NCBI GenBank assembly: GCA_949299535.1 | Contig: CASGAQ010000001.1 | Span: 133,471 to 197,470 of the forward strand | Origin: an uncultured Eubacteriales bacterium | GTDB taxonomy: Bacteria > Bacillota > Clostridia > Oscillospirales > CAG-272 | DNA length: 64,000 nt | Direction of reading: 5' to 3' | Part shown: in pieces, positions 1-64,000 of the stretch | Position numbering within the stretch: position 1 is the stretch's first letter | How the letters are laid out: each line of letters opens with the position of its first letter | Program-made: the position numbers and the translations under genes | The notes under the pieces: generated by a model | Database searches by the model: none | What the model was told of the DNA's origin: nothing | What the model saw: only the letters and a program-made list of their open reading frames with translations

Positions 1-463
1 GGGAAACCCCGACGCTTCTCACGAAGAAGTGATAAGCGCGGCAAAGACGGCGCAGGCGGACGATTTCATTTCAGGTTTTGCCGAGGGATACGGCACGTTC
101 GTCGCTGAAAAGGGCGCTTCCTTGTCGGGAGGACAGAAACAGCGTATCTCCGTTGCCCGTGCGCTCGTTCGTAAGCCGGAAATACTCATTCTCGACGACG
201 CGACTTCGGCGCTTGACCTTGTTACGGAAGCAAAACTCCGCTCCGCGATAAAAGAAAAAGCAAAAGATACGGCGGTCATAATGATAGCTCAGCGCATAGC
301 GAGCGTAATGGAAGCGGACAGAATAGCCGTTATCGAAAACGACGGTTCCGTGCTCCATGTCGCTCCGCATGAACAGCTTCTTAAAGAGAGCAGTACATAC
401 CGCGATATCTATGATTCGCAGATGAGAGAATACGGCGTAAAAGGAGGCAAAGCAAATGTCTGA
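1..463 (+). CDS. ABC transporter ATP-binding/permease subunit, C-terminal fragment (start lies left of the window)
   Basis: Frame is open from the window edge. ABC signature LSGGQKQR and Walker B ILILDDATSALD are present. The stop overlaps the start of the next ABC gene. Confidence 0.85.
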   Translation, partial: GNPDASHEEVISAAKTAQADDFISGFAEGYGTFVAEKGASLSGGQKQRISVARALVRKPEILILDDATSALDLVTEAKLRSAIKEKAKDTAVIMIAQRIASVMEADRIAVIENDGSVLHVAPHEQLLKESSTYRDIYDSQMREYGVKGGKANV

Positions 464-2330
464 AGAAAACAAAAAACGTACTGCCGATATGCCGAATATC
501 CGCCCGGGCGGTCCGAGAGGCCCAATGGGCGCGCGCCTGAACGCGGAAAGACCGAAAAATACAAGACAGACTCTCGGCAAACTTTTTAAATATATCGGCA
601 AGAGCCGCGCCGTTCTTACCGCGCTTCTCACGCTTGTTCTAGTCGTGACGGTCATAGATATAGCAGGGCCTAAGCTTCAGCAGCAGGCGATAGATACCAT
701 AAGATTCGAGGACGGAAGATTTACCGTCGATTTCGATTCCATGAGGTTCTATCTTGTCCTTATGGGAATTATTTTCGCCGTCAGCGGCGTGCTTACATAT
801 ATGCAGAGTCTGCTTTCGGCAAAGCTCGCGCAGAATACCGTTTACCGTCTGCGCCGCGATCTTTTCCGCAAAATATCAAAGCTGCCGATAAAATATACGG
901 ACGATCACCGTCACGGCGATATAATGAGTACCATGACAAATGACGCCGAAAACGTTTCCAACGCCGTTTCGCAGACGATAACGACGCTGTTTTCAGCCGT
1001 TATGACGCTTATCGGCGTCGGCGTCATGATGATATATTACAGTCCGATAATGACTCTTGCGGCTCTTGTGACTATACCCGTGACGATAGTCTTTTCCGCA
1101 AAACTGGGGCGTTTTATGAGAAAATATTTTGCCGACCAGCAAAAACTGCTCGGCAAGCTTAACAGCCATGTCGAAGAGATGGTCAGCGGATACCGTACCG
1201 TCGCGGCATACGGCAGAGAGAAAAAGGCTGTGTCGGATTTTGCCGAAAGCGCAGGTAAGCTTCGCGCGTGCAGTATCAAGGCGCGCGTGTGCGGCGCCGT
1301 CATGGGTCCTGTGATGAATTTTCTCGGCAACCTTCAGTATGTCATACTTGCCGCTCTCGGCGGAATACTGATGATAAAATTCCCCGACAGCCCGGTAGGC
1401 GCGGGCATAACGGTGGGGACTATTCAGGCTATGCTCACATATTCCAAAAAGTTTACTCACCCGATAAATATGATAGCAAACCAGTACTCCACACTGATGA
1501 CGGCTCTTGCCGGAGCGGAACGCATATTTGCCGTCATGGACAGTGAGGACGAGACAGACAACGGCACAAAGAGCGTCAGCGCCGAAGAAGTCGGAGGAAA
1601 TATCGAGTTTGAGAACATCAACTTCGGCTATGTTGCAGACGAGCCTGTACTAAAAAATTTCAGCCTTTCCGTAAAGTCGGGACAGAAGATAGCGCTTGTC
1701 GGCGCTACAGGTTCCGGCAAAACGACGGTTATAAACCTTCTTATGCGCTTTTATGAGCCTCAATCGGGGCGAATAACGATAGACGGTACGGATATACGCG
1801 ATATACCGAAAGAGGACCTGCGACATCTTATTTCGATAGTTTTGCAGGATACGGTGCTTTGGAACGACACCATACGCTCCAATATCAAGTACGGCAACCT
1901 CAGTGCTTCGGATGAGCAGACCGAAAAAGCGGCTGATACGGCAATGGCGGCGCGGTTTATTGAACGTCTGCCGGAAGGTTACGACACCGTTATATCAGAA
2001 GGCGGAACGAATCTTTCTCAAGGTCAGCGCCAGCTTCTTGCGATAGCGCGTGCAGTGCTTGCCGATCCGAAAATACTGATTCTGGACGAAGCGACTTCAT
2101 CGGTAGATACGCGCACGGAGATGAATATTCAGAAAGCGATGATAAATCTTATGAAGGGAAGAACATCATTCATCATCGCTCACAGACTTTCTACCATCAG
2201 AGACGCGGACGTTATAGTAGTTCTCAAAGACGGCGTTATCGCGGAAGCGGGCAGCCATGAAACGCTTATAAATCAAGGCGGGGAATATTTTAAACTTTAC
2301 AGCAGACAGAGCGCCGGTCTTGCTACATAA
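456..2330 (+). CDS. ABC transporter ATP-binding/permease subunit (fused TMD-NBD exporter, second gene of a pair)
   Basis: 624 aa with a hydrophobic N-terminal half. Walker A GATGSGKTT, signature LSQGQRQL, Walker B ILILDEATSSVD. Confidence 0.9.
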   Translation: MSEENKKRTADMPNIRPGGPRGPMGARLNAERPKNTRQTLGKLFKYIGKSRAVLTALLTLVLVVTVIDIAGPKLQQQAIDTIRFEDGRFTVDFDSMRFYLVLMGIIFAVSGVLTYMQSLLSAKLAQNTVYRLRRDLFRKISKLPIKYTDDHRHGDIMSTMTNDAENVSNAVSQTITTLFSAVMTLIGVGVMMIYYSPIMTLAALVTIPVTIVFSAKLGRFMRKYFADQQKLLGKLNSHVEEMVSGYRTVAAYGREKKAVSDFAESAGKLRACSIKARVCGAVMGPVMNFLGNLQYVILAALGGILMIKFPDSPVGAGITVGTIQAMLTYSKKFTHPINMIANQYSTLMTALAGAERIFAVMDSEDETDNGTKSVSAEEVGGNIEFENINFGYVADEPVLKNFSLSVKSGQKIALVGATGSGKTTVINLLMRFYEPQSGRITIDGTDIRDIPKEDLRHLISIVLQDTVLWNDTIRSNIKYGNLSASDEQTEKAADTAMAARFIERLPEGYDTVISEGGTNLSQGQRQLLAIARAVLADPKILILDEATSSVDTRTEMNIQKAMINLMKGRTSFIIAHRLSTIRDADVIVVLKDGVIAEAGSHETLINQGGEYFKLYSRQSAGLAT

Positions 2331-2620
2331 GCTTTCAAGCAAAAAAGAGAGCCTGTTTCCATTTTTCGGGAAACAGGCTCAAAAAAACGAAAGCCAAAGC
2401 TTTCGTTGGAATATTCTTTGTCGCAAGACCGCTTTTGCAGTCAAGCTTTATTTAAACAGCTGCGAAATGTATTGGTTTTATATTTCAAAAACAATGCATT
2501 TCCGCTTGATACTCAAACAGTATACATCATGTTGATATATATTTCAATACCTTATTGCAAAAAATTAAAAATTTAAATTTGTGTTTTTTATTCATTTTAA
2601 GCGATATATCAAAAAACGAT

Positions 2621-2662
2621 AAAAAAATCTCCTCAAATCTTTTGAATATGAGGAGATTTTTT
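2621..2662. terminator. Bidirectional intrinsic terminator downstream of ilvE
   Basis: 9-bp stem atctcctca (2627-2635) / tgaggagat (2649-2657), flanked by an A-run (2621-2627) and a T-run (2657-2662). Confidence 0.75.
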
Positions 2663-2701
2663 ATACGGTGAATGAAAGTTCGGGAGCTGAGTATTTCTAC
2701 A

Positions 2702-3772
2702 TCAGTCTATAACGACTCTCCAGCCGAACGGATCTTCGAGCTTGCCGAGCTGGATTCCCGTTACGGTGTCGTAAAGCTTCTGGCTTACTTTGCCTATTCC
2801 GCCGTCGCCGATGACCATTACGGAATCTTTGTAGCGGAGCTTGCCGACGGGAGAGATGACTGCCGCCGTACCTGTGCCGAATATTTCTTCGAGTTTGCCT
2901 GTGTTTTGAGCTTCGATAAGCTCTTCAACGGATATCTTGCGTTCTTCCACATTCATTCCCCAGTGTTTGCAGAGAGCTATAACGGAGTTTCTCGTTACGC
3001 CGGGAAGGATACTGCCGTTGAGCATGGGAGTAACTATCTTGCCGTCTATCTTGAAGAAGATGTTCATGGCGCCGACTTCTTCAATATATTTGCGTTCAAC
3101 ACCGTCGAGCCAGAGCACCTGAGAATATCCCTCGTCGTGAGCCTTTACCTGAGCCGCAAGGCTGCAGGCATAGTTGCCGCCTGTTTTGGTAAAGCCCATG
3201 CCGCCGCGTACCGCGCGAACATATTCGTCTTCTATCCAAATGCCTACCGGAGCAAGCCCACTTTCATAGTAAGCGCCCGACGGGGAGAGAATAACTATAA
3301 ACAGGTACGTTTTAGAGGGAGCAACGCCTAAGAATGCGTCTGTTGCAATAACGAAAGGACGAATATACAAAGATGTGCCGGGGTCTGTGGGGATCCAAGC
3401 TTCATCTATCTTTACAACTGATTTTACCGCTTGAATAAAATCTTCTTCGGGAATCTCCGGAATGCAAAGGCGTCTGTTGGAGGAGTTTGCGCGTTTTGCA
3501 TTCATGTCGGGACGGAAAAGGCATGTTTTGCCGTCGTCTGTCTTGTAAGCCTTCATACCCTCAAACATTTCCTGACCGTAATGGAATACCATGGAGGAGG
3601 GGTCCAGAGAGAGGGGCTGATAGGGCACTATGCGCGCGTCGTGCCAGCCTTTGCCTTCGGTGTAATTCATCATGAACATATGGTCCGTGAAGATATGTCC
3701 GAACCCGAGAGGTTCGCCTTTTGCGGGGATTTTTTTTGGATTTTTTGTTTTTTCAACTGTTATATTCAGCAT
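2702..3772 (-). CDS. ilvE: Branched-chain amino acid aminotransferase
   Basis: 356 aa. Class IV aminotransferase sequence pattern (GFGHIFTDHMF..., EGMKAY, ...GGTGAAK-like region). Last gene of the ilv-leu operon. Confidence 0.9.
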   Translation of the reverse strand: MLNITVEKTKNPKKIPAKGEPLGFGHIFTDHMFMMNYTEGKGWHDARIVPYQPLSLDPSSMVFHYGQEMFEGMKAYKTDDGKTCLFRPDMNAKRANSSNRRLCIPEIPEEDFIQAVKSVVKIDEAWIPTDPGTSLYIRPFVIATDAFLGVAPSKTYLFIVILSPSGAYYESGLAPVGIWIEDEYVRAVRGGMGFTKTGGNYACSLAAQVKAHDEGYSQVLWLDGVERKYIEEVGAMNIFFKIDGKIVTPMLNGSILPGVTRNSVIALCKHWGMNVEERKISVEELIEAQNTGKLEEIFGTGTAAVISPVGKLRYKDSVMVIGDGGIGKVSQKLYDTVTGIQLGKLEDPFGWRVVID

Positions 3773-3809
3773 GGAAAATACACTTCACTTTCATTTTATA
3801 TATTCAAGT

Positions 3810-4886
3810 TCATTTTATATATTCGAGTATCTTTGCAGTCATTCCGGAGCAGGAGAGAGGCTCTGCTTCGGAAGCGCCGAGGATATCTCCGGTGCGCCAA
3901 CCGTCGTCAAGAACGTTTTCAACGGCTTTTTCTATGGCGAGAGCTTCTTTTTCAAGTCCGAAAGAATAGCGGAGCATCATTGCTGCGGAAAGTATTGTGG
4001 CGATGGGATTTGCTTTGTTCTGACCTGCGATATCCGGTGCGGAGCCGTGAATGGGTTCATACATTCCGCAGGAGGTGTCGCCGAGAGAGGCAGAGGGCAG
4101 CAGTCCTATGGAGCCGGTTATCTGAGAGGATTCGTCTGAGAGGATATCGCCGAACATATTTGTTGTTACGATAACGTCAAACTGCGAAGGATTTTTAATA
4201 AGCTGCATTGCCGCGTTGTCGACAAGCATATCCGTACATTCAACTTCCGGATACTGTTCTGCTATCTTGTGAACAGTAGCTCTCCAGAGTCTGGAGCTTT
4301 CAAGCACGTTCGCTTTATCTATGCTCACCACTTTCTTTCTGCGAAGCATTGCCGTTTTGAATGCGACATGAGCTATTCTCTCTATTTCCATTTCGCTGTA
4401 ACATTCGGTGTCGTAAGCTTCGGGACCGTATTTGCCGTCGCGTCTGCCGCGTTCACCGAAGTATATACCGCCTGTAAGTTCGCGGATCATTACGATGTCA
4501 ACGCCTTTTTCAGCTACATCGCGGCGCAGAAGGCAGGCGTCTGCCATAGCGGGGAAGAGCTTTGCAGGACGAATGTTTGTATAAAGACCGAGTGCCGAGC
4601 GAATGCCGAGCAGAGCCTTTTCAGGGCGCATATTACCGGGGAGAGTATCCCATTTTGGGCCGCCTACGGCGCCGAGCAGGACGCTGTCGGAGCTTTTGCA
4701 GCCGTTTACTGTTTCTTCGGGAAGCGGAATACCGCATGCGTCGATTGCGGCGCCGCCGATGAGATACGGTGTGAAATTAAAAGTATGACCGTAGATGTTG
4801 CCTATCTTTTCAAGAACTTCGCAGGCGCTGTCCACAATTTCGGGACCGATTCCGTCGCCGCGGAGAAGTGCTATATTGTAATTCAT
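3810..4886 (-). CDS. leuB: 3-isopropylmalate dehydrogenase
   Basis: 358 aa. N-terminal [14 protein letters not shown] and [10 protein letters not shown] motifs typical of LeuB. Confidence 0.95.
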
Positions 4887-4936
4887 GAGCGATTACCTCT
4901 ATATTAAGTTTGCAAGATTTGCGGGCAGAGGCGGAT

Positions 4937-5431
4937 TTATTTTATTTTGCCTTGCTTTATCGCCTCTATAAGACCGTTTGATTCTATTATGGAGTTTATA
5001 AAAGCGGGGAACGGTTCCGTTTTATACTGTTTACCTGTTGTTTTATTCGTTATGACGCCGGCGGAAAGGTCGCATGAAAGAACGTCGCCTTCGCTTATCT
5101 CGTCTGCCGCCTGAGGACATTCGACTATGGGAAGTCCGATGTTGATGGCATTGCGGTAGAATATGCGCGCAAAGCTCTTTGCGATAACGACGGACACGCC
5201 GCTTTCTTTGATTACCATGGGCGCGTGTTCACGTGAGGAACCGCAGCCGAAGTTAAAGCCTGCGACCATTATATCGCCGGGAACGACTCTTTTTACGAAA
5301 GTGGGGTCAAGATCTTCCATGCAGTGGGAAGCCAGTTCTTTTTTGTCTATTGTGTTGAGATATCTTGCGGGAATGATAACGTCCGTGTCGACGTTATCGC
5401 CGTATTTTATAACTTTTCCGTCGAATTTCAT
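4937..5431 (-). CDS. leuD: 3-isopropylmalate dehydratase small subunit
   Basis: The track ORF 4937..5620 was trimmed to the internal ATG ([25 protein letters not shown]) that forms an ATGA overlap with the leuC stop at 5428. The upstream 63 aa are Arg-rich and overlap leuC. Confidence 0.9.
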
Positions 5432-6693
5432 TTTTTCATAACCTCCCTGGGATCTGCTATCTTGCCTGCGACTGCGCTTGCGGCGGCAACGGCGGGGCTT
5501 GCCAGATAGACTTCGGATTTGACGTGTCCCATTCTGCCGACGAAGTTTCTGTTCGTCGTGGCAACTGCGCGCTCGCCCTCGGCGAGAATGCCCATGTGTC
5601 CGCCCAGACAAGGTCCGCATGTCGGGGTAGAAACGATAGCACCTGCTTCGATAAATGTTTTGAGGTAGCCTTTTTCCATGGCTTCAAGGTATATCTTCTG
5701 CGTTGCGGGAATGATTATCGCGCGGACGCCTTTTGCAACCTTTTTGCCTTCGAGTATTTTTGCGGCTGCCTCAAGGTCGGAAAATCTGCCGTTTGTGCAG
5801 GAGCCGATGACAACCTGATCTATCTTCACATCGCCGCATTCGCCTATCTGTCTTGTGTTTTCGGGCAGGTGCGGGAAAGCGACTGTCGGTTCGATAGCGG
5901 AAAGGTCTATCTCATATGTTTCGTCGTAAACTGCGTCCTCGTCAGCGGTGAAGATAACGGGTTCGCCTGCGCCGGCGTTCTTCATGTATTCGAGCGTTTT
6001 GTCGTCTACTTCGAAAATACCGTTCTTTGCGCCTGCTTCGATAGCCATGTTAGCCATGCAAAGTCTGTCGTCCATAGAAAGCGAGTGCATACCTTCGCCG
6101 GTAAATTCCATCGAGCGATAGAGAGCGCCGTCGACGCCTATCATGCCGATGATATGGAGGATAAGGTCTTTGCCTGAAACGTATTCGGAAAGTTTTCCTT
6201 TGAGTACGAACTTAATGGCGGAGGGCACTTTGAACCATGCCTTGCCTGTTGCCATGCCGCAGGCCATATCCGTAGAGCCGACGCCCGTTGAGAAAGCTCC
6301 GAGAGCGCCGTATGTGCAGGTATGGGAGTCTGCGCCGATAACGACGTCGCCGCTCTTTACGAGTCCTTTTTCGGGCAGGAGCGCGTGCTCTATACCCATT
6401 TCTCCGACGTCATAGAAATTGACGATATCCTGATTTTTTGCAAATTGGCGGCACATCTTGCACTGTTCCGCCGCTTTGATATCTTTGTTGGGGGCAAAGT
6501 GATCCATTACAAGTGCGATCTTGTTTTTGTCGAAAACTTCGCCGCCGAGCTTATTATATTCGCGTATTGCAACGGGGGAGGTGATGTCGTTTCCGAGAAC
6601 GAGGCTCAGGTTTGCGAGTATGAGCTGGCCTGCGGAAACGCTTTCAAGTCCCGCGGCACGCGCGAGTATCTTTTGCGTCATGGTCATTCCCAT
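5428..6693 (-). CDS. leuC: 3-isopropylmalate dehydratase large subunit
   Basis: 421 aa aconitase-family protein ([27 protein letters not shown] cluster ligands). Confidence 0.95.
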
Positions 6694-6795
6694 TGTGTTT
6701 GTTCTCCTTGAAAATAAGTGGATATGTGAAAAAATTTCCCGAAAGATCCCTCAAAGAGACCTTTCGGTGCGCCTTTTATGATATAGATATATAAG

Positions 6796-8307
6796 TTATA
6801 TTATCTTTTCCAGCGCGTTTATGTAAGCTATGATACTTGCCTCAACTATGTCCGTGGAAAGACCGCGGCCAGAAACGAGGTCGTCGCTGCCTTCAACTCT
6901 TATCTTGACCATAGCCTCGCCGAGAGAATCTTTGCCCTCGGAAACGGCGTTGATGGAGTATTTTTCGAGCGTGTGCGCGGGAGGATTGATAAGCTTTCTT
7001 ACGGCATTGTATGAAGCGTCTACGGGACCGTTGCCGACTGCGGCATCTTCTATTGTCGAGCCGTTTGTCAGCTTGAGTCTTACCGTGCTTGTTGCGGAAA
7101 GTACGTTGCTTGCGTGAACATAGAAGCGGTCAAGCGAATATTTTGCGTTTTCCGTATCCTTCTTTTTGTGCGTTACAAGAGCGCGAAGGTCGCTGTCGGA
7201 AATATTTTTTTTCTTGTCGCAGAGGACTTTGAATTTTTCAAAGCAGTCCAAAAGCTCCTCTTCGGAAAGTTCGTATCCGAGTTCGCGGAGTCTGGTGTCG
7301 AAAGCGTGCTTGCCGGAGTGTTTGCCCAGAACTATCTTGTTTGCTGTAATGCCTACGGATTCCGGCGTCATTATTTCGTATGTGCTTCTGTTGGCAAGAA
7401 CCCCGTGCTGATGTATGCCTGCTTCGTGCGCGAAAGCGTTTGCGCCTACGATGGGTTTGTTAATTGCCGGAGTCTGACCTATTATGTTGTATACGAGTTT
7501 TGAGGTGTTGTATATCTTTGTCGTATCGATGCGCGGGGGATTTTTGTATATGTCGGGACGTGTACGCATAGCCATTACGACTTCCTCAAGCGAAGTGTTT
7601 CCCGCGCGTTCTCCCAGACCGTTTATTGTACATTCAATCTGTGTTGCGCCGCCGAGAACGCCTGCAAGGGAGTTTGCAACGCCGAGTCCGAGGTCATTGT
7701 GGCAGTGTACGGCGAAATCGACTTTGTCGGAATTTTCAACATTTGCAATAAGGTATGCAATAAGATTCTGCATCTCTGCGGGAGTGGTGTAGCCGACCGT
7801 ATCGGGGATATTGATAGTAGTCGCGCCGGCGCGGATTGCCGCGTTTACAACTTTTACAAGGAAAGCAGGGTCGCTTCTGGTGGCGTCCTCTGCGGAAAAT
7901 TCAATATTGGAGCAGTAGTTTTTGGCGTAAGCAACAAGTTTCTCCGTTTTTTCGAGAACCTGGTCTTCAGTCATTTTGAGTTTATACTGCATATGAAGAG
8001 GAGAAGTTGCAATAAACGTATGTATTCTGGGGTCTGCCGCGCCTCTTACGGCTTCATAAGCCGCGTCTATGTCTTTAATGTTGAGACGCGCCAGAGAGGC
8101 GACGGTGCAGTCATGGACAGCTTCGGCAATGCTCTTGACCGATTCAAAGTCTCCGGGGGAGGATATTGCAAATCCCGCTTCGATGATATCGACTTTGAGT
8201 TTTTCAAGCGCGTGCGCGACTTCAAGTTTTTCCTGAAGGTTCATGCTGCATCCGGGAGACTGTTCTCCGTCGCGCAGCGTCGTGTCGAAAATTTTAATCT
8301 GTTTCAT
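6796..8307 (-). CDS. leuA: 2-isopropylmalate synthase
   Basis: IFDTTLRDGEQSPG and HCHNDLGL motifs. Start moved to MKQIKIFDTT (ATG at 8307), 13 codons inside the track ORF. Confidence 0.92.
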   Translation of the reverse strand: MKQIKIFDTTLRDGEQSPGCSMNLQEKLEVAHALEKLKVDIIEAGFAISSPGDFESVKSIAEAVHDCTVASLARLNIKDIDAAYEAVRGAADPRIHTFIATSPLHMQYKLKMTEDQVLEKTEKLVAYAKNYCSNIEFSAEDATRSDPAFLVKVVNAAIRAGATTINIPDTVGYTTPAEMQNLIAYLIANVENSDKVDFAVHCHNDLGLGVANSLAGVLGGATQIECTINGLGERAGNTSLEEVVMAMRTRPDIYKNPPRIDTTKIYNTSKLVYNIIGQTPAINKPIVGANAFAHEAGIHQHGVLANRSTYEIMTPESVGITANKIVLGKHSGKHAFDTRLRELGYELSEEELLDCFEKFKVLCDKKKNISDSDLRALVTHKKKDTENAKYSLDRFYVHASNVLSATSTVRLKLTNGSTIEDAAVGNGPVDASYNAVRKLINPPAHTLEKYSINAVSEGKDSLGEAMVKIRVEGSDDLVSGRGLSTDIVEASIIAYINALEKII

Positions 8308-8338
8308 GTTATCTGTCCTTAAAAATAGCATTTTGTTG

Positions 8339-8376
8339 CCGCACATATCCGCAGTTCCGAAAGCGGATATGTGCGG
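8339..8376 (-). other. Perfect 14-bp hairpin in the ilvD-leuA spacer (possible internal attenuator or processing/stability element)
   Basis: ccgcacatatccgc (8339-8352) pairs perfectly with gcggatatgtgcgg (8363-8376), with a 10-nt loop. On the minus strand it is followed by caacaaaatgctattttt, a weak U-tract. Confidence 0.5.
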
Positions 8377-8403
8377 TGTATTATTTAATTATTCTATTAA
8401 CAA

Positions 8404-11132
<2,729 letters not shown>

Positions 11133-11139
11133 TTAAATA

Positions 11140-11376
11140 TCAGTTTATTGAGATGACGTCGTGCAGTTTGCCGAGCTGTTTTAAAAGCTGATAGTGAATA
11201 TAGTCATCGCCGTAAACGGTAATTGTCATTTGGGATACGGCGGGATTTTCCGTTTCATGAACTTCAAGCGAACTTATGTTGAAGCCCCTGCGGGCGAACA
11301 TCTCTGAAATACGGACGAGAACGCCGAATCTGTTTGCCACGGAAAGTGTGAGCTGAATTTTGTCGTTGTTTGCCAA
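11140..11376 (-). CDS. ilvN: Acetolactate synthase small (regulatory) subunit, short ACT-only form
   Basis: 78 aa with an ACT-domain pattern (LSVANRFGVLVRISEMFARRGFNISSL), immediately downstream of ilvB. Confidence 0.8.
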   Translation of the reverse strand: MANNDKIQLTLSVANRFGVLVRISEMFARRGFNISSLEVHETENPAVSQMTITVYGDDYIHYQLLKQLGKLHDVISIN

Positions 11377-11402
11377 ATCTCTTTCCTCCTTGAATATTGA
11401 TT

Positions 11403-13067
11403 TTATGAAAGTATCATGTTTTCGATAGAGCCACCGGGAGGGATCATGGGAAGAACACGCTCGTCCATATCGATGGCGCAGTCTATGATAACGGGACCGT
11501 TTGTGTTTACCGCCGCGGTCATTGCCTTGTTGAGCTGCTCAATGTTTGAAACGGAGTAGCCGTCCGCACCGAAAGCGCGGGCAAGAGCGGGGAAGTCTGT
11601 CTTGCGTTCGAGTGTTGTCTGTGAGTAGTGCTCGTTGTAAAAAGCTTTCTGCCACTGGCGGACCATGCCGAGAACGCCGTTGTTGAGGATCACTATGATA
11701 ACGGGAAGCTTTTGAGAAACGGCTGTCGCCATTTCGTTGAGATTCATGCCGAAACTGCCGTCTCCGGTAAAGAGGACTGTTCTCTTGCCGGTTGCAATAC
11801 AGCCGCCTATAGCGGCGCCCATGCCGAATCCCATGGTACCGAGACCGCCGCTTGTGAGAAATGTACGCGCAATTTCAAACTTATATTTTTGCGCGGCCCA
11901 CATCTGGTGCTGTCCTACATCGGTAGCAACGGGGGTGTCTGCCGGAAGATACGAATTTACCGTTTCGATTATCTGGTAAGGAGTAAGCGCGCCGATTTGT
12001 TTTGCGGCGTTGTCTTCGGCAAATTTTATGAGCTTTTTCACTTCTTCGTGCCATTCGGGATGGCTTGCGGGGGAGACTTTTTCTATAATGCGCTCAAGCG
12101 CGTCGCGGACATCTCCGTGGATACCGAGGTCGACGCTCACGTTTTTGCCTATTTCCGCCGCGTCTACATCTATATGTATGATTTTAGCATCGTTGCAGAA
12201 TTTTGAAATGTTTCCCGTAGCCCTGTCGGAGAATCGTGCGCCGAGCGTGATAACGAGGTCGGCACTGTTTTTCGCTTTTGAAGCTGCGGCGCTTCCGTGC
12301 ATACCGGTCATACCGAGCTTTCTGGGATTTGAATCGGGCATTGCCGTTATGCCCATTATGCTGCAGCCGACAAAAGCGTCTATCTTGTCTGCGAGGGCGG
12401 GGACATATTCCTCCGCGGTTGCGGATATCACGCCGCCGCCGATATAGATATAAGGTTTTTTACTTTCGGCTATCATCGCCGCTGCCTTTTCGATATCTTC
12501 TTGGCTTGCTTTGGGAAGCTCGAAAGGCTTGACGACATCCTGCACCTCATATTCGGCGGTGTTTATCTGTACGTCTTTCGGAATATCCACGAGAACGGGA
12601 CCGGGTCTGCCTGATTTTGCTATACGGAAAGCTTCTCTTATTGTGTCCGCAAGGTCTTCTGTTTTTGTGACCATGAAGTTGTGCTTTGTAACGGGTATGG
12701 TAATGCCGACGATGTCTACTTCCTGGAAACTGTCGCGTCCGAGAAGATGGCAGGGAACGTTGCCTGTGATGGCTACCATCGGAACGGAGTCGAGCATTGC
12801 GTTTGCAAGACCTGTTACAAGATTTGTGGCTCCCGGACCGGATGTCGCGATAACGACGCCTACTTTGCCCGACGCTCTTGCATAACCGTCTGCGGCGTGT
12901 GCGGCTCCCTGTTCATGAGCTGTAATAACGTGTTTGATTCGGTCGGCTTTTAGGTAAAGCGAATCGTATATATTGAGAACCTGACCGCCCGGGTAGCCGA
13001 AAACGACTTCGGTTCCCTGCTCTATCAAAGTTTCCACGAGTATGTCCGAACCTGTAATTTTCATCAT
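11403..13067 (-). CDS. ilvB: Acetolactate synthase large subunit (biosynthetic type)
   Basis: 554 aa ThDP enzyme (GYPGG, GPGATN, GGLGTMGFGMGAAIG, DGSFGMN). SD cctcct lies at 13071-13076. Confidence 0.95.
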   Translation of the reverse strand: MMKITGSDILVETLIEQGTEVVFGYPGGQVLNIYDSLYLKADRIKHVITAHEQGAAHAADGYARASGKVGVVIATSGPGATNLVTGLANAMLDSVPMVAITGNVPCHLLGRDSFQEVDIVGITIPVTKHNFMVTKTEDLADTIREAFRIAKSGRPGPVLVDIPKDVQINTAEYEVQDVVKPFELPKASQEDIEKAAAMIAESKKPYIYIGGGVISATAEEYVPALADKIDAFVGCSIMGITAMPDSNPRKLGMTGMHGSAAASKAKNSADLVITLGARFSDRATGNISKFCNDAKIIHIDVDAAEIGKNVSVDLGIHGDVRDALERIIEKVSPASHPEWHEEVKKLIKFAEDNAAKQIGALTPYQIIETVNSYLPADTPVATDVGQHQMWAAQKYKFEIARTFLTSGGLGTMGFGMGAAIGGCIATGKRTVLFTGDGSFGMNLNEMATAVSQKLPVIIVILNNGVLGMVRQWQKAFYNEHYSQTTLERKTDFPALARAFGADGYSVSNIEQLNKAMTAAVNTNGPVIIDCAIDMDERVLPMIPPGGSIENMILS

Positions 13068-13093
13068 TGCCTCCTGATATGAGTATTTTTAGG

Positions 13094-13133
13094 AAAAAAA
13101 CAAAAAGCCTATGGCTAAAAGCTAACCATAGGC
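13094..13133 (-). terminator. Intrinsic terminator inside the ilvB leader (attenuator terminator)
   Basis: Minus-strand RNA gcctatggtta-gcttt-tagccataggc forms an 11-bp stem and is followed by tttttgttttttt. It ends about 27 nt upstream of the ilvB ATG. Confidence 0.75.
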
Positions 13134-13203
13134 AGTAAAGATTGTAAAAAATCTATGTTTACGGAAAGCGGTTTAAAGTAGATCTATCCGTAAATATAAA
13201 AGC

Positions 13204-13311
13204 TTACATTCTGCGGTCCATGACATGACTTTCAGCACTATCTTTAACCGTGTACGCAGTTAGGACGATAGCGCTGATAATTATGCCTGTGAACGCATTG
13301 GTGTAAACCAT
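13204..13311 (-). CDS. Candidate ilv-leu leader peptide (35 aa: MVYTNAFTGIIISAIVLTAYTVKDSAESHVMDRRM)
   Basis: Hand-translated small ORF, too short for the ORF track. SD AGGAG lies 8 nt upstream of the ATG at 13311. The peptide contains III-SA-IVL. It sits between a putative promoter and the leader terminator. Confidence 0.4.
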   Translation of the reverse strand: MVYTNAFTGIIISAIVLTAYTVKDSAESHVMDRRM

Positions 13312-13361
13312 TGTCATTTCTCCTGTAAATTTTTCTTAATCGTTGAATTTGGTTATCATAT

Positions 13362-13390
13362 AATATATCAAACCGAAACTAAAAAGTCAA
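13362..13390 (-). promoter_or_regulatory. Putative sigma-A promoter of the ilv-leu operon
   Basis: Minus strand TTGACT, 17 nt, TATATT. Confidence 0.5.
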
Positions 13391-13527
13391 GTATTTTTGC
13401 ACATTTTTTTATAAAAACGGAAAATTTTTTTGAAATGATTTCATTTTTGCTCAATAAAGCGCGAATATATTGCAAAAAATATGCTTTTATGGTAATATAT
13501 TCGTAAAAAATTACGGAAGTGAATATC

Positions 13528-14370
13528 ATGATAAAATTAGATAACGGAATTATATCTCTTTCCGTCGAGGAACGCGGGGCTCAGATGAGGAGCCTTTGCG
13601 ATGTCGAGTCGGGCAGGGAGTATCTTTGGCAGGCTGACTCTGAGATTTGGGGAAGAACGGCGCCGGTGCTCTTTCCCGCGGTAGGGGCGGTGCATACCGA
13701 AGGATATATCTATAAGGATAAACGCTATCCCATGCCCAAACATGGATTTGCAAGGGATTTTGATTTTGAACCCGTGGAAAAGACTCCGCAAAGTCTTGTG
13801 CTTGCGCTTTATCCGAATGATAAGATAAAGCAGATGTATCCGTTCGATTTTGTTTTCCGCGCGAGATTCGCTCTTTCTGGCAGAACGCTGTCATTTTCGT
13901 ACGAGGCGGAAAACATCGGCACGGAAACGATGTATTTTTCTCTCGGAGCGCACCCGGGATTTGCCTGCGCTTTTTCGGACAGGATAGTGTTTGAAAAGAG
14001 AGAGCCTACGGCGGCGCTTTTCTGCGGCGCTGATGACAGACCGAATAAATCCGCCGCGCCGTTCGTCATGGACGAAAGCGGAGAAATAGTTCTGTCCGAG
14101 GATTTTTTCTCTGACGGCTCGCTCGCTTTTCCGAGCGTTGAGTCTGAGAGAGTCTGCCTTGTCCGCGACGGAAAAACGTATCTCAAAATGAATTTCGGCA
14201 AAGTACCTCATCTGTGGCTTTGGTCGAAAGCCGGGGCGGCGTTCGTCTGCATAGAGCCGTGGCACGGCGCGGACGAATGTGTGCCTGAGGAACGGCTTGA
14301 GATGAAAAAAGGAATAATATCTCTTCATGCCGGCGAAAAATTTGTTTTCCCCATAACGGTGGAAATTTGA
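13528..14370 (+). CDS. Aldose 1-epimerase family protein (LacX-like)
   Basis: WGRTAPVLFPAVG...KHGFARD pattern of the galactose mutarotase-like family. ATG at 13528 preferred over GTG at 13519. Confidence 0.75.
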   Translation: MIKLDNGIISLSVEERGAQMRSLCDVESGREYLWQADSEIWGRTAPVLFPAVGAVHTEGYIYKDKRYPMPKHGFARDFDFEPVEKTPQSLVLALYPNDKIKQMYPFDFVFRARFALSGRTLSFSYEAENIGTETMYFSLGAHPGFACAFSDRIVFEKREPTAALFCGADDRPNKSAAPFVMDESGEIVLSEDFFSDGSLAFPSVESERVCLVRDGKTYLKMNFGKVPHLWLWSKAGAAFVCIEPWHGADECVPEERLEMKKGIISLHAGEKFVFPITVEI

Positions 14371-14387
14371 AAGTATTCAAGCACGGC

Positions 14388-14424
14388 AAAAAAGGCATAT
14401 CGCCAAGATATGCCTTTTTGTTTT
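14388..14424. terminator. Bidirectional terminator between convergent genes
   Basis: ggcatatc (14394-14401) / gatatgcc (14407-14414), flanked by an A-run and tttttgtttt. Confidence 0.75.
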
Positions 14425-14431
14425 ATTGAAT

Positions 14432-14788
14432 TTAGTCGGCTTTTGTATATTTCGTGCCGCCGATTTTGATGTAATCTTCGCCTTTTTCAAAGCTGTGTGT
14501 TCCGTTGAAAGCCTGGAACAAGTCGCCGAGAGAGATATCGTCTTCGTTGGAATCGGCAAACTCAATGGTAATTTCATCTTCGTCGATGGAGTATGTTCCT
14601 TCAGCTTTGATTCCGCCCATGTCTATCGTTATTTTGCTGCCCTTGAAAGTGAGCTCGGTAGCGCCGAGTCCGAGCAATCCGTTGTTTTCGTATGTACCGG
14701 AAATTGTACTGCCGCAGGAAACGAGCGTAAAGCATGCAAAAGCGATAACGAGCGCCAATGCGACGATTCTGGTAATTTTCTTTGCCAT
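14432..14788 (-). CDS. Small lipoprotein, unknown function
   Basis: 118 aa with a signal peptide and lipobox (ACFTLVSC|GS). Confidence 0.6.
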   Translation of the reverse strand: MAKKITRIVALALVIAFACFTLVSCGSTISGTYENNGLLGLGATELTFKGSKITIDMGGIKAEGTYSIDEDEITIEFADSNEDDISLGDLFQAFNGTHSFEKGEDYIKIGGTKYTKAD

Positions 14789-15054
14789 AATAAAAATCCT
14801 CCTACAAAAAATAATATAGAACCCGATAAAATTGTATTTCGGTTATTACAATTATATACAAATTCGTCAATTTGTCAAGCATAAAGCATTATACAATTTA
14901 TTTGAAGTGTAGAATATTATTTTTAATTGAAATAAACTATTGTCATGTTTGAATTTTGGTGGTAAAATATTAAAGTAAAAAATAAAATCAAAATATAAAA
15001 TGGAAAAAAATGTATCATTTTATGTTTTTCTGTATTTTGTCGGAGAACAAGGCT

Positions 15055-16470
15055 ATGAAAAAAACAAAAATAATTTGCACAATGGGTCCTGCATGCGAGA
15101 ATGAAGAAACTCTCGAAAAAATGGTGAAAGCCGGCATGAATGTTGCCCGTTTGAACTTCTCCCACGGAGATCATGCCGAGCATAAGAGAAGAATCGATAT
15201 GATAAAGCGCGTGCGCGAAAAGCTCAATGCACCTATTGCCATAATGCTTGACACAAAAGGTCCGGAATACCGTATCGGCACTTTTGAAAAGGGCAAGGTC
15301 GTGCTTAACGACGGAGATGATTTCATGTTCACTGTCGAGGATTGCGCCGGTGATGAAACTCATGTTTCCGTTTCATATAAAAAGTTGCCGCACGAACTTT
15401 TCCCCGGAGATACCATACTTTTGAACAACGGATTGCTTGAGTTCAGAGTTGAGTCTACCACGGAAAAAGAGATATTCACAAAGGTCGTTATCGGCGGCGA
15501 ACTTTCGGACAGAAAGAGCATGAGTTTTCCCGGAAAGATACTTAAACAGAAGTACATGAGCGACAAAGACAAAGAAGACATTCTTTTCGGTATCGAAAAC
15601 GACGTTGATTTTATCGCCTGCTCCTTTGTTTCAGTCAAAGAGGATATACTTACCGTCCGCGAATTTCTCAAAGAGAACGGCGGCGATAATATCGACCTTA
15701 TCGCAAAGATAGAGAATCGTTCCGGCGTGGACAATATAGAGGATATAATCGACGTCAGCGGCGGTATCATGGTTGCTCGCGGAGATATGGGCGTTGAGAT
15801 ACCGTTCGAACAGCTTCCCGCAATACAGAAGCATATGATAACCGTCTGCCGCTACAAGGGCAAAAGAGTTATTACCGCGACGGAAATGCTTGAATCGATG
15901 ATAACAAAGCCGCGTCCTACTCGTGCGGAGATATCCGACGTTGCAAACGCAGTATATGACGGTACGAGCGCCGTTATGCTTTCGGGAGAAACGGCTGCGG
16001 GCAAGTATCCTGTCGAGGCTGTACGCGCTATGGCGAAGATAGCCGAGCAGGCGGAAATGGATATAGATTACGTTTACCGTTTCCACACCTCGGATTTCAA
16101 GATAGCAAATGAGATAGACGCTATCTCTCATGCTACCTGTGACCTTGCCATAGACCTTAACGCAAAACTCATAATCGTCTGCTCACGCAGCGGTAAGACT
16201 GCGCGCATGGTATCGCGTTTCCGCTCTCCCATACCGATAATCGGTCTTACAACTGATGTAAAAGCTTGGCGCAAGCTTGCGCTTTCTTGGGCTGTGCTTC
16301 CCGTTATGAGCGAGGAGTTCCAGTCTACGGACGTTCTTTTCTACCATGCTACGAGAGTTGCCAAAGAAACGGGCATGGCGGGGTCCGGAGATCTTATCGT
16401 TATCACCGGCGGACAGACGAACGGCTTGTCCGGCAATACTTCTCTTATCAAATACGAGATTCTCAAATAA
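15055..16470 (+). CDS. pyk: Pyruvate kinase
   Basis: MKKTKIICTMGPA start, plus MVARGDMGVEIP and other conserved PK motifs. The track ORF was trimmed by 15 codons. Confidence 0.95.
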   Translation: MKKTKIICTMGPACENEETLEKMVKAGMNVARLNFSHGDHAEHKRRIDMIKRVREKLNAPIAIMLDTKGPEYRIGTFEKGKVVLNDGDDFMFTVEDCAGDETHVSVSYKKLPHELFPGDTILLNNGLLEFRVESTTEKEIFTKVVIGGELSDRKSMSFPGKILKQKYMSDKDKEDILFGIENDVDFIACSFVSVKEDILTVREFLKENGGDNIDLIAKIENRSGVDNIEDIIDVSGGIMVARGDMGVEIPFEQLPAIQKHMITVCRYKGKRVITATEMLESMITKPRPTRAEISDVANAVYDGTSAVMLSGETAAGKYPVEAVRAMAKIAEQAEMDIDYVYRFHTSDFKIANEIDAISHATCDLAIDLNAKLIIVCSRSGKTARMVSRFRSPIPIIGLTTDVKAWRKLALSWAVLPVMSEEFQSTDVLFYHATRVAKETGMAGSGDLIVITGGQTNGLSGNTSLIKYEILK

Positions 16471-16495
16471 CTCACACCTTTCTTGAAAGAAAGGT

Positions 16496-16634
16496 GTGCC
16501 AAAGAACCTCAGTAAAAAAGCTGTATAGTAAAAAAGCTGTATAAAAAGCTGTATAGATATATTTTATCGATAGTTTCACATTTTCGGCACGGAGCAAAGG
16601 GGTGCCAAAGAACTTCAGTAAAAAATCTGTATAG
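16496..16634 (+). repeat. Local direct repeats downstream of pyk
   Basis: 33-nt units at 16496-16528 and 16602-16634 match at 31/33 positions. AAAAGCTGTATA occurs at 16516, 16532 and 16544, with a degenerate 4th copy at 16622. Confidence 0.8.
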
Positions 16635-16676
16635 GCTATATTATATAAGCTATATAGTATCATATGATCAGCCGAA

Positions 16677-16709
16677 AGAGCATATCATTAAGTAGATATG
16701 CTCTTTTTT
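16677..16709 (+). terminator. Intrinsic terminator
   Basis: agagcatatc (16677-16686) / gatatgctct (16695-16704) followed by a T-run. Confidence 0.7.
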
Positions 16710-16751
16710 AGTTGTAGTTAATTAAAAACTTAAATAAACATGTTCAAAATA

Positions 16752-16780
16752 TTGACATTTTTTGTTCATGGTTATATAAT
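16752..16780 (+). promoter_or_regulatory. Consensus sigma-A promoter upstream of the DUF975 gene
   Basis: TTGACA, 17 nt, TATAAT. Confidence 0.6.
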
Positions 16781-16830
16781 TAATTATATCGATAATATCG
16801 AAATAAATCACATTTGGAGGTATTTAAAAA

Positions 16831-17409
16831 ATGATTGACAGAATTGAAATTAAAAATCTTGCCAAGGAGTCGCTCAAAGGCAACTGGGGAATCGCCATAG
16901 GTTCATTTCTCTTATATTCGATTCTTTTTTCAGCGCTTTCCTCTACAGGTATAGGCGGATTTATCGTAGGCTTTTTAGTTGCCGGATATATTTCCGTTTA
17001 TATGAGTCTTATCAGAACGAAAACAGCTAAACTTGAGATGCTTTTCAGCGGTTGCAAAAATTTTGTCACCAACTTTTTGGCATATTTTCTTGTTCAGATT
17101 TTCACTGTTCTTTGGTCGCTTCTTTTTATCATTCCCGGCATAGTAAAATCTATATCCTATTCTCAGACGATGTACATACTCAACGACCACCCCGAAATGA
17201 GCGCAACGGAAGCTATTACCGAAAGCAGAAAAATGATGAATGGTCATAAAATGGAGTATTTCGTACTTATGCTCTCATTCTTTGGTTGGGCAATTCTTTC
17301 CATGCTTACTTTCGGTATCCTCCTTCTCTATGTGTCTCCTTATATGCAGGCTACATTCGCGGCTTACTACGAAAAACTTAAAGAACAGCCCGTTCTTGAA
17401 AACGTTTAA
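16831..17409 (+). CDS. DUF975 family membrane protein
   Basis: 192 aa. N-terminal KESLKGNWG motif and multi-TM profile typical of DUF975. Confidence 0.7.
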   Translation: MIDRIEIKNLAKESLKGNWGIAIGSFLLYSILFSALSSTGIGGFIVGFLVAGYISVYMSLIRTKTAKLEMLFSGCKNFVTNFLAYFLVQIFTVLWSLLFIIPGIVKSISYSQTMYILNDHPEMSATEAITESRKMMNGHKMEYFVLMLSFFGWAILSMLTFGILLLYVSPYMQATFAAYYEKLKEQPVLENV

Positions 17410-17479
17410 AAAATAAACAATAAAAAATGCACCTTTGCGGTGCATTTTCTGTTTATATATTGATTTTTATATGTTGAAA

Positions 17480-18166
17480 TTATTTTTTAAATGTTTTTAA
17501 GGTGTGGTTTATATCGTCGCAAAGTATGTCTATGTCATATTTCTTGACCGTCGGTATGCGTGCCGCTTCTTTGCCCGACGATGTGATGACGATGAACGCA
17601 GAGGTTATCTTCGAGCCGTCTGCCAGAGTTTTTTCTTCTGTTTCAACGGAAACGCCGTCTATATCGTCATAGATAAAGCGGTCGATATTTTCCGTAGTGC
17701 TGTCTTCTATAAGGGATATCTTTTTTTGAGCGGTGTAGATTCCCGCTTCGGTGAAAAGGAGCGCGGTAGCGCAGTAGAGTGAAGTGCGAACTTTGCGGTC
17801 GCCTTTCGCGCGGCGCACGAGCACGTTTTCGTCGAATACATAAGCGCCTGTCGTCACAGGTCTGAGTGTACGCAAAAGCATATTTTCTATACCTATTTTT
17901 TTTGCGGCTTCTTCCTCATATTTTGCGGTTGCCTGAGCCACAGCGAAGTCGAGATCGCTGCTGTTTGAGCGCATAGAGCGAGGAATGAAAGCTATGCACG
18001 CTCCTGCGGCGGCGATGATAAAAGATAGATAATATTGATACGGTATAAACCATAATCCAAGCATCGTGCAGGAAAAAAGTATCGCTCCAACAACAAGTAT
18101 GCATATCCCGATGTAGAAGTGTTTGTCGTTGCTTTGGAAGTATTTGAGATTTTTTTTGTAGTCCAT
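17480..18166 (-). CDS. Hypothetical membrane protein (two N-terminal TM helices plus a soluble C-terminal domain)
   Basis: 228-aa ORF with good coding look. No family recognised by eye. Confidence 0.5.
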   Translation of the reverse strand: MDYKKNLKYFQSNDKHFYIGICILVVGAILFSCTMLGLWFIPYQYYLSFIIAAAGACIAFIPRSMRSNSSDLDFAVAQATAKYEEEAAKKIGIENMLLRTLRPVTTGAYVFDENVLVRRAKGDRKVRTSLYCATALLFTEAGIYTAQKKISLIEDSTTENIDRFIYDDIDGVSVETEEKTLADGSKITSAFIVITSSGKEAARIPTVKKYDIDILCDDINHTLKTFKK

Positions 18167-18394
18167 AATGAAGTCCTTTCTTGTAAGAGTAGAGGTATGA
18201 TTTTGTTTTGATGTTTTGCCTTTGTTCGCTTAAATGATATCAAAAATCAATATAAAAGTCAATATATATCAACTAATAGTTTTTTAAAACATATAAAAGT
18301 GCTGCGCTGTATGACGCATTTCTTAACAAAAGCGCAGGTCGTGTCATATTATGTCAATGAATGACTTAAAATGAAGTTTTACGGGAGCGGAATT

Positions 18395-19195
18395 ATGACG
18401 CGATGGTTTTGTTCGCTTGCATATTATCAGCAGGCACTTTTGGCAACTTTGTTTACATGGGGCGTTACGGCTTTGGGCGCCTCTTTGGTTTGTTTTTTCA
18501 GGAGCATACGAAAAGGCGTAATGGATTCCATGCTCGGCTTTTCGGCGGGAATAATGACGGCGGCGTCGTTTTGGTCGCTGTTGCTTCCCGCGTCGGAGAT
18601 GGCGGAGGAACTTGGACTTCACTCGTGCGCCGTTCTGGTGAGTGGATTTCTCTCCGGAGGACTCCTGCTTTTTTTCGGAGATAAAGTATTCATGGCGGCG
18701 GAAAAGAGAACGCAGAACGCACGCGCTCTCGGAGCAAAAAAACGCTCTGTTATGCTTGTTTTTTCCATAACCCTGCACAATATTCCGGAGGGGCTTTGCA
18801 TCGGCGTGGCTTTTGGCTCTCTCGCATACGGCGCGCATAGCTCGAATCTAGCTTCGGCGTGCCTTCTTGCGCTTGGCATAGGACTTCAAAACTTTCCGGA
18901 GGGCGCGGCGGTAAGTCTTCCGCTTAGGCGCGAGGGTGCCTCAAGACGCCGCGCATTCTTTTGGGGACAGCTCAGCGGCGCCGTAGAACCCGCCGCAGGA
19001 GTCGCCGGAGCATTGCTTGTGACATATGTTAAGGCGCTTCTTCCTTTCTGCCTATCATTTGCCGCAGGCGCAATGATATATGTCGTGGCGGCGGAACTCG
19101 TTCCCGAAAGCTCATATGACGGAAAAAATGGAGCCTTTGCCTTTTTCAGTCTTGTCGGATTTGCGCTTATGATGTTTCTTGATATGATATTTTAG
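18395..19195 (+). CDS. ZIP family metal (zinc) transporter
   Basis: HNIPEGLCIG and QNFPEGAAV motifs of ZupT-like ZIP proteins. Start placed at the ATG preceded by gggag. Confidence 0.85.
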   Translation: MTRWFCSLAYYQQALLATLFTWGVTALGASLVCFFRSIRKGVMDSMLGFSAGIMTAASFWSLLLPASEMAEELGLHSCAVLVSGFLSGGLLLFFGDKVFMAAEKRTQNARALGAKKRSVMLVFSITLHNIPEGLCIGVAFGSLAYGAHSSNLASACLLALGIGLQNFPEGAAVSLPLRREGASRRRAFFWGQLSGAVEPAAGVAGALLVTYVKALLPFCLSFAAGAMIYVVAAELVPESSYDGKNGAFAFFSLVGFALMMFLDMIF

Positions 19196-19213
19196 CAAAT
19201 TCGGAAAAAACTA

Positions 19214-19242
19214 TTGACTTTTAAGGGCGAAAACCATATAAT
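19214..19242 (+). promoter_or_regulatory. Consensus sigma-A promoter of the ilvA leader
   Basis: TTGACT, 17 nt, TATAAT. Confidence 0.6.
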
Positions 19243-19249
19243 AAATCTT

Positions 19250-19551
19250 ATGATTCATACAATAATATTACATGAAATGCGATGACGGAAAAAATATCGC
19301 GCATATGCTTTGCAAAGAGAAACGGCGGCAGGTGAGAGCCGGAGAAGGCGGCGTGAGAAAGATCATTCCCGAGCAGGAGGCTGAAAACAGGACGTTTGAA
19401 AAATATCCCGTTAAGACGGGTGCGTCTGCCATTAGGTTCTCACGCTGTCCCGCGTTAAAAGGAACGCATATGTCGGTATGCGATAAAGTTTTATTGAGTG
19501 GTACAACGGAATTTATATCCGCCTCAACTATGAGGCGGATTTTTGTTTTTT
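19250..19551 (+). promoter_or_regulatory. T-box riboswitch leader, candidate Ile (AUC) specifier
   Basis: K-turn GCGATGA, AG bulge AGAGA, distal loop GGTGAGA, and candidate specifier ATC followed by A then TTCC-c-GA. T-box sequence GAGTGGTACAACGG (19494-19508). Terminator atccgcctca/tgaggcggat (19517-19540) followed by ttttgtttttt. Confidence 0.75.
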
Positions 19552-19561
19552 GGAGGTATAT

Positions 19562-20758
19562 ATGCTGACTATTGACAAGATCTACGATGCGGCGCGCGTG
19601 CTGGAAAACGTGGTGCGCCATACGCAGCTGATAGAGGCGCCGAGAATAGGCGCGGAATGCGGCTGCCGTGTTTATCTTAAACCGGAAAATCTTCAACTTA
19701 CAGGCTCTTTTAAGGTACGCGGCTCGGCATACAAGATTTCTCAGCTGACGGAGGAGGAAAAAGCTCACGGCGTTATCGCCTGCTCAGCAGGCAACCATGC
19801 TCAGGGCGTGGCGCTTGCGGCGACGAAGCAGGGTATCAAGTCCGTTATCTGTCTGCCTTCTTCCGCTCCCATATCAAAAGTTGAGGCTACAAAGCGCTAC
19901 GGCGCAGAGGTATGCCTTGTAGACGGCGTTTATGATGACGCTTATACAGAAGCTATCCGCCAGAGAGATGAAAAGGATTATACATTCATTCACCCGTTCG
20001 ACGACGATGACGTTATTGCAGGACAGGGAACGATAGGTCTTGAGATACTGAACGAACTGCCTGATACGGATATAGTTGTTGTTCCCGTCGGCGGCGGCGG
20101 TCTTATATCCGGCGTTGCTTTCGCCATCAAAACATTGAAGCCTTCCGTCAAGGTCTACGGCGTTCAGGCTGAGGGCGCGCCTTCGATGTTCAATGCGGTA
20201 AAATCCGGAAAAGCGGAAATGCTTCCTTCCGTTTCGACGTTCGCCGACGGCATAGCCGTAAAATGCCCCGGAGAAAATACGTTTGAATACTGTAAAAAAT
20301 ATGTCGACGAGATAGTTACTGTTTCAGAAGATGAGATATCCGCGGCAATACTCCATCTTATAGAAAACCAGAAACTTACAGCAGAGGGTGCGGGCGCGGT
20401 TTCCGTAGCGGCGGTAAAATTCGGAAAGATACCCGTAGAGGGAAAAAAGGTAGTGTGTCTTGTTTCCGGCGGAAACATAGATGTTACCATACTCTCTCGC
20501 GTGATAGACCGAGGTTTGCACAAGAGCGGCAGAGCCTGCTCCATCGTTATCGAGCTTATCGACAAGCCCGGTCAGCTTGAGGCTGTTTCTCACATCATCG
20601 CGTCATGCGGCGGCAATGTCGTATCCGTTCATCATGAGCACGGCGACGCTCAGGCGGTAAACGGCTGTTTCCTTCGCATAGGCATGGAAACAAGAAGCTT
20701 CGAGCATATCAAGGAGATACGTACAGCTCTTATCTCCAAAGGATTTAAGCTGGTCTGA
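19562..20758 (+). CDS. ilvA: Threonine ammonia-lyase (threonine dehydratase) with C-terminal ACT-like domain
   Basis: PLP motif SFKVRGS and GGGGLISG loop. Start placed at the ATG after GGAGG, because the track ORF begins at an upstream TTG. Confidence 0.9.
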   Translation: MLTIDKIYDAARVLENVVRHTQLIEAPRIGAECGCRVYLKPENLQLTGSFKVRGSAYKISQLTEEEKAHGVIACSAGNHAQGVALAATKQGIKSVICLPSSAPISKVEATKRYGAEVCLVDGVYDDAYTEAIRQRDEKDYTFIHPFDDDDVIAGQGTIGLEILNELPDTDIVVVPVGGGGLISGVAFAIKTLKPSVKVYGVQAEGAPSMFNAVKSGKAEMLPSVSTFADGIAVKCPGENTFEYCKKYVDEIVTVSEDEISAAILHLIENQKLTAEGAGAVSVAAVKFGKIPVEGKKVVCLVSGGNIDVTILSRVIDRGLHKSGRACSIVIELIDKPGQLEAVSHIIASCGGNVVSVHHEHGDAQAVNGCFLRIGMETRSFEHIKEIRTALISKGFKLV

Positions 20759-20831
20759 TGGTTTGGTAAAAATAAATCGAAAGACATACATAAAAATAAC
20801 ATAAAAATAATTTTATTTCGGAGGTTTTGTC

Positions 20832-21209
20832 ATGTCCAAAGTTATTTATACGAAAAATGCGCCCGACGCAATAGGTCCCTACTCACAGGCGGTAGTTACC
20901 GGAAATCTTCTTTTCACTTCCGGTCAGATAGCTATCAATCCCGCTACCGGAAACGTCGAGGCTGCTACTATTGAAGAACAGACGGAACAGGTCTGCAAAA
21001 ATATCGGAGCGCTTCTCGCGCAGGCGGGCGCGTCTTTTGGTAACGTAGTAAAAACGACCTGTTTCCTTGCCGATATGGGCGATTTTGCGGTGTTCAATGC
21101 AGTATACGGAAAATATTTCGTATCCAAGCCGGCTCGTTCCTGCGTTGCTGTTAAAACTCTGCCTAAAAACGTGCTTTGCGAAGTTGAAGTGATAGCCGAG
21201 CTCGGCTGA
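20832..21209 (+). CDS. ridA: RidA family reactive enamine/imine deaminase
   Basis: 125 aa YjgF/RidA pattern (APDAIGPYSQAV...GQIAINP...R.CVAV..LP). Confidence 0.9.
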   Translation: MSKVIYTKNAPDAIGPYSQAVVTGNLLFTSGQIAINPATGNVEAATIEEQTEQVCKNIGALLAQAGASFGNVVKTTCFLADMGDFAVFNAVYGKYFVSKPARSCVAVKTLPKNVLCEVEVIAELG

Positions 21210-21245
21210 GCTTGTGCGTAAACTAAAGCGGCTCGCCTTTAGTTT

Positions 21246-21346
21246 GCTGACAAAGGTAATGGGTGGGCAAAATGACGGAAAGTTTTCGTCCGCCTTTTTC
21301 AAAAGGCGGTGCGGTCGAGAGTCGTAACCCTCGTCGCCGCCCGCAG
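21246..21346 (+). repeat. ~100-nt interspersed repeat, copy 1
   Basis: About 94% identical to 22898-22997 (5 substitutions plus 1 indel by hand alignment). Contains the internal hairpin ccgcctttt/aaaaggcgg. Confidence 0.85.
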
Positions 21347-21472
21347 TCGGCGAAATTCCTTTTCGGCGATTTCTTTTTGCCAGGCTTTTTCTTTGCACCT
21401 GCATGGTCAAAGAAAAAGCGAGTGTCGGATTTGTACAATGGCCGAGGAGTCAGGATTTTTTAAAAATTGCTC

Positions 21473-21501
21473 TTGACAAATGATACATGCCGTGATAAAA
21501 T
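21473..21501 (+). promoter_or_regulatory. Consensus sigma-A promoter of the T-box leader
   Basis: TTGACA, 17 nt, TAAAAT. Confidence 0.6.
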
Positions 21502-21507
21502 GAACAC

Positions 21508-21798
21508 ATAAAAATATATGAAACCTGCGAGGAAGAAGAGTAGCGGGCATGAAACGGCAAAGAGAGCCGCAGTTGGTGAGAAGCGGCGCGCGTAGTGTTT
21601 GTGAATGGGCTTCCGAGGGCGGACCGAAAGTTTTTCAAGTAGGCTCCGACGGGGTGCGTTGCCGTTATCACTTCGCCGCGTATGATGGTACGCGAAAGAG
21701 TGCGGAAGCTTTTCTTCCGAAATCATGTGGGTGGTACCGCGGAAATCGTTTATTTCGTCCCGATGTCTTTACAGACATTCGGGGCGTTTTTTGTTTTT
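21508..21798 (+). promoter_or_regulatory. T-box riboswitch leader, candidate Trp (UGG) specifier
   Basis: GCGAGGAAG-AAGAGTAG (K-turn/S-turn side), AG bulge AGAGAG, distal loop GTTGGTGAGA, and GAA-TGG-G-CTTCC-GA (21603-21616) pairing back to GGAAG (21531-21535). T-box sequence GGGTGGTACCGCGG (21729-21742). Terminator at about 21747-21786 followed by ttttttgttttt. Confidence 0.8.
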
Positions 21799-21919
21799 AT
21801 ACGAAATTTATACGAAAGGAATTTAGATCATGTTTATTCTTTCTTTGCGATGGCGCGATAAGTGTATTTCAACATTTAAACGCTGTTAAAAAATCAAACA
21901 CAGAAAGGAACCTTTTACA

Positions 21920-22885
21920 ATGAAAAAAATAATATCTCTCGTTCTCACCTCCGCGCTTCTTGCGCTTATGCTCTTATCCTTTGCATCCTGCTCCTCCGAC
22001 GATAAACCTACCATAGGAATCATACAATTCGGTTCGCACGGCTCGCTCAATAACTGCTATGACGGCATCATGCAGGGACTTGAAGAAATGGGAATTACCG
22101 AAGAAGAATACAACATAGAATATGTAAACAGCAATTTTGACTCAAGCGTTTCTCAGTCGCAGGCGAATACATTTGCAAATAAAAAAGCCGCCGTTATCAT
22201 CGCCATAGCAACTCCCTCCGCAGTTGCCGCCGCAACGGCTTCCGACGGCGCTATTCCCGTTGTTTACTGTGCGGTAACGGATTCTTCGGTCATGGATAAT
22301 TATGAAAACATAACAGGTTCTTCCGATATTCCCGATTTCGACAAACAACTCGAGGTAGTAACGGCATTTATGGGAAAAACCGATATCAAAATAGGCGTGC
22401 TTTACTCCACGGAGGAATCAAGCTCTCCTGTGCAGATTGCAAATCTTAAAGACGCGGCTCAAAAATACGAAGGTATGGAAATAATCGACAGCGCCGTTTC
22501 CGACATCACCACTATCGATTCAAAAACAAACGAGCTTATCGACCGCGGAGTCGACTGCTTTGTAAATCTTCTCGACAACACTATCGTCGGCAAGCTTGAA
22601 ACAAACATTCTTCCCATAACGAACGAAAAAAACATTCCCGTTTTCGGCTCTGAGATAGAGCAGGTCAAGGTAGGATGTGCGGCAAGCGCTTCCATAGATT
22701 ATATAGCCGTGGGAAAATCTGCCGGAACGGCGGCAGCTAAGATACTCGGCGGCGCTTCTGCCGATGATATTCCCGTCGCGGTCATCACCGATCCCACGGT
22801 CTACTACAACAGCGATGTTTGCAAGGCTCTTGGAATGACCGTTCCTTCGGATATCGCGGCGACAGATACAAAGACGCTTTCTTAA
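21920..22885 (+). CDS. ABC transporter substrate-binding lipoprotein (COG2984 / ABC_sub_bind family, TrpX-like)
   Basis: Lipobox LLSFASC|SS. IGIIQFGSH...IATPSAVAA...IPVVYCAVTD pattern of the family. Confidence 0.85.
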   Translation: MKKIISLVLTSALLALMLLSFASCSSDDKPTIGIIQFGSHGSLNNCYDGIMQGLEEMGITEEEYNIEYVNSNFDSSVSQSQANTFANKKAAVIIAIATPSAVAAATASDGAIPVVYCAVTDSSVMDNYENITGSSDIPDFDKQLEVVTAFMGKTDIKIGVLYSTEESSSPVQIANLKDAAQKYEGMEIIDSAVSDITTIDSKTNELIDRGVDCFVNLLDNTIVGKLETNILPITNEKNIPVFGSEIEQVKVGCAASASIDYIAVGKSAGTAAAKILGGASADDIPVAVITDPTVYYNSDVCKALGMTVPSDIAATDTKTLS

Positions 22886-22897
22886 AAGGTTAGATTA

Positions 22898-22997
22898 GCT
22901 GACAAAGATAATGGGCGGCAAAATGACGGAAAGTTTTCGTCCGCCTTTTTCAAAAGGCGGCGCGGTCGAGAGTCATAACCCTCGTTGCCGCCCGCAG
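22898..22997 (+). repeat. ~100-nt interspersed repeat, copy 2
   Basis: See copy 1. It lies in the spacer between the binding-protein and permease genes. Confidence 0.85.
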
Positions 22998-23037
22998 ACT
23001 GTTATTTATAATAAAAAATCATATAGAAGGTTTTGCC

Positions 23038-23994
23038 ATGTCTTTATTTTTCGGTACGACGATAGACGGACTGCAGATGGGACTTTGCTTTGCGGTCATT
23101 GCTCTGGGCGTCTATATCTCATATTCAATACTCGATTTTCCCGATCTCTCGGTCGACGGCACGTTTCCGCTTGGCGGCGTTGTCAGCACTGTCATTATGC
23201 TCAGGCTGGGAGTTCCGCCTCTTGCGGCAATATTCCTCTCTTTTTTTGCCGGCGTGATTGCGGGCACCGTCACGGGTATCCTTCATGTTAAGTTCAAGAT
23301 ATCAAATCTGCTGTCGGGCATAATAGTGATGACGGCGCTTCTTTCCGTGAATTTGGCCCTTACGAAGCTGCTTACGAAAACAGGATATACTACGACAATA
23401 TTTTCCTACAGAAGTGAGGATTTGAAGGGAATTTTCAACGGCGGCTTTGCAGAGCTTTTCGGAAGAGAATACCGAGATTATGTCGTTATAGCCATGCTTC
23501 TTGTTATCGTTGTTGCCATAAAACTTGCTATCGACATTTTTCTCAAAACAAAAGCCGGATATATGCTCCGCGCGACCGGCGACAACGAGCGCGTTGCGGT
23601 GACTTTGGCAAAAAACGCCGGAAACTATAAGATATTCGGTCTTGCGCTTGCAAACGGATTTGTCGCAATGTCAGGCGCGATATACTCTCAGCTTTTCATG
23701 TCTTACGACAACAATTCAGGTACCGGCAAGGCGGTTCTTGCACTTGCCTCCGTTATAATAGGAACCGCAGTATTTTCAAATATAAAATTTTTGAAAGATA
23801 CGACAACCGTCATCATCGGCGCCATAATTTATTCGCTTTGCCTTAATTATCTTGTGCTTGCAGACAAAGACGGCGTATACCTTAAACTGATGAACGCGGT
23901 TCTGTTCGCGCTTATATTGATATTTAACAGAAAGATATCCGATTTTATCCGCAAGCGCTCCGCGGCAAGAGGAGGTAAAAAAGATCATGCTTGA
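23038..23994 (+). CDS. ABC transporter permease (COG4120-type)
   Basis: 318 aa polytopic membrane protein. N-terminal GLQMGLCFAVIALGVYISY...FPDLSVDGTFPLGG is typical of this family. Confidence 0.85.
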   Translation: MSLFFGTTIDGLQMGLCFAVIALGVYISYSILDFPDLSVDGTFPLGGVVSTVIMLRLGVPPLAAIFLSFFAGVIAGTVTGILHVKFKISNLLSGIIVMTALLSVNLALTKLLTKTGYTTTIFSYRSEDLKGIFNGGFAELFGREYRDYVVIAMLLVIVVAIKLAIDIFLKTKAGYMLRATGDNERVAVTLAKNAGNYKIFGLALANGFVAMSGAIYSQLFMSYDNNSGTGKAVLALASVIIGTAVFSNIKFLKDTTTVIIGAIIYSLCLNYLVLADKDGVYLKLMNAVLFALILIFNRKISDFIRKRSAARGGKKDHA

Positions 23995-24760
23995 ACTTCG
24001 CAATATAAAGAAGGTGTTCGGACTCGGAACGGTAAACGAGACGGTACTTTTTGACGGCTTTTCTCTTGATGTGAAGAAGGGAGAATTTCTTTCCGTCGTA
24101 GGCTCAAACGGCAGCGGAAAAACCACAATGCTTAATCTTATCTGCGGCTCTTTGCCGCTTGACGGCGGAAAGATAATCGTCGGCGGCAGAGATATAACCG
24201 CTTTCCCCGAATACAAGCGGTATAAGACTATCGGCAGGGTTTACCAAGACCCCGCCATGGGCACTTGCCCTCATCTTACCATTGCCGAAAACATGGCGCT
24301 TGCCGAACAAAAGGGCGTGCGCTCCGGTTTCGGATTTGGCGTGAATAAAAAGAGAATCTCTTTTTATCGTGAATTGCTCGCTCCGCTGTGTCTGGGGCTT
24401 GAGGACAAGATGGATGTCAAAGTGGGCTTGCTTTCGGGAGGTCAACGTCAGGCTATGGCGCTCATCATGGCTACGATGACGCCGATAGATATACTTATCC
24501 TCGACGAACACACGGCGGCTCTTGACCCGAAAACGGCGGAGATAATAATGCATCTTACAGATGAAGTCGTAAAGAGCAAAGAGCTTACCTCTGTTATGGT
24601 GACGCACAATCTTCGCTTTGCCGCGGAATACGGAAACCGCCTGCTTATGATGCACAACGGACACGCCGTGCTTGACATAGCCGGAGAGGACAAAGCAAAA
24701 ACCAAAGTGGAGGACTTGCTCGGGCTGTTCAACGAGATAAGCGTTGAATGCGGCAACTGA
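23987..24760 (+). CDS. ABC transporter ATP-binding protein (COG1101-type)
   Basis: Walker A GSNGSGKTT, signature LSGGQRQ, Walker B ILILDEHTAALD. Overlaps the permease stop. Confidence 0.9.
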   Translation: MLELRNIKKVFGLGTVNETVLFDGFSLDVKKGEFLSVVGSNGSGKTTMLNLICGSLPLDGGKIIVGGRDITAFPEYKRYKTIGRVYQDPAMGTCPHLTIAENMALAEQKGVRSGFGFGVNKKRISFYRELLAPLCLGLEDKMDVKVGLLSGGQRQAMALIMATMTPIDILILDEHTAALDPKTAEIIMHLTDEVVKSKELTSVMVTHNLRFAAEYGNRLLMMHNGHAVLDIAGEDKAKTKVEDLLGLFNEISVECGN

Positions 24761-24808
24761 AACGACTGTTATATTATGCAAAAAATCTGTATTTTTTCGT
24801 TTAAAATA

Positions 24809-24837
24809 TTGACATGATATTTGCAAGCGTGTATAAT
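24809..24837 (+). promoter_or_regulatory. Consensus sigma-A promoter of the aro cluster leader
   Basis: TTGACA (24809-24814), 17 nt, TATAAT (24832-24837). Confidence 0.65.
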
Positions 24838-24882
24838 TAAACAAAAAGCGGATAAATCCCGCGCAAGGAGGACGATGTAATA

Positions 24883-24939
24883 ATGAAAAAGATGTACTAT
24901 TCTTATTTTCGATTTTATTATTACGCTGCGTCTTTGTGA
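24883..24939 (+). CDS. Candidate aromatic amino acid leader peptide (18 aa: MKKMYYSYFRFYYYAASL)
   Basis: Hand-translated ORF. AGGAGG (24866-24871) lies 11 nt upstream. Codons 5-14 hold 6 Tyr and 2 Phe. Alternative hairpins and a terminator follow. Confidence 0.55.
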   Translation: MKKMYYSYFRFYYYAASL

Positions 24940-25030
24940 GGGCAGTCTGTTTTCCGCATAGTTTTTTTGATTTACAGAAAAGACGAATTGTGCCGCAGAA
25001 TGCCACGGGTTTTTTGCGGCGCTCTTTTTT

Positions 25031-25070
25031 CGCAGAGTTGCCGCAAAAAGGCACTCTGCGTTTTTTGTTT
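25031..25070 (+). terminator. Intrinsic terminator of the aro leader (attenuator terminator)
   Basis: cgcagagt(t)gcc (25031-25042) / ggcactctgcg (25050-25060), 11 bp with one bulge, followed by ttttttgttt. It ends 36 nt before the aminotransferase ATG. Confidence 0.8.
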
Positions 25071-25105
25071 CTGATTTTTTATTTTTAACGGGAGATATTG
25101 ATATA

Positions 25106-26296
25106 ATGATTTCTGAAAAAATGCTTGAGCTTGGAAGAAAAAGCTCGGCTATACGAGAAATATTCGAGTACGGCAGAAAGAGAAAGGCTCAGATAGGCGA
25201 AGAAAACGTTTTTGATTTCAGCCTGGGCAATCCCAGCGTTTGCCCGCCTGCCGTCGTAGGCGAAACGATAAAAAAAATTGTCGATGAGCTTGATCCGACA
25301 GAGCTTCACGGATATACTTCTGCCCCCGGCGACCTTGCAACGCGCAGCGCAGTTGCCAATTATCTTGCGGAGAAATACGGCACGGACGATACGGCTGATA
25401 ATATATATATGACGGTTGGCGCGGCGGCTTCGCTTACAATAAGCCTTAAAGCCGTCATATGCGACGGCGACGAGGTGATAGTTTTGGCGCCGTTTTTCCC
25501 CGAATACCGCGTTTTTGCGGAGAGCGCGGGCGCGAAACTCGTTGTCGTGCCTTGCCGCGAAGGAGATTTTCAGCTCGACGCCGACGCACTTTCTAAAGCT
25601 GTAAACAAGAACACGAAAGCCGTTATCTTAAATTCGCCCAATAATCCCACCGGCGCGGTTTTTTCCGAAGCAAGCATAAAAACTCTTGCCAAAATCCTTT
25701 CGGAAAAGGAAGCTGAGTTTTCCCATACGATATATATAATTTCCGATGAGCCTTACCGCGAGCTTGTATACGGAGATGTGAAAGTTCCTTATACGGCAAA
25801 TTATTATGACGATACTATATCCTGCTACTCTTTCAGCAAATCGCTGTCGCTCCCCGGAGAGCGCATAGGATATATATGCGTTTCCAAAAAATGCGGCGAT
25901 TGGAAAGACATTTTCTTCGCCGTATGCGGAGCGGGACGCGCGCTCGGTTTTGTCTGTGCCCCCAGTCTTATGCAGAAGATTATCCCCGCTTGTCTGGGAA
26001 AAACGTCGGACATCGCCGTTTATGACACAAACCGAAGGATACTTTACAAAGAGCTTACGGATTACGGATACGAGTGTGTAAAACCGGACGGAGCTTTTTA
26101 TATGTTTGTAAAAGCGCTCGAACCGGACGCGGCGGCGTTCTGCGAAAAAGCAAAAAAACACGAACTTCTGCTTGTCCCGTCGGATTCTTTCGGCGCGGAG
26201 GGGTATGTGAGAATATCGTACTGCGTTACGACGGAGCAGATAATGCGCTCGCTTCCGGCTTTTAAGGCGCTTGCGGAAGATTACGGCAAAATTTAA
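25106..26296 (+). CDS. Class I/II pyridoxal-phosphate aminotransferase (aspartate/aromatic type)
   Basis: 396 aa with NSPNNPTG and SFSKSLSLPGERIGY (PLP-lysine) motifs. First gene of the aro cluster. Confidence 0.85.
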   Translation: MISEKMLELGRKSSAIREIFEYGRKRKAQIGEENVFDFSLGNPSVCPPAVVGETIKKIVDELDPTELHGYTSAPGDLATRSAVANYLAEKYGTDDTADNIYMTVGAAASLTISLKAVICDGDEVIVLAPFFPEYRVFAESAGAKLVVVPCREGDFQLDADALSKAVNKNTKAVILNSPNNPTGAVFSEASIKTLAKILSEKEAEFSHTIYIISDEPYRELVYGDVKVPYTANYYDDTISCYSFSKSLSLPGERIGYICVSKKCGDWKDIFFAVCGAGRALGFVCAPSLMQKIIPACLGKTSDIAVYDTNRRILYKELTDYGYECVKPDGAFYMFVKALEPDAAAFCEKAKKHELLLVPSDSFGAEGYVRISYCVTTEQIMRSLPAFKALAEDYGKI

Positions 26297-26313
26297 AAAA
26301 TACGGAGAATAAC

Positions 26314-27396
26314 ATGGACGAACTTGAAAAAGCCAGAATGGAAATAAATGAGGCGGACAAGGGAATTGCGGAACTGTTCTGCAAGAGAATGAACGCGGTG
26401 CGCGCCGTTGCCGAATATAAGAAAAAGAGAGGACTTCCCGTGCTCGACGCAGAGCGCGAAGCGGCGGTGATAGCAAAAAACAGCCGCCTTGTTGAGGACG
26501 AGGAACTTCGTTCGTATTACGTAAATTATCTTAAATACACTATGGAGCTTTCCCGCGCTTATCAGCATAAGCTGATAAGCGGTGCAAGGATAGCATACAG
26601 CGGAATCCCCGGTGCTTTCGCATCGCTTGCCGCGGCAAAACTTTTTCCTGACGGAGAGCATGTGGCATATCCGGATTTCGAGGCTGCTTACAACGCCGTC
26701 GTAAACGGCGAATGCGACAGCGTCGTTCTTCCTATTGAAAACAGCTACGCAGGGGAAGTGGGGCAGGTAATGGATCTTATCTTTTTCGGCTCGCTTTATA
26801 TAAATAACGTCATGGGACTTGCGGTGACGCAAAATCTGCTCGGTGTTCCCGGAAGCAGGCTTGAGGATATAAAGCGTGCCGTAAGCCACCCTCAGGCGCT
26901 TGAACAGTCGGCGGTATATCTTCGCAGCCGCGGAATAGTTCCCGTTTCATTTTCCAATACGGCTTTGGCGGCAAAACATGTTGCGGAGCTTGCGGACAAA
27001 ACGACGGCGGCTGTCGCGGGCGATGAAGCCGCGAATATATACGGGCTTACGGTTCTTGCCCACGGTATAAACGAAAACCATATGAACACGACAAGATTTG
27101 CTACCCTCTCACGCGTGGAGAACAAGCGCACGGGAAGACCGGACGATAATTTCATGCTTGTTTTCACGGTCAAAAACGAAGCGGGAGCGCTTGCCAAAGC
27201 AATGGATATTATCGGAAAGCACAGGTATAACATGCGCGGACTCCACTCCCGTCCGATGAAGGAGCTTATGTGGCAGTATTACTTCTATCTTGAAGCGGAA
27301 GGCGATGTTCGCAACGCAAACGGCGACGAGATGATGAACGAGCTTTGCGACGTCTGCGACAGACTCAAGCTTGTAGGCTCATATACCGTAAAATAA
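26314..27396 (+). CDS. pheA: Bifunctional chorismate mutase / prephenate dehydratase
   Basis: N-terminal AroQ-type CM helix region (R.EI...D..I..L...R), PDT domain (IAYSGIPGAFAS...ENSYAGEV...TRF), and a C-terminal ACT region. Confidence 0.88.
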   Translation: MDELEKARMEINEADKGIAELFCKRMNAVRAVAEYKKKRGLPVLDAEREAAVIAKNSRLVEDEELRSYYVNYLKYTMELSRAYQHKLISGARIAYSGIPGAFASLAAAKLFPDGEHVAYPDFEAAYNAVVNGECDSVVLPIENSYAGEVGQVMDLIFFGSLYINNVMGLAVTQNLLGVPGSRLEDIKRAVSHPQALEQSAVYLRSRGIVPVSFSNTALAAKHVAELADKTTAAVAGDEAANIYGLTVLAHGINENHMNTTRFATLSRVENKRTGRPDDNFMLVFTVKNEAGALAKAMDIIGKHRYNMRGLHSRPMKELMWQYYFYLEAEGDVRNANGDEMMNELCDVCDRLKLVGSYTVK

Positions 27397-27450
27397 TGCG
27401 AACAAAAAGCAAAAACGGCTTATTCGTGCCGTTTCGGAAAGGATATTTAT

Positions 27451-28470
27451 ATGACGATAAATGTTGAGCTCGGAAAATCGAGCTATGATATAGAACTGAG
27501 CCGCGGCGCACTTTTCCGCGCCGGTGAGCTTATTCCCATGAACAGAAACGTTCTTGTGGTCACTGACAGCGGTGTGCCTTGCGAATATGCGGACACCGTC
27601 GCTTCCTTTGCAAAAAAAGCCGTCAAGGCGGTCGTGCCTCAGGGCGAGGCAAGCAAGAGCTTTGAGATGCTTGAATATCTGCTGGCGACTATGCTTGATG
27701 CAGGTTTTACCAGAAAAGACGCGGTCGTAGCCGTCGGGGGAGGTGTCGTGGGTGACCTTGCCGGATTTGCCGCCTCCATGTATATGAGAGGTATTGATTT
27801 TTACAATATCCCGACGACTTTGCTCTCTCAGTTGGATTCTTCCATAGGCGGCAAGACTGCTGTCGATTTTCACGGATATAAAAATATCATTGGCGCATTT
27901 TATCAGCCGAAAAAGGTCATAATCGACCCTGATGTGCTGAAAACTCTTCCACAGCGTCAGGTAGCGGCGGGCATGGCAGAGGCGATAAAGATGTCCGCTA
28001 CGTCAGATAAAGAGCTTTTTGAGGCTCTTGAGTCTGCGGACGATATTTACGCGGATATTGACAAGGTTATCGAACGCGCGCTTCTTATCAAAAAGCACGT
28101 CGTTGAGTGCGATGAAAAGGAGTCAGGGTTCCGCAAGATACTCAATTTCGGTCATACGTTCGGTCACGGGATAGAGAGCGTGTTCGGCGGTACAATGTAT
28201 CACGGAGAATGTGTGGCGCTCGGTATGCTGCCCATGTGCGAAGCTCAGGTAAGAGAAAGACTTGTAAAAGTTCTGAAGAAAGCAGGGCTTGCGACAGAAC
28301 TTAAACTCTCCAGCGAAGAAATGAAAAAAGCTATGGAAGCAGTTTCACATGACAAAAAGAGCGCGGGAGACAGCATAGACGCCGTGCTTGTTAATGAAGT
28401 GGGAACATTTGAAATAAAGAAGCTGACTGCCGATGAAATAGAGGCAAGAGCGGTAAAGATATTCGCATAA
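27451..28470 (+). CDS. aroB: 3-dehydroquinate synthase
   Basis: GGGVVGDLAGFAA and LDSSIGGKTAVD motifs. Confidence 0.92.
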   Translation: MTINVELGKSSYDIELSRGALFRAGELIPMNRNVLVVTDSGVPCEYADTVASFAKKAVKAVVPQGEASKSFEMLEYLLATMLDAGFTRKDAVVAVGGGVVGDLAGFAASMYMRGIDFYNIPTTLLSQLDSSIGGKTAVDFHGYKNIIGAFYQPKKVIIDPDVLKTLPQRQVAAGMAEAIKMSATSDKELFEALESADDIYADIDKVIERALLIKKHVVECDEKESGFRKILNFGHTFGHGIESVFGGTMYHGECVALGMLPMCEAQVRERLVKVLKKAGLATELKLSSEEMKKAMEAVSHDKKSAGDSIDAVLVNEVGTFEIKKLTADEIEARAVKIFA

Positions 28471-28480
28471 GGAGAAGCCG

Positions 28481-29572
28481 ATGAAAAATACGTTTGGAAA
28501 TTCCGTAAGCATTACTGTTTTCGGAGAGAGTCACGGGCCGTTCATAGGCGCTGTGCTTGACGGACTAGCTCCCGGTATAGAGGTCGACGAGGACGCGGTG
28601 CGCCATGCGCTCACGCTCCGCAGACCGGCGGGAAGGATATCCACCGCAAGACAGGAGAAAGACGAATATATTATAGCCAGCGGCGTATTTGAGGGAAAGA
28701 CAACGGGCACGCCGATAACGATAATAATTCCCAATGCAGATACAAGAAGCAAGGATTATAAAAAAACTTACGGGCTTGCACGTCCCGGACACGCGGACTT
28801 TTCGGCTTACTGCAAATATCACGGCTTTGAAGATTACCGCGGCGGAGGTCATTTTTCCGGCAGAATAACGGCTTCGCTTGTTGCGGCAGGCGCCATTGCG
28901 CGAACTGCGCTTGAAAAAAAAGGCGTTTACATTGGCACGCATATAAAAGAGCTTGCCGGCATAGCGGACCGCCCTTTCGGAGAATACAGGGAAGATATAG
29001 ACGAGCTTTATTCCAAAGTATTTCCCGTACTGTCGGCAGAGGCGGAAAACGCAATGAAAGCCGAGATAGAAAAAGCTGCTTTTGAAGGAGACAGCGTCGG
29101 CGGAATGCTTGAAACCGTTATAATAGGCATGCCTGCGGGCGTCGGCGAGCCGTATTTCGATTCGCTCGAAAGCGTGATATCGCATATGATGTTCTCCGTT
29201 CCCGGAGTCAAAGGCGTGCTTTTCGGCGCGGGTACGGATTTTGCCGTAATGCGGGGAAGCGCGGCTAATGACGCTTTCGGGGTGAAAGACGGCAAGATCT
29301 GCACGCTCACGAACAATAACGGCGGGGTGAACGGCGGGATTACAAACGGCGCTGCCGTAATGTTCACCACGGTTGTAAAACCTACGCCCTCCATCTACAA
29401 AAGACAAAAGACAGTAGACTTTTTAAAGTCAGAGGAAACAGATATTTCCATAGAGGGGCGCCATGACCCATGCATAGTTCACCGCGCGAGAATAGTTGCG
29501 GACAGTCTTGCGGCCGTTGCGCTATGCGATATGCTCGCGCAGAGATACGGCACGGATTATCTTGCGCCATGA
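28481..29572 (+). CDS. aroC: Chorismate synthase
   Basis: FGESHG, RPGHADF and GRHDPC motifs. Confidence 0.95.
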   Translation: MKNTFGNSVSITVFGESHGPFIGAVLDGLAPGIEVDEDAVRHALTLRRPAGRISTARQEKDEYIIASGVFEGKTTGTPITIIIPNADTRSKDYKKTYGLARPGHADFSAYCKYHGFEDYRGGGHFSGRITASLVAAGAIARTALEKKGVYIGTHIKELAGIADRPFGEYREDIDELYSKVFPVLSAEAENAMKAEIEKAAFEGDSVGGMLETVIIGMPAGVGEPYFDSLESVISHMMFSVPGVKGVLFGAGTDFAVMRGSAANDAFGVKDGKICTLTNNNGGVNGGITNGAAVMFTTVVKPTPSIYKRQKTVDFLKSEETDISIEGRHDPCIVHRARIVADSLAAVALCDMLAQRYGTDYLAP

Positions 29573-29630
29573 CGGAATAATATATAAAGAAATTCAAACA
29601 AACATATCCGCAAAATTTAAGGAGAGAAAA

Positions 29631-30887
29631 ATGAATAGATACGGACTTCTCGGAGAAAAACTGCCGCACAGCTTTTCAAAGGAAATACACGAAAAAATAG
29701 GAAAATACGATTTTGAACTTATTGAGGTTGCCAAAGAAGACTTTGCCGATTTTGTCTCTAAGCGGGAATTTACGGCAATCAACGTTACGATCCCATATAA
29801 GCGCGATATCATACCATATCTTTATTATATGAGCGATCGTGCAAAAAGCATCGGAGCTGTGAATGTGGTTCTGAACAAGGAAGGAAAGCTTTACGGATAT
29901 AATACTGATTTTGTAGGACTTCGTAACCTTATTTTGCGCGCGGGCTTTGATTTAAAAAATGCCGTTGTTCTTATTCTCGGCTCCGGCGGTACAAGTATGA
30001 CGGCACGCGCTGTTTCCTCAGACCTCGGAGCAAAAGCAATAAAATTTGTGGAATGTGAAGCCCACGGCGAAGTTATTTCCTATGCGGACGCGGCGCGCGA
30101 TTATGCAGACGCGGATTTTATCATAAATACATCTCCCTGCGGAATGTATCCCGATTCGGACGCGACGCCATGGGACACCGTAGATATAAGCTTTGCAAAC
30201 TTTCCGAAGCTCAAGGGCTTTGTAGACGTTATATATAATCCTCTGCGCACGACACTTGCGGTAAAAGCGGGACTTGCGGGAATACCGTCCGTCAACGGAC
30301 TGTATATGCTTGTGGCTCAGGCAGTGGCGGCGGCAGAGATATTCACGGGCGAAAAGATAGACGATTCCGTGACGGAGGGCATATATAAGGAGCTTTTCCT
30401 TCAGAAACAGAATATAGTGCTTACAGGTATGCCCGGAAGCGGCAAGAGCACAATAGGCATGCTCGCCGCGGAAAAGCTCGGACGCAAATTTATAGACACA
30501 GATGAAGAATTTACAAAGGTATACGGCGCTCCCGCCGATTATATAAAAGCAAACGGAGAAGCCGCTTTCAGAGATGCAGAAAGCGAGATAATAAGACGTA
30601 TATGCGAGCATACAACAGGAGCTGTCATTTCCACGGGCGGCGGAGCCGTGCTCAGAGAGCAGAACATTGTGCGACTGCGCCGCAACGGCAGGATATATTT
30701 TATAGACCGAGATATAGACCTTATCGTTCCGACTGATGACAGACCGCTTTCCTCCGACCGAGAAATGCTCAAAAAGCGTTATGAGGAAAGATACGGGATC
30801 TATACCGGCACATGCGACGTTCACATCACGAATGATAAAGAGGCAGAGGACGCGGCACTCAAGGTGATGGAGGACTTTTTAAGATGA
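29631..30887 (+). CDS. aroE/aroK: Fused shikimate dehydrogenase / shikimate kinase
   Basis: Start at ATG 29631 after AAGGAGAG; the track ORF begins 45 codons upstream, overlapping aroC. The N-terminal part resembles AroE (LLGEKLPHSFSKEIH, GSGGTS). The C-terminal ~165 aa carry the kinase P-loop GMPGSGKSTIG and DTDE. Confidence 0.85.
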   Translation: MNRYGLLGEKLPHSFSKEIHEKIGKYDFELIEVAKEDFADFVSKREFTAINVTIPYKRDIIPYLYYMSDRAKSIGAVNVVLNKEGKLYGYNTDFVGLRNLILRAGFDLKNAVVLILGSGGTSMTARAVSSDLGAKAIKFVECEAHGEVISYADAARDYADADFIINTSPCGMYPDSDATPWDTVDISFANFPKLKGFVDVIYNPLRTTLAVKAGLAGIPSVNGLYMLVAQAVAAAEIFTGEKIDDSVTEGIYKELFLQKQNIVLTGMPGSGKSTIGMLAAEKLGRKFIDTDEEFTKVYGAPADYIKANGEAAFRDAESEIIRRICEHTTGAVISTGGGAVLREQNIVRLRRNGRIYFIDRDIDLIVPTDDRPLSSDREMLKKRYEERYGIYTGTCDVHITNDKEAEDAALKVMEDFLR

Positions 30888-31327
30888 AGATACTTGTCAT
30901 AAACGGACCTAACCTCAATATGCTCGGCATACGCGAGCCGGACATATACGGCAAAAACACATACGCCGACCTTGTGAAGCTGATAGAGGGATATTGCCGC
31001 GAAAAGAACGTAGATGTTGAGGTATATCAGTCAAACAGCGAGGGCGATATCGTTACGAAGATACAGCAGGCGTTGGGAAATACCGACGGCATAGTTATAA
31101 ACCCTGCGGCGTATACGCACACGAGCGTTGCGATTCTTGACGCGCTGAAAGCCGTTGCAATTCGCGCGGTGGAGGTTCATATCTCCGACGTTTCGCGCCG
31201 AGAGAGCTTTCGCAGCATAAGCTATGTCCGCGAATATTGTGAAAAGACTATTGCAGGACACGGATTTAACGGATATTCGGAGGCGATAGACATTCTTCTT
31301 GCGCCTCCCGCGGAAAAGAGAGTTTGA
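30884..31327 (+). CDS. aroQ: Type II 3-dehydroquinate dehydratase
   Basis: MKILVINGPNLNMLGIREP...INPAAYTHTSVA motifs. Confidence 0.95.
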   Translation: MKILVINGPNLNMLGIREPDIYGKNTYADLVKLIEGYCREKNVDVEVYQSNSEGDIVTKIQQALGNTDGIVINPAAYTHTSVAILDALKAVAIRAVEVHISDVSRRESFRSISYVREYCEKTIAGHGFNGYSEAIDILLAPPAEKRV

Positions 31328-31330
31328 CCG

Positions 31331-32545
31331 ATGGATATAAGAATAGAAAAAAGCCGCGCCTACGGCAAAGTGACGGCTCCGCCGTCAAAAAGCTTCGCAC
31401 ATCGTCTTATCATATGCGCCGCCATTGCCGGCGGCGGAAGCGAGGTGCGCGGCATTTCGGACAGCGAAGACATACTTGCGACGCTTGACTGTGCCAAGGA
31501 TTGTTTCGGCGCAGAATACAAAAGAAACGGACGCGATATCGTCTTTTGCGGAAGCGATGTGACATTAGCGGCGCACGGCGCGCTTATGTGCCGCGAAAGC
31601 GGAAGCACGATGAGATTTTTTATACCGCTGTGCCTTTTGAAAGACGAGGAATGTGAGCTTTGCGGAAGCGAAAAGCTGTTGTCAAGACCGATGACGGTTT
31701 ATGAGGATATTTGCCGCGCACAGGGACTGACCTTCGAGAACAACGGAGAACGCATCAGGGTAAAAGGTCCGCTCAGAGCCGGAAAATTTACCGTGCCGGG
31801 CAATATTTCCAGTCAATTCATAAGCGGACTCATGCTCGCGCTGCCGCTTCTTGAAGGGGACAGCGAGATATGCATAATACCTCCGCTTGACAGTAAGCCT
31901 TACATAGACATAACCATGAAAGCGCTCGGACTTTTCGGAGTTGAAACTTATTGGAGCGACGAGCTCACGATAAAAATAAAAGGCTGTCAAAAATATCTTC
32001 CTGCAAAGGAAACGGTGGAAGGAGATTATTCAAACGCCGCGTTCCTTTCCGCGCTCGATGTCTTGGGCGGAGAAGTGGAGGTGGAAGGTCTTTGCGGCGA
32101 CAGCGCGCAGGGCGACAAGGCTTATACAGAACAATTCCGCGCGCTTGAAGCCGGCGCTCCGGTGATAGATATTTCAGACTGTCCGGACTTGGCGCCGATA
32201 CTTATGAGCGTAGCGGCGGCAAAAAACGGAGTTAAACTTACGGGCACGGCTCGGCTCAAAATAAAGGAAAGCGATCGCGGCGCCGCGATGGCGGAGGAGC
32301 TTTCGAAATTCGGAGTTCCCGTCGCCGTTTATGACAATGAGATAATCGTTGAAGGCGGATGCCTCGGTACACCTAAAGAGCCTTTGTGCGGGCACAACGA
32401 CCACAGGATAGTCATGTCGATGGCGGTGCTTTGCACTCTTACAGGCGGCGTCATAAAAGGCGCGCAGGCAGTGAAAAAAAGCTATCCCGACTTTTTCGAC
32501 ACTATAAAAAAACTTGGAATAGAGGTTTCTGAAATTGATGATTGA
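31331..32545 (+). CDS. aroA: 3-phosphoshikimate 1-carboxyvinyltransferase (EPSP synthase)
   Basis: 404 aa with PSKS..HR, GNISSQF and HNDHRIVMS motifs. Confidence 0.92.
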   Translation: MDIRIEKSRAYGKVTAPPSKSFAHRLIICAAIAGGGSEVRGISDSEDILATLDCAKDCFGAEYKRNGRDIVFCGSDVTLAAHGALMCRESGSTMRFFIPLCLLKDEECELCGSEKLLSRPMTVYEDICRAQGLTFENNGERIRVKGPLRAGKFTVPGNISSQFISGLMLALPLLEGDSEICIIPPLDSKPYIDITMKALGLFGVETYWSDELTIKIKGCQKYLPAKETVEGDYSNAAFLSALDVLGGEVEVEGLCGDSAQGDKAYTEQFRALEAGAPVIDISDCPDLAPILMSVAAAKNGVKLTGTARLKIKESDRGAAMAEELSKFGVPVAVYDNEIIVEGGCLGTPKEPLCGHNDHRIVMSMAVLCTLTGGVIKGAQAVKKSYPDFFDTIKKLGIEVSEIDD

Positions 32546-33392
32546 AAAAACAAAAAAAATACTTATAGTGGGACTGGGACTTCTCGGCGGAAGCTATGCT
32601 CAGTCGCTTACGCGCCAAGGATATGAAGTTTTTGCCATAACGAGAAAACAAAGCACGATAGATTATGCTTTGGAGCATGGGATGATTGCGCGCGGAACGA
32701 CGGAAATAGACGCCCGGATGATAGGACAGGCAGATATAGCTGTTTTTGCGCTCTATCCTCACGTCTTTATCGAATGGATGGAAAAGAACGGCAAATATTT
32801 CAAAAAAGGAGCTATAATCACGGATGTAACAGGCGTTAAATGCGCCATTGTCGATAAGATACAGTCGCTTCTTCCCGAAGGCGTTGAATTTATCGGCGCG
32901 CACCCTATGGCGGGAAAAGAAGTTTACGGTATCGAAAACAGCAACGAGGAAATGTTTAAAGGAGCCAACTACATTGTGACGCCTAATGAAAAGAATACGC
33001 CTCATGCCATAGAAACGTGCAAGGAGCTTGGCAGAATACTCGGATTTGCAAATATATCCGAGCTTTCACCCCAGAAGCACGACAGAATGATAGGCTTTCT
33101 TTCTCAGCTTACACATTGTATCGCGGTGGCGCTCATGACGTGCAACGACGACGTCAACCTCTGTAAGTATACGGGCGACTCGTTCAGAGATCTTACAAGA
33201 ATAGCGCGTATAAACGAGGATATGTGGAGCGAGCTTTTCATGCTCAATAAGGATATACTCATTTCCGAGATAAAAGCGTTCGGAGGCGAACTTGAAAAAC
33301 TGCGCCGCGCTATGGAAACGGACGATGTCGAAACTATGAAGAATATGATGCGTACTTCCACAGCCAGACGCGCTATGTTCGATAAGAAATAA
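32538..33392 (+). CDS. tyrA: Prephenate dehydrogenase
   Basis: IVGLGLLGGS Rossmann motif and GAHPMAG. Overlaps the aroA stop. TTG 32535 is an alternative start. Confidence 0.88.
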   Translation: MIEKTKKILIVGLGLLGGSYAQSLTRQGYEVFAITRKQSTIDYALEHGMIARGTTEIDARMIGQADIAVFALYPHVFIEWMEKNGKYFKKGAIITDVTGVKCAIVDKIQSLLPEGVEFIGAHPMAGKEVYGIENSNEEMFKGANYIVTPNEKNTPHAIETCKELGRILGFANISELSPQKHDRMIGFLSQLTHCIAVALMTCNDDVNLCKYTGDSFRDLTRIARINEDMWSELFMLNKDILISEIKAFGGELEKLRRAMETDDVETMKNMMRTSTARRAMFDKK

Positions 33393-33542
33393 ACCAAACA
33401 AAAAAACGTAAGAGATTTTATTATAAATCATAGAAAACAAATAAAAAGCAAAGTGCAGTCCTCTCTTTCGCGCCGGCGCGGGAGGAGGAGAGGCTTTGCC
33501 GTGCTTTCCATAAGGGAGAGCGGAAAGGATAGGACAAAAATT

Positions 33543-34574
33543 ATGAATATGAACTTCAAAAGAAAGCTTCCCATTCCTCTGGAAGTCAAGCAGATGTATC
33601 CCCTTACAAGCGAGCTTGAAAAAGTCAAGGCGGAACGCGACAAGGCGATAAAAGCCGTTTTCACAGGCGAGAGCGACAAAATGATACTTATTATAGGACC
33701 TTGTTCCGCAGATACGGAAGATTCCGTTATGGACTACATTCACAGGCTCAAGCTCGTTCAGGAAAAAACTGCGGATAAACTCATAATTATCCCCAGAATA
33801 TATACAGGCAAGCCCAGAACGATAGGCGACGGTTACAAGGGCATGGTACATCAGCCCAACCCCAACGAGGAGCCTGACGCTTTCAAAGGGATCGTCGCAG
33901 TACGCGAGATACATATGAGAGCGCTTGCCGAAACAGGTCTTTCCACTGCTGACGAAATGCTCTATCCTGAAAATCACCGTTATGTTTCCGACCTGCTTTC
34001 ATATGTTGCGGTCGGCGCGCGCAGCGTAGAAGACCAGCAGCACAGACTCACGGCGAGCGGTCTTAACATTCCCGTAGGCATGAAAAATCCCACAAGCGGG
34101 GATATTTCCGTTATGATGAACTCCGTCACGGCAGGACAGCACGCACATCAGTTTATATACCGCAGCTGGGAGGTAGAGAGCTATGGCAATGAATATGTTC
34201 ATTCAATTCTTCGCGGATATGTAAATAAGCACGGTCAGTCCATGCCTAACTACCATTATGAGGACCTCATGCACTTGTTCGAAGAATACGCAAAGAAACC
34301 CGATCTCAAAAATCCCGCCGTCATCATCGACACGAACCATTCCAACTCCGGCAAGAAATATCTGGAGCAGATACGTATTGCAAAAGAAGTGCTCTACTCC
34401 TGCAATTATTCTTCCGATATTCGCAAGATAGTCAAAGGATTTATGATAGAGAGTTATATAGAGGACGGCGCTCAGAAGATAGGCGACGGCGTTTACGGCA
34501 AATCCATCACAGACCCTTGTCTTGGCTGGGAGAAGACGGAGAGGCTCATTCTCGACATCGCAGATTCCATATGA
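33543..34574 (+). CDS. 3-deoxy-7-phosphoheptulonate (DAHP) synthase, class I (AroF/G/H-like)
   Basis: IIGPCS, KPRT and VGMKNP motifs. ATG 33543 chosen. An in-frame GTG at 33501 with a strong SD is an alternative start. Confidence 0.88.
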   Translation: MNMNFKRKLPIPLEVKQMYPLTSELEKVKAERDKAIKAVFTGESDKMILIIGPCSADTEDSVMDYIHRLKLVQEKTADKLIIIPRIYTGKPRTIGDGYKGMVHQPNPNEEPDAFKGIVAVREIHMRALAETGLSTADEMLYPENHRYVSDLLSYVAVGARSVEDQQHRLTASGLNIPVGMKNPTSGDISVMMNSVTAGQHAHQFIYRSWEVESYGNEYVHSILRGYVNKHGQSMPNYHYEDLMHLFEEYAKKPDLKNPAVIIDTNHSNSGKKYLEQIRIAKEVLYSCNYSSDIRKIVKGFMIESYIEDGAQKIGDGVYGKSITDPCLGWEKTERLILDIADSI

Positions 34575-34675
34575 TAAAAGCGTGCGGATATTTCGGGCGT
34601 GAATGAAATTTCAGACAATCCCCGCCGCAAAAGCGGCGGAGTAAAATAAAAAAATCAATTTGGTGGTGATCTATC

Positions 34676-35419
34676 ATGTACAATTTTGACGTAAAAAAAG
34701 CTGTTGACGGCTGTATTTCATGGATACGGGAATGGTTTGAGAAAAACGGTAAGGGCTGTAATGTCATTATCGGCATTTCCGGCGGAAAAGACAGTTCCGT
34801 TACGGCGGCTCTTTGCTGTGCGGCGCTCGGAAAAGACAAGGTATTCGGAGTTCTCATGCCGGACGGGGAACAATGCGATATCGAATATTCCCGCGAGATA
34901 TGCCGTCATCTCGGCATAGAGCATATGGAAGTCAATATCCGTCCCGCCGTTGCCGGAGTTTATGAATCTTTGGACGGAAGACTGGATATTTCCGAGCAGA
35001 CGAGAATAAATCTGCCGCCGAGAATACGCATGGCTACTCTTTACGCTATATCTCAGTCCAAAAACGGACGTGTCGCAAATACCTGCAACCTGTCCGAAGA
35101 CTGGGTCGGATATTCCACAAGATACGGCGACTGCGCCGGAGATTTCGGACCTATTTCCCGTTTTACGGTTGCTGAAGTAAAACAGATAGGCAAATATCTC
35201 GGAATCCCGGAAAAATTCATAGAAAAAGCGCCGTCGGACGGTCTTTCCGGAAAAACGGACGAAGACAAGCTCGGCTTTGCCTATGCAGTGCTTGACAAAT
35301 ATATAAGAGAAGGCATAATAGAAGACGAAAATACAAAAGCAAGAATAGATCATCTGCACGCCGCCAATCTTTTCAAACTGGAAACTCTTCCGGTTTATGA
35401 ATTTGATCCCGCAGAATAA
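34676..35419 (+). CDS. nadE: Ammonia-dependent NAD+ synthetase
   Basis: 247 aa with PP-loop ISGGKDSSV. Confidence 0.9.
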   Translation: MYNFDVKKAVDGCISWIREWFEKNGKGCNVIIGISGGKDSSVTAALCCAALGKDKVFGVLMPDGEQCDIEYSREICRHLGIEHMEVNIRPAVAGVYESLDGRLDISEQTRINLPPRIRMATLYAISQSKNGRVANTCNLSEDWVGYSTRYGDCAGDFGPISRFTVAEVKQIGKYLGIPEKFIEKAPSDGLSGKTDEDKLGFAYAVLDKYIREGIIEDENTKARIDHLHAANLFKLETLPVYEFDPAE

Positions 35420-35441
35420 AATTTTTACGGAGAATATATAT

Positions 35442-35939
35442 ATGGCAGGACTTAAACGCCCCGACAAATACAATTATTATCTTGATATCGCGCAGACGGT
35501 GGCTCAGCGAAGCACTTGTCTTCGCCGCGCTTTCGGCGCAATTATTGTCAAAAACGATATAATAATATCGACAGGATATAACGGCGCTCCGAGAGGACGC
35601 AAAAATTGCAGCGAGCTTAACTTCTGTATGAGAGATCACCTCGGCATACCGAGGGGCGAGCGGTATGAAATGTGCCGCTCCGTCCATGCGGAGGCAAACG
35701 CAATAATCGCCGCCTCGCGCGATCAGATGCTCGGCTCAACGCTGTATATGGCGTGTATCGATGTAAAATCGGGCACTCTTATGGCGGGGACCTGTTCTTG
35801 CATGATGTGTAAGCGTCAGGTAATAAACGCAGGTATCGAAAAGGTCGTCGTCCGCGACACGCCTACGGAATATACCGTATACAATGTCGAGGATTGGATA
35901 GAAAACGACGACAGCCTGAGCGGAATTTTCGGATATTGA
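35442..35939 (+). CDS. dCMP deaminase (ComEB-type cytidine/deoxycytidylate deaminase)
   Basis: HAEANAI and the zinc ligands CSCMMC. Start at MAGLKRPDK after acggag. Confidence 0.85.
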   Translation: MAGLKRPDKYNYYLDIAQTVAQRSTCLRRAFGAIIVKNDIIISTGYNGAPRGRKNCSELNFCMRDHLGIPRGERYEMCRSVHAEANAIIAASRDQMLGSTLYMACIDVKSGTLMAGTCSCMMCKRQVINAGIEKVVVRDTPTEYTVYNVEDWIENDDSLSGIFGY

Positions 35940-35986
35940 TAAAAACAAGACCGTTTCGAACACGGTATGAAAGAGCCGTCGTTTTT

Positions 35987-36026
35987 ATGAAGCCAAAAGC
36001 GCACAAAAGTGCGCTTTTGGCTTCAT
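35987..36026. other. Perfect 18-bp inverted repeat in a convergent spacer
   Basis: atgaagccaaaagcgcac / gtgcgcttttggcttcat with loop aaaa. No flanking U-tract on either strand. Confidence 0.6.
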
Positions 36027-36070
36027 AGCGCGTGTTTGACGAATAATATCCGCTTTTTATTCCGTGAATC

Positions 36071-36123
36071 AAAAAATAAAGAACCCGCCATAATAAGGGC
36101 GGGTCCGAAGTTTTGTTTTTTTT
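36071..36123. terminator. Bidirectional terminator (spoVG / dCMP deaminase)
   Basis: acccgcc (36083-36089) / ggcgggt (36098-36104), with an A-rich stretch upstream and ttttgtttttttt downstream. Confidence 0.7.
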
Positions 36124-36137
36124 ACGGAATGTAAGGC

Positions 36138-36464
36138 TCAGTCGGCGTAAACTTCCGCTTTTTCCTCTTTGAAAGTTTCTGGAGCGGGGATAATGCCGTC
36201 TTTGATATCTTGGAGATATTTGAAGTATGCGTTAATGACCGTTTCTTCGAGTTTTGAGCGCATTTCGGCGTTGATGGGGTGAACTATGTCGCGGTATGTG
36301 CCGTCGGGATTCTTTCTGGAGGGCATAACGACAAAGAATTTATCCCTTGCGTTTATGACTTTAACGTCATGAAGAGCCAAAGCGTTGTCGAAGGTGATAG
36401 ATACGACTGCTTTCATGGGACCTTCTTCAAAAATTTTTCTGATTTTTACGTCTGTGATTTCCAT
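36138..36464 (-). CDS. spoVG: Septation/sporulation regulator SpoVG
   Basis: MEITDVKIRKI...AVVSITFDNALALHDVKVI...FVVMPSRK is the hallmark SpoVG sequence. Confidence 0.95.
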   Translation of the reverse strand: MEITDVKIRKIFEEGPMKAVVSITFDNALALHDVKVINARDKFFVVMPSRKNPDGTYRDIVHPINAEMRSKLEETVINAYFKYLQDIKDGIIPAPETFKEEKAEVYAD

Positions 36465-36674
36465 ATCTGTGTTTTCTCCTTAAAATGGTTTATTGAGTTG
36501 TTATTTTCTTGACAAGTTTTAGTTGTTTTTCTTCGTTTTCTATATTTTACTACTTAATTGTGAATTTTATTCAAATTAAAGGTAAGTAAACTTTTAATTT
36601 TTTGTCATTCATGTGTTACTTTCATGTGTCGCATATATGAATTTGGATTATTTTTATAGTTTGTAGAGGTTTTT

Positions 36675-38048
36675 ATGTCTTGCAATGAAATTTTTGAAGC
36701 TCTGCGTGTTGCCCGTTCGCTTTTTTTTGTGGGCATAGGAGGGATAAGCATGTCGAGCATAGCTTTTGTTTTCGGTTCAAAGGGATACGAGGTGCGCGGT
36801 TCTGACAAAGTGCAGAGCGCAATGACAAAAAAACTTGAGTCATGCGGCATACGTGTTTTTCACGGACACGACGCTTCTCACATCGTGGGAGTTGACGCGG
36901 TGATATATACGGGTGCTGTCGACGAGAGCAATCCGGAGATATCGGAGGCGAAAAGGCTGGGACTGCCGCTAATATACCGTGCGGACGCCCTTGCTTATCT
37001 TATGAAGGAGTATAAAACAAGGATAGGCGTTTCCGGCGCGCACGGCAAATCCACTTGTACTGCGATGATATCTCACGTTCTTATTGCTTCCGGCAAAGAC
37101 CCGACGGTAATGTGCGGCGCCGAAACTGCGGAAATGGGCGGTGCATATCGCGTGGGAAATGGAGCGGATTTCGTCTTTGAGGCGTGCGAGTACAAAGACT
37201 CTTTTTTGGAGTTTTGTCCGACCGTTTCTGTCATTCTCAATATCGACCTTGACCATACGGATTATTTTACAGGCGGCATAGATCAGATAAAGTCATCTTT
37301 CAGAAAATATGCCATGCTTGCTCTTTCTTCGCACGCTCCTTTTGTCGTATCCAACGCAGACGATGAAAACACCGTTTCAGCTCTTGACGGACTGAAAAAA
37401 ACTACGTTTGGTATAGAAAACGAGGCAGACTTCCGTGCGGATAACATTTCGTTTGACGGAGGATTTGCGTCGTTTGATATTGTGTGCAGGGGAGAGTTTT
37501 TCTGCCGAGTAAATCTTTCCGTTCCCGGCAGGCACAATATCTATAATGCGCTTGCATCTGCGGCTGTTTGCGATCATGCCGGAGTGAGCGCTGAAGATAT
37601 TGCCGCGTATCTCTCTGATTTCAAGGGGCTTTCACGAAGATTTGAGAAAAAGGGAAGCATCGGCGGCGCCGACGTATATATAGACTACGCGCATCATCCC
37701 AAGGAGATAGCCTCAAGCATTTCCGCCGCGCGCAGGATGTGCGGCGGCAGAGTCATATGCATTTTCGAGCCGCATACTTATTCGCGCACAGCGGCGCTTT
37801 TCCGTGAGTTTGCCGCGTCTTTCGGGAACGCTGACGAAATAATATTCGTCGATATTTATGCCGCTCGCGAGAAGAATGACTGCGGCGTTTCATCTCGTGC
37901 CCTTTCGGCTGTGACGCCGCGCGGAGAATATTCCGCCTCATATGAGGAAGCGGCAAAACTTGTACGCGAAAAAGCTCGCTTGGGCGACATCGTGCTGGTA
38001 CTGGGCGCAGGTACGGTAAATGAAATTGCCGATATTATCGTACAATGA
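36675..38048 (+). CDS. murC: UDP-N-acetylmuramate--L-alanine ligase
   Basis: FVGIGGISMSS and GAHGKST motifs, 457 aa. Confidence 0.92.
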   Translation: MSCNEIFEALRVARSLFFVGIGGISMSSIAFVFGSKGYEVRGSDKVQSAMTKKLESCGIRVFHGHDASHIVGVDAVIYTGAVDESNPEISEAKRLGLPLIYRADALAYLMKEYKTRIGVSGAHGKSTCTAMISHVLIASGKDPTVMCGAETAEMGGAYRVGNGADFVFEACEYKDSFLEFCPTVSVILNIDLDHTDYFTGGIDQIKSSFRKYAMLALSSHAPFVVSNADDENTVSALDGLKKTTFGIENEADFRADNISFDGGFASFDIVCRGEFFCRVNLSVPGRHNIYNALASAAVCDHAGVSAEDIAAYLSDFKGLSRRFEKKGSIGGADVYIDYAHHPKEIASSISAARRMCGGRVICIFEPHTYSRTAALFREFAASFGNADEIIFVDIYAAREKNDCGVSSRALSAVTPRGEYSASYEEAAKLVREKARLGDIVLVLGAGTVNEIADIIVQ

Positions 38049-38128
38049 GTGCGAAATATGAAGAGTGCGAAATATGAAATTTTATACAGCATTTTGCGCC
38101 GAAAAACGAATATTTTTTCAAATAACTG

Positions 38129-38157
38129 TTGACAAATAAAGAGGTATAAACTATAAT
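38129..38157 (+). promoter_or_regulatory. Consensus sigma-A promoter of the amino acid ABC operon
   Basis: TTGACA, 17 nt, TATAAT. Confidence 0.6.
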
Positions 38158-38210
38158 AGTCGTTGTTATCCAAAACAATTTAAAAATAATCATTACGGAG
38201 GAATAAAACA

Positions 38211-39068
38211 ATGAAAAAAATCATCAGTCTTGCGCTTGCTGCAGCGCTTATGCTCTGCACGATTTTCGCGCTTGCTTCCTGCGGCAGCGAAAAATATAAA
38301 GTAGGCGTTCAGTCCGGCACAACAGGCTGGAGCTTTATGGAAGGCGACGCCGACTGGGGCTTCGAAGGCTTTGAGAATATCGACGTAGCTTCCTACGACA
38401 ACGGCGCACTCGCAATATCCGCGCTCAAATCCGGCAACGTTGACTTTGTAGTTATCGACGCAGACGTTGCAAAATCTCTTGTAGCCGCGAACGAAGGCAC
38501 AAAAGTTATCGACATCGCTCTTACAGTTGAACAATACGGTATCGCCGTAGACCCTGCTCAGACAGAGCTTCTCACACAGATCAACGGAATCCTTTCTTCC
38601 AAATCCGCTGAGATCGACGCGATCTTTGCGAAATATGCGGACGTTGATGACAACAACGCGGCAAGCTGGAGCGGCGACGTTATTCCCGCAGGCGAATACG
38701 ACGCAAGCAAAAACCAACTCGTAGTTGCTACAAACGCACAGTTTGCTCCTTTCGAATTTACTGTAGGAAACGGCTTTGCAGGTATCGATATGGAAATTGC
38801 AAAACTTATCGCAGATGAACTCGGCATGGAACTTGTTATTTCTGATATGAAGTTCGAAGCAGTTGTTTCCTCCATCGGCAAAAACGGCGTTGACATCGCG
38901 GCTTCCGGACTTACGATAAACCCCGTTCGCGCACAGCTGGTAAACTTCACGAACGCTTATTTTGACAGCGCATATCAGGTCGTTATAGTAAGAGAGGACG
39001 ACACAACGTTCGACGAATGCAAAACGACTGAAGATATGATAAACAAGATTAAATCTCTTACAAAATAA
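38211..39068 (+). CDS. Amino acid ABC transporter substrate-binding lipoprotein with apparently circularly permuted domain order
   Basis: Lipobox FALASC|GS. The segment normally found C-terminal (KVGVQSGTTG...YGIAVDP...) precedes the segment normally found N-terminal (LVVATNAQFAPFEF...GIDMEIAKLIADELG...SGLTINPVR). Confidence 0.8.
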   Translation: MKKIISLALAAALMLCTIFALASCGSEKYKVGVQSGTTGWSFMEGDADWGFEGFENIDVASYDNGALAISALKSGNVDFVVIDADVAKSLVAANEGTKVIDIALTVEQYGIAVDPAQTELLTQINGILSSKSAEIDAIFAKYADVDDNNAASWSGDVIPAGEYDASKNQLVVATNAQFAPFEFTVGNGFAGIDMEIAKLIADELGMELVISDMKFEAVVSSIGKNGVDIAASGLTINPVRAQLVNFTNAYFDSAYQVVIVREDDTTFDECKTTEDMINKIKSLTK

Positions 39069-39769
39069 TGGCGCTTAAGTGGGAGTTTTTTTACAGAAAG
39101 TTCATAACCTATAAAGGTTATGAGAGCGTGCTCTCAGGTCTTGGCGTGACTGTCGAGATCGCCGTATTCGGTCTTCTCATAGGTATCGTCATAGGCACGC
39201 TTATTGCCGTTGTCAAGATGTTGCCCGGAACGGGAATTGCAAAAAAGATCCTTTCTGCAATATGCAATATATACATCGGATTTTTCCGCGGCACGCCTAT
39301 CGTCGTTCAGCTTCTTATAGGATATTACGTTCTTTTGCCCGCTCTCGGAATAACTATTGACAAGATAATAGTTGCCATTACCGTATTCGGTATGAACAGC
39401 GGTGCATACGTTTCCGAAATAATGAGAAGCGGTATTCAGGCGGTCGATCCCGGCCAGCTTGAAGCGGCGCGCGCCCTCGGTCTGGGTTATTCGCGCTCGA
39501 TGATGAAAGTCATCATTCCTCAGGCAGTAAAGAATATTCTGCCCACGCTCGGCAACGAGTTTATCTCGCTTATCAAAGAAACGTCAGTCGTAAGCTTTAT
39601 AGCTATCGTCGATCTTACAAAAGCGTTCCAGCAGATAGGCGACTCCAACTACGACTACATAATCCCTTATCTCATGCTCGCCGCGGTCTACTTGGTTCTC
39701 GTATGTATTATCGCGCAACTTGTGAAACTCCTTGAAAGGAGGCTTAAAAAAGTTGATAGAAATATTTAA
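39068..39769 (+). CDS. Amino acid ABC transporter permease (HisM/GlnP family)
   Basis: 233 aa with [13 protein letters not shown] and EAARALGL (EAA loop) motifs. Confidence 0.9.
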
Positions 39770-40682
39770 CCTGACAAAAAGCTACGGCGATCATGTGGTA
39801 CTTAACGGTATCACGGAAACTATCGCAGACGGCGAGAAAGTCGCAATAGTCGGCCCATCAGGCGGCGGAAAGAGCACGCTTCTGCGTTGCCTTAACTGCA
39901 TGGAAACGCCTACGAGCGGAGAGGTGCTTTTCGACGGAAAGCTTCTTTCTTCGCTCGATCCGTATCTGCACGACGATCTCATATGCCTTTCAAAAACGTA
40001 TGAGAAGCTCTTAAAGCATATCTCCGCGGAGAAGCCTTCCGTGTCAGATGAGGATAAAAAAGCGTCCGCTCTTGCAAAAATAAAAGAAGAAAAACTTCTT
40101 AAAAAATATGAGGGCACGGCGTTCAAAAAAGCTATGAAACAGCTTGAAAAGGAAATATCGCTCGACCTTAATCTTGCTCGCCGCGATATAGGAATGGTTT
40201 TCCAACATTTCAACCTTTTCAACAATCTCACGGTAATGCAGAATCTCACGCTTGCTCCCACTCAGCTTAAATTAAAGACAAAGGAAGAGGCGGAGAAGAA
40301 AGCGGAAGAGCTTTTGCGACGCATAGGTCTTTACGATAAGAAAGACGCATATCCGTCTACGCTTTCAGGCGGTCAGAAACAGCGTATAGCTATCATACGC
40401 GCGCTTGCCATGGATCCGAAAGTGATGCTTTTTGACGAGCCGACAAGCGCTCTTGATCCGGAAATGGTCGGAGAAGTTCTTGATCTCATCAAGAAGCTTG
40501 CCGATGAAGGCATGACAATGGTCATCGTAACCCATGAGATGGGATTCGCGCGTGAAGTGGCTACGCGTATGCTTTTCGTCGCCGACGGAAATATCCGCGA
40601 AAGCGCGCCTCCCGATGAGTTTTTCGACAATCCCAAGAATGAAAGACTTAAAGATTTTCTTTCCAAAGTCATAAAGAATTGA
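39753..40682 (+). CDS. Amino acid ABC transporter ATP-binding protein with a ~66-aa insertion
   Basis: Walker [28 protein letters not shown] and [13 protein letters not shown] start at 39753, 10 nt after AAGGAGG. The insertion lies between the Walker A region and the Q-loop. Confidence 0.88.
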
Positions 40683-40707
40683 CAGTTATATATTTAGTAT
40701 GATAAAT

Positions 40708-40748
40708 AAAAAAGTTCGTAAACGTTATTTGACGCTTGCGAACTTTTT
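40708..40748. terminator. Bidirectional terminator between the ABC ATPase and response regulator genes
   Basis: aaaaaagttcg ... cgaactttttat; A/T-flanked stem with a 20-nt loop. Confidence 0.5.
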
Positions 40749-40752
40749 ATTT

Positions 40753-41415
40753 TTATTCAGATTTTATCGTATATCCTTTGCCACGGACGGTAGTTATTAT
40801 CTTTATGCCGAACTTTTCATCGAGCTTTTCACGAAGATATCGTATATATACGTCCACGATATTCGTTTCGTTCTCCTCTGTTTTTCCCCAAATTATGCGG
40901 GTTGCTTCCTCTCGGGTGATGATTTCTCCTTTTCTCTCTATAAGAAGACGCAGAAGCTCAAATTCGCGTTTCGTAAGTTCAGACGTTTCTTTTTTGTAGG
41001 AAACGGTGTGGCTTTTTTCGCCCAGTATGAGCATATCAGCCGCTGTTTTCCTCCTCTTTACGGGACGGACGCCTATCATGCTATCTTCATTTCTCTCAAA
41101 TATACACGAGAGGAATTTCCTTATGCTGAAAGGACGTGTGAAAACGCGGAAACCGGACGGCAGTTTTTCACTGAGTTCCGCCAATTCGTCCTCATAACCG
41201 AAGAGAATGACCTGAGTATTTTCAAAATCGGAAATGTCCGCCTTTCGTATCTCCGGCGTTTTGGCGTCTATAACGGTAAAATCCGCTGTTTCCGCTTCTT
41301 TTTGAGCCTCAGCGCAGAAAGAGGTGAAGACGCTGACTTCGGCGCCGAACGCGGATATCTCCAGAAAAAGCATGCGTGAAAATATTTCATCGTTTGTTAT
41401 GATAAGAACTTTCAT
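40753..41415 (-). CDS. OmpR-family winged-helix response regulator with an atypical receiver domain (orphan)
   Basis: C-terminal LTKREFELLRLL...VDVYIRYLREKL...TVRGKGY. The receiver has ITNDE instead of DDE, and the conserved Thr/Ser and Lys positions look replaced (FGY, TRPF). Confidence 0.75.
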   Translation of the reverse strand: MKVLIITNDEIFSRMLFLEISAFGAEVSVFTSFCAEAQKEAETADFTVIDAKTPEIRKADISDFENTQVILFGYEDELAELSEKLPSGFRVFTRPFSIRKFLSCIFERNEDSMIGVRPVKRRKTAADMLILGEKSHTVSYKKETSELTKREFELLRLLIERKGEIITREEATRIIWGKTEENETNIVDVYIRYLREKLDEKFGIKIITTVRGKGYTIKSE

Positions 41416-41433
41416 TTATTTCTCCGCCGTATT

Positions 41434-43644
41434 TTATTTTTTTATTGCCGAGGGGGACGCCGGTATCTTTGTCTTGTGCAGTCCTTGCAATGATGATGTT
41501 TCTTTGTCGAAATCTTTTGACGCTGTAACAACCCGGTCGGTTTTTTTCATGGTAATGAGCGCAACGCCCGCGCTTGTGCGCGTTGATTTTATCGGAATGA
41601 GGCTTGAATTTATGATGATACCTTTTCCGGAAGATGTCGTTATCAAAATATCTGTCGGTTCGGACTCATATATGGCGGCGGCGAGAGGGGAGGCGTCGGA
41701 ATAAGCGTTTATGAGTTTTTTGCGGTTTGTTTTCGTTTCGTAAGAGGAAACAGGTATCTTTACGCCCTTTCCGTTTTCGAAGATATATATTATGTTGTGG
41801 GAAGGCTCGTATGATTTGAGCGCTTTCATTGATATGACGCGCTCGCCTTCTTCAAAGTCGAGTTTGGCGGGAATAAATTCGCCGAGCGACGAAGCCTTTA
41901 CCTGCTCAAAATCCGCAACGCGAGACTTATACATGCGGCATTTACTGCCGATAAATATGAGTTCATCGGTATTTTCCGCATCTTCTTCAAGAATTACGGC
42001 ATCGCCTTCTTTGAGTTTGTATTCGTCGCTGCCGCGCAGTGTGCTTGCTCGCAGGGAAAGATGAGTTATCTTTTTAAAGAAACCATCGCGCGAGAGAACA
42101 AGACGCACGGAATAATTTTCAATATGTTCTTCGTCCTGATAATCCGTGATATCGTCTTCATAAATAAGGCGTGTCCTGCGCGGAACGGCATACTTATTCT
42201 TTATATGTGCGAGCTGTTTTGAGATATATCTTTTAAGTTTTGCTTCCGATTCTATTATCGATGACAGCTCGTCTATCTCCTTTTGCAGGGAGTTTATCTC
42301 GGATATGCGTTCCGTGATGTATTCTCTGTTGAGGTGACGGAGCTTTATCTCCGCGATATATTCCGCCTGTGTTCTGTCAAGGTCAAATCCTTTCATAAGG
42401 TTTGGAACAACGTCGTCTTCTTTTTCCGTTTCGCGCACTATCCTTATGGCTTTATCGATGTCGAGAAGTATCTCGCCGAGGCCGAGAAGAAGGTGAAGTT
42501 TTTCTTTCTTTTTGCCGAGATCGAATGTCAGCTCTCGTTTTACGCAGGTCATGCGGAAGCGTATCCACTCCGTAAGTATCTCGCGTATACCCATAGTGCG
42601 AGGTGTTCCGTCTATGAGTATATTGAAGTTGCAGGCAAAATTGTCCTGCAACGGTGTCTTTTTAAAGAGCTTTGCCATAAGTTTTTCGGGGTCCGTTCCA
42701 CGGCGCAGGTCAAGAGTCAGCTTAAAGCCGTGAAGGTCTATTTCATTGCGCGCGTCCGTCACTTCTTTGAGCGAGCCGTCTTTTATCATATCGGTTATCT
42801 TTTTGAGGATAAGCTCTATGGTCGTCGAATACGGTATCTCAAGTATGTCTATGCAGTTTTCGTTTTTATCATAAACATATCTTGCGCGCAGAGTAAAACT
42901 GCCTTCTCCCGTTTCGTATATCGTGCGAAGCTTTTCTCTGTCATAGACGATCCCGGCGCCTCCTGAAAAGTCAGGCGCTTTTATTATGTCGAGAAGCTCC
43001 TCCGTTGTCGTATTCGGATTTTTGAGCAGAGTTATTGTTCCGTCGCATATCTCGCCGAGATTGAATGAGCATATCTTGCTTGCCATACCGACGGCAATGC
43101 CCATGTTCGGCGAAACGAGGACGTTGGGGAAAGATGTGGGAAGAAGCACAGGCTCTTTCATCGTGGCGTCGTAGTTGTCCGTCATGTCGACGGCATCTTT
43201 ATCTATGCCGCCGAATATCTCGGCGCAGAATGGGTCGAGTTTTGCTTCCGTATATCTTGACGCCGCATAAGCCATGTCGGAACTGTAATGTTTGCCGAAG
43301 TTACCTTTTGAGTCTACAAAAGGATGGAGCAGTGCGCCGTTTCCTCTTGTAAGGCGCACCATCGTTTCATATATGGCAGCGTCGCCGTGAGGATTGAGCT
43401 TCATGGTAGCGCCTACGATATTCGTGCTTTTTGTTCTCGGTCCCGTAAGCAGTCCCATCTTATACATTGTGTAGAGAAGCTTTCTGTGCGACGGTTTGAA
43501 TCCGTCTATCTCCGGGATAGCGCGCGAAACTATGACCGTCATAACGTAGGGCATATAGTTTTTTTCTATTGTTTCCGTTATCGGCTGAGCCGTCACCGGT
43601 GCCGGCGGCAGGTCTTCCGTTATATTGTTTTTCTTTTTTGCCAT
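41434..43644 (-). CDS. parC: Type IIA topoisomerase subunit A (ParC-like; no GyrA box seen)
   Basis: 736 aa with IPEIDGFKPSHRKLLY, NPHGD and the catalytic-Tyr region AASRYTEAK. No QRRGGKG-like motif appears in the C-terminal domain. Confidence 0.8.
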   Translation of the reverse strand: MAKKKNNITEDLPPAPVTAQPITETIEKNYMPYVMTVIVSRAIPEIDGFKPSHRKLLYTMYKMGLLTGPRTKSTNIVGATMKLNPHGDAAIYETMVRLTRGNGALLHPFVDSKGNFGKHYSSDMAYAASRYTEAKLDPFCAEIFGGIDKDAVDMTDNYDATMKEPVLLPTSFPNVLVSPNMGIAVGMASKICSFNLGEICDGTITLLKNPNTTTEELLDIIKAPDFSGGAGIVYDREKLRTIYETGEGSFTLRARYVYDKNENCIDILEIPYSTTIELILKKITDMIKDGSLKEVTDARNEIDLHGFKLTLDLRRGTDPEKLMAKLFKKTPLQDNFACNFNILIDGTPRTMGIREILTEWIRFRMTCVKRELTFDLGKKKEKLHLLLGLGEILLDIDKAIRIVRETEKEDDVVPNLMKGFDLDRTQAEYIAEIKLRHLNREYITERISEINSLQKEIDELSSIIESEAKLKRYISKQLAHIKNKYAVPRRTRLIYEDDITDYQDEEHIENYSVRLVLSRDGFFKKITHLSLRASTLRGSDEYKLKEGDAVILEEDAENTDELIFIGSKCRMYKSRVADFEQVKASSLGEFIPAKLDFEEGERVISMKALKSYEPSHNIIYIFENGKGVKIPVSSYETKTNRKKLINAYSDASPLAAAIYESEPTDILITTSSGKGIIINSSLIPIKSTRTSAGVALITMKKTDRVVTASKDFDKETSSLQGLHKTKIPASPSAIKK

Positions 43645-43706
43645 TGTTTTTTACTCCGAAAAATTAACGTATGAAGGTGATTGAAAAAGTAAGAGCTGGA
43701 CGGATA

Positions 43707-45701
43707 TCAAATATCCGCGTCTTTGATGTAGAGTTTGCCGTTTTGTTTTATGAATTTTTTGCGTTCGGGCAGGTCGTCTCCCAAAAGCGTTTCGAAGATG
43801 TATGCGGTTTGCTCCGCATCTGTGGGAGTTACGCGGATAAGACGGCGCGTGGCGGGATTCATCGTCGTCTGCCACATCATCTCAGGCTCATTTTCGCCCA
43901 GACCTTTGGAGCGCTGTATCGTGTATTTTTTGCCGGAGAGCTTCGATGTGATATTTGCTTTTTCCTGCTCGTTATATGCGAAGAACGTGTCTTTTCCGCA
44001 GGTTATTTCGAAAAGAGGAGATTCCGCTATATATACCTTGCCTTCTTTTATGAGCGTGGGAAGCAGCCTGTAGAAGAGAGTGAGCAAAAGAGTACGTATC
44101 TGGAAACCGTCCTCGTCCGCATCGGTACATATGATTATCTTGCTCCATTTGAGAAGCGATATGTCGAACGTGTTTTGCGCGGCTTTTGATTTGCCTTGTA
44201 TTTCCGCGCCGCAGCCTATGACTTTCAAAAGGTCTACGATGACCTCGCTTTTGAATATCTTATCGTATCCGCATTTAAGGCAGTTGAGAGTTTTGCCTCT
44301 TACGGGGATTATCGCTTGAAATTCTGCGTCGCGGCCCTGAATACATGAGCCCATTGCGGAATCGCCTTCGACGATATACACCTCTCGCTTAGAGGTGTCT
44401 TTCGAGCGGCATGAAACGAATTTTTCCACTCTGTTTGCGACGTCAGAGCCTGATGAAGCGAGCTTTTTCTTTACGTCGACGCGGGTTTTTTCCGCTGTTT
44501 CACGGCTTCGCTTGTTCACCAGAATTTGAGCGGCGATCTTATCCGCTTCGGCGGGTTTTTCCGCAAAGTAAACTTCAAGCGCGTGCTTCAGATAATTTGT
44601 CAGTGCCTCTTTGATAAATTCGTTTGTAATAGCCTTTTTTGTCTGGTTTGCATATGAGGTTTGCGTAGAAAAGCTGTTTATGACGAGAAGAAGGCTGTCT
44701 TTTATATCATCAAAGCCTATTTTGCTTTCGTTTTTGTTGTATTTTCCCGTCGCTTTTATATATTTGTCTATGGCATAGGTAAAAGCGGTTTTTGCCGCGC
44801 TGTCCGGCGAGCCGCCGTGTTCCAGAAAACTGGAATTGTGATAATATTCTGTTTTGTTTACTTCGTTTGAAAAGCAGAAAGCAATCTCTGCTTTAAGGCT
44901 GTATTCGGGCTTGTCCTCTCTGTCGCGGCCGCGGGTTTCCGTCTGCCAGAATACCGGCGCGGTTATATATGTGTCTCCGGCAAGTCCGGTAATGTAGTCT
45001 GCAATACCGTTTTGGTAAAGAAATGTTTTTTCGTCAAAACCTCCGCCGTCGTTTTGGAAACGGAAAACAAATGAAAGTCCCTTGTTTACTATCGCCTGAC
45101 GTTCCAACATTGTTTCGAAAAATTCACGCGGGATATTCGTGTTCGTGAAAACCTCAAGGTCCGGACACCATGTTACTACGGTGCCGTGCTGTTTTTCTCT
45201 TTTGGCAAGAGTTCGGCGCTCAAGCTCTCCGTCCGGCTCGCCTTTTTTGAAATGCATTTCCAAAAGCTCGCCTGCGCGGTATGACTTTACATGCATAAAC
45301 TCCGAGCTGTACTGCGTTGCGGCGGCGCCGAGTCCGTTCAGTCCCAAAGAATATTTATAGTTTGCCCCGCCTTCGTTGTTGTTGTATTTTCCGCCGGCGT
45401 AAAGCTCACAATAGACGAGCTCCCAATTGTATTTTCCTTCTTTTTCGTTATAGCCGAGCGGTACGCCGCGGCCTTCGTCCTCTATAGAAATTACCCCGTC
45501 TTTTGTCACTGTAACATATATAACGCTGCCGTACCCCTCTCTTGCTTCGTCGACGGAGTTTGAAAGGATTTCAAAGACTGAATGTTCGCAGCCCTCTATG
45601 CCGTCAGAGCCGAAAATAACGGCAGGGCGTTTACGTACGCGGTCCGCGCCTTTTAAAGATGTTATGCTGTCATTATCGTAAATTGGTGTTTTTGCGGGCA
45701 T
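43707..45701 (-). CDS. parE: Type IIA topoisomerase subunit B (ParE-like)
   Basis: 664 aa with LKGADRVRKRPAVIFGS, the GHKL ATPase region, TOPRIM EVYIVEGDSA, and DADEDGFQI. Confidence 0.8.
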   Translation of the reverse strand: MPAKTPIYDNDSITSLKGADRVRKRPAVIFGSDGIEGCEHSVFEILSNSVDEAREGYGSVIYVTVTKDGVISIEDEGRGVPLGYNEKEGKYNWELVYCELYAGGKYNNNEGGANYKYSLGLNGLGAAATQYSSEFMHVKSYRAGELLEMHFKKGEPDGELERRTLAKREKQHGTVVTWCPDLEVFTNTNIPREFFETMLERQAIVNKGLSFVFRFQNDGGGFDEKTFLYQNGIADYITGLAGDTYITAPVFWQTETRGRDREDKPEYSLKAEIAFCFSNEVNKTEYYHNSSFLEHGGSPDSAAKTAFTYAIDKYIKATGKYNKNESKIGFDDIKDSLLLVINSFSTQTSYANQTKKAITNEFIKEALTNYLKHALEVYFAEKPAEADKIAAQILVNKRSRETAEKTRVDVKKKLASSGSDVANRVEKFVSCRSKDTSKREVYIVEGDSAMGSCIQGRDAEFQAIIPVRGKTLNCLKCGYDKIFKSEVIVDLLKVIGCGAEIQGKSKAAQNTFDISLLKWSKIIICTDADEDGFQIRTLLLTLFYRLLPTLIKEGKVYIAESPLFEITCGKDTFFAYNEQEKANITSKLSGKKYTIQRSKGLGENEPEMMWQTTMNPATRRLIRVTPTDAEQTAYIFETLLGDDLPERKKFIKQNGKLYIKDADI

Positions 45702-46006
45702 GAATGGCTCCTTTTCAAGATGATCGGTTTAATATATTTAGTGCGGTAAGACATATTAGTGTCTTTAAAAATGAATTTTTTATCCGCTGTTCCGTATAAT
45801 ATCGCCGCAGGTGATGTCTGCGGCGGTGTTGTCGAGCGTATCCGCCGTAATTTGCGTATTTTCGGCAAAGGCGGACTTGCTTTATTATAAAAAATTTGAT
45901 AAAATGAAATTATAATATGTTCTTTATGCCGTGAATTTTATCATACAACAAATTATACCACAAAATTACGGCAAAATCAACAGCCGTAAAACTGACGGGG
46001 GATTTT

Positions 46007-46822
46007 ATGTTTCGTAAATTATTAGCCGAATACGGAGTCGAGTTTTCGGGAGCCGTACCTTTTTCGGTCTGCCGCGTGTTTGACGGCGATCTGATAACAA
46101 GACGAGGCGTATCGGTTTCGGAAATAAAGAGCGCCATTCTTTTTCTCGTGCCGTATTATTTTGACGATAAGACCGTTGGTAATATTTCCGTTTATGCGCG
46201 CGCGCATGATTATCATATATTTTTTGAAAAACTATATGAGGATATTGTGCCGAAGCTGCAAGAGGCGTACGGCGCGCGTTTTTGGGGATTTGCGGACAAA
46301 TCCGCGATAGGTGAGGTACATGCCGCTTCATGTGCGGGACTCGGTCTTATAGGCGACAGCGGTCTTATCATAAACGAAAAGTACGGTTCGTTCGTATTTA
46401 TAGGAGAGCTTCTTTCGGACGCGTCGCCAGAGGTTTTCGGATGCGACAAGGAAGCAGAGTATGCTCCGAGCTTTTGCTGTCATTGCGGTGAGTGCAAAAA
46501 AGCGTGTCCGATGAAAGAGGGACTCGGCTGTCTTTCCGCTGTTACCCAGAAAAAAGGGGAGCTTACCGACGGGGAGCGTGAACTTATGCTGAGATACGGC
46601 TCTGCGTGGGGCTGCGATATATGCGCCGCCGTCTGTCCATATACTAAAAACGCCGTTGCGGCGGGCAATGTCACGCCGATAGATTTTTTCAGGAACGACA
46701 GGATACCGTTTCTTACGTCAGACGCTCTAAACGCCATGGATAAGGAGACTTTCCGCACGCGTGCATTTTCCTGGCGCGGCAGAAAAACGATAATGCGTAA
46801 CCTTGAGATTTTCGGAAAATGA
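46007..46822 (+). CDS. queG: Epoxyqueuosine reductase QueG-like protein (short form)
   Basis: ISVYARAHDYH, GLGLIGDSGLIINEKYGSFVFIGELLSD, CGECKKACP, and CLSAVTQKKGEL...WGCDICAAVCPY. Confidence 0.7.
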   Translation: MFRKLLAEYGVEFSGAVPFSVCRVFDGDLITRRGVSVSEIKSAILFLVPYYFDDKTVGNISVYARAHDYHIFFEKLYEDIVPKLQEAYGARFWGFADKSAIGEVHAASCAGLGLIGDSGLIINEKYGSFVFIGELLSDASPEVFGCDKEAEYAPSFCCHCGECKKACPMKEGLGCLSAVTQKKGELTDGERELMLRYGSAWGCDICAAVCPYTKNAVAAGNVTPIDFFRNDRIPFLTSDALNAMDKETFRTRAFSWRGRKTIMRNLEIFGK

Positions 46823-46881
46823 GCTGTTTGCCGCGTTTATTCCGCACATTATAAAAATTTTTATTTGCCGGAGATGTTTTA

Positions 46882-47349
46882 ATGATAATCAGAAGTTACA
46901 AACAAACGGATTGTGAAGAAATAACGGCTATGTTTTATGACACCGTCCATTCAATAAATGCGCGCGATTATACAAGAGAACAATTGGACGTGTGGGCAAC
47001 GGGTGAGGTCGACATTGAAGAATGGAACGGAAAGTTTTTAAGCCACTATACTCTTGTTGCAATAGAAGACGGCGTTATTGTCGGCTTCGGAGATATAGAC
47101 GATACCGGATATATAGACAAATTATATGTACACAAAGATTTTCAGCACAGAGGAATAGCCTCAGCCATATGCGATATGCTTGAGCAGAGTTTTTCGGGAG
47201 ACAGGATAACCGTGCATGCAAGTATTACGGCAAAGCCTTTTTTTCTCGGCAGAGGATATATCGTCGAGAAGGAACAAACGGTAGTACGCAAAGGCGTTGA
47301 ACTTACAAATTTCCTTATGTCAAAGAAAAATTTTTTGTTTGACGAATAA
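46882..47349 (+). CDS. GNAT family N-acetyltransferase
   Basis: 155 aa with acetyl-CoA motif KLYVHKDFQHRGIASAI. Confidence 0.85.
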   Translation: MIIRSYKQTDCEEITAMFYDTVHSINARDYTREQLDVWATGEVDIEEWNGKFLSHYTLVAIEDGVIVGFGDIDDTGYIDKLYVHKDFQHRGIASAICDMLEQSFSGDRITVHASITAKPFFLGRGYIVEKEQTVVRKGVELTNFLMSKKNFLFDE

Positions 47350-47399
47350 AATGTCGGGAATATTATCTACAGTAATAACAAGCGGTTCGGAGGAGGCGC

Positions 47400-48098
47400 A
47401 TGGCAAGATCGAATAAGGACGAAATAGCACGTCTGAAAAAAGAAAATAAAAAGCTCCGCCGTGAAAATGCGTATCTTTCGCATCGTATAGAAACGCTTTC
47501 ACCAAAGGAGACAAAAAATATATCGCGCGAAAGGGAGCTTTTTTTGAAAATGGACGATGTAGATTCCTCTACGGGATACTTCCGTTATCTTTTGTCGCGC
47601 TTTAAGCTGACACTCGTTTACAGAGTTTACGACAGAGTGTTTTTTGCTTTGCGAAAGTATGTTCTCGCGTCAAAGATATGGAATAATATTATAATAATAC
47701 TTGCGATTTTCGGAACGTCCGTTCAAGCTGTTTTGACTTTCGGCTCGGTGATCGTGCTTTTGCCGACGACGCTTTTGATTACGGCTGTTTTGACGCTTTT
47801 TTCGGCATATTCTTACAAAAAATTATGCAGAAGAATGCTTGCCGAAATAAACGGAAAACGTGTTTACTTTATATTTTTGAGAGAAAAACCTTACAAAAAC
47901 GGCGTGTTTTACGCCACGGCAAGAGATCTATCCGAAGACGGAACGGTGTTTGCCGTGACGCACTCTGCTTCGCTTTGTAATTTTCGTGCTTCACGCAAAT
48001 ATGCAGATGGAATATATTTTGTCCATACAAGCTTTTATTTTACACTGGCAAAAGCACTTAAAAAGGCGGGAAAGAAAGATATCGTTAAAATGTTCTGA
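47400..48098 (+). CDS. Hypothetical membrane protein with N-terminal coiled-coil-like segment
   Basis: 232-aa ORF with a charged N-terminus (IARLKKENKKLRRENAYL) and two hydrophobic segments. No family recognised. Confidence 0.5.
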   Translation: MARSNKDEIARLKKENKKLRRENAYLSHRIETLSPKETKNISRERELFLKMDDVDSSTGYFRYLLSRFKLTLVYRVYDRVFFALRKYVLASKIWNNIIIILAIFGTSVQAVLTFGSVIVLLPTTLLITAVLTLFSAYSYKKLCRRMLAEINGKRVYFIFLREKPYKNGVFYATARDLSEDGTVFAVTHSASLCNFRASRKYADGIYFVHTSFYFTLAKALKKAGKKDIVKMF

Positions 48099-48200
48099 TG
48101 AGCTTTTGCACTTTTTCATATCAGTCTTCACCCAAAAATCCTCCATTTTTATGAGTAAAGTTCTTTGCTAAGCTTTCTTTCAAGAAAGCGTAGGAGAAAT

Positions 48201-51200
48201 ATGATAAGATTTATATACGGAAGAACAGGAAGCGGAAAAAGCAGTTTCCTTTATCAAAAAGCTGTCGAAACCGCCGGAAAACATATATTTGTACTTGTTC
48301 CGGACAGAGCGGCGGTGCTTTCGGAAACGAGATTTGCCGCCTCTCCCAACGCCGGGGATATAGACGTAGTGACGTTTCGCAGACTATGTAATTTCGTTTT
48401 CCGCAAATACGGCGGAATATGCGAAAATTATATTTCGCGCGGCGCAAAAAAGGTCATGATGTATAATACAGTTCGAGCTCTTTCGGAGCTTCTCGTTTCA
48501 TATAAAAATATCGGAACGGGCGATACCTCCGTTATCGAAAAGCTTGTGAATATGCGTACGGAGCTTTCAAGAAGCGCGGCAACGCCGGAAGCGCTCGAAC
48601 GCGCCGCAAATAAAAATAATGACGAGTCAGGCAAAAAATTTGCCGATACCGCACTTATCTTTTCCGCTTTTGACGCGGAGGTGAACACAAGGTTTGCCGA
48701 CCCCGACGGAATGACGGCAAGAATGAATGCCGTTCTTGCCGAATGTGACTTTTTTTGCGGCTGCGACGTTTACATAGATTCGTTCTCCTCCTTTTCAAAA
48801 GACCAGCTTGAAACGGTAAAACATATAATGCGAAGCGCTGACAATGTGTTTATAACAGTTCCGTTCGTGCCGAATGAGGACAAAAAAACGCCGTGCTTTT
48901 TCGGCGTGGCGGATACGAACAGAAGGCTTCGCAGAACAGCTGAAGAATCAGGCGCGGAGATAGGAGAGGATACGATACTGCTCGACGGCCTACGATTTGA
49001 GAATGAGGAATTGTCGTTCCTTTCGCGCAACCTTTTTCCCGGAGGTAAATATGTAAAAGGCATTTATGAAAAAGCTCCGGAGCATATCCATGTTATATAC
49101 GCGGCAAATGCCTTTGCGGAAAGCGAAGCCGTTTGCCTTGATATAGCCAAGCGCGTGCGCGGCGGAGCAAGATACAGAGATATCGCCGTTATAGTCCGCA
49201 GTACGGATTCTTACGCAGGCGTTATCGACGCCATGATGAAAAAATACGGCATACCGTATTTCATATCCTCGCGCACGGATATAACTGAGCGCGCGTTTAT
49301 AAAATTTATAATTTCCGCGCTTGCCATATGCGAAACGGGATTTTCACGGGAGCTTGTCATATCATATATCAAAACTGATTTTGCGGGACTCTCTCCTGAT
49401 GAGATAAATCTTTTTGAAAATTATGTTCGCAAATGGAGCATAAACGGACCGCGCTTTTACGACGAATACGAATGGAATATGGATCCTGACGGCTTTACAG
49501 GCAAAATGACTGCCGAAAGCGCCGCGGTGCTTTCGCGTCTTGCCGAGATACGCACCAAAGCCGTAGCACCTCTGCGCGCTTTGTGCGAGGATATTTCAGG
49601 CAGACACAGCGTGCGCCGTTTCTGCGAAAAGATATATGATTTTGCGGTTTCGATGGACACACACGAAAAGATATCAGAGGATGCGCGTCGCGCAAATGAG
49701 CGAGGCGACAAAGCGCTCTTTGAGGAGCTTTCACAGCTTTTTTCTGTATTCTGCGATGTGCTTGACGACATCGTGAGCGCGTCCGGAGATACGGTCGTTT
49801 CGACGGCTGAGTTCGTTTCTATGCTTCGTCTTGCGCTTTCGGAAACGGATATCGGCAAGATACCGACATCTCTTGACGAGGTCACGATATATGACGCCTC
49901 CGCCGGCGGATATGCCGCCGTAAAAACGGCATACATTATGGGCGCGTGCGAAGGCATTTTTCCGTCATATGTCGATGACGACGGATTTTTTTCCGACAAA
50001 GAAAAAAAACTGCTCTCCGAGTGCGGCGCTGAGATAACATCAACGGTGGAGCGCAGGATATGCGATGAGCTTTATTTCTTCTATGGCGCCTCCTGCGCGC
50101 CGTCGGAAGAGCTTTGCATAACTTATCCGGTCTACGATAAAACAGGCAGAAAAACTCGGCGCTCTCCCGCACTTCTGAATATAGAGCAGATGTTTCCGCT
50201 TCTTTCGGAGATATGCTTTGAGGACACGCCTATCTATGAGCTTGTGGAGCGAGAGTGCGCTTCTTTCGAATATGTCATGCAGAAATACAGTTCGATCTCA
50301 CGCGCGCTTGCCGAGCACTACTCCGAAAAAGAAGAATACGCGGACAAAATGCGTTATATCGGTGCGCCGCTTTCCTCTCACTACTGCCGAATACCGGCGG
50401 CTGACGCAAAAAAGCTCTTTCCCTCGAATATGCACACAAGCTTTTCCAAGCTTGAAAAATATATAGTCTGCAATTTTTCATATTTTTGCGAGTATGAACT
50501 TAAACTCAAGGACAACTCTCCCGCAAGATTCAGCGCGGTGGACGTGGGAAGTTTTATACATAAAATACTTGAGGTGACCGTAAAATACGCGCTCTCAAAT
50601 CCCGACGCCACGGACGAGCAGACAAGAGAGGAAATAAAGACGGTTTGCCGAGAATACACGGAGTTTCTCTGCCGCGAGAAATATTCTCAGATATCGCCGC
50701 GTCTTATGCGGCTTACAGACTATCTTGCCGCTTCTTCGGAGAAATTCGTTTTCCGCATAAGGGACGAGTTCAAACAAAGCAAGTTCCGTCCCTGCGATTT
50801 TGAGGTGACGATAGGAAACGGACAGACGATAGAGCCCATAAAGCTTCAGAACGAAAGGGGTAAGGTCGAACTGCGCGGCAAGGTCGACAGAGTCGACGCC
50901 TATGAGGACGGCGAAGGCAAAGTCTATATTCGCGTGGCGGATTATAAAACGGGAAGTAAACAATTCTCTCTGGAAAATGTAGAAGCCGGCAGAGATCTGC
51001 AAATGCTTTTGTATCTTTTCTCAATATGCGAAAACGGCAAAAAGAGATACGGAGAAAATATCCTGCCTGCCGGCGTGATATATGTTTCGGTAAGTCCTGC
51101 GGCGGAGAATGTGGATCTCGGCGTCGCTCCTCCTTCGGAAAAAAACAAAAACAGCGGTGTGCTGCTCGACGACGATGATGTCCTGCAAGCCATGGAATCG

Positions 51201-51428
51201 TCGCTGGAGGGAAAATATATTCCCGTGTCGCTTGGAAAGACCGGCAAAAAGAAAGGCGAGCTTATAGCCGCGGAAGCATTTGACGAGCTGAAGAAAACCG
51301 TTGTCGACGCGGTCCTCGGAGCCGCAGACGAACTTCGCTCAGGCAAGGCAGACGCATCTCCATGCGAGGAGAACGCCTGCGAATACTGCAAGATGCATGC
51401 GGTGTGCAGAGTAAAAAAGAACAAATAA
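48201..51428 (+). CDS. addB: Helicase-nuclease AddB/RexB-type subunit (PD-(D/E)xK nuclease with C-terminal Cys cluster)
   Basis: Start MIRFIYGRTGSGKSS after AGGAG. About 1075 aa. C-terminal RVDAY...YIRVADYKTG and CE..ACEYCKMHAVC. Confidence 0.8.
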   Translation: MIRFIYGRTGSGKSSFLYQKAVETAGKHIFVLVPDRAAVLSETRFAASPNAGDIDVVTFRRLCNFVFRKYGGICENYISRGAKKVMMYNTVRALSELLVSYKNIGTGDTSVIEKLVNMRTELSRSAATPEALERAANKNNDESGKKFADTALIFSAFDAEVNTRFADPDGMTARMNAVLAECDFFCGCDVYIDSFSSFSKDQLETVKHIMRSADNVFITVPFVPNEDKKTPCFFGVADTNRRLRRTAEESGAEIGEDTILLDGLRFENEELSFLSRNLFPGGKYVKGIYEKAPEHIHVIYAANAFAESEAVCLDIAKRVRGGARYRDIAVIVRSTDSYAGVIDAMMKKYGIPYFISSRTDITERAFIKFIISALAICETGFSRELVISYIKTDFAGLSPDEINLFENYVRKWSINGPRFYDEYEWNMDPDGFTGKMTAESAAVLSRLAEIRTKAVAPLRALCEDISGRHSVRRFCEKIYDFAVSMDTHEKISEDARRANERGDKALFEELSQLFSVFCDVLDDIVSASGDTVVSTAEFVSMLRLALSETDIGKIPTSLDEVTIYDASAGGYAAVKTAYIMGACEGIFPSYVDDDGFFSDKEKKLLSECGAEITSTVERRICDELYFFYGASCAPSEELCITYPVYDKTGRKTRRSPALLNIEQMFPLLSEICFEDTPIYELVERECASFEYVMQKYSSISRALAEHYSEKEEYADKMRYIGAPLSSHYCRIPAADAKKLFPSNMHTSFSKLEKYIVCNFSYFCEYELKLKDNSPARFSAVDVGSFIHKILEVTVKYALSNPDATDEQTREEIKTVCREYTEFLCREKYSQISPRLMRLTDYLAASSEKFVFRIRDEFKQSKFRPCDFEVTIGNGQTIEPIKLQNERGKVELRGKVDRVDAYEDGEGKVYIRVADYKTGSKQFSLENVEAGRDLQMLLYLFSICENGKKRYGENILPAGVIYVSVSPAAENVDLGVAPPSEKNKNSGVLLDDDDVLQAMESSLEGKYIPVSLGKTGKKKGELIAAEAFDELKKTVVDAVLGAADELRSGKADASPCEENACEYCKMHAVCRVKKNK

Positions 51429-51463
51429 AAAAGCCAAACATTACCTGAAAGGAATGAAATAAA

Positions 51464-53305
51464 TTGAAAATACCCGAAAGCATACTCAAAAAAGTGGAAA
51501 AGCCGGGGCGATATACCGGCGGAGAATGGGGAGAAGTCATAAAAGACCCCGAAAGCGTAGATATTCGGTTTGCATTCTGCTTCCCCGATATTTACGAGAT
51601 AGGTATGTCCAATCTCGGTATACGCATACTCTATAATATTCTCAACGAGCGTGAAGATACATGGTGCGAACGAGTGTACGCTCCTTGGGCGGACATGGAA
51701 GAGCAGATGAGAACACATGGGCTTCCTCTATGTACGATAGAGAGCGGCACGCCGCTTTCCGAATGTGATTTCGTAGGCTTTTCGCTTCAGTACGAGCTTT
51801 GTTATACAAATATGCTCAATATGCTCGATCTTGCCGGGATAGCGCTTGAAAGCTCCGAAAGAGCAAATGACGCGCCCATTGTCGTTTGCGGCGGGCCCTG
51901 CACATATAACAGCGAGCCGATAGCTGATTTTGCCGATATATGCCTTATCGGAGAGGGCGAGGACGAGCTTCCCGAGCTTATGGAAATATATAAAAAACAT
52001 AAAAAAGCCGGTTTTGACCGCGCCGCTTTTCTGCGCGAGGTATCTCATTGCGAAAGTATGTATGTTCCGTCGCTTTATGATGTGGAATATAACGACGACG
52101 GCACCATAAAGAGTTTTACTCCGAAATATGAGGACGTGCCGGCAAAGGTCCGCAAGAGGATCGTTAAAGATATGGACAGCGCTCCGTTCCCGAAAAATCT
52201 TGTAATGCCGTTCATTCAGACGGTACAGGACAGAATAGTTCTTGAAGTTTACCGAGGCTGCATACGCGGCTGCCGTTTCTGCCAGGCGGGCATGGTCTAT
52301 CGTCCCGTGCGCGAAAAATCTCCCGAGGTGTTGGACGCTCAGGCAAAATTGCTTGCAGATGCTACCGGTTACTCCGAAATATCACTTTCTTCGCTTTCGA
52401 TAAGCGACTATTCCTGCATAGAAAAGCTGACTGATATGCTCCTTTCATGGACTGATGACAGGAAAATATCTTTGAATCTTCCGTCTTTGCGCGTAGACAG
52501 CTTCACAAAAGAGCTTATGGAAAAGATATCGACCGTCAGAACGGGCGGTATCACGTTCGCTCCCGAAGCGGGTACGCAAAGACTGCGCGACGTTATCAAC
52601 AAGAATGTGGAAAAATCAGACCTTCTGCGCGCCTGCCGCGTCGCTTTTGAGGGCGGAAAATCACAGGTGAAGCTCTATTTCATGCAAGGTCTGCCGACGG
52701 AGACGGACGAAGACCTTGACGGCATAAACGAACTTGCTCAAAGCGTCATAGATGAATATTACGCTACACCGTCGCGCCCCGGAAAATCACCTCAGGTGAC
52801 TATATCCGCCGCTTGCTTCATACCTAAGCCGTTCACGCCTTTTCAGTGGGAGGCTCAGTGCGGACTTGAGGAATTGGAGCGCAAACAGAAATATCTCACC
52901 GGAAAAATAACGAACAGAAAGATAAAATACAACTATCATGATGCAAAAGTCAGCCGTATAGAAGCGATTTTTGCGCGCGGCGACAGAAAACTCTGCAAAG
53001 TGCTGGCGCAAGCCGTAAAACGAGGAATAAAACTCGACGGTTGGGAAGAATTTTTCGATTACGACAAATGGATGGAAGTCTTCCGCGACTGCGGCATAGA
53101 TCCTGATTTTTATGCCAACCGCGAGTTCGGAGAGGACGAGATACTGCCGTGGGATAATATCGATATCGGCGTTACAAAAGCCTTCCTTCTTCGTGAAAGA
53201 CACAAAGCATATGAGGAAAAAACAACGCCGAACTGCCGTCTTCAGTGCAGCGGCTGCGGTGCAAATAAACTCGGAGGTGAAAGATCATGCTGCCCGAAAA
53301 TATGA
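51464..53305 (+). CDS. B12-binding-domain radical SAM protein (TIGR03960-like, function unknown)
   Basis: 613 aa with KPGRYTGGEWG at the N-terminus and radical SAM motif CIRGCRFCQAG. TTG start. Confidence 0.85.
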   Translation: MKIPESILKKVEKPGRYTGGEWGEVIKDPESVDIRFAFCFPDIYEIGMSNLGIRILYNILNEREDTWCERVYAPWADMEEQMRTHGLPLCTIESGTPLSECDFVGFSLQYELCYTNMLNMLDLAGIALESSERANDAPIVVCGGPCTYNSEPIADFADICLIGEGEDELPELMEIYKKHKKAGFDRAAFLREVSHCESMYVPSLYDVEYNDDGTIKSFTPKYEDVPAKVRKRIVKDMDSAPFPKNLVMPFIQTVQDRIVLEVYRGCIRGCRFCQAGMVYRPVREKSPEVLDAQAKLLADATGYSEISLSSLSISDYSCIEKLTDMLLSWTDDRKISLNLPSLRVDSFTKELMEKISTVRTGGITFAPEAGTQRLRDVINKNVEKSDLLRACRVAFEGGKSQVKLYFMQGLPTETDEDLDGINELAQSVIDEYYATPSRPGKSPQVTISAACFIPKPFTPFQWEAQCGLEELERKQKYLTGKITNRKIKYNYHDAKVSRIEAIFARGDRKLCKVLAQAVKRGIKLDGWEEFFDYDKWMEVFRDCGIDPDFYANREFGEDEILPWDNIDIGVTKAFLLRERHKAYEEKTTPNCRLQCSGCGANKLGGERSCCPKI

Positions 53306-53994
53306 ACAAAGGTCCAAAAACCGATATAAAGGTGCGCGTCAAATTCTCAAAGACGGGCAGCTTAAAGTTTATTTCCCATCTTGACCTGAACAGAACGATG
53401 CAGTCTGTTTTCCTGAGAAGCAAGCTTCCCGTATGGTATACGGAGGGATTTAATCCTCATCCCAGAGCTGCGTTTTCTCCCCCTCTTTCCGTCGGCGTTT
53501 CCAGCCTTACGGAGTTTATGGATTTTAAGATGTTAAATCGCGTGAGCGACGAAGAAATATTGGAAAAACTCAACGCGGCTTTTCCGAAAGGACTTCATGC
53601 CATCGCCTGCTATACGCCCGAATCTCATTTCCGCGACATCAAATGGAGCCTTTACGAAATCAAATTTACTATTACAGGCAGTGTGCCTGACGATATTTGC
53701 CGAAAGGCGGAACAGGCTCTTTCCGCAAATGAGATAATCGTTGAAAAATTCAGCAAAAAGGGCGAGAAAAAGACGACAAATATCTCCGAGGGAATGCGTT
53801 TCTGCTCCGCAGAGATGGACGGAGACACTCTCTGCGTGCGTGTAAAACTCTCTTGCGGAGAAGATAATTTTGTAAATCCTAAATACGTTTCACAAACGCT
53901 TGCGGCGGCTGTGCCGGAGGTTTTCGAAGGCGCGGAGGAAGAGGTATGCCGCATGGAGGTATATTTTGAAGACGGTGAAACTCTTTTTAAATAA
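53287..53994 (+). CDS. Radical SAM-linked protein (DUF2344 / TIGR03936-like)
   Basis: VRVKFSKTGSLKFISHLDLNRTMQSVFLRSKLPVWYTEGFNPHPR. Overlaps the radical SAM gene by 19 nt. Confidence 0.8.
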   Translation: MLPENMNKGPKTDIKVRVKFSKTGSLKFISHLDLNRTMQSVFLRSKLPVWYTEGFNPHPRAAFSPPLSVGVSSLTEFMDFKMLNRVSDEEILEKLNAAFPKGLHAIACYTPESHFRDIKWSLYEIKFTITGSVPDDICRKAEQALSANEIIVEKFSKKGEKKTTNISEGMRFCSAEMDGDTLCVRVKLSCGEDNFVNPKYVSQTLAAAVPEVFEGAEEEVCRMEVYFEDGETLFK

Positions 53995-54078
53995 GATGTA
54001 AACAAAGTATTTTTCTATTGCTTTTTCTTCTGTTTGTGATATTATAGTAATATGATAAAACGGAAGGCGGAAACGATC

Positions 54079-54375
54079 ATGGCAAAACGAATAAAAGACG
54101 AAAATACGGATTTTCTTTTTGAAGCTATCCTCTCGCTCAAGAGCGTTGAGGAATGTTACGATTTTTTTGAAGATCTTTGCACAAAGGTGGAGCTTCGTGA
54201 AATGACGCGCCGTTTTCAGGCGGCGAAGCTCATACGCGACGGCGAAAAATATACGACAATAGTTGAAAAAACGGGTTTGAGCACGGCGACCATAACCAGA
54301 GTCAACAGCGCTCTGCGCGACGGCTACGATGGATATGCCCGTGCGCTCGACGCTTTGGGGGTGCCTAAAAAATGA
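54079..54375 (+). CDS. yerC: YerC/YecD family TrpR-related protein
   Basis: LFEAILSLKSVEECYDFFEDLCT..E...M..R...AK, and ATITRV. Second ATG chosen by length comparison with B. subtilis YerC from memory. Confidence 0.8.
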   Translation: MAKRIKDENTDFLFEAILSLKSVEECYDFFEDLCTKVELREMTRRFQAAKLIRDGEKYTTIVEKTGLSTATITRVNSALRDGYDGYARALDALGVPKK

Positions 54376-55121
54376 ATACGCAGTATTCATCTCTGTCCCT
54401 GTTCTACGACGCTTTTATGCAAGATGTCGATTATGAGGCATGGCGCGGTTTTTACGAGGAATGTTTTCGGCGTTATTCGCCTTTTCCCGTTGAAAAAATA
54501 GTGGATATAGGGTGCGGGACAGGTAATATCACTTTGCCGATGGCTATGCGAGGATATGATGTTACAGGTCTTGACATGAGCGAGGAGATGCTTGCGGTCG
54601 CGGCGAAAAAAGCTGAGGACGCTGATGTTAAGATCCGCTTTCTCGGCGCTGATATGCGCTCGTTTGATTTGGGATTCAAAGCGGACGCGGCGATATGCTC
54701 TTTTGATTGTATAAATTATCTTCTCAAAACTGAAGACGTCGAAGCGGCTTTTTATCGTATACATGAAAATATTGAAAAAGGCGGGATATTCGTCTTTGAT
54801 ATCTCCACGCCGTATAAATACAAAAATGTTCTTGCCGACAACGCTTTTGTATTTGAAAATGACGATGTTTTAATGACATGGGAGAATTATTTTAATGAAA
54901 AGACGAGCATATGCGAATTTTACCTTACGTTTTTTATCAAAAACGGAAAGCTATACCGCCGCGAAGACGAGTATCAAAGGCAGAGATGTTATGCTTTGCG
55001 AACTATACGCAAAGCCGTGCGCGGAGCAGGCTTTGAAATCTTGTGCGAAAGCGGAGATATCGATTTTTCCCCGCTGTCGGAGAGCGGCGAAAGATGTTTT
55101 TTTATATGCAAGGCAATATAA
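54372..55121 (+). CDS. Class I SAM-dependent methyltransferase
   Basis: VDIGCGTGNITLPMA motif I, then DVTGLDMSEEML. Confidence 0.85.
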   Translation: MNTQYSSLSLFYDAFMQDVDYEAWRGFYEECFRRYSPFPVEKIVDIGCGTGNITLPMAMRGYDVTGLDMSEEMLAVAAKKAEDADVKIRFLGADMRSFDLGFKADAAICSFDCINYLLKTEDVEAAFYRIHENIEKGGIFVFDISTPYKYKNVLADNAFVFENDDVLMTWENYFNEKTSICEFYLTFFIKNGKLYRREDEYQRQRCYALRTIRKAVRGAGFEILCESGDIDFSPLSESGERCFFICKAI

Positions 55122-55166
55122 AAAGCAATATAAAAAACGCGGTTATGTTACCGCGTTTTTTTGCGC

Positions 55167-55697
55167 TTACGAGATATAATTCGGGTGATTGTAGTATGCG
55201 TTGAAGCTCTTGGCTGCCGAGTCCCATGTGCGTTTGTCCAGCACGCCTGTCTGCGGCAGTCTGTGATAGCCTTGAAACCGCTTTACGGCGCTTATCGTTT
55301 GCTCGTCGTTTACGCCAGTTATCTTTATGTCTTCGAAATCGTCGTATATAATTGACAGCGCGGAAAGGATTATCTGCATGAGCATTATGATATCGCTTTT
55401 CTCGCCAATCACGGAATTGTAAGACGGATCTGTAAAAGGATATATAGGCTCGCCTATAGAGGAAGCGTAAACGCTTTTCTTATACTTTTGGAATATCTTA
55501 TCCCACGTTTCTTTGTTCACATTGCCCGTCGGATCCAGCGAGTTTTGACGCTGAAATTCGCGCACTGCTTCTCTCGTAGCGTCGTCGTATATGCCGTCAG
55601 CCGTGACGAGCGGTATTTCTCCCGTTATCTGAGATATTTTTCGAAGCATATACTGGAGTTCGTATATTTCTTTTCTGGGTTCTGCATTTTCTGCCAT
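55167..55697 (-). CDS. Peptidoglycan-binding (PG_binding_1 repeat) protein
   Basis: Two repeats ending ...FQRQNSLDPTGNVNKETW and ...FQGYHRLPQTGVLDKRTW. The track ORF was trimmed to MAENAEP after GGAGGAG. Confidence 0.7.
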   Translation of the reverse strand: MAENAEPRKEIYELQYMLRKISQITGEIPLVTADGIYDDATREAVREFQRQNSLDPTGNVNKETWDKIFQKYKKSVYASSIGEPIYPFTDPSYNSVIGEKSDIIMLMQIILSALSIIYDDFEDIKITGVNDEQTISAVKRFQGYHRLPQTGVLDKRTWDSAAKSFNAYYNHPNYIS

Positions 55698-55711
55698 ATG
55701 TTCTCCTCCGT

Positions 55712-57100
55712 TTATGTGGCTATATCGCCGGGATATTGAAAATCTTCTCTTATTTTGCCGTTTTCGATCTCGTTGTATTTCTCTGCGAGAAGGTCCCATG
55801 TTATCGGACCTACTATGCCGCTCGGCGGCATTCCCACTATCTCCTGAAATACGCGGACGGCGTTTTCCGTCGCTTCGTCGAAATTTCCGTTTACGGATAC
55901 GACGGGGATCTCCGTATAGACTTGCGAAACTATGTCCAAATATCTTTGCAGAAGCTCAACATCTCTGCCGGAAGAGCCGAGATTGAGAAGCGTGCCGGGA
56001 AACCTTTCCGCCGAAGTGCCTTCGTCGCTCGTGCTTTCTATCATGCCGAGATAAACGCTTGTCATTTTGTTCCATGTCGGTTCGTCTACTTCGCCTGTCT
56101 GCGGCAGCCCGTATTCGCGCTGAAATGCCTTGACGGCATTTTGCGTTTGCTCTCCGAAAACACCGTCAAGCGGAATGGTCGGTATTTTGGGATTGAAATC
56201 CGCTATTATATTCAGATAATACTGCACTACGCTCACATTGATCCCTGTGCTTCCGAACGAGAGCTTTTCGGAAAACTGCTTGGAAACATCGGAAAGCGAA
56301 AGCCCTTCACTTTCAAGTTCGTTCAGCCTTTTTACGGCGTTATATATTTTTTGTATTTCGTACCATGTCGCTTTGCCGACTACGCCGTCGGGGGTAAGAC
56401 CGAAAATTTCCTGAAAGGCTTTTACGGCGTCCTCTGTTTCCGTTGAAAAAATACCGTTTGGATTTGATATTTTCGGTATGGCGGGGTAATTTGCGGAAAT
56501 ACGGTTCAGCCTTGTCTGGATAGTACGCACGTCGTTGCCGGCGGAGCTGAGCCTGAGCGGTACCTTCGGATAAGTTTCCGTGACGTTCTCTATCGGTGCG
56601 TTGAACACAAGGTTTATATCATCGCCGTAATAATATCGCAGTATATCGTATGGAATATAGCCCTGTTCCGCAAGGTCAACGGTGCCCCACTGGGAAAGCC
56701 CTTCGCACGTCACTGTCGTTCCGTTGCAGTAAACAGCATAAAGCGGCTCCACAAAGCCCTGTCTTGCGATATAGTCATTGAATATATCATCAACTATTTG
56801 GCTTATATTTTCGAAAATGTCCCTGCCGTAGACGAAAGATTGGTCTGTCGCGGTAGAGTTTGTGATGTCGAAGTCATATCCGCGCGAACGGTAGTATTCC
56901 GTATATATTTTATTGAGGGCAAACGATATCTCGGCATAGATATTCGCGCGGAGCGCGCTTTCGGGCCATGTCGGATATATTTCGCTTGAAGCGACGTTTT
57001 TTATGTAATCGATAAAGCTGACGGTTACATTCTCGGCGTCGGAGTCCGGAGGACCGAGGTGAACGGTGATATATTCCGGTATTACGGGAAGTGTAGGCAT
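55712..57100 (-). CDS. SpoIID-like N-terminal domain protein with three PG_binding_1 repeats
   Basis: The N-terminal ~170 aa follow a SpoIID-like pattern (YIKNVASSEIYPTWPESALRANIYAEISFAL ... DQSF). Three repeats of the type FQE.FGL.PDG.VG..TW follow. Confidence 0.65.
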   Translation of the reverse strand: MPTLPVIPEYITVHLGPPDSDAENVTVSFIDYIKNVASSEIYPTWPESALRANIYAEISFALNKIYTEYYRSRGYDFDITNSTATDQSFVYGRDIFENISQIVDDIFNDYIARQGFVEPLYAVYCNGTTVTCEGLSQWGTVDLAEQGYIPYDILRYYYGDDINLVFNAPIENVTETYPKVPLRLSSAGNDVRTIQTRLNRISANYPAIPKISNPNGIFSTETEDAVKAFQEIFGLTPDGVVGKATWYEIQKIYNAVKRLNELESEGLSLSDVSKQFSEKLSFGSTGINVSVVQYYLNIIADFNPKIPTIPLDGVFGEQTQNAVKAFQREYGLPQTGEVDEPTWNKMTSVYLGMIESTSDEGTSAERFPGTLLNLGSSGRDVELLQRYLDIVSQVYTEIPVVSVNGNFDEATENAVRVFQEIVGMPPSGIVGPITWDLLAEKYNEIENGKIREDFQYPGDIAT

Positions 57101-57114
57101 TTTCTACCTCCGCG

Positions 57115-57540
57115 TCAAAGATTCGGCGTATTGCCGCTGCTGTTTATTATGATGTTGTTGTCGGAGTATTGTTCCGTACCGTCGGTATCCGGCAGGGGAA
57201 GCATATTTACGGGAAGTATCGAGGTCGTGTCCGGGTATATTTGTATGTCGCGCGTTATGACGGTGTAAAAATTCGGGTGTGATATCTCCGCGTCATAAAG
57301 CGCATATGGAAGTCCGTCCGCATTTGGTGAGAGCGAAAAAGATTTAGGCGGAGTTTCAAGCGTGATGAGCGGAGTTTTTCCGCTTTCGTCTGTTTCAAGA
57401 ACGGCTGCCGTTGCCGGAGCACCGTTCTCTTTTTTTGCACGGACGATGACGAGCGCATTTTTTACGGGGTAAGCGGAGTTCGAGGTAAAAGCGCGCACGC
57501 CGAATCTGCCGTACGATTTTTCGGGATTTGTCGTATCCAT
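57115..57540 (-). CDS. Hypothetical protein (possible carboxypeptidase-regulatory-like beta-sandwich)
   Basis: 141 aa with a good SD. First gene of the three-gene minus-strand unit. The domain call is by pattern only. Confidence 0.45.
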   Translation of the reverse strand: MDTTNPEKSYGRFGVRAFTSNSAYPVKNALVIVRAKKENGAPATAAVLETDESGKTPLITLETPPKSFSLSPNADGLPYALYDAEISHPNFYTVITRDIQIYPDTTSILPVNMLPLPDTDGTEQYSDNNIIINSSGNTPNL

Positions 57541-57681
57541 ATTAAATTACACCTCCAAAGTTAAAACTAATATATTATATGAAAAGCTCTGTTTTGGGTG
57601 ATTTTTTGCGTCGTGTAATATTTACTTTTCAGCTTCAAAGTAGTATGATAAGTGATATAAAGTATAAAGGAGGAGATTTTT

Positions 57682-59043
57682 TTGAAAACCGAACTTTTGA
57701 ATTATGATATATATCCAAAGGTCTTTTTGGCAGGCAGACCAGCAGGCGTAACGATAAGACCTTTGGGCGCCCACGCGGCTTTTGTTGCCGGTACGGAGTA
57801 CCACGTGCGCGTAATGCCGATGAGCCGAGGCGCGTTTTATGTTTATAATGAAAGAAACAATGTTTTCAATTTTCACACCGTTCCGGATAAAAACGGCGCG
57901 CTGTACATAGAACCGGAATTTCCGGAGGAGGGCGAATATTCCGTGCGTATCTTAGGCACGGACAAAAAGCTCATTGCAAAACTGGCTGTGTACGCCGTTG
58001 ACGCAGACCTGTACGGCAGATATGCGTATTTCGGAGATATGCATATGCACACCTGTTTTTCCGACGGCAAAGAGGCTCCGGAGATAGTGGCTTCCAACTA
58101 TCGCGGATATGGATATGATTTTATGGCGATAACGGACCATAAAAGATATTATCCTTCTCTCGGACTTATAGAGAAGTTCAAAAACGTGCCGCTTGATATG
58201 AAGCTCTATCCCGGTGAGGAAGTTCATCTTCCCGATACGGACGTTCATATTGTAAATTTTGCGGGTGATTTCAGCATTAATGCGCTCTATGAAAAATCCG
58301 TGCAAAATGCCGACGGAACGGAACTTTCCCGCCGCGCGATGCCCGGGGTTTCGGACGTGCCTGATATTTTGACGGAAGAAGAATATCATTCCGCCTGTCT
58401 TAAAGCGGCGGAAAAATATGATATTCCGCCGGATGTCGAAAAGCGTGATTTCGGCGCGTGCGTTTGGACTTTCGAGCAGATACGCAAAGCCGGAGGCTTG
58501 GGTATATTCTGCCACCCGTATTGGATATCTGACGTTTATCATGTTCCGGAAAACCTCACGGAATATATGCTTGCCGTTCACCCGTTCGACGCATTTGAGG
58601 TTTTGGGCGGCGAGAGCTACTATCGCCAGAACGGATTCCAAACGGCGCTGTATTATGAGATGCGTTCTCGCGGAATAGATTTCCCGGTGGTAGGCACAAC
58701 GGATACGCACGGCTCCACTGAGGCAAATCCCAACAGACTTGTCGCAAATACGATGGTTTTTGCAAGAGAAAACACTCGTGATTCTATCGTGGGCGCTGTC
58801 AAGGCCGGATATTCCGTCGCCGTAGACGGCACTTGCGAGGAAAAAAGATATGTAGGTCATTTTCGTCTTATCAAGTATGCGTGCTTCCTCATGGAAAATT
58901 ATTTTCCGCTGCATAACAGGGCTTGTGTTTATGAGGGCGAGCTTATGCGCGCGTATGCTCTGGGAGATGAGTCCGCGGCGGAGGAGCTGGCGCGCGTCAA
59001 AGACAATGTACCGAAGCTCAGAAAGAAATATTTCGGCTTCTGA
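57682..59043 (+). CDS. PHP (polymerase/histidinol-phosphatase-like) domain metallohydrolase, unknown role
   Basis: FGDMHMHTCFSDG ... MAITDH motifs. TTG start 8 nt after AGGAGG. Confidence 0.65.
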   Translation: MKTELLNYDIYPKVFLAGRPAGVTIRPLGAHAAFVAGTEYHVRVMPMSRGAFYVYNERNNVFNFHTVPDKNGALYIEPEFPEEGEYSVRILGTDKKLIAKLAVYAVDADLYGRYAYFGDMHMHTCFSDGKEAPEIVASNYRGYGYDFMAITDHKRYYPSLGLIEKFKNVPLDMKLYPGEEVHLPDTDVHIVNFAGDFSINALYEKSVQNADGTELSRRAMPGVSDVPDILTEEEYHSACLKAAEKYDIPPDVEKRDFGACVWTFEQIRKAGGLGIFCHPYWISDVYHVPENLTEYMLAVHPFDAFEVLGGESYYRQNGFQTALYYEMRSRGIDFPVVGTTDTHGSTEANPNRLVANTMVFARENTRDSIVGAVKAGYSVAVDGTCEEKRYVGHFRLIKYACFLMENYFPLHNRACVYEGELMRAYALGDESAAEELARVKDNVPKLRKKYFGF

Positions 59044-59059
59044 TAAAACAAAAAAAGAC

Positions 59060-59096
59060 AAAACAAAAAGCAGACCGTATGGTCTGCTTTTGTCTT
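59060..59096. terminator. Bidirectional terminator (PHP gene / rplS)
   Basis: aagcagacc (59068-59076) / ggtctgctt (59081-59089), with flanking A-run and T-run. Confidence 0.75.
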
Positions 59097-59109
59097 GTCT
59101 TGATAAATG

Positions 59110-59451
59110 TCAGATAAGTTCTTTAACCGTTGCGTCTTTACCGATTTTGTCGCGAACATAGTAGAGTTTCGCGCGGCGAACTTTACCGCGGCGAGTAACC
59201 TTAACAGATACAACGTTGGGAGAATGGATCGGGAAAGTTTTTTCAACGCCTACGCCGTAGGAGATCTTTCTTACGGTGAATGTCTCGGAGATACCGCCGT
59301 TTTTCTTAGCGATTACAAGACCGCTGAAAAGCTGAATACGTTCTCTGGAACCTTCTTTGATCTTATTCTGAACTTCAACTGTGTCGCCGATATTGAACTG
59401 CGGCACTTCTGTTTTTAATTGCTCGTTTACAAAAGCCTGAATTTTATCCAT
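59110..59451 (-). CDS. rplS: 50S ribosomal protein L19
   Basis: 113 aa: [29 protein letters not shown]...ETFTVRK...GVEKTFP.HSP. Confidence 0.97.
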
Positions 59452-59651
59452 GATGGCTTCCTCCCTGAAAATATAATAACGAAACGTTCATGCGAGCATG
59501 CAGCGGACCGTGTCGCGCCATGCCATAGCACAGCAGAAAAATTATATCATCATTATACTCAAAAATCAATAGTTTTTCAGAAAAAATCGGAAAGTATAAA
59601 AATTTTTTCGCGGATAATACTAAAAAAGAAATTTATTTTTCGGAAAAGACG

Positions 59652-61109
59652 GTGGTCATTTTGGAAGAAAACGCTTTTAACTCTCTGAAAAAGGAGCTGG
59701 AATCGAATTTTTCGGGCATGGCGGATTTTTCGGTGCGCGAACTTGATTTCGGAGGGACGAAGTTTTTTATATATTATATAAACAATCACAGTTCAAAGGA
59801 CATGATAAACAGATTTGTCATATCCCCGATATCTCAGGCGTATCTGCGGGGCGGTTCAGCTTCGCCGATAGAGGGTATAGTGACGAATATAGGCTTTATT
59901 GCCGCCAAAGACAAAAGAGAGGCGATAGATTCCGTGATGGCGGGAAATTCGCTGTTGCTTTTTTCCGACATGGCGGACGGGATATTCGGATATATATGCG
60001 CCACACGCAACGAGAGCGGAAGGAGCAATGAAGAGCCTGAAACAGAGACAGTCATACGCGGACCGCACAACGGATTTAATGAGAGCGCGGAGCAGAGCGC
60101 AATGCTTCTGCGTCGACTCATAAAAAGCACACGCCTTAAAAGCGAGAAGATGACGCTTGGAACGCTTACGAAAACAAATGTGATAATCATGTATGTAGAG
60201 GGGATAGTGAATGAGAAAGCGCTCGGCATATTAAAGAGCCGCCTTTCCTCGATACGAGCCGACGCGCTTATAGATTCCGGAAGCGTGGAGATGTATATTC
60301 AGGACGGCTCCTGCGCTCTTTATCCGACGGTGGGTAACTCCGAAAGACCGGATAAAGTGGCAGGCAAGATATTGGAAGGGCGTATAGCCGTAATAGTAGA
60401 CGGTTCTCCCGTAGTGCTGACAGTTCCTTATCTTTTCTGCGAAGGCTTGCAGGTTTCAGAGGATTACGCCAAGAGTACGTTTTTTGCGACGTTTGTGCGC
60501 GGATTGCGCTTTGCCACACTGCTTTTTGCGCTTTATCTGCCGGCGCTTTTTGTGGCACTCGTATCTCACCATGCGGATTTTTTACCGCGCGTCGTGACGG
60601 ATTATATGGAACGCACGCGCGAGGGTATAACCGTTTCGCTAATGTGGGAGTTGCTGACGACGTTTATCATTTTTGAGATATTGCGCGAGGTGGGACTTCG
60701 TATGCCCAAAGCTGTGGGAAGCGCCGTCGGTATCGTCGGCTCGCTGATACTCGGCGAGAGCGCTGTCAGCGCGGGTATAATTTCACCTTTTGTTCTTATA
60801 ATCGTAGCGTTTTCGGCGGTGTGCAATTTTATTTCCGCGCCTTATATGAACCCGAACGGAGTGTACCGCTTCGCGCTCATCTTCGCGGGAGGTGTAACCG
60901 GGCTTTTCGGACTTTTTGCTCTTATCGCCGTAAGCATTTGGATTGGATGTCGGAAAACTTCTTTCGGAGTGCCGTATTTTTCGCCGTTTGCGCCTGTTTC
61001 GGCAGAGGGACTTGCGGATTTTATCTATATGGCGCCTGTCTGGAAGATGAAAAAAGTTCCGCCGTCAGTCTCAGGAAGGGATTCCGTGCGGACAGAGGGG
61101 AAGCGTTGA
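59652..61109 (+). CDS. Spore germination protein, GerA family A subunit
   Basis: 485 aa with a GerAA/GerKA-like profile (soluble N-terminal half, ...VIRGP..GF.E, and a C-terminal TM bundle). GTG start is tentative. Confidence 0.8.
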   Translation: MVILEENAFNSLKKELESNFSGMADFSVRELDFGGTKFFIYYINNHSSKDMINRFVISPISQAYLRGGSASPIEGIVTNIGFIAAKDKREAIDSVMAGNSLLLFSDMADGIFGYICATRNESGRSNEEPETETVIRGPHNGFNESAEQSAMLLRRLIKSTRLKSEKMTLGTLTKTNVIIMYVEGIVNEKALGILKSRLSSIRADALIDSGSVEMYIQDGSCALYPTVGNSERPDKVAGKILEGRIAVIVDGSPVVLTVPYLFCEGLQVSEDYAKSTFFATFVRGLRFATLLFALYLPALFVALVSHHADFLPRVVTDYMERTREGITVSLMWELLTTFIIFEILREVGLRMPKAVGSAVGIVGSLILGESAVSAGIISPFVLIIVAFSAVCNFISAPYMNPNGVYRFALIFAGGVTGLFGLFALIAVSIWIGCRKTSFGVPYFSPFAPVSAEGLADFIYMAPVWKMKKVPPSVSGRDSVRTEGKR

Positions 61110-61110
61110 C

Positions 61111-62082
61111 ATGAAAAAAAGAGAATATTTGATTTCCTCAGTCCAGCTTTTCTGGATTATTTTCGCTTTTGTCTTTTCCGGATTTTTTCTCGGTGAGCCG
61201 CACTCTTTTATAAGTGTTGTCGTTTCCTGCATATTTGCTTCTGTTATGAGTATTGCGGCAGGGGAGATATGTCGCGGCTTTGCTTCTTCATACGAGCTTT
61301 ATTTTTCGGCTTTCGGAGGGGCGGGAGTTTTTTTTCGGTATATATCACTTGCGTTTATCTCCTTTTTTTCCGCGGGAAGCTTGCTTGATTTTTCCTCCGG
61401 CGTTTCAGCGTACTACAAAGGGGAGGTCTCCGCGGTGATCTTTGCCGTCTGCCTTATTCTTTGCGTTTTTGCCGTATCGAAGGATTTTACGGGTGCTGCG
61501 CGGTTTGCGGAGCTTTGCGCTTTTGCCGTTTTGGTAATTCTTTTGCTTTTGTTTGGCGGAAAGGGCGGTTCGGGATTTGAGTTTGTTCTTTTCACGCAGG
61601 ATATGCCCGTCTTGTTTGACTCTGTCGGTTGCTCGGCGGCGATATTCTCGCTTTATCTGCGCGCGGTAGAGCGAGGCGACGCGGCTATGAGCAGTTTTGC
61701 CGAAAACTCGTCTTTTCATCCATCGCTTACTCTAAGCGGAGCAACAGCGCCCGTATGCGCCGGAGCTTTATATGTTTTGGTGCGGGTTTTTGGTGCAGAG
61801 CAAAATATACTTGTCGTCTTTTTCGTTTGGTTCATTGTTTTGTCGCGGTTTTTTATGCTTGCAATATGCGTCAGCGACCTTTTGGGGTTGCCTGAATGTA
61901 TGGAAAACGTCAAGCGAAAGCGCGTGCTTATATTTGCCGCTTTTTTTGTCTCGACTTTGCTTTTGAAAGGCTCTGCGGCGGTAGGTGTCATCTCCGAGGC
62001 GGGAGTTTTATACGGCGCAGTCTTACCGTTTGCGGCTTTTGCTCTTGTCCGCGCAAAAAAAAGATGGAGAAGTGAGGTTTGA
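61111..62082 (+). CDS. Spore germination protein B-subunit-like permease (GerAB-like, short)
   Basis: 323 aa polytopic membrane protein. N-terminal ISSVQLFWIIFAFVFSG resembles the GerAB start. Adjacent to the A subunit gene. Confidence 0.6.
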   Translation: MKKREYLISSVQLFWIIFAFVFSGFFLGEPHSFISVVVSCIFASVMSIAAGEICRGFASSYELYFSAFGGAGVFFRYISLAFISFFSAGSLLDFSSGVSAYYKGEVSAVIFAVCLILCVFAVSKDFTGAARFAELCAFAVLVILLLLFGGKGGSGFEFVLFTQDMPVLFDSVGCSAAIFSLYLRAVERGDAAMSSFAENSSFHPSLTLSGATAPVCAGALYVLVRVFGAEQNILVVFFVWFIVLSRFFMLAICVSDLLGLPECMENVKRKRVLIFAAFFVSTLLLKGSAAVGVISEAGVLYGAVLPFAAFALVRAKKRWRSEV

Positions 62083-62085
62083 AAA

Positions 62086-63717
62086 ATGGATAAAAAGGTA
62101 TATTTCAACGGCGAGATAGTCACCGTGAATGAAAACGGAGATATTGCGGATGCAATTTTGATAGAAAACGGACTTATTTGCGCCGTCGGAAACAGAGAGG
62201 AGATATTTGCGCTTGGCGGAGAGGACAGCGGGAAGATAGATATGATGGGAAAGACTATGCTTCCGGGATTTATCGATTCTCACGGTCACATTGTTTCTTT
62301 CGCTCAGACGTTGACTCTTCTTGATATGAGCGCCTGCCGCTCCGTAAAAGATATGACGGAACTTGCGGCACAAAGGCTCAAGAGCCAACCGCTCTCTCAG
62401 GGAGAGTGGCTATTGGGATTCGGTTATGACGATACAAGCTTCAGCGACAAGTCCTCTCCGACAAAATTTGAGCTTGACGGTGTTTCCTCAACAACGCCTA
62501 TATTTATATCTCACGTTTCGGGACATGTTGCTGTTGCAAACAGCGCGGCGCTTGAAAAGCTGGAATATACGGGAGATGATTATATAGTTCCGAACGGAGG
62601 CCGCGTGCAAACGGTGTCGCACGATTCCAAAGAGCCGAACGGAATATTGGAGGAAAACGCTTTTCTCGCTCCTGAAAAGAAAAAACTTATTCCTTTGCCG
62701 TCATCAGACACAATGGCGAAGGCGCTTATCAAAGCGCAGAATATATATGCCGGTTACGGTATCACGACGGCGCAGGAGGCAGGCGCGGACAAGAGCATAA
62801 ACGAAATTCTTTTAAAAGCGGCAAAGGACGGAGCGCTTTTTATCGATATAGTGGCTCATGCGGTGCAAAGCGAAACTTTTGACCTGCTGAAAAACGAAGG
62901 CACGCCGAAAAGGGATTATCTTTGCCGATATAAACTGATGGGCGGCAAGACATGGCTGGACGGCTCTTTGCAGGGAAAGACGGCTTGGCTTACAAGGCCT
63001 TATAAAGAAACTCCCAAAGGCGAGACGGACGATTATTGCGGATTCGGGACGCAGAGCGACGAACAGCTTACCGAATATTTAAAAGGCTGTATCGAAAGAC
63101 GGATACAGGTAAATGCTCACGCCAACGGAGACGCGGCGGCAGACCAGTTTTTGCGCTGTTATAAAAAAGCGCTCTCAAAGACAAGTGAAAAATGTGAACT
63201 GCGGCCCGTGATCGTCCATGCTCAGACGATAAGTGAAGACCAGCTTGATGAAATAAAGTCGCTGAATATGATACCTACGTTTTTTTCAGACCACGTTTGG
63301 TTTTGGGGCGACTATCACTATGAAACCTCGCTCGGTCCGGAAAGGGCGGAAAGGATATCTCCTCTGGGTTCGGCGCTTCGAAAAGGCATAAGGTTTACAA
63401 TGCATCAGGACGCTCCCGTGAAGATGCCCGATGAAATTCTCACTATCCATAACGCAGTCAACAGAAGGACTCAGAAAGGGCGCGTTCTCGGAGAGGAACA
63501 AAGGCTCTCCGTAATTGACGCTATTCGTGCCGTTACCATAAACGGCGCGTACCAGTACTTTGAAGAAGATATAAAAGGCACTTTGGAAGCGGGAAAATAT
63601 GCAGATCTTGTCATACTCGACAAAAATCCTCTGAAAGTCCGTAAAGAACTGATAAAAGATATCCGCATACTTGAAACCGTAAAGCAGGGAAGGACTATAT
63701 TCAAAAAGCAGGGATAA
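62086..63717 (+). CDS. Amidohydrolase family (Amidohydro_3-like) metal-dependent hydrolase
   Basis: 543 aa with PGFIDSHGH, VNAHANGD and FTMHQDAPV. Confidence 0.8.
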   Translation: MDKKVYFNGEIVTVNENGDIADAILIENGLICAVGNREEIFALGGEDSGKIDMMGKTMLPGFIDSHGHIVSFAQTLTLLDMSACRSVKDMTELAAQRLKSQPLSQGEWLLGFGYDDTSFSDKSSPTKFELDGVSSTTPIFISHVSGHVAVANSAALEKLEYTGDDYIVPNGGRVQTVSHDSKEPNGILEENAFLAPEKKKLIPLPSSDTMAKALIKAQNIYAGYGITTAQEAGADKSINEILLKAAKDGALFIDIVAHAVQSETFDLLKNEGTPKRDYLCRYKLMGGKTWLDGSLQGKTAWLTRPYKETPKGETDDYCGFGTQSDEQLTEYLKGCIERRIQVNAHANGDAAADQFLRCYKKALSKTSEKCELRPVIVHAQTISEDQLDEIKSLNMIPTFFSDHVWFWGDYHYETSLGPERAERISPLGSALRKGIRFTMHQDAPVKMPDEILTIHNAVNRRTQKGRVLGEEQRLSVIDAIRAVTINGAYQYFEEDIKGTLEAGKYADLVILDKNPLKVRKELIKDIRILETVKQGRTIFKKQG

Positions 63718-63870
63718 TAAAAGCGCGGCCTTTAAGCGCGGTGAGATAAGAAAACAAGCAAAAAGCCTTAAATCATCGTGTTTTAAGGACAGCGGGCAAA
63801 CAGGTTACAACTAAATAACCGAGCAAAAGGGGCGTTATCGCAAGATAGCGTCCCTTTCTGCATATTGCCA

Positions 63871-63902
63871 CGCCACAGATCAAAAGTCTGTGGCGTTTTT
63901 TT
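63871..63902 (+). terminator. Intrinsic terminator
   Basis: cgccacaga (63871-63879) / tctgtggcg (63887-63895) followed by 7 T. Confidence 0.75.
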
Positions 63903-63931
63903 ATGCCCGCAGGAAAGGAGGCGCAGCCGGA

Positions 63932-64000
63932 ATGTATTTCACAAACGGCAAAAGGCGGGCGTTTGAACTGCTCATGCAGCAGAAGCCGGGATTTGACCGC
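63932..64000 (+). CDS. Start of an unidentified ORF running off the right edge
   Basis: ATG lies 10 nt after AAAGGAGG. Only 23 codons are visible (MYFTNGKRRAFELLMQQKPGFDR). Confidence 0.4.
   Translation, partial: MYFTNGKRRAFELLMQQKPGFDR

Follow-up and report, generated by a model that had tools for sequence, protein, structure and literature searches.

A predicted Tyr/Phe-reading leader-peptide attenuator in front of a nine-gene aromatic amino acid operon of an uncultured Clostridia bacterium

Our analysis of a 64-kb stretch of DNA (64,000 nucleotides, here called the window) from an uncultured Clostridia bacterium revealed, in front of a nine-gene operon for the shikimate pathway and its Phe and Tyr branches, a leader that very probably constitutes a ribosome-mediated leader-peptide transcription attenuator reading charged tRNA-Tyr and tRNA-Phe. 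The original prediction, which was made by inspection of the sequence, had proposed that a single Tyr/Phe-sensing translational attenuator controls the common pathway together with both branches, and the comparative and folding evidence presented below supports this proposal. From the modeled mechanism we infer that readthrough into the operon responds to the supply of Tyr and Phe.

The regulated operon spans positions 25106 to 34574 (all features described here lie on the plus strand) and, as judged from NCBIfam assignments and the open reading frame (ORF) map, consists in order of an aminotransferase gene (PRK06836), pheA (chorismate mutase/prephenate dehydratase), aroB, aroC, an aroE-aroK fusion, aroQ, aroA, tyrA (prephenate dehydrogenase), and a class I-alpha DAHP synthase gene. 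All of these genes serve to make Tyr, Phe, or their shared precursors; there are no trp genes in the operon and no Trp codons in the leader ORF. The intergenic gaps do not exceed 60 nt, and the nine genes are presumably cotranscribed. NCBIfam also bore out the predicted gene content of the co-oriented cluster, whose first gene begins 36 nt past the end of the leader terminator, and the aminotransferase-pheA-aroB order is kept in relatives. Upstream of the leader, a sigma-70-type promoter was identified at 24809-24837, with TTGACA at 24809-24814, a 17-nt spacer, and TATAAT at 24832-24837. It is the sole 12/12 promoter match between positions 24000 and 37000, the promoter segment TATAATTAAACAAAAAGCGG is conserved among the relatives that share the window's type of leader, and transcription is predicted to start at approximately 24844-24845.

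An ABC-transporter operon lies upstream of the leader, and its transporter stop codon is located at 24760. Approximately 3 kb upstream of the leader, at 21518-21765, a scan with the Rfam family RF00230 detected a T-box (100.8 bits) with the specifier UGG (Trp). The same scan gave no T-box match at the aro leader, where neither Stem I features nor a T-box sequence were found. Furthermore, a search of positions 24700-25200 against Rfam 15 returned no match at the leader, riboswitches included, either at the gathering threshold or at E ≤ 10, and none of the leader-peptide families (Phe_leader RF01859, His_leader RF00514, Trp_leader RF00513, and others) matched this region even at E ≤ 10. Among the sequencing runs searched, no RNA run contained this organism, the matches being metagenome DNA runs only.

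No terminator-like hairpin was found in the sequence between 24760 and 24809, so something must end the transporter transcript. This point, and the presence within the leader of two hairpins that are each followed by T runs, would suit constitutive terminators or insulators separating the transporter operon from the aro operon, with an ORF of no regulatory role. We consider such an arrangement extremely improbable. The hairpins are located downstream of the perfect promoter rather than in front of it, and no promoter comparable to 24809-24837 was found between 25070 and 25106, so the aro genes would be left promoterless. In addition, the leader stays with the aminotransferase gene when the gene on its upstream side is a different one, among relatives of the window's type as well as in the second type described below, and the ORF and the alternative pairings are conserved.

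The leader ORF (MKKMYYSYFRFYYYAASL) occupies 24883-24939, comprises 18 codons from the ATG at 24883 to the TGA at 24937-24939, and is preceded by the Shine-Dalgarno (SD) sequence AGGAGG at 24866-24871. The ATG is placed 46 nt past the −10 box, and promoter, SD, and ORF all match the originally predicted coordinates base for base. The SD-to-ATG spacing of 11 nt is rather long and counts against an attenuator. Within codons 5 to 14, the ORF carries six Tyr and two Phe codons, and these putative regulatory codons span 24895-24924 (TAC TAT (TCT) TAT TTT (CGA) TTT TAT TAT TAC). In 5,000 dinucleotide shuffles of the 268-nt leader, an ATG-initiated ORF with 8 aromatic codons in 10 never arose, and the best value, 7, was reached 25 times; elsewhere in the window, there was no small ORF with at least 7 aromatic codons in 10. 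No further leader peptides were found inside the 64-kb window; an Ile-rich small ORF at 59498, which adjoins spore-germination genes, was dropped as a candidate.

The leader ORF is identical in six further assemblies of the same species, and a Tyr/Phe-rich ORF with an SD is present at the same place in 11/11 related species of the window's type, SD-like purine runs preceding it in every relative. These leaders contain 7 to 8 aromatic residues in two clusters. Within the run, relatives swap Tyr and Phe (TAT/TTT) as well as TAT and TAC and stay aromatic, and the N-terminal residues drift freely. We also looked for relatives that keep the terminator and have lost the ORF or its aromatic run, and found none: the ORF accompanied the terminator in all 11 window-type species and, when a pattern restricted to the terminator region and containing no ORF bases was used, in 27/27 complete matches of the second type. 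The leader ORF is presumably translated. Orthologues of the aminotransferase gene in Clostridium sensu stricto are without the leader ORF. Among loci without the ORF, a T-box core was detected upstream in 1 of approximately 55, a frequency that is uninformative because many of these loci have the gene inside another operon.

Conservation of the peptide extends beyond the aromatic run to RFYYY and, in the second type, DCLTSFKKA, as might be expected if the peptide itself were the product or the sensor, acting either as a small hydrophobic protein or, like TnaC with Trp, as an arrest peptide that responds to free Tyr/Phe inside the ribosomal tunnel. These residues are encoded by the RNA strands of conserved helices, which explains their conservation. 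Peptides from the relatives were absent from a collection of 15 billion proteins and matched no NCBIfam model, and induction by an excess of amino acid would have the wrong sign for a biosynthetic operon. A role of the peptide as such therefore has next to no probability in our assessment.

Downstream of the ORF, the RNA contains segments that compete for the same partners. The switch segment a′ (TGTGCCGCAGAATGCC, 24989-25004) can pair with a segment termed Z in the readthrough state, with b (25012-25022), or with d (25050-25060). Segment b (25010-25030) consists of TTTTTTGCGGCGCTCT followed by a T run at 25026-25030 and can pair with a′ or with c. Segment c (CGCAGAGTTGCCGCAAAAA, 25031-25049) is the 5′ arm of the terminator and has b as its alternative partner, and d (GGCACTCTGCG, 25050-25070) comprises, in the minimum-energy fold, the 3′ arm of the terminator and the U tract TTTTTTGTTT. 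The three competing helices that had been paired by hand in the original prediction were recovered with their coordinates. Helix i, the terminator, pairs 25031-25042 with 25050-25060 and is followed by TTTTTTGTTT; its G+C-rich stem (25031-25060) of 11 bp plus T6 is kept in the sequences of 12 species, the U run being T6 or T7 depending on the strain. Helix ii pairs 25011-25020 with 25040-25049 and 25022-25025 with 25034-25037, and helix iii pairs 24990-25000 with 25012-25022. The minimum-energy fold of 24845-25075 contains helices i and iii (−82.5 kcal/mol, z = −5.9, with 0/200 shuffles as stable), and helix ii becomes the most stable fold at the intermediate length at which 25031-25049 has been made and 25050-25060 has not. 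Termination in vivo would be expected near 25066.

In shuffling tests of duplex energy, shuffles as good as the native sequence occurred in 0/2,000 cases for a:b, 0/2,000 for c:d, 2/2,000 for b:c, and 1/2,000 for a:d. Over the 12 species, a′:d is 96% paired and c:d 88% paired, the latter compared with at most 65% when slid, and folding of each sequence separately showed that a b:c helix of 14 to 19 bp is possible in 12/12 sequences. In 12/12 sequences as well, the a:b hairpin is succeeded by a T-rich tract, and this hairpin plus TCTTTTTT may form an early terminator of lesser strength or a site of pausing. Fixed-register covariation was not significant for a:b, b:c, c:d, a′:d, or the helix of the 5′-untranslated region (UTR) in the 10 to 12 sequences of the window's type, because the set is shallow and a′ is invariant. 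Segment a′ is identical across the 12 species, including two that were retrieved with a search pattern lacking a′. A metagenome scan with an a′-b pattern yielded 28 matches, of which 2 were leaders and the others coding sequence in Methylobacter, Pseudomonas, and other organisms.

Invariance of this kind is often seen at ligand or protein sites, and the start codon is complementary to the second Tyr cluster over 13 bp in the window and its closest relatives. Both observations would fit an untranslated structured RNA sensor, such as a riboswitch or a tRNA- or protein-binding leader, in which A/U-rich helices such as GUAAUAAUGAAAA with UUUUAUUAUUAC give rise to the ORF incidentally. The invariance of a′ is accounted for by its three partners, and the helix between start codon and Tyr cluster is missing from L003, L094, L152, and L004 and from all leaders of the second type, where the ORF, the SD, and the run nevertheless persist. 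Moreover, four second-type leaders carry an in-frame GTG at the place of the start codon, the changes within the run preserve the amino acid class (Y/F) and not base pairing, and the Rfam search gave no match. An untranslated sensor is therefore very unlikely.

For a translated attenuator, the position of the ribosome has to be relayed to the three helices. The ORF stops 51 nt upstream of 24990-24997, and therefore the switch is not a direct trp-style masking of that strand. Our folding models support the view that the link, which was missing from the original prediction, is segment Z (GGCAGTCTGTTTTCCGCA, 24941-24958), the putative 5′ strand of an antiterminator, which resembles the 3′ arm of the terminator. 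Together with GCTGC at 24925-24929, Z belongs to region 2 (24925-24958). The Z:a′ helix has 13 bp in three blocks, and folding places within its loop an A/U-rich spacer hairpin (24961-24984) that varies in length and sequence among relatives. The paired bases of Z (GGCA, CTG, and CGCA) are invariant and the unpaired ones vary. A constant 16 nt separates Z from the last aromatic codon (12/12 sequences), while the position of the stop codon relative to Z varies (−17, −11, and +4). By itself, Z:a′ is weakly significant (126/2,000 shuffles as good), and no covariation is seen for it, a′ being invariant.

Region 1 (24845-24874), which comprises the 5′ UTR including the SD and, toward its 5′ end, a small hairpin (24848-24862), pairs with region 2 in the minimum-energy fold, and in the model this pairing can hide both the SD and Z if the leader is not translated. 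The duplexes between the UTR and region 2 range from −19 to −30 kcal/mol in 11 species and are strong in 10 of them, shuffles being as good in 0 to 17 of 500 cases except in L087 (147/500). The partners switch jointly between clades, from CAAGGAG:UCUUUG to ACGAAAG:CUUUCGU and UUCGGAG:CUCUUCGAA.

In the mechanism that we propose, the transcript would begin near 24845, a ribosome would load at the SD and ATG (24866 and 24883), and its position would set the outcome. When Tyr or Phe is short, the ribosome would stall on the codons at 24895-24924 with its front edge at approximately 24934, leaving Z (24941-24958) free to capture a′ (24989-25004) once a′ emerges. Segment b (25010-25025) would then be partnerless until c (25031-25049) is made, the resulting b:c helix would leave d (25050-25060) unpaired, and the polymerase would enter the operon. 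When the supply is good, the ribosome would reach the stop codon at 24937-24939 and cover Z to approximately 24949. In that case, a′ would pair with b, forming a hairpin followed by a U-rich tract, and c would next pair with d; alternatively, a′ would pair with d around b:c. In either fold, a hairpin would abut the U tract and transcription would stop near 25066. If the leader were not translated, the 5′ UTR and SD would pair with region 2, including Z, and termination would follow by default.

When the complete leader was folded thermodynamically with a ribosome footprint placed in turn on each aromatic codon, no switch appeared, a:b and c:d being formed every time, and we then used stage-by-stage folding of partial transcripts combined with a ribosome footprint. 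With the ribosome stalled on the Tyr codons, a′ exposed, and b not yet made, Z:a′ was the minimum-energy fold in 12/12 sequences, and with the ribosome at the stop codon, it dropped to 0 to 4 bp in these 12 sequences. Once c had been made, Z:a′ plus b:c was the minimum-energy fold in 9/12, persisting to the end in L153; in the remaining three (L002, L089, and L098), it was never the minimum-energy fold. The final minimum-energy fold was terminated in 11/12 window-type sequences regardless of the position of the ribosome, and readthrough in the window's type must therefore depend on kinetic trapping. The models suggest that Z:a′ is trapped in this manner: the barrier from Z:a′ to a:b, estimated by a direct-path heuristic, was approximately 14 to 20 kcal/mol in those 9 of 10 sequences in which a:b is the lower state, and L094 had none.

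The statistical weakness of Z:a′ by itself leaves some room for a leader-peptide attenuator with a different relay. In such a system, the ribosome might melt a hairpin of 24929-24935 with 24979-24985 and thereby alter the stability of a:b, or a competition of the three helices might be decided by polymerase pausing, for which the T-rich tract behind a:b could serve as the site, and by the time of ribosome release. The hairpin had been part of the original prediction and does exist in the window, and comparable pairings could be drawn by hand in several relatives, such as TTCGAAT:ATTTGAA in L004 and TTTCGT:GTGAAA in L003. It is only loosely kept, however, with synonymous changes disrupting it in L087 and L098; it occurs in no minimum-energy fold and is not the minimum-energy partner of either of its strands. 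Both folds and duplex energies indicated that the strand at 24929-24935 (cgtcttt), which had been paired with aaagacg, more plausibly pairs with the SD region. Furthermore, the ribosome would melt the hairpin whether it is stalled or has reached the stop codon, and the hairpin is clear of a′, b, c, and d and therefore cannot alone change their pairing. We regard a relay other than Z:a′ as unlikely.

The attenuator reading with a relay from the ribosome to the terminator gains from a second type of leader, of which 31 distinct examples with an SD and a Tyr/Phe-rich ORF were found in metagenome-assembled genomes (MAGs) of Acutalibacteraceae and Oscillospiraceae. These leaders have 6 to 7 aromatic residues in one cluster. 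In their minimum-energy folds, the base of the terminator was formed in 1/31 with the ribosome on the first aromatic codon and in 0/31 with the ribosome on the middle one, compared with 29/31 with the ribosome on the stop codon. The antiterminator hairpin of the second type is 96% paired, with eight pairs changed on both sides, a result that 0/500 shuffles reached. A search by nhmmer with the profile of the second type did not find the window's leader, and the two types could not be aligned to each other; the evidence from the second type therefore carries over by analogy and through intermediate forms and not by proven homology.

Leader-peptide attenuation is a textbook mechanism in Proteobacteria and is sparsely documented in Firmicutes, in which T-boxes, TRAP, and repressors dominate. 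The T-box leaders (RF00230), the usual amino acid sensors of Firmicutes, bind uncharged tRNA directly and are not translated; like the aro leader, as we read it, they sense tRNA charging and choose between a terminator and an antiterminator. In the his operon attenuator of Salmonella and Escherichia coli (RF00514), the alternating hairpins A:B, C:D, and E:F versus B:C and D:E relay the position of a stalled ribosome to a distant terminator, and the terminated fold is the default without translation. The window's leader resembles it in the proposed relay from a ribosome stalled on a codon run to the terminator and in termination as the default. It differs in that its first segment is the SD region, the loop of its first helix contains the regulatory codons, and a′ may pair directly with the 3′ arm of the terminator; the his attenuator, which uses His and not Tyr/Phe codons and belongs to Proteobacteria, has no sequence relation to the window.

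Among the aromatic leaders, pheL-pheA of E. coli (RF01859), as summarized in PMC11802643, likewise combines an aromatic-rich leader peptide with a terminator/antiterminator choice over chorismate mutase/prephenate dehydratase; unlike the window's leader, it has Phe codons only, a single gene, and a four-segment layout of the trp kind, in which segment 1 contains the codons. The aroR leader of Corynebacterium glutamicum (Neshat et al. 2014, as summarized in PMC11802643 and PMC6429828) encodes F-Y-F in front of a DAHP synthase operon, and its readthrough was found experimentally to rise under Phe limitation, Tyr supply having no effect. It is a leader peptide of a Gram-positive organism as well, but of Actinobacteria and with only three regulatory codons, and Stav et al. 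(PMC6429828) describe its peptide and RNA structure as distinct from the Firmicutes motifs. In Acholeplasma, aroF, the first shikimate gene, is likewise preceded by a predicted upstream ORF with Phe codons beside a terminator, the uORFC-13-1 motif (Brewer et al. 2021, PMC8632094); this is a different motif, narrow in distribution (Acholeplasma) and with a U run for Phe only.

The closest likeness concerns uORF-12 and uORF-13, the F/Y-rich "aromatic amino acid attenuator" motifs of Bacilli, Clostridia, and Negativicutes reported by Stav et al. (2019, BMC Microbiol 19:66, PMC6429828), and with that report, the view in the original prediction that aromatic pathways of Firmicutes are not commonly described as using this mode is outdated. 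According to the report, these motifs were found starting from Clostridium novyi NT, have many metagenomic examples, and include Clostridiales; a short F/Y-rich ORF with a ribosome binding site is followed by a terminator stem in front of DAHP synthase, tyrA, and other shikimate genes of Firmicutes. The F-Y-F of uORF-13 is placed there "within the loop of P1" and the aromatic codons of uORF-12 just before P1. By this description, the aromatic codons of the window, located in the loop of the helix between UTR and region 2, fit the wording for uORF-13. The consensus given for uORF-12 and uORF-13 has three aromatic residues, in contrast to the 7 to 8 in two clusters or 6 to 7 in one cluster found here; the first gene here is the aminotransferase gene followed by pheA, unlike in those motifs; and the same text presents them as an ORF plus a terminator, without the multisegment relay proposed here.

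With somewhat less than even confidence, and comparing with the published description of uORF-12 and uORF-13, we suggest that the window's leader and the Acutalibacteraceae-type leaders are architectures outside these two motifs, forming a Tyr-dominated family with up to 8 aromatic codons that gates a nine-gene operon in uncultured gut Clostridia. In this family, the SD region would serve as segment 1 and the first helix would enclose the codons in its loop; in the window's type, Z would act as a decoy of the terminator 3′ arm, competing for the three-partner segment a′ ahead of two successive U-tract hairpins. The general idea was put forward in 2019, and the gain is therefore a worked mechanism and new family members rather than a new principle.

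If the attenuator reading holds, one small element would set the whole supply line of Tyr and Phe, from DAHP synthase to the final transamination, and the element occurs in dozens of uncultured species of gut and rumen Clostridia. Being invisible to gene callers and to Rfam, it is missed in the annotation and the metabolic models of these MAGs. As a short, self-contained switch, it could become a Tyr/Phe-responsive part, and the two architectures together with the intermediate forms offer a natural series in which the rewiring of attenuators can be studied. Since the aro leader adjoins a transporter controlled by a Trp T-box, the organism appears to read tRNA charging in two ways.

The predicted nine-gene aromatic amino acid operon of the window (25106..34574, plus strand) is preceded by a leader that comparative and folding analyses mark as a likely Tyr/Phe leader-peptide attenuator, which probably controls the whole Tyr/Phe pathway. 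All the elements of the original prediction were located in the sequence where it had placed them, on the plus strand: a TTGACA-17-TATAAT promoter (24809-24837), which gave the sole 12/12 match when 13 kb were scanned for promoters; an SD sequence (AGGAGG, 24866-24871); a leader ORF running from the ATG at 24883 to the TGA at 24937-24939 and encoding MKKMYYSYFRFYYYAASL; and a terminator (25031-25060 plus TTTTTTGTTT) that ends 36 nt upstream of the ATG at 25106. The gene identities proposed for the cluster were also borne out, namely, an aminotransferase, chorismate mutase/prephenate dehydratase, aroB, aroC, an aroE-aroK fusion, aroQ, aroA, prephenate dehydrogenase, and DAHP synthase, with intergenic gaps of ≤60 nt. 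The ORF contains 8 aromatic codons in 10; none of 5,000 dinucleotide shuffles of the leader yielded such an ORF, and none with a comparable aromatic run was found elsewhere in the 64-kb window. The leader fold (−82.5 kcal/mol; z = −5.9) is far more stable than those of shuffled sequences. Its minimum-energy structure contains both helix (i), the terminator formed by arms c (25031-25049) and d (25050-25060), and helix (iii), which pairs a with b (25010-25025), while helix (ii), b:c, is the minimum-energy fold at intermediate transcript length.

The leader region was left empty by gene callers. A 316-codon GTG ORF on the minus strand (24104-25054), which spans an ABC ATPase gene and the entire leader, is an artefact of ORF listing that would hide the leader from a naive gap search. 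Upstream of the leader ATG, just 3 nt past the SD, there is a minimal ATG-TAA frame (24875-24880) that relatives lack and that therefore probably has no function.

The leader is real, and its conservation extends over dozens of gut Clostridia, all uncultured. An aminotransferase search with one genome per species yielded 80 loci, of which about 25 carry Tyr/Phe-rich small ORFs 150 to 250 nt ahead of the gene; these ORFs belong to several groups. The window's type (peptide pattern M..YYYAMRFYYY(T/A)...) was found, after pattern searches, in 12 species of uncultured Clostridia, whose sources are the gut, rumen, or caecum. The second type, with peptides resembling ..N.FYFYYFKQDCLTSFKKAN, comes from Acutalibacteraceae/Oscillospiraceae MAGs. 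Intermediate peptides also occur (e.g., ..QRFYYYTMDCLC.. and VKRNYGRFYYYYFTTTD..), and the intermediates have CGATTTTATTAYTAY in common with the window's type and GGAYTGTCT with the second type. As a second-type profile search does not recover the window's leader, a common origin of the two types is plausible only. Relatives that keep the terminator and lose the ORF, which the original prediction had named as evidence against itself, were not seen: a search with a 21-base pattern from the terminator region of the second type, devoid of ORF bases, returned 28 loci, and the ORF is present in all 27 that are complete (23 with ATG, 4 with GTG). Substitutions inside the aromatic run are TAT/TTT, TAT/TAC, and TTT/TTC, and the N-terminal residues of the peptide are free to vary.

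In six other assemblies of the window's species, the leader is identical except for the U tract (25061-25067), which is T6 in the window and T7 in four of them (L154, L155, L158, and L159); its length is the sole difference found across the 345-nt intergenic region. The window's species carries TCT TAT TTT at 24901-24909, in place of the TAT GCT ATG seen in the 11 relatives of its type (TAT TCT ATG in L087 and L153). This change, fixed in the six other assemblies, lifts the aromatic count from 7 to 8 and loses CTATGCG, the conserved partner of CGCATAG (24955-24961). Orthologous loci of Clostridium sensu stricto (L007, L014, L016, L019, L026, and L050) have no F/Y ORF. All six share a box, ATATCAGAAAATTCAAAA, located ~100 to 190 nt upstream of the aminotransferase gene, right after a −10-like hexamer; this box is possibly an operator or another RNA element.

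To model the switch in the second type, 31 distinct leaders were folded from the 3′ edge of the ribosome footprint onward, with the terminator base (the pairs adjoining the U tract) as the readout. The base formed in 1/31 leaders with the ribosome on the first aromatic codon, in 0/31 with the ribosome on the middle one, and in 29/31 with the ribosome on the stop codon. When the ribosome is stalled, the nucleotides of the terminator base are taken by a long hairpin between the 3′ part of the ORF (GGACUGUCUU...) and AAGACAGUCC. This hairpin is 96% paired, with 8 pairs changed on both sides, beyond 500/500 shuffles (slid controls, ≤47%). The same ORF segment is also a potential partner of the SD region (AGAGAGGAGACAG; 92% paired, 4 double changes, 7/500 shuffles). 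Together, these pairings argue for a modeled layout in which segments 1 to 4 are the SD region, the distal ORF, and the terminator 5′ and 3′ arms, with the regulatory codons in the loop between segments 1 and 2.

In the window's type, whole-leader folding revealed no dependence on ribosome position, and trp-style direct masking by the ribosome is ruled out because the ORF ends 51 nt upstream of helix (iii). The growing transcript of 12 sequences was therefore folded stage by stage, with the ribosome either stalled or at the stop codon. Segment Z (GGCAGUCUGUUUUCCGCA, 24941-24958) forms three blocks of pairs (GGCA:UGCC, UCUGU:GCAGA, and CGCA:UGUG) with the switch segment a′ (UGUGCCGCAGAAUGCC, 24989-25004). 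When the modeled ribosome was stalled at the second Tyr cluster, all 12 sequences had Z:a′ as their minimum-energy fold once a′ was made; with the ribosome on the stop codon, just 0 to 4 Z:a′ pairs are left. Once c is transcribed, Z:a′ plus b:c is the minimum-energy fold in 9/12 sequences, in L153 to the end, and never in L002, L089, and L098. Apart from L153, the terminated fold is finally more stable, and the readthrough state must therefore be trapped; a direct-path estimate puts the barrier from Z:a′ to a:b at 14 to 20 kcal/mol. Since a′ is 96% complementary to d and can pair with it, formation of b:c is not enough to block termination, and Z must capture a′ for that.

Stalling on Tyr/Phe codons would thus leave Z free to capture a′, and b:c would then form and permit readthrough. 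A ribosome at the stop codon would cover Z, so that Z:a′ would be lost and the terminated fold would follow. Without translation, the 5′ UTR/SD would pair with region 2 (24925-24958), including Z; such duplexes (−19 to −30 kcal/mol) outscore almost every shuffle in 10 of 11 species. The modeling tips modestly in favor of this exact relay. Z starts 16 nt past the last aromatic codon in 12/12 sequences, beyond the stalled ribosome's reach, and the stop codon occupies three different places, in each of which the terminating ribosome sits on Z. The invariant Z bases are exactly the paired ones, and a′ is identical in 12/12 species, two of them found without a′ in the search, as expected because a′ has three partners. 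These features fit the relay model. Z:a′ alone is not significant against shuffles (126/2,000 as good), and the set of 10 to 12 sequences is too shallow for covariation. Z resembles a copy of d (GGCAGUCUG versus GGCACUCUGCG). A T-rich tract follows the a:b hairpin in every member of the type, and the two may constitute a first terminator or pause site.

The overall logic is the same as that of the his attenuator (A:B, C:D, E:F versus B:C, D:E). The leader has no match in Rfam 15, and its peptides have no NCBIfam model and are absent from protein collections. Two "aromatic amino acid attenuators," uORF-12 and uORF-13, were named from Clostridium novyi by Stav et al. in 2019 (PMC6429828). The 1,258 examples of uORF-12 lie mostly ahead of transporters and in some cases ahead of shikimate genes, and the 336 examples of uORF-13, from Bacillales, Clostridiales, Thermoanaerobacterales, Negativicutes, and metagenomes, precede aroF, tyrA, and shikimate genes (PMC6429828). 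The latter element combines a short ORF and a terminator, with F-Y-F in the P1 loop (PMC6429828); compared by description only, the published wording fits the layout here. The aroR leader of C. glutamicum has F-Y-F and a demonstrated response to Phe (PMC11802643); a Phe uORF lies ahead of aroF in Acholeplasma (PMC8632094), and His and Leu leaders are known from Firmicutes (PMC9413887, PMC2965389, and PMC5794164). Given these close precedents, the kind of element is known, and the window's leader adds at most one new member, for which a mechanism has been worked out. The original prediction therefore stands in the main, as Tyr/Phe leader-peptide attenuation, but its suggested novelty for Firmicutes falls to the precedents in PMC6429828: the leader is neither a new principle nor without precedent in that phylum.

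Upstream, a T-box leader (21518-21765; 100.8 bits) with a specifier reading UGG (Trp) is followed by a three-gene ABC transporter (21920-24760) with a binding protein similar to the tryptophan transporter TrpX. The organism thus seems to rely on two adjacent controls of different kinds, a T-box for the uptake of Trp and a leader peptide for the synthesis of Tyr and Phe. The order T-box/ABC transporter, leader, aro operon is kept in several relatives (L081, L085, L089, L090, and L092). No terminator-like hairpin was found between the last transporter gene and the aro leader promoter (24761-24808); speculatively, transcripts of the Trp-controlled operon that run on into the aro leader could supply the common pathway with a Trp input. 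The 354-nt gap (19196-19549) upstream of the threonine ammonia-lyase gene ilvA (19550-20758) contains neither a match to Rfam nor a small ORF rich in Ile/Thr. In two Acutalibacteraceae MAGs, extra very short F/Y-rich ORFs, LFTFCFYYE and LFSYFFSYFFN, were observed near the aro leader (L036 788, equal to L145 4639, and L049 minus strand 5894, equal to L148 6074). These ORFs, accompanied by an SD-like sequence and a T run downstream, could act as second aromatic leaders ahead of neighboring genes or could be chance occurrences.
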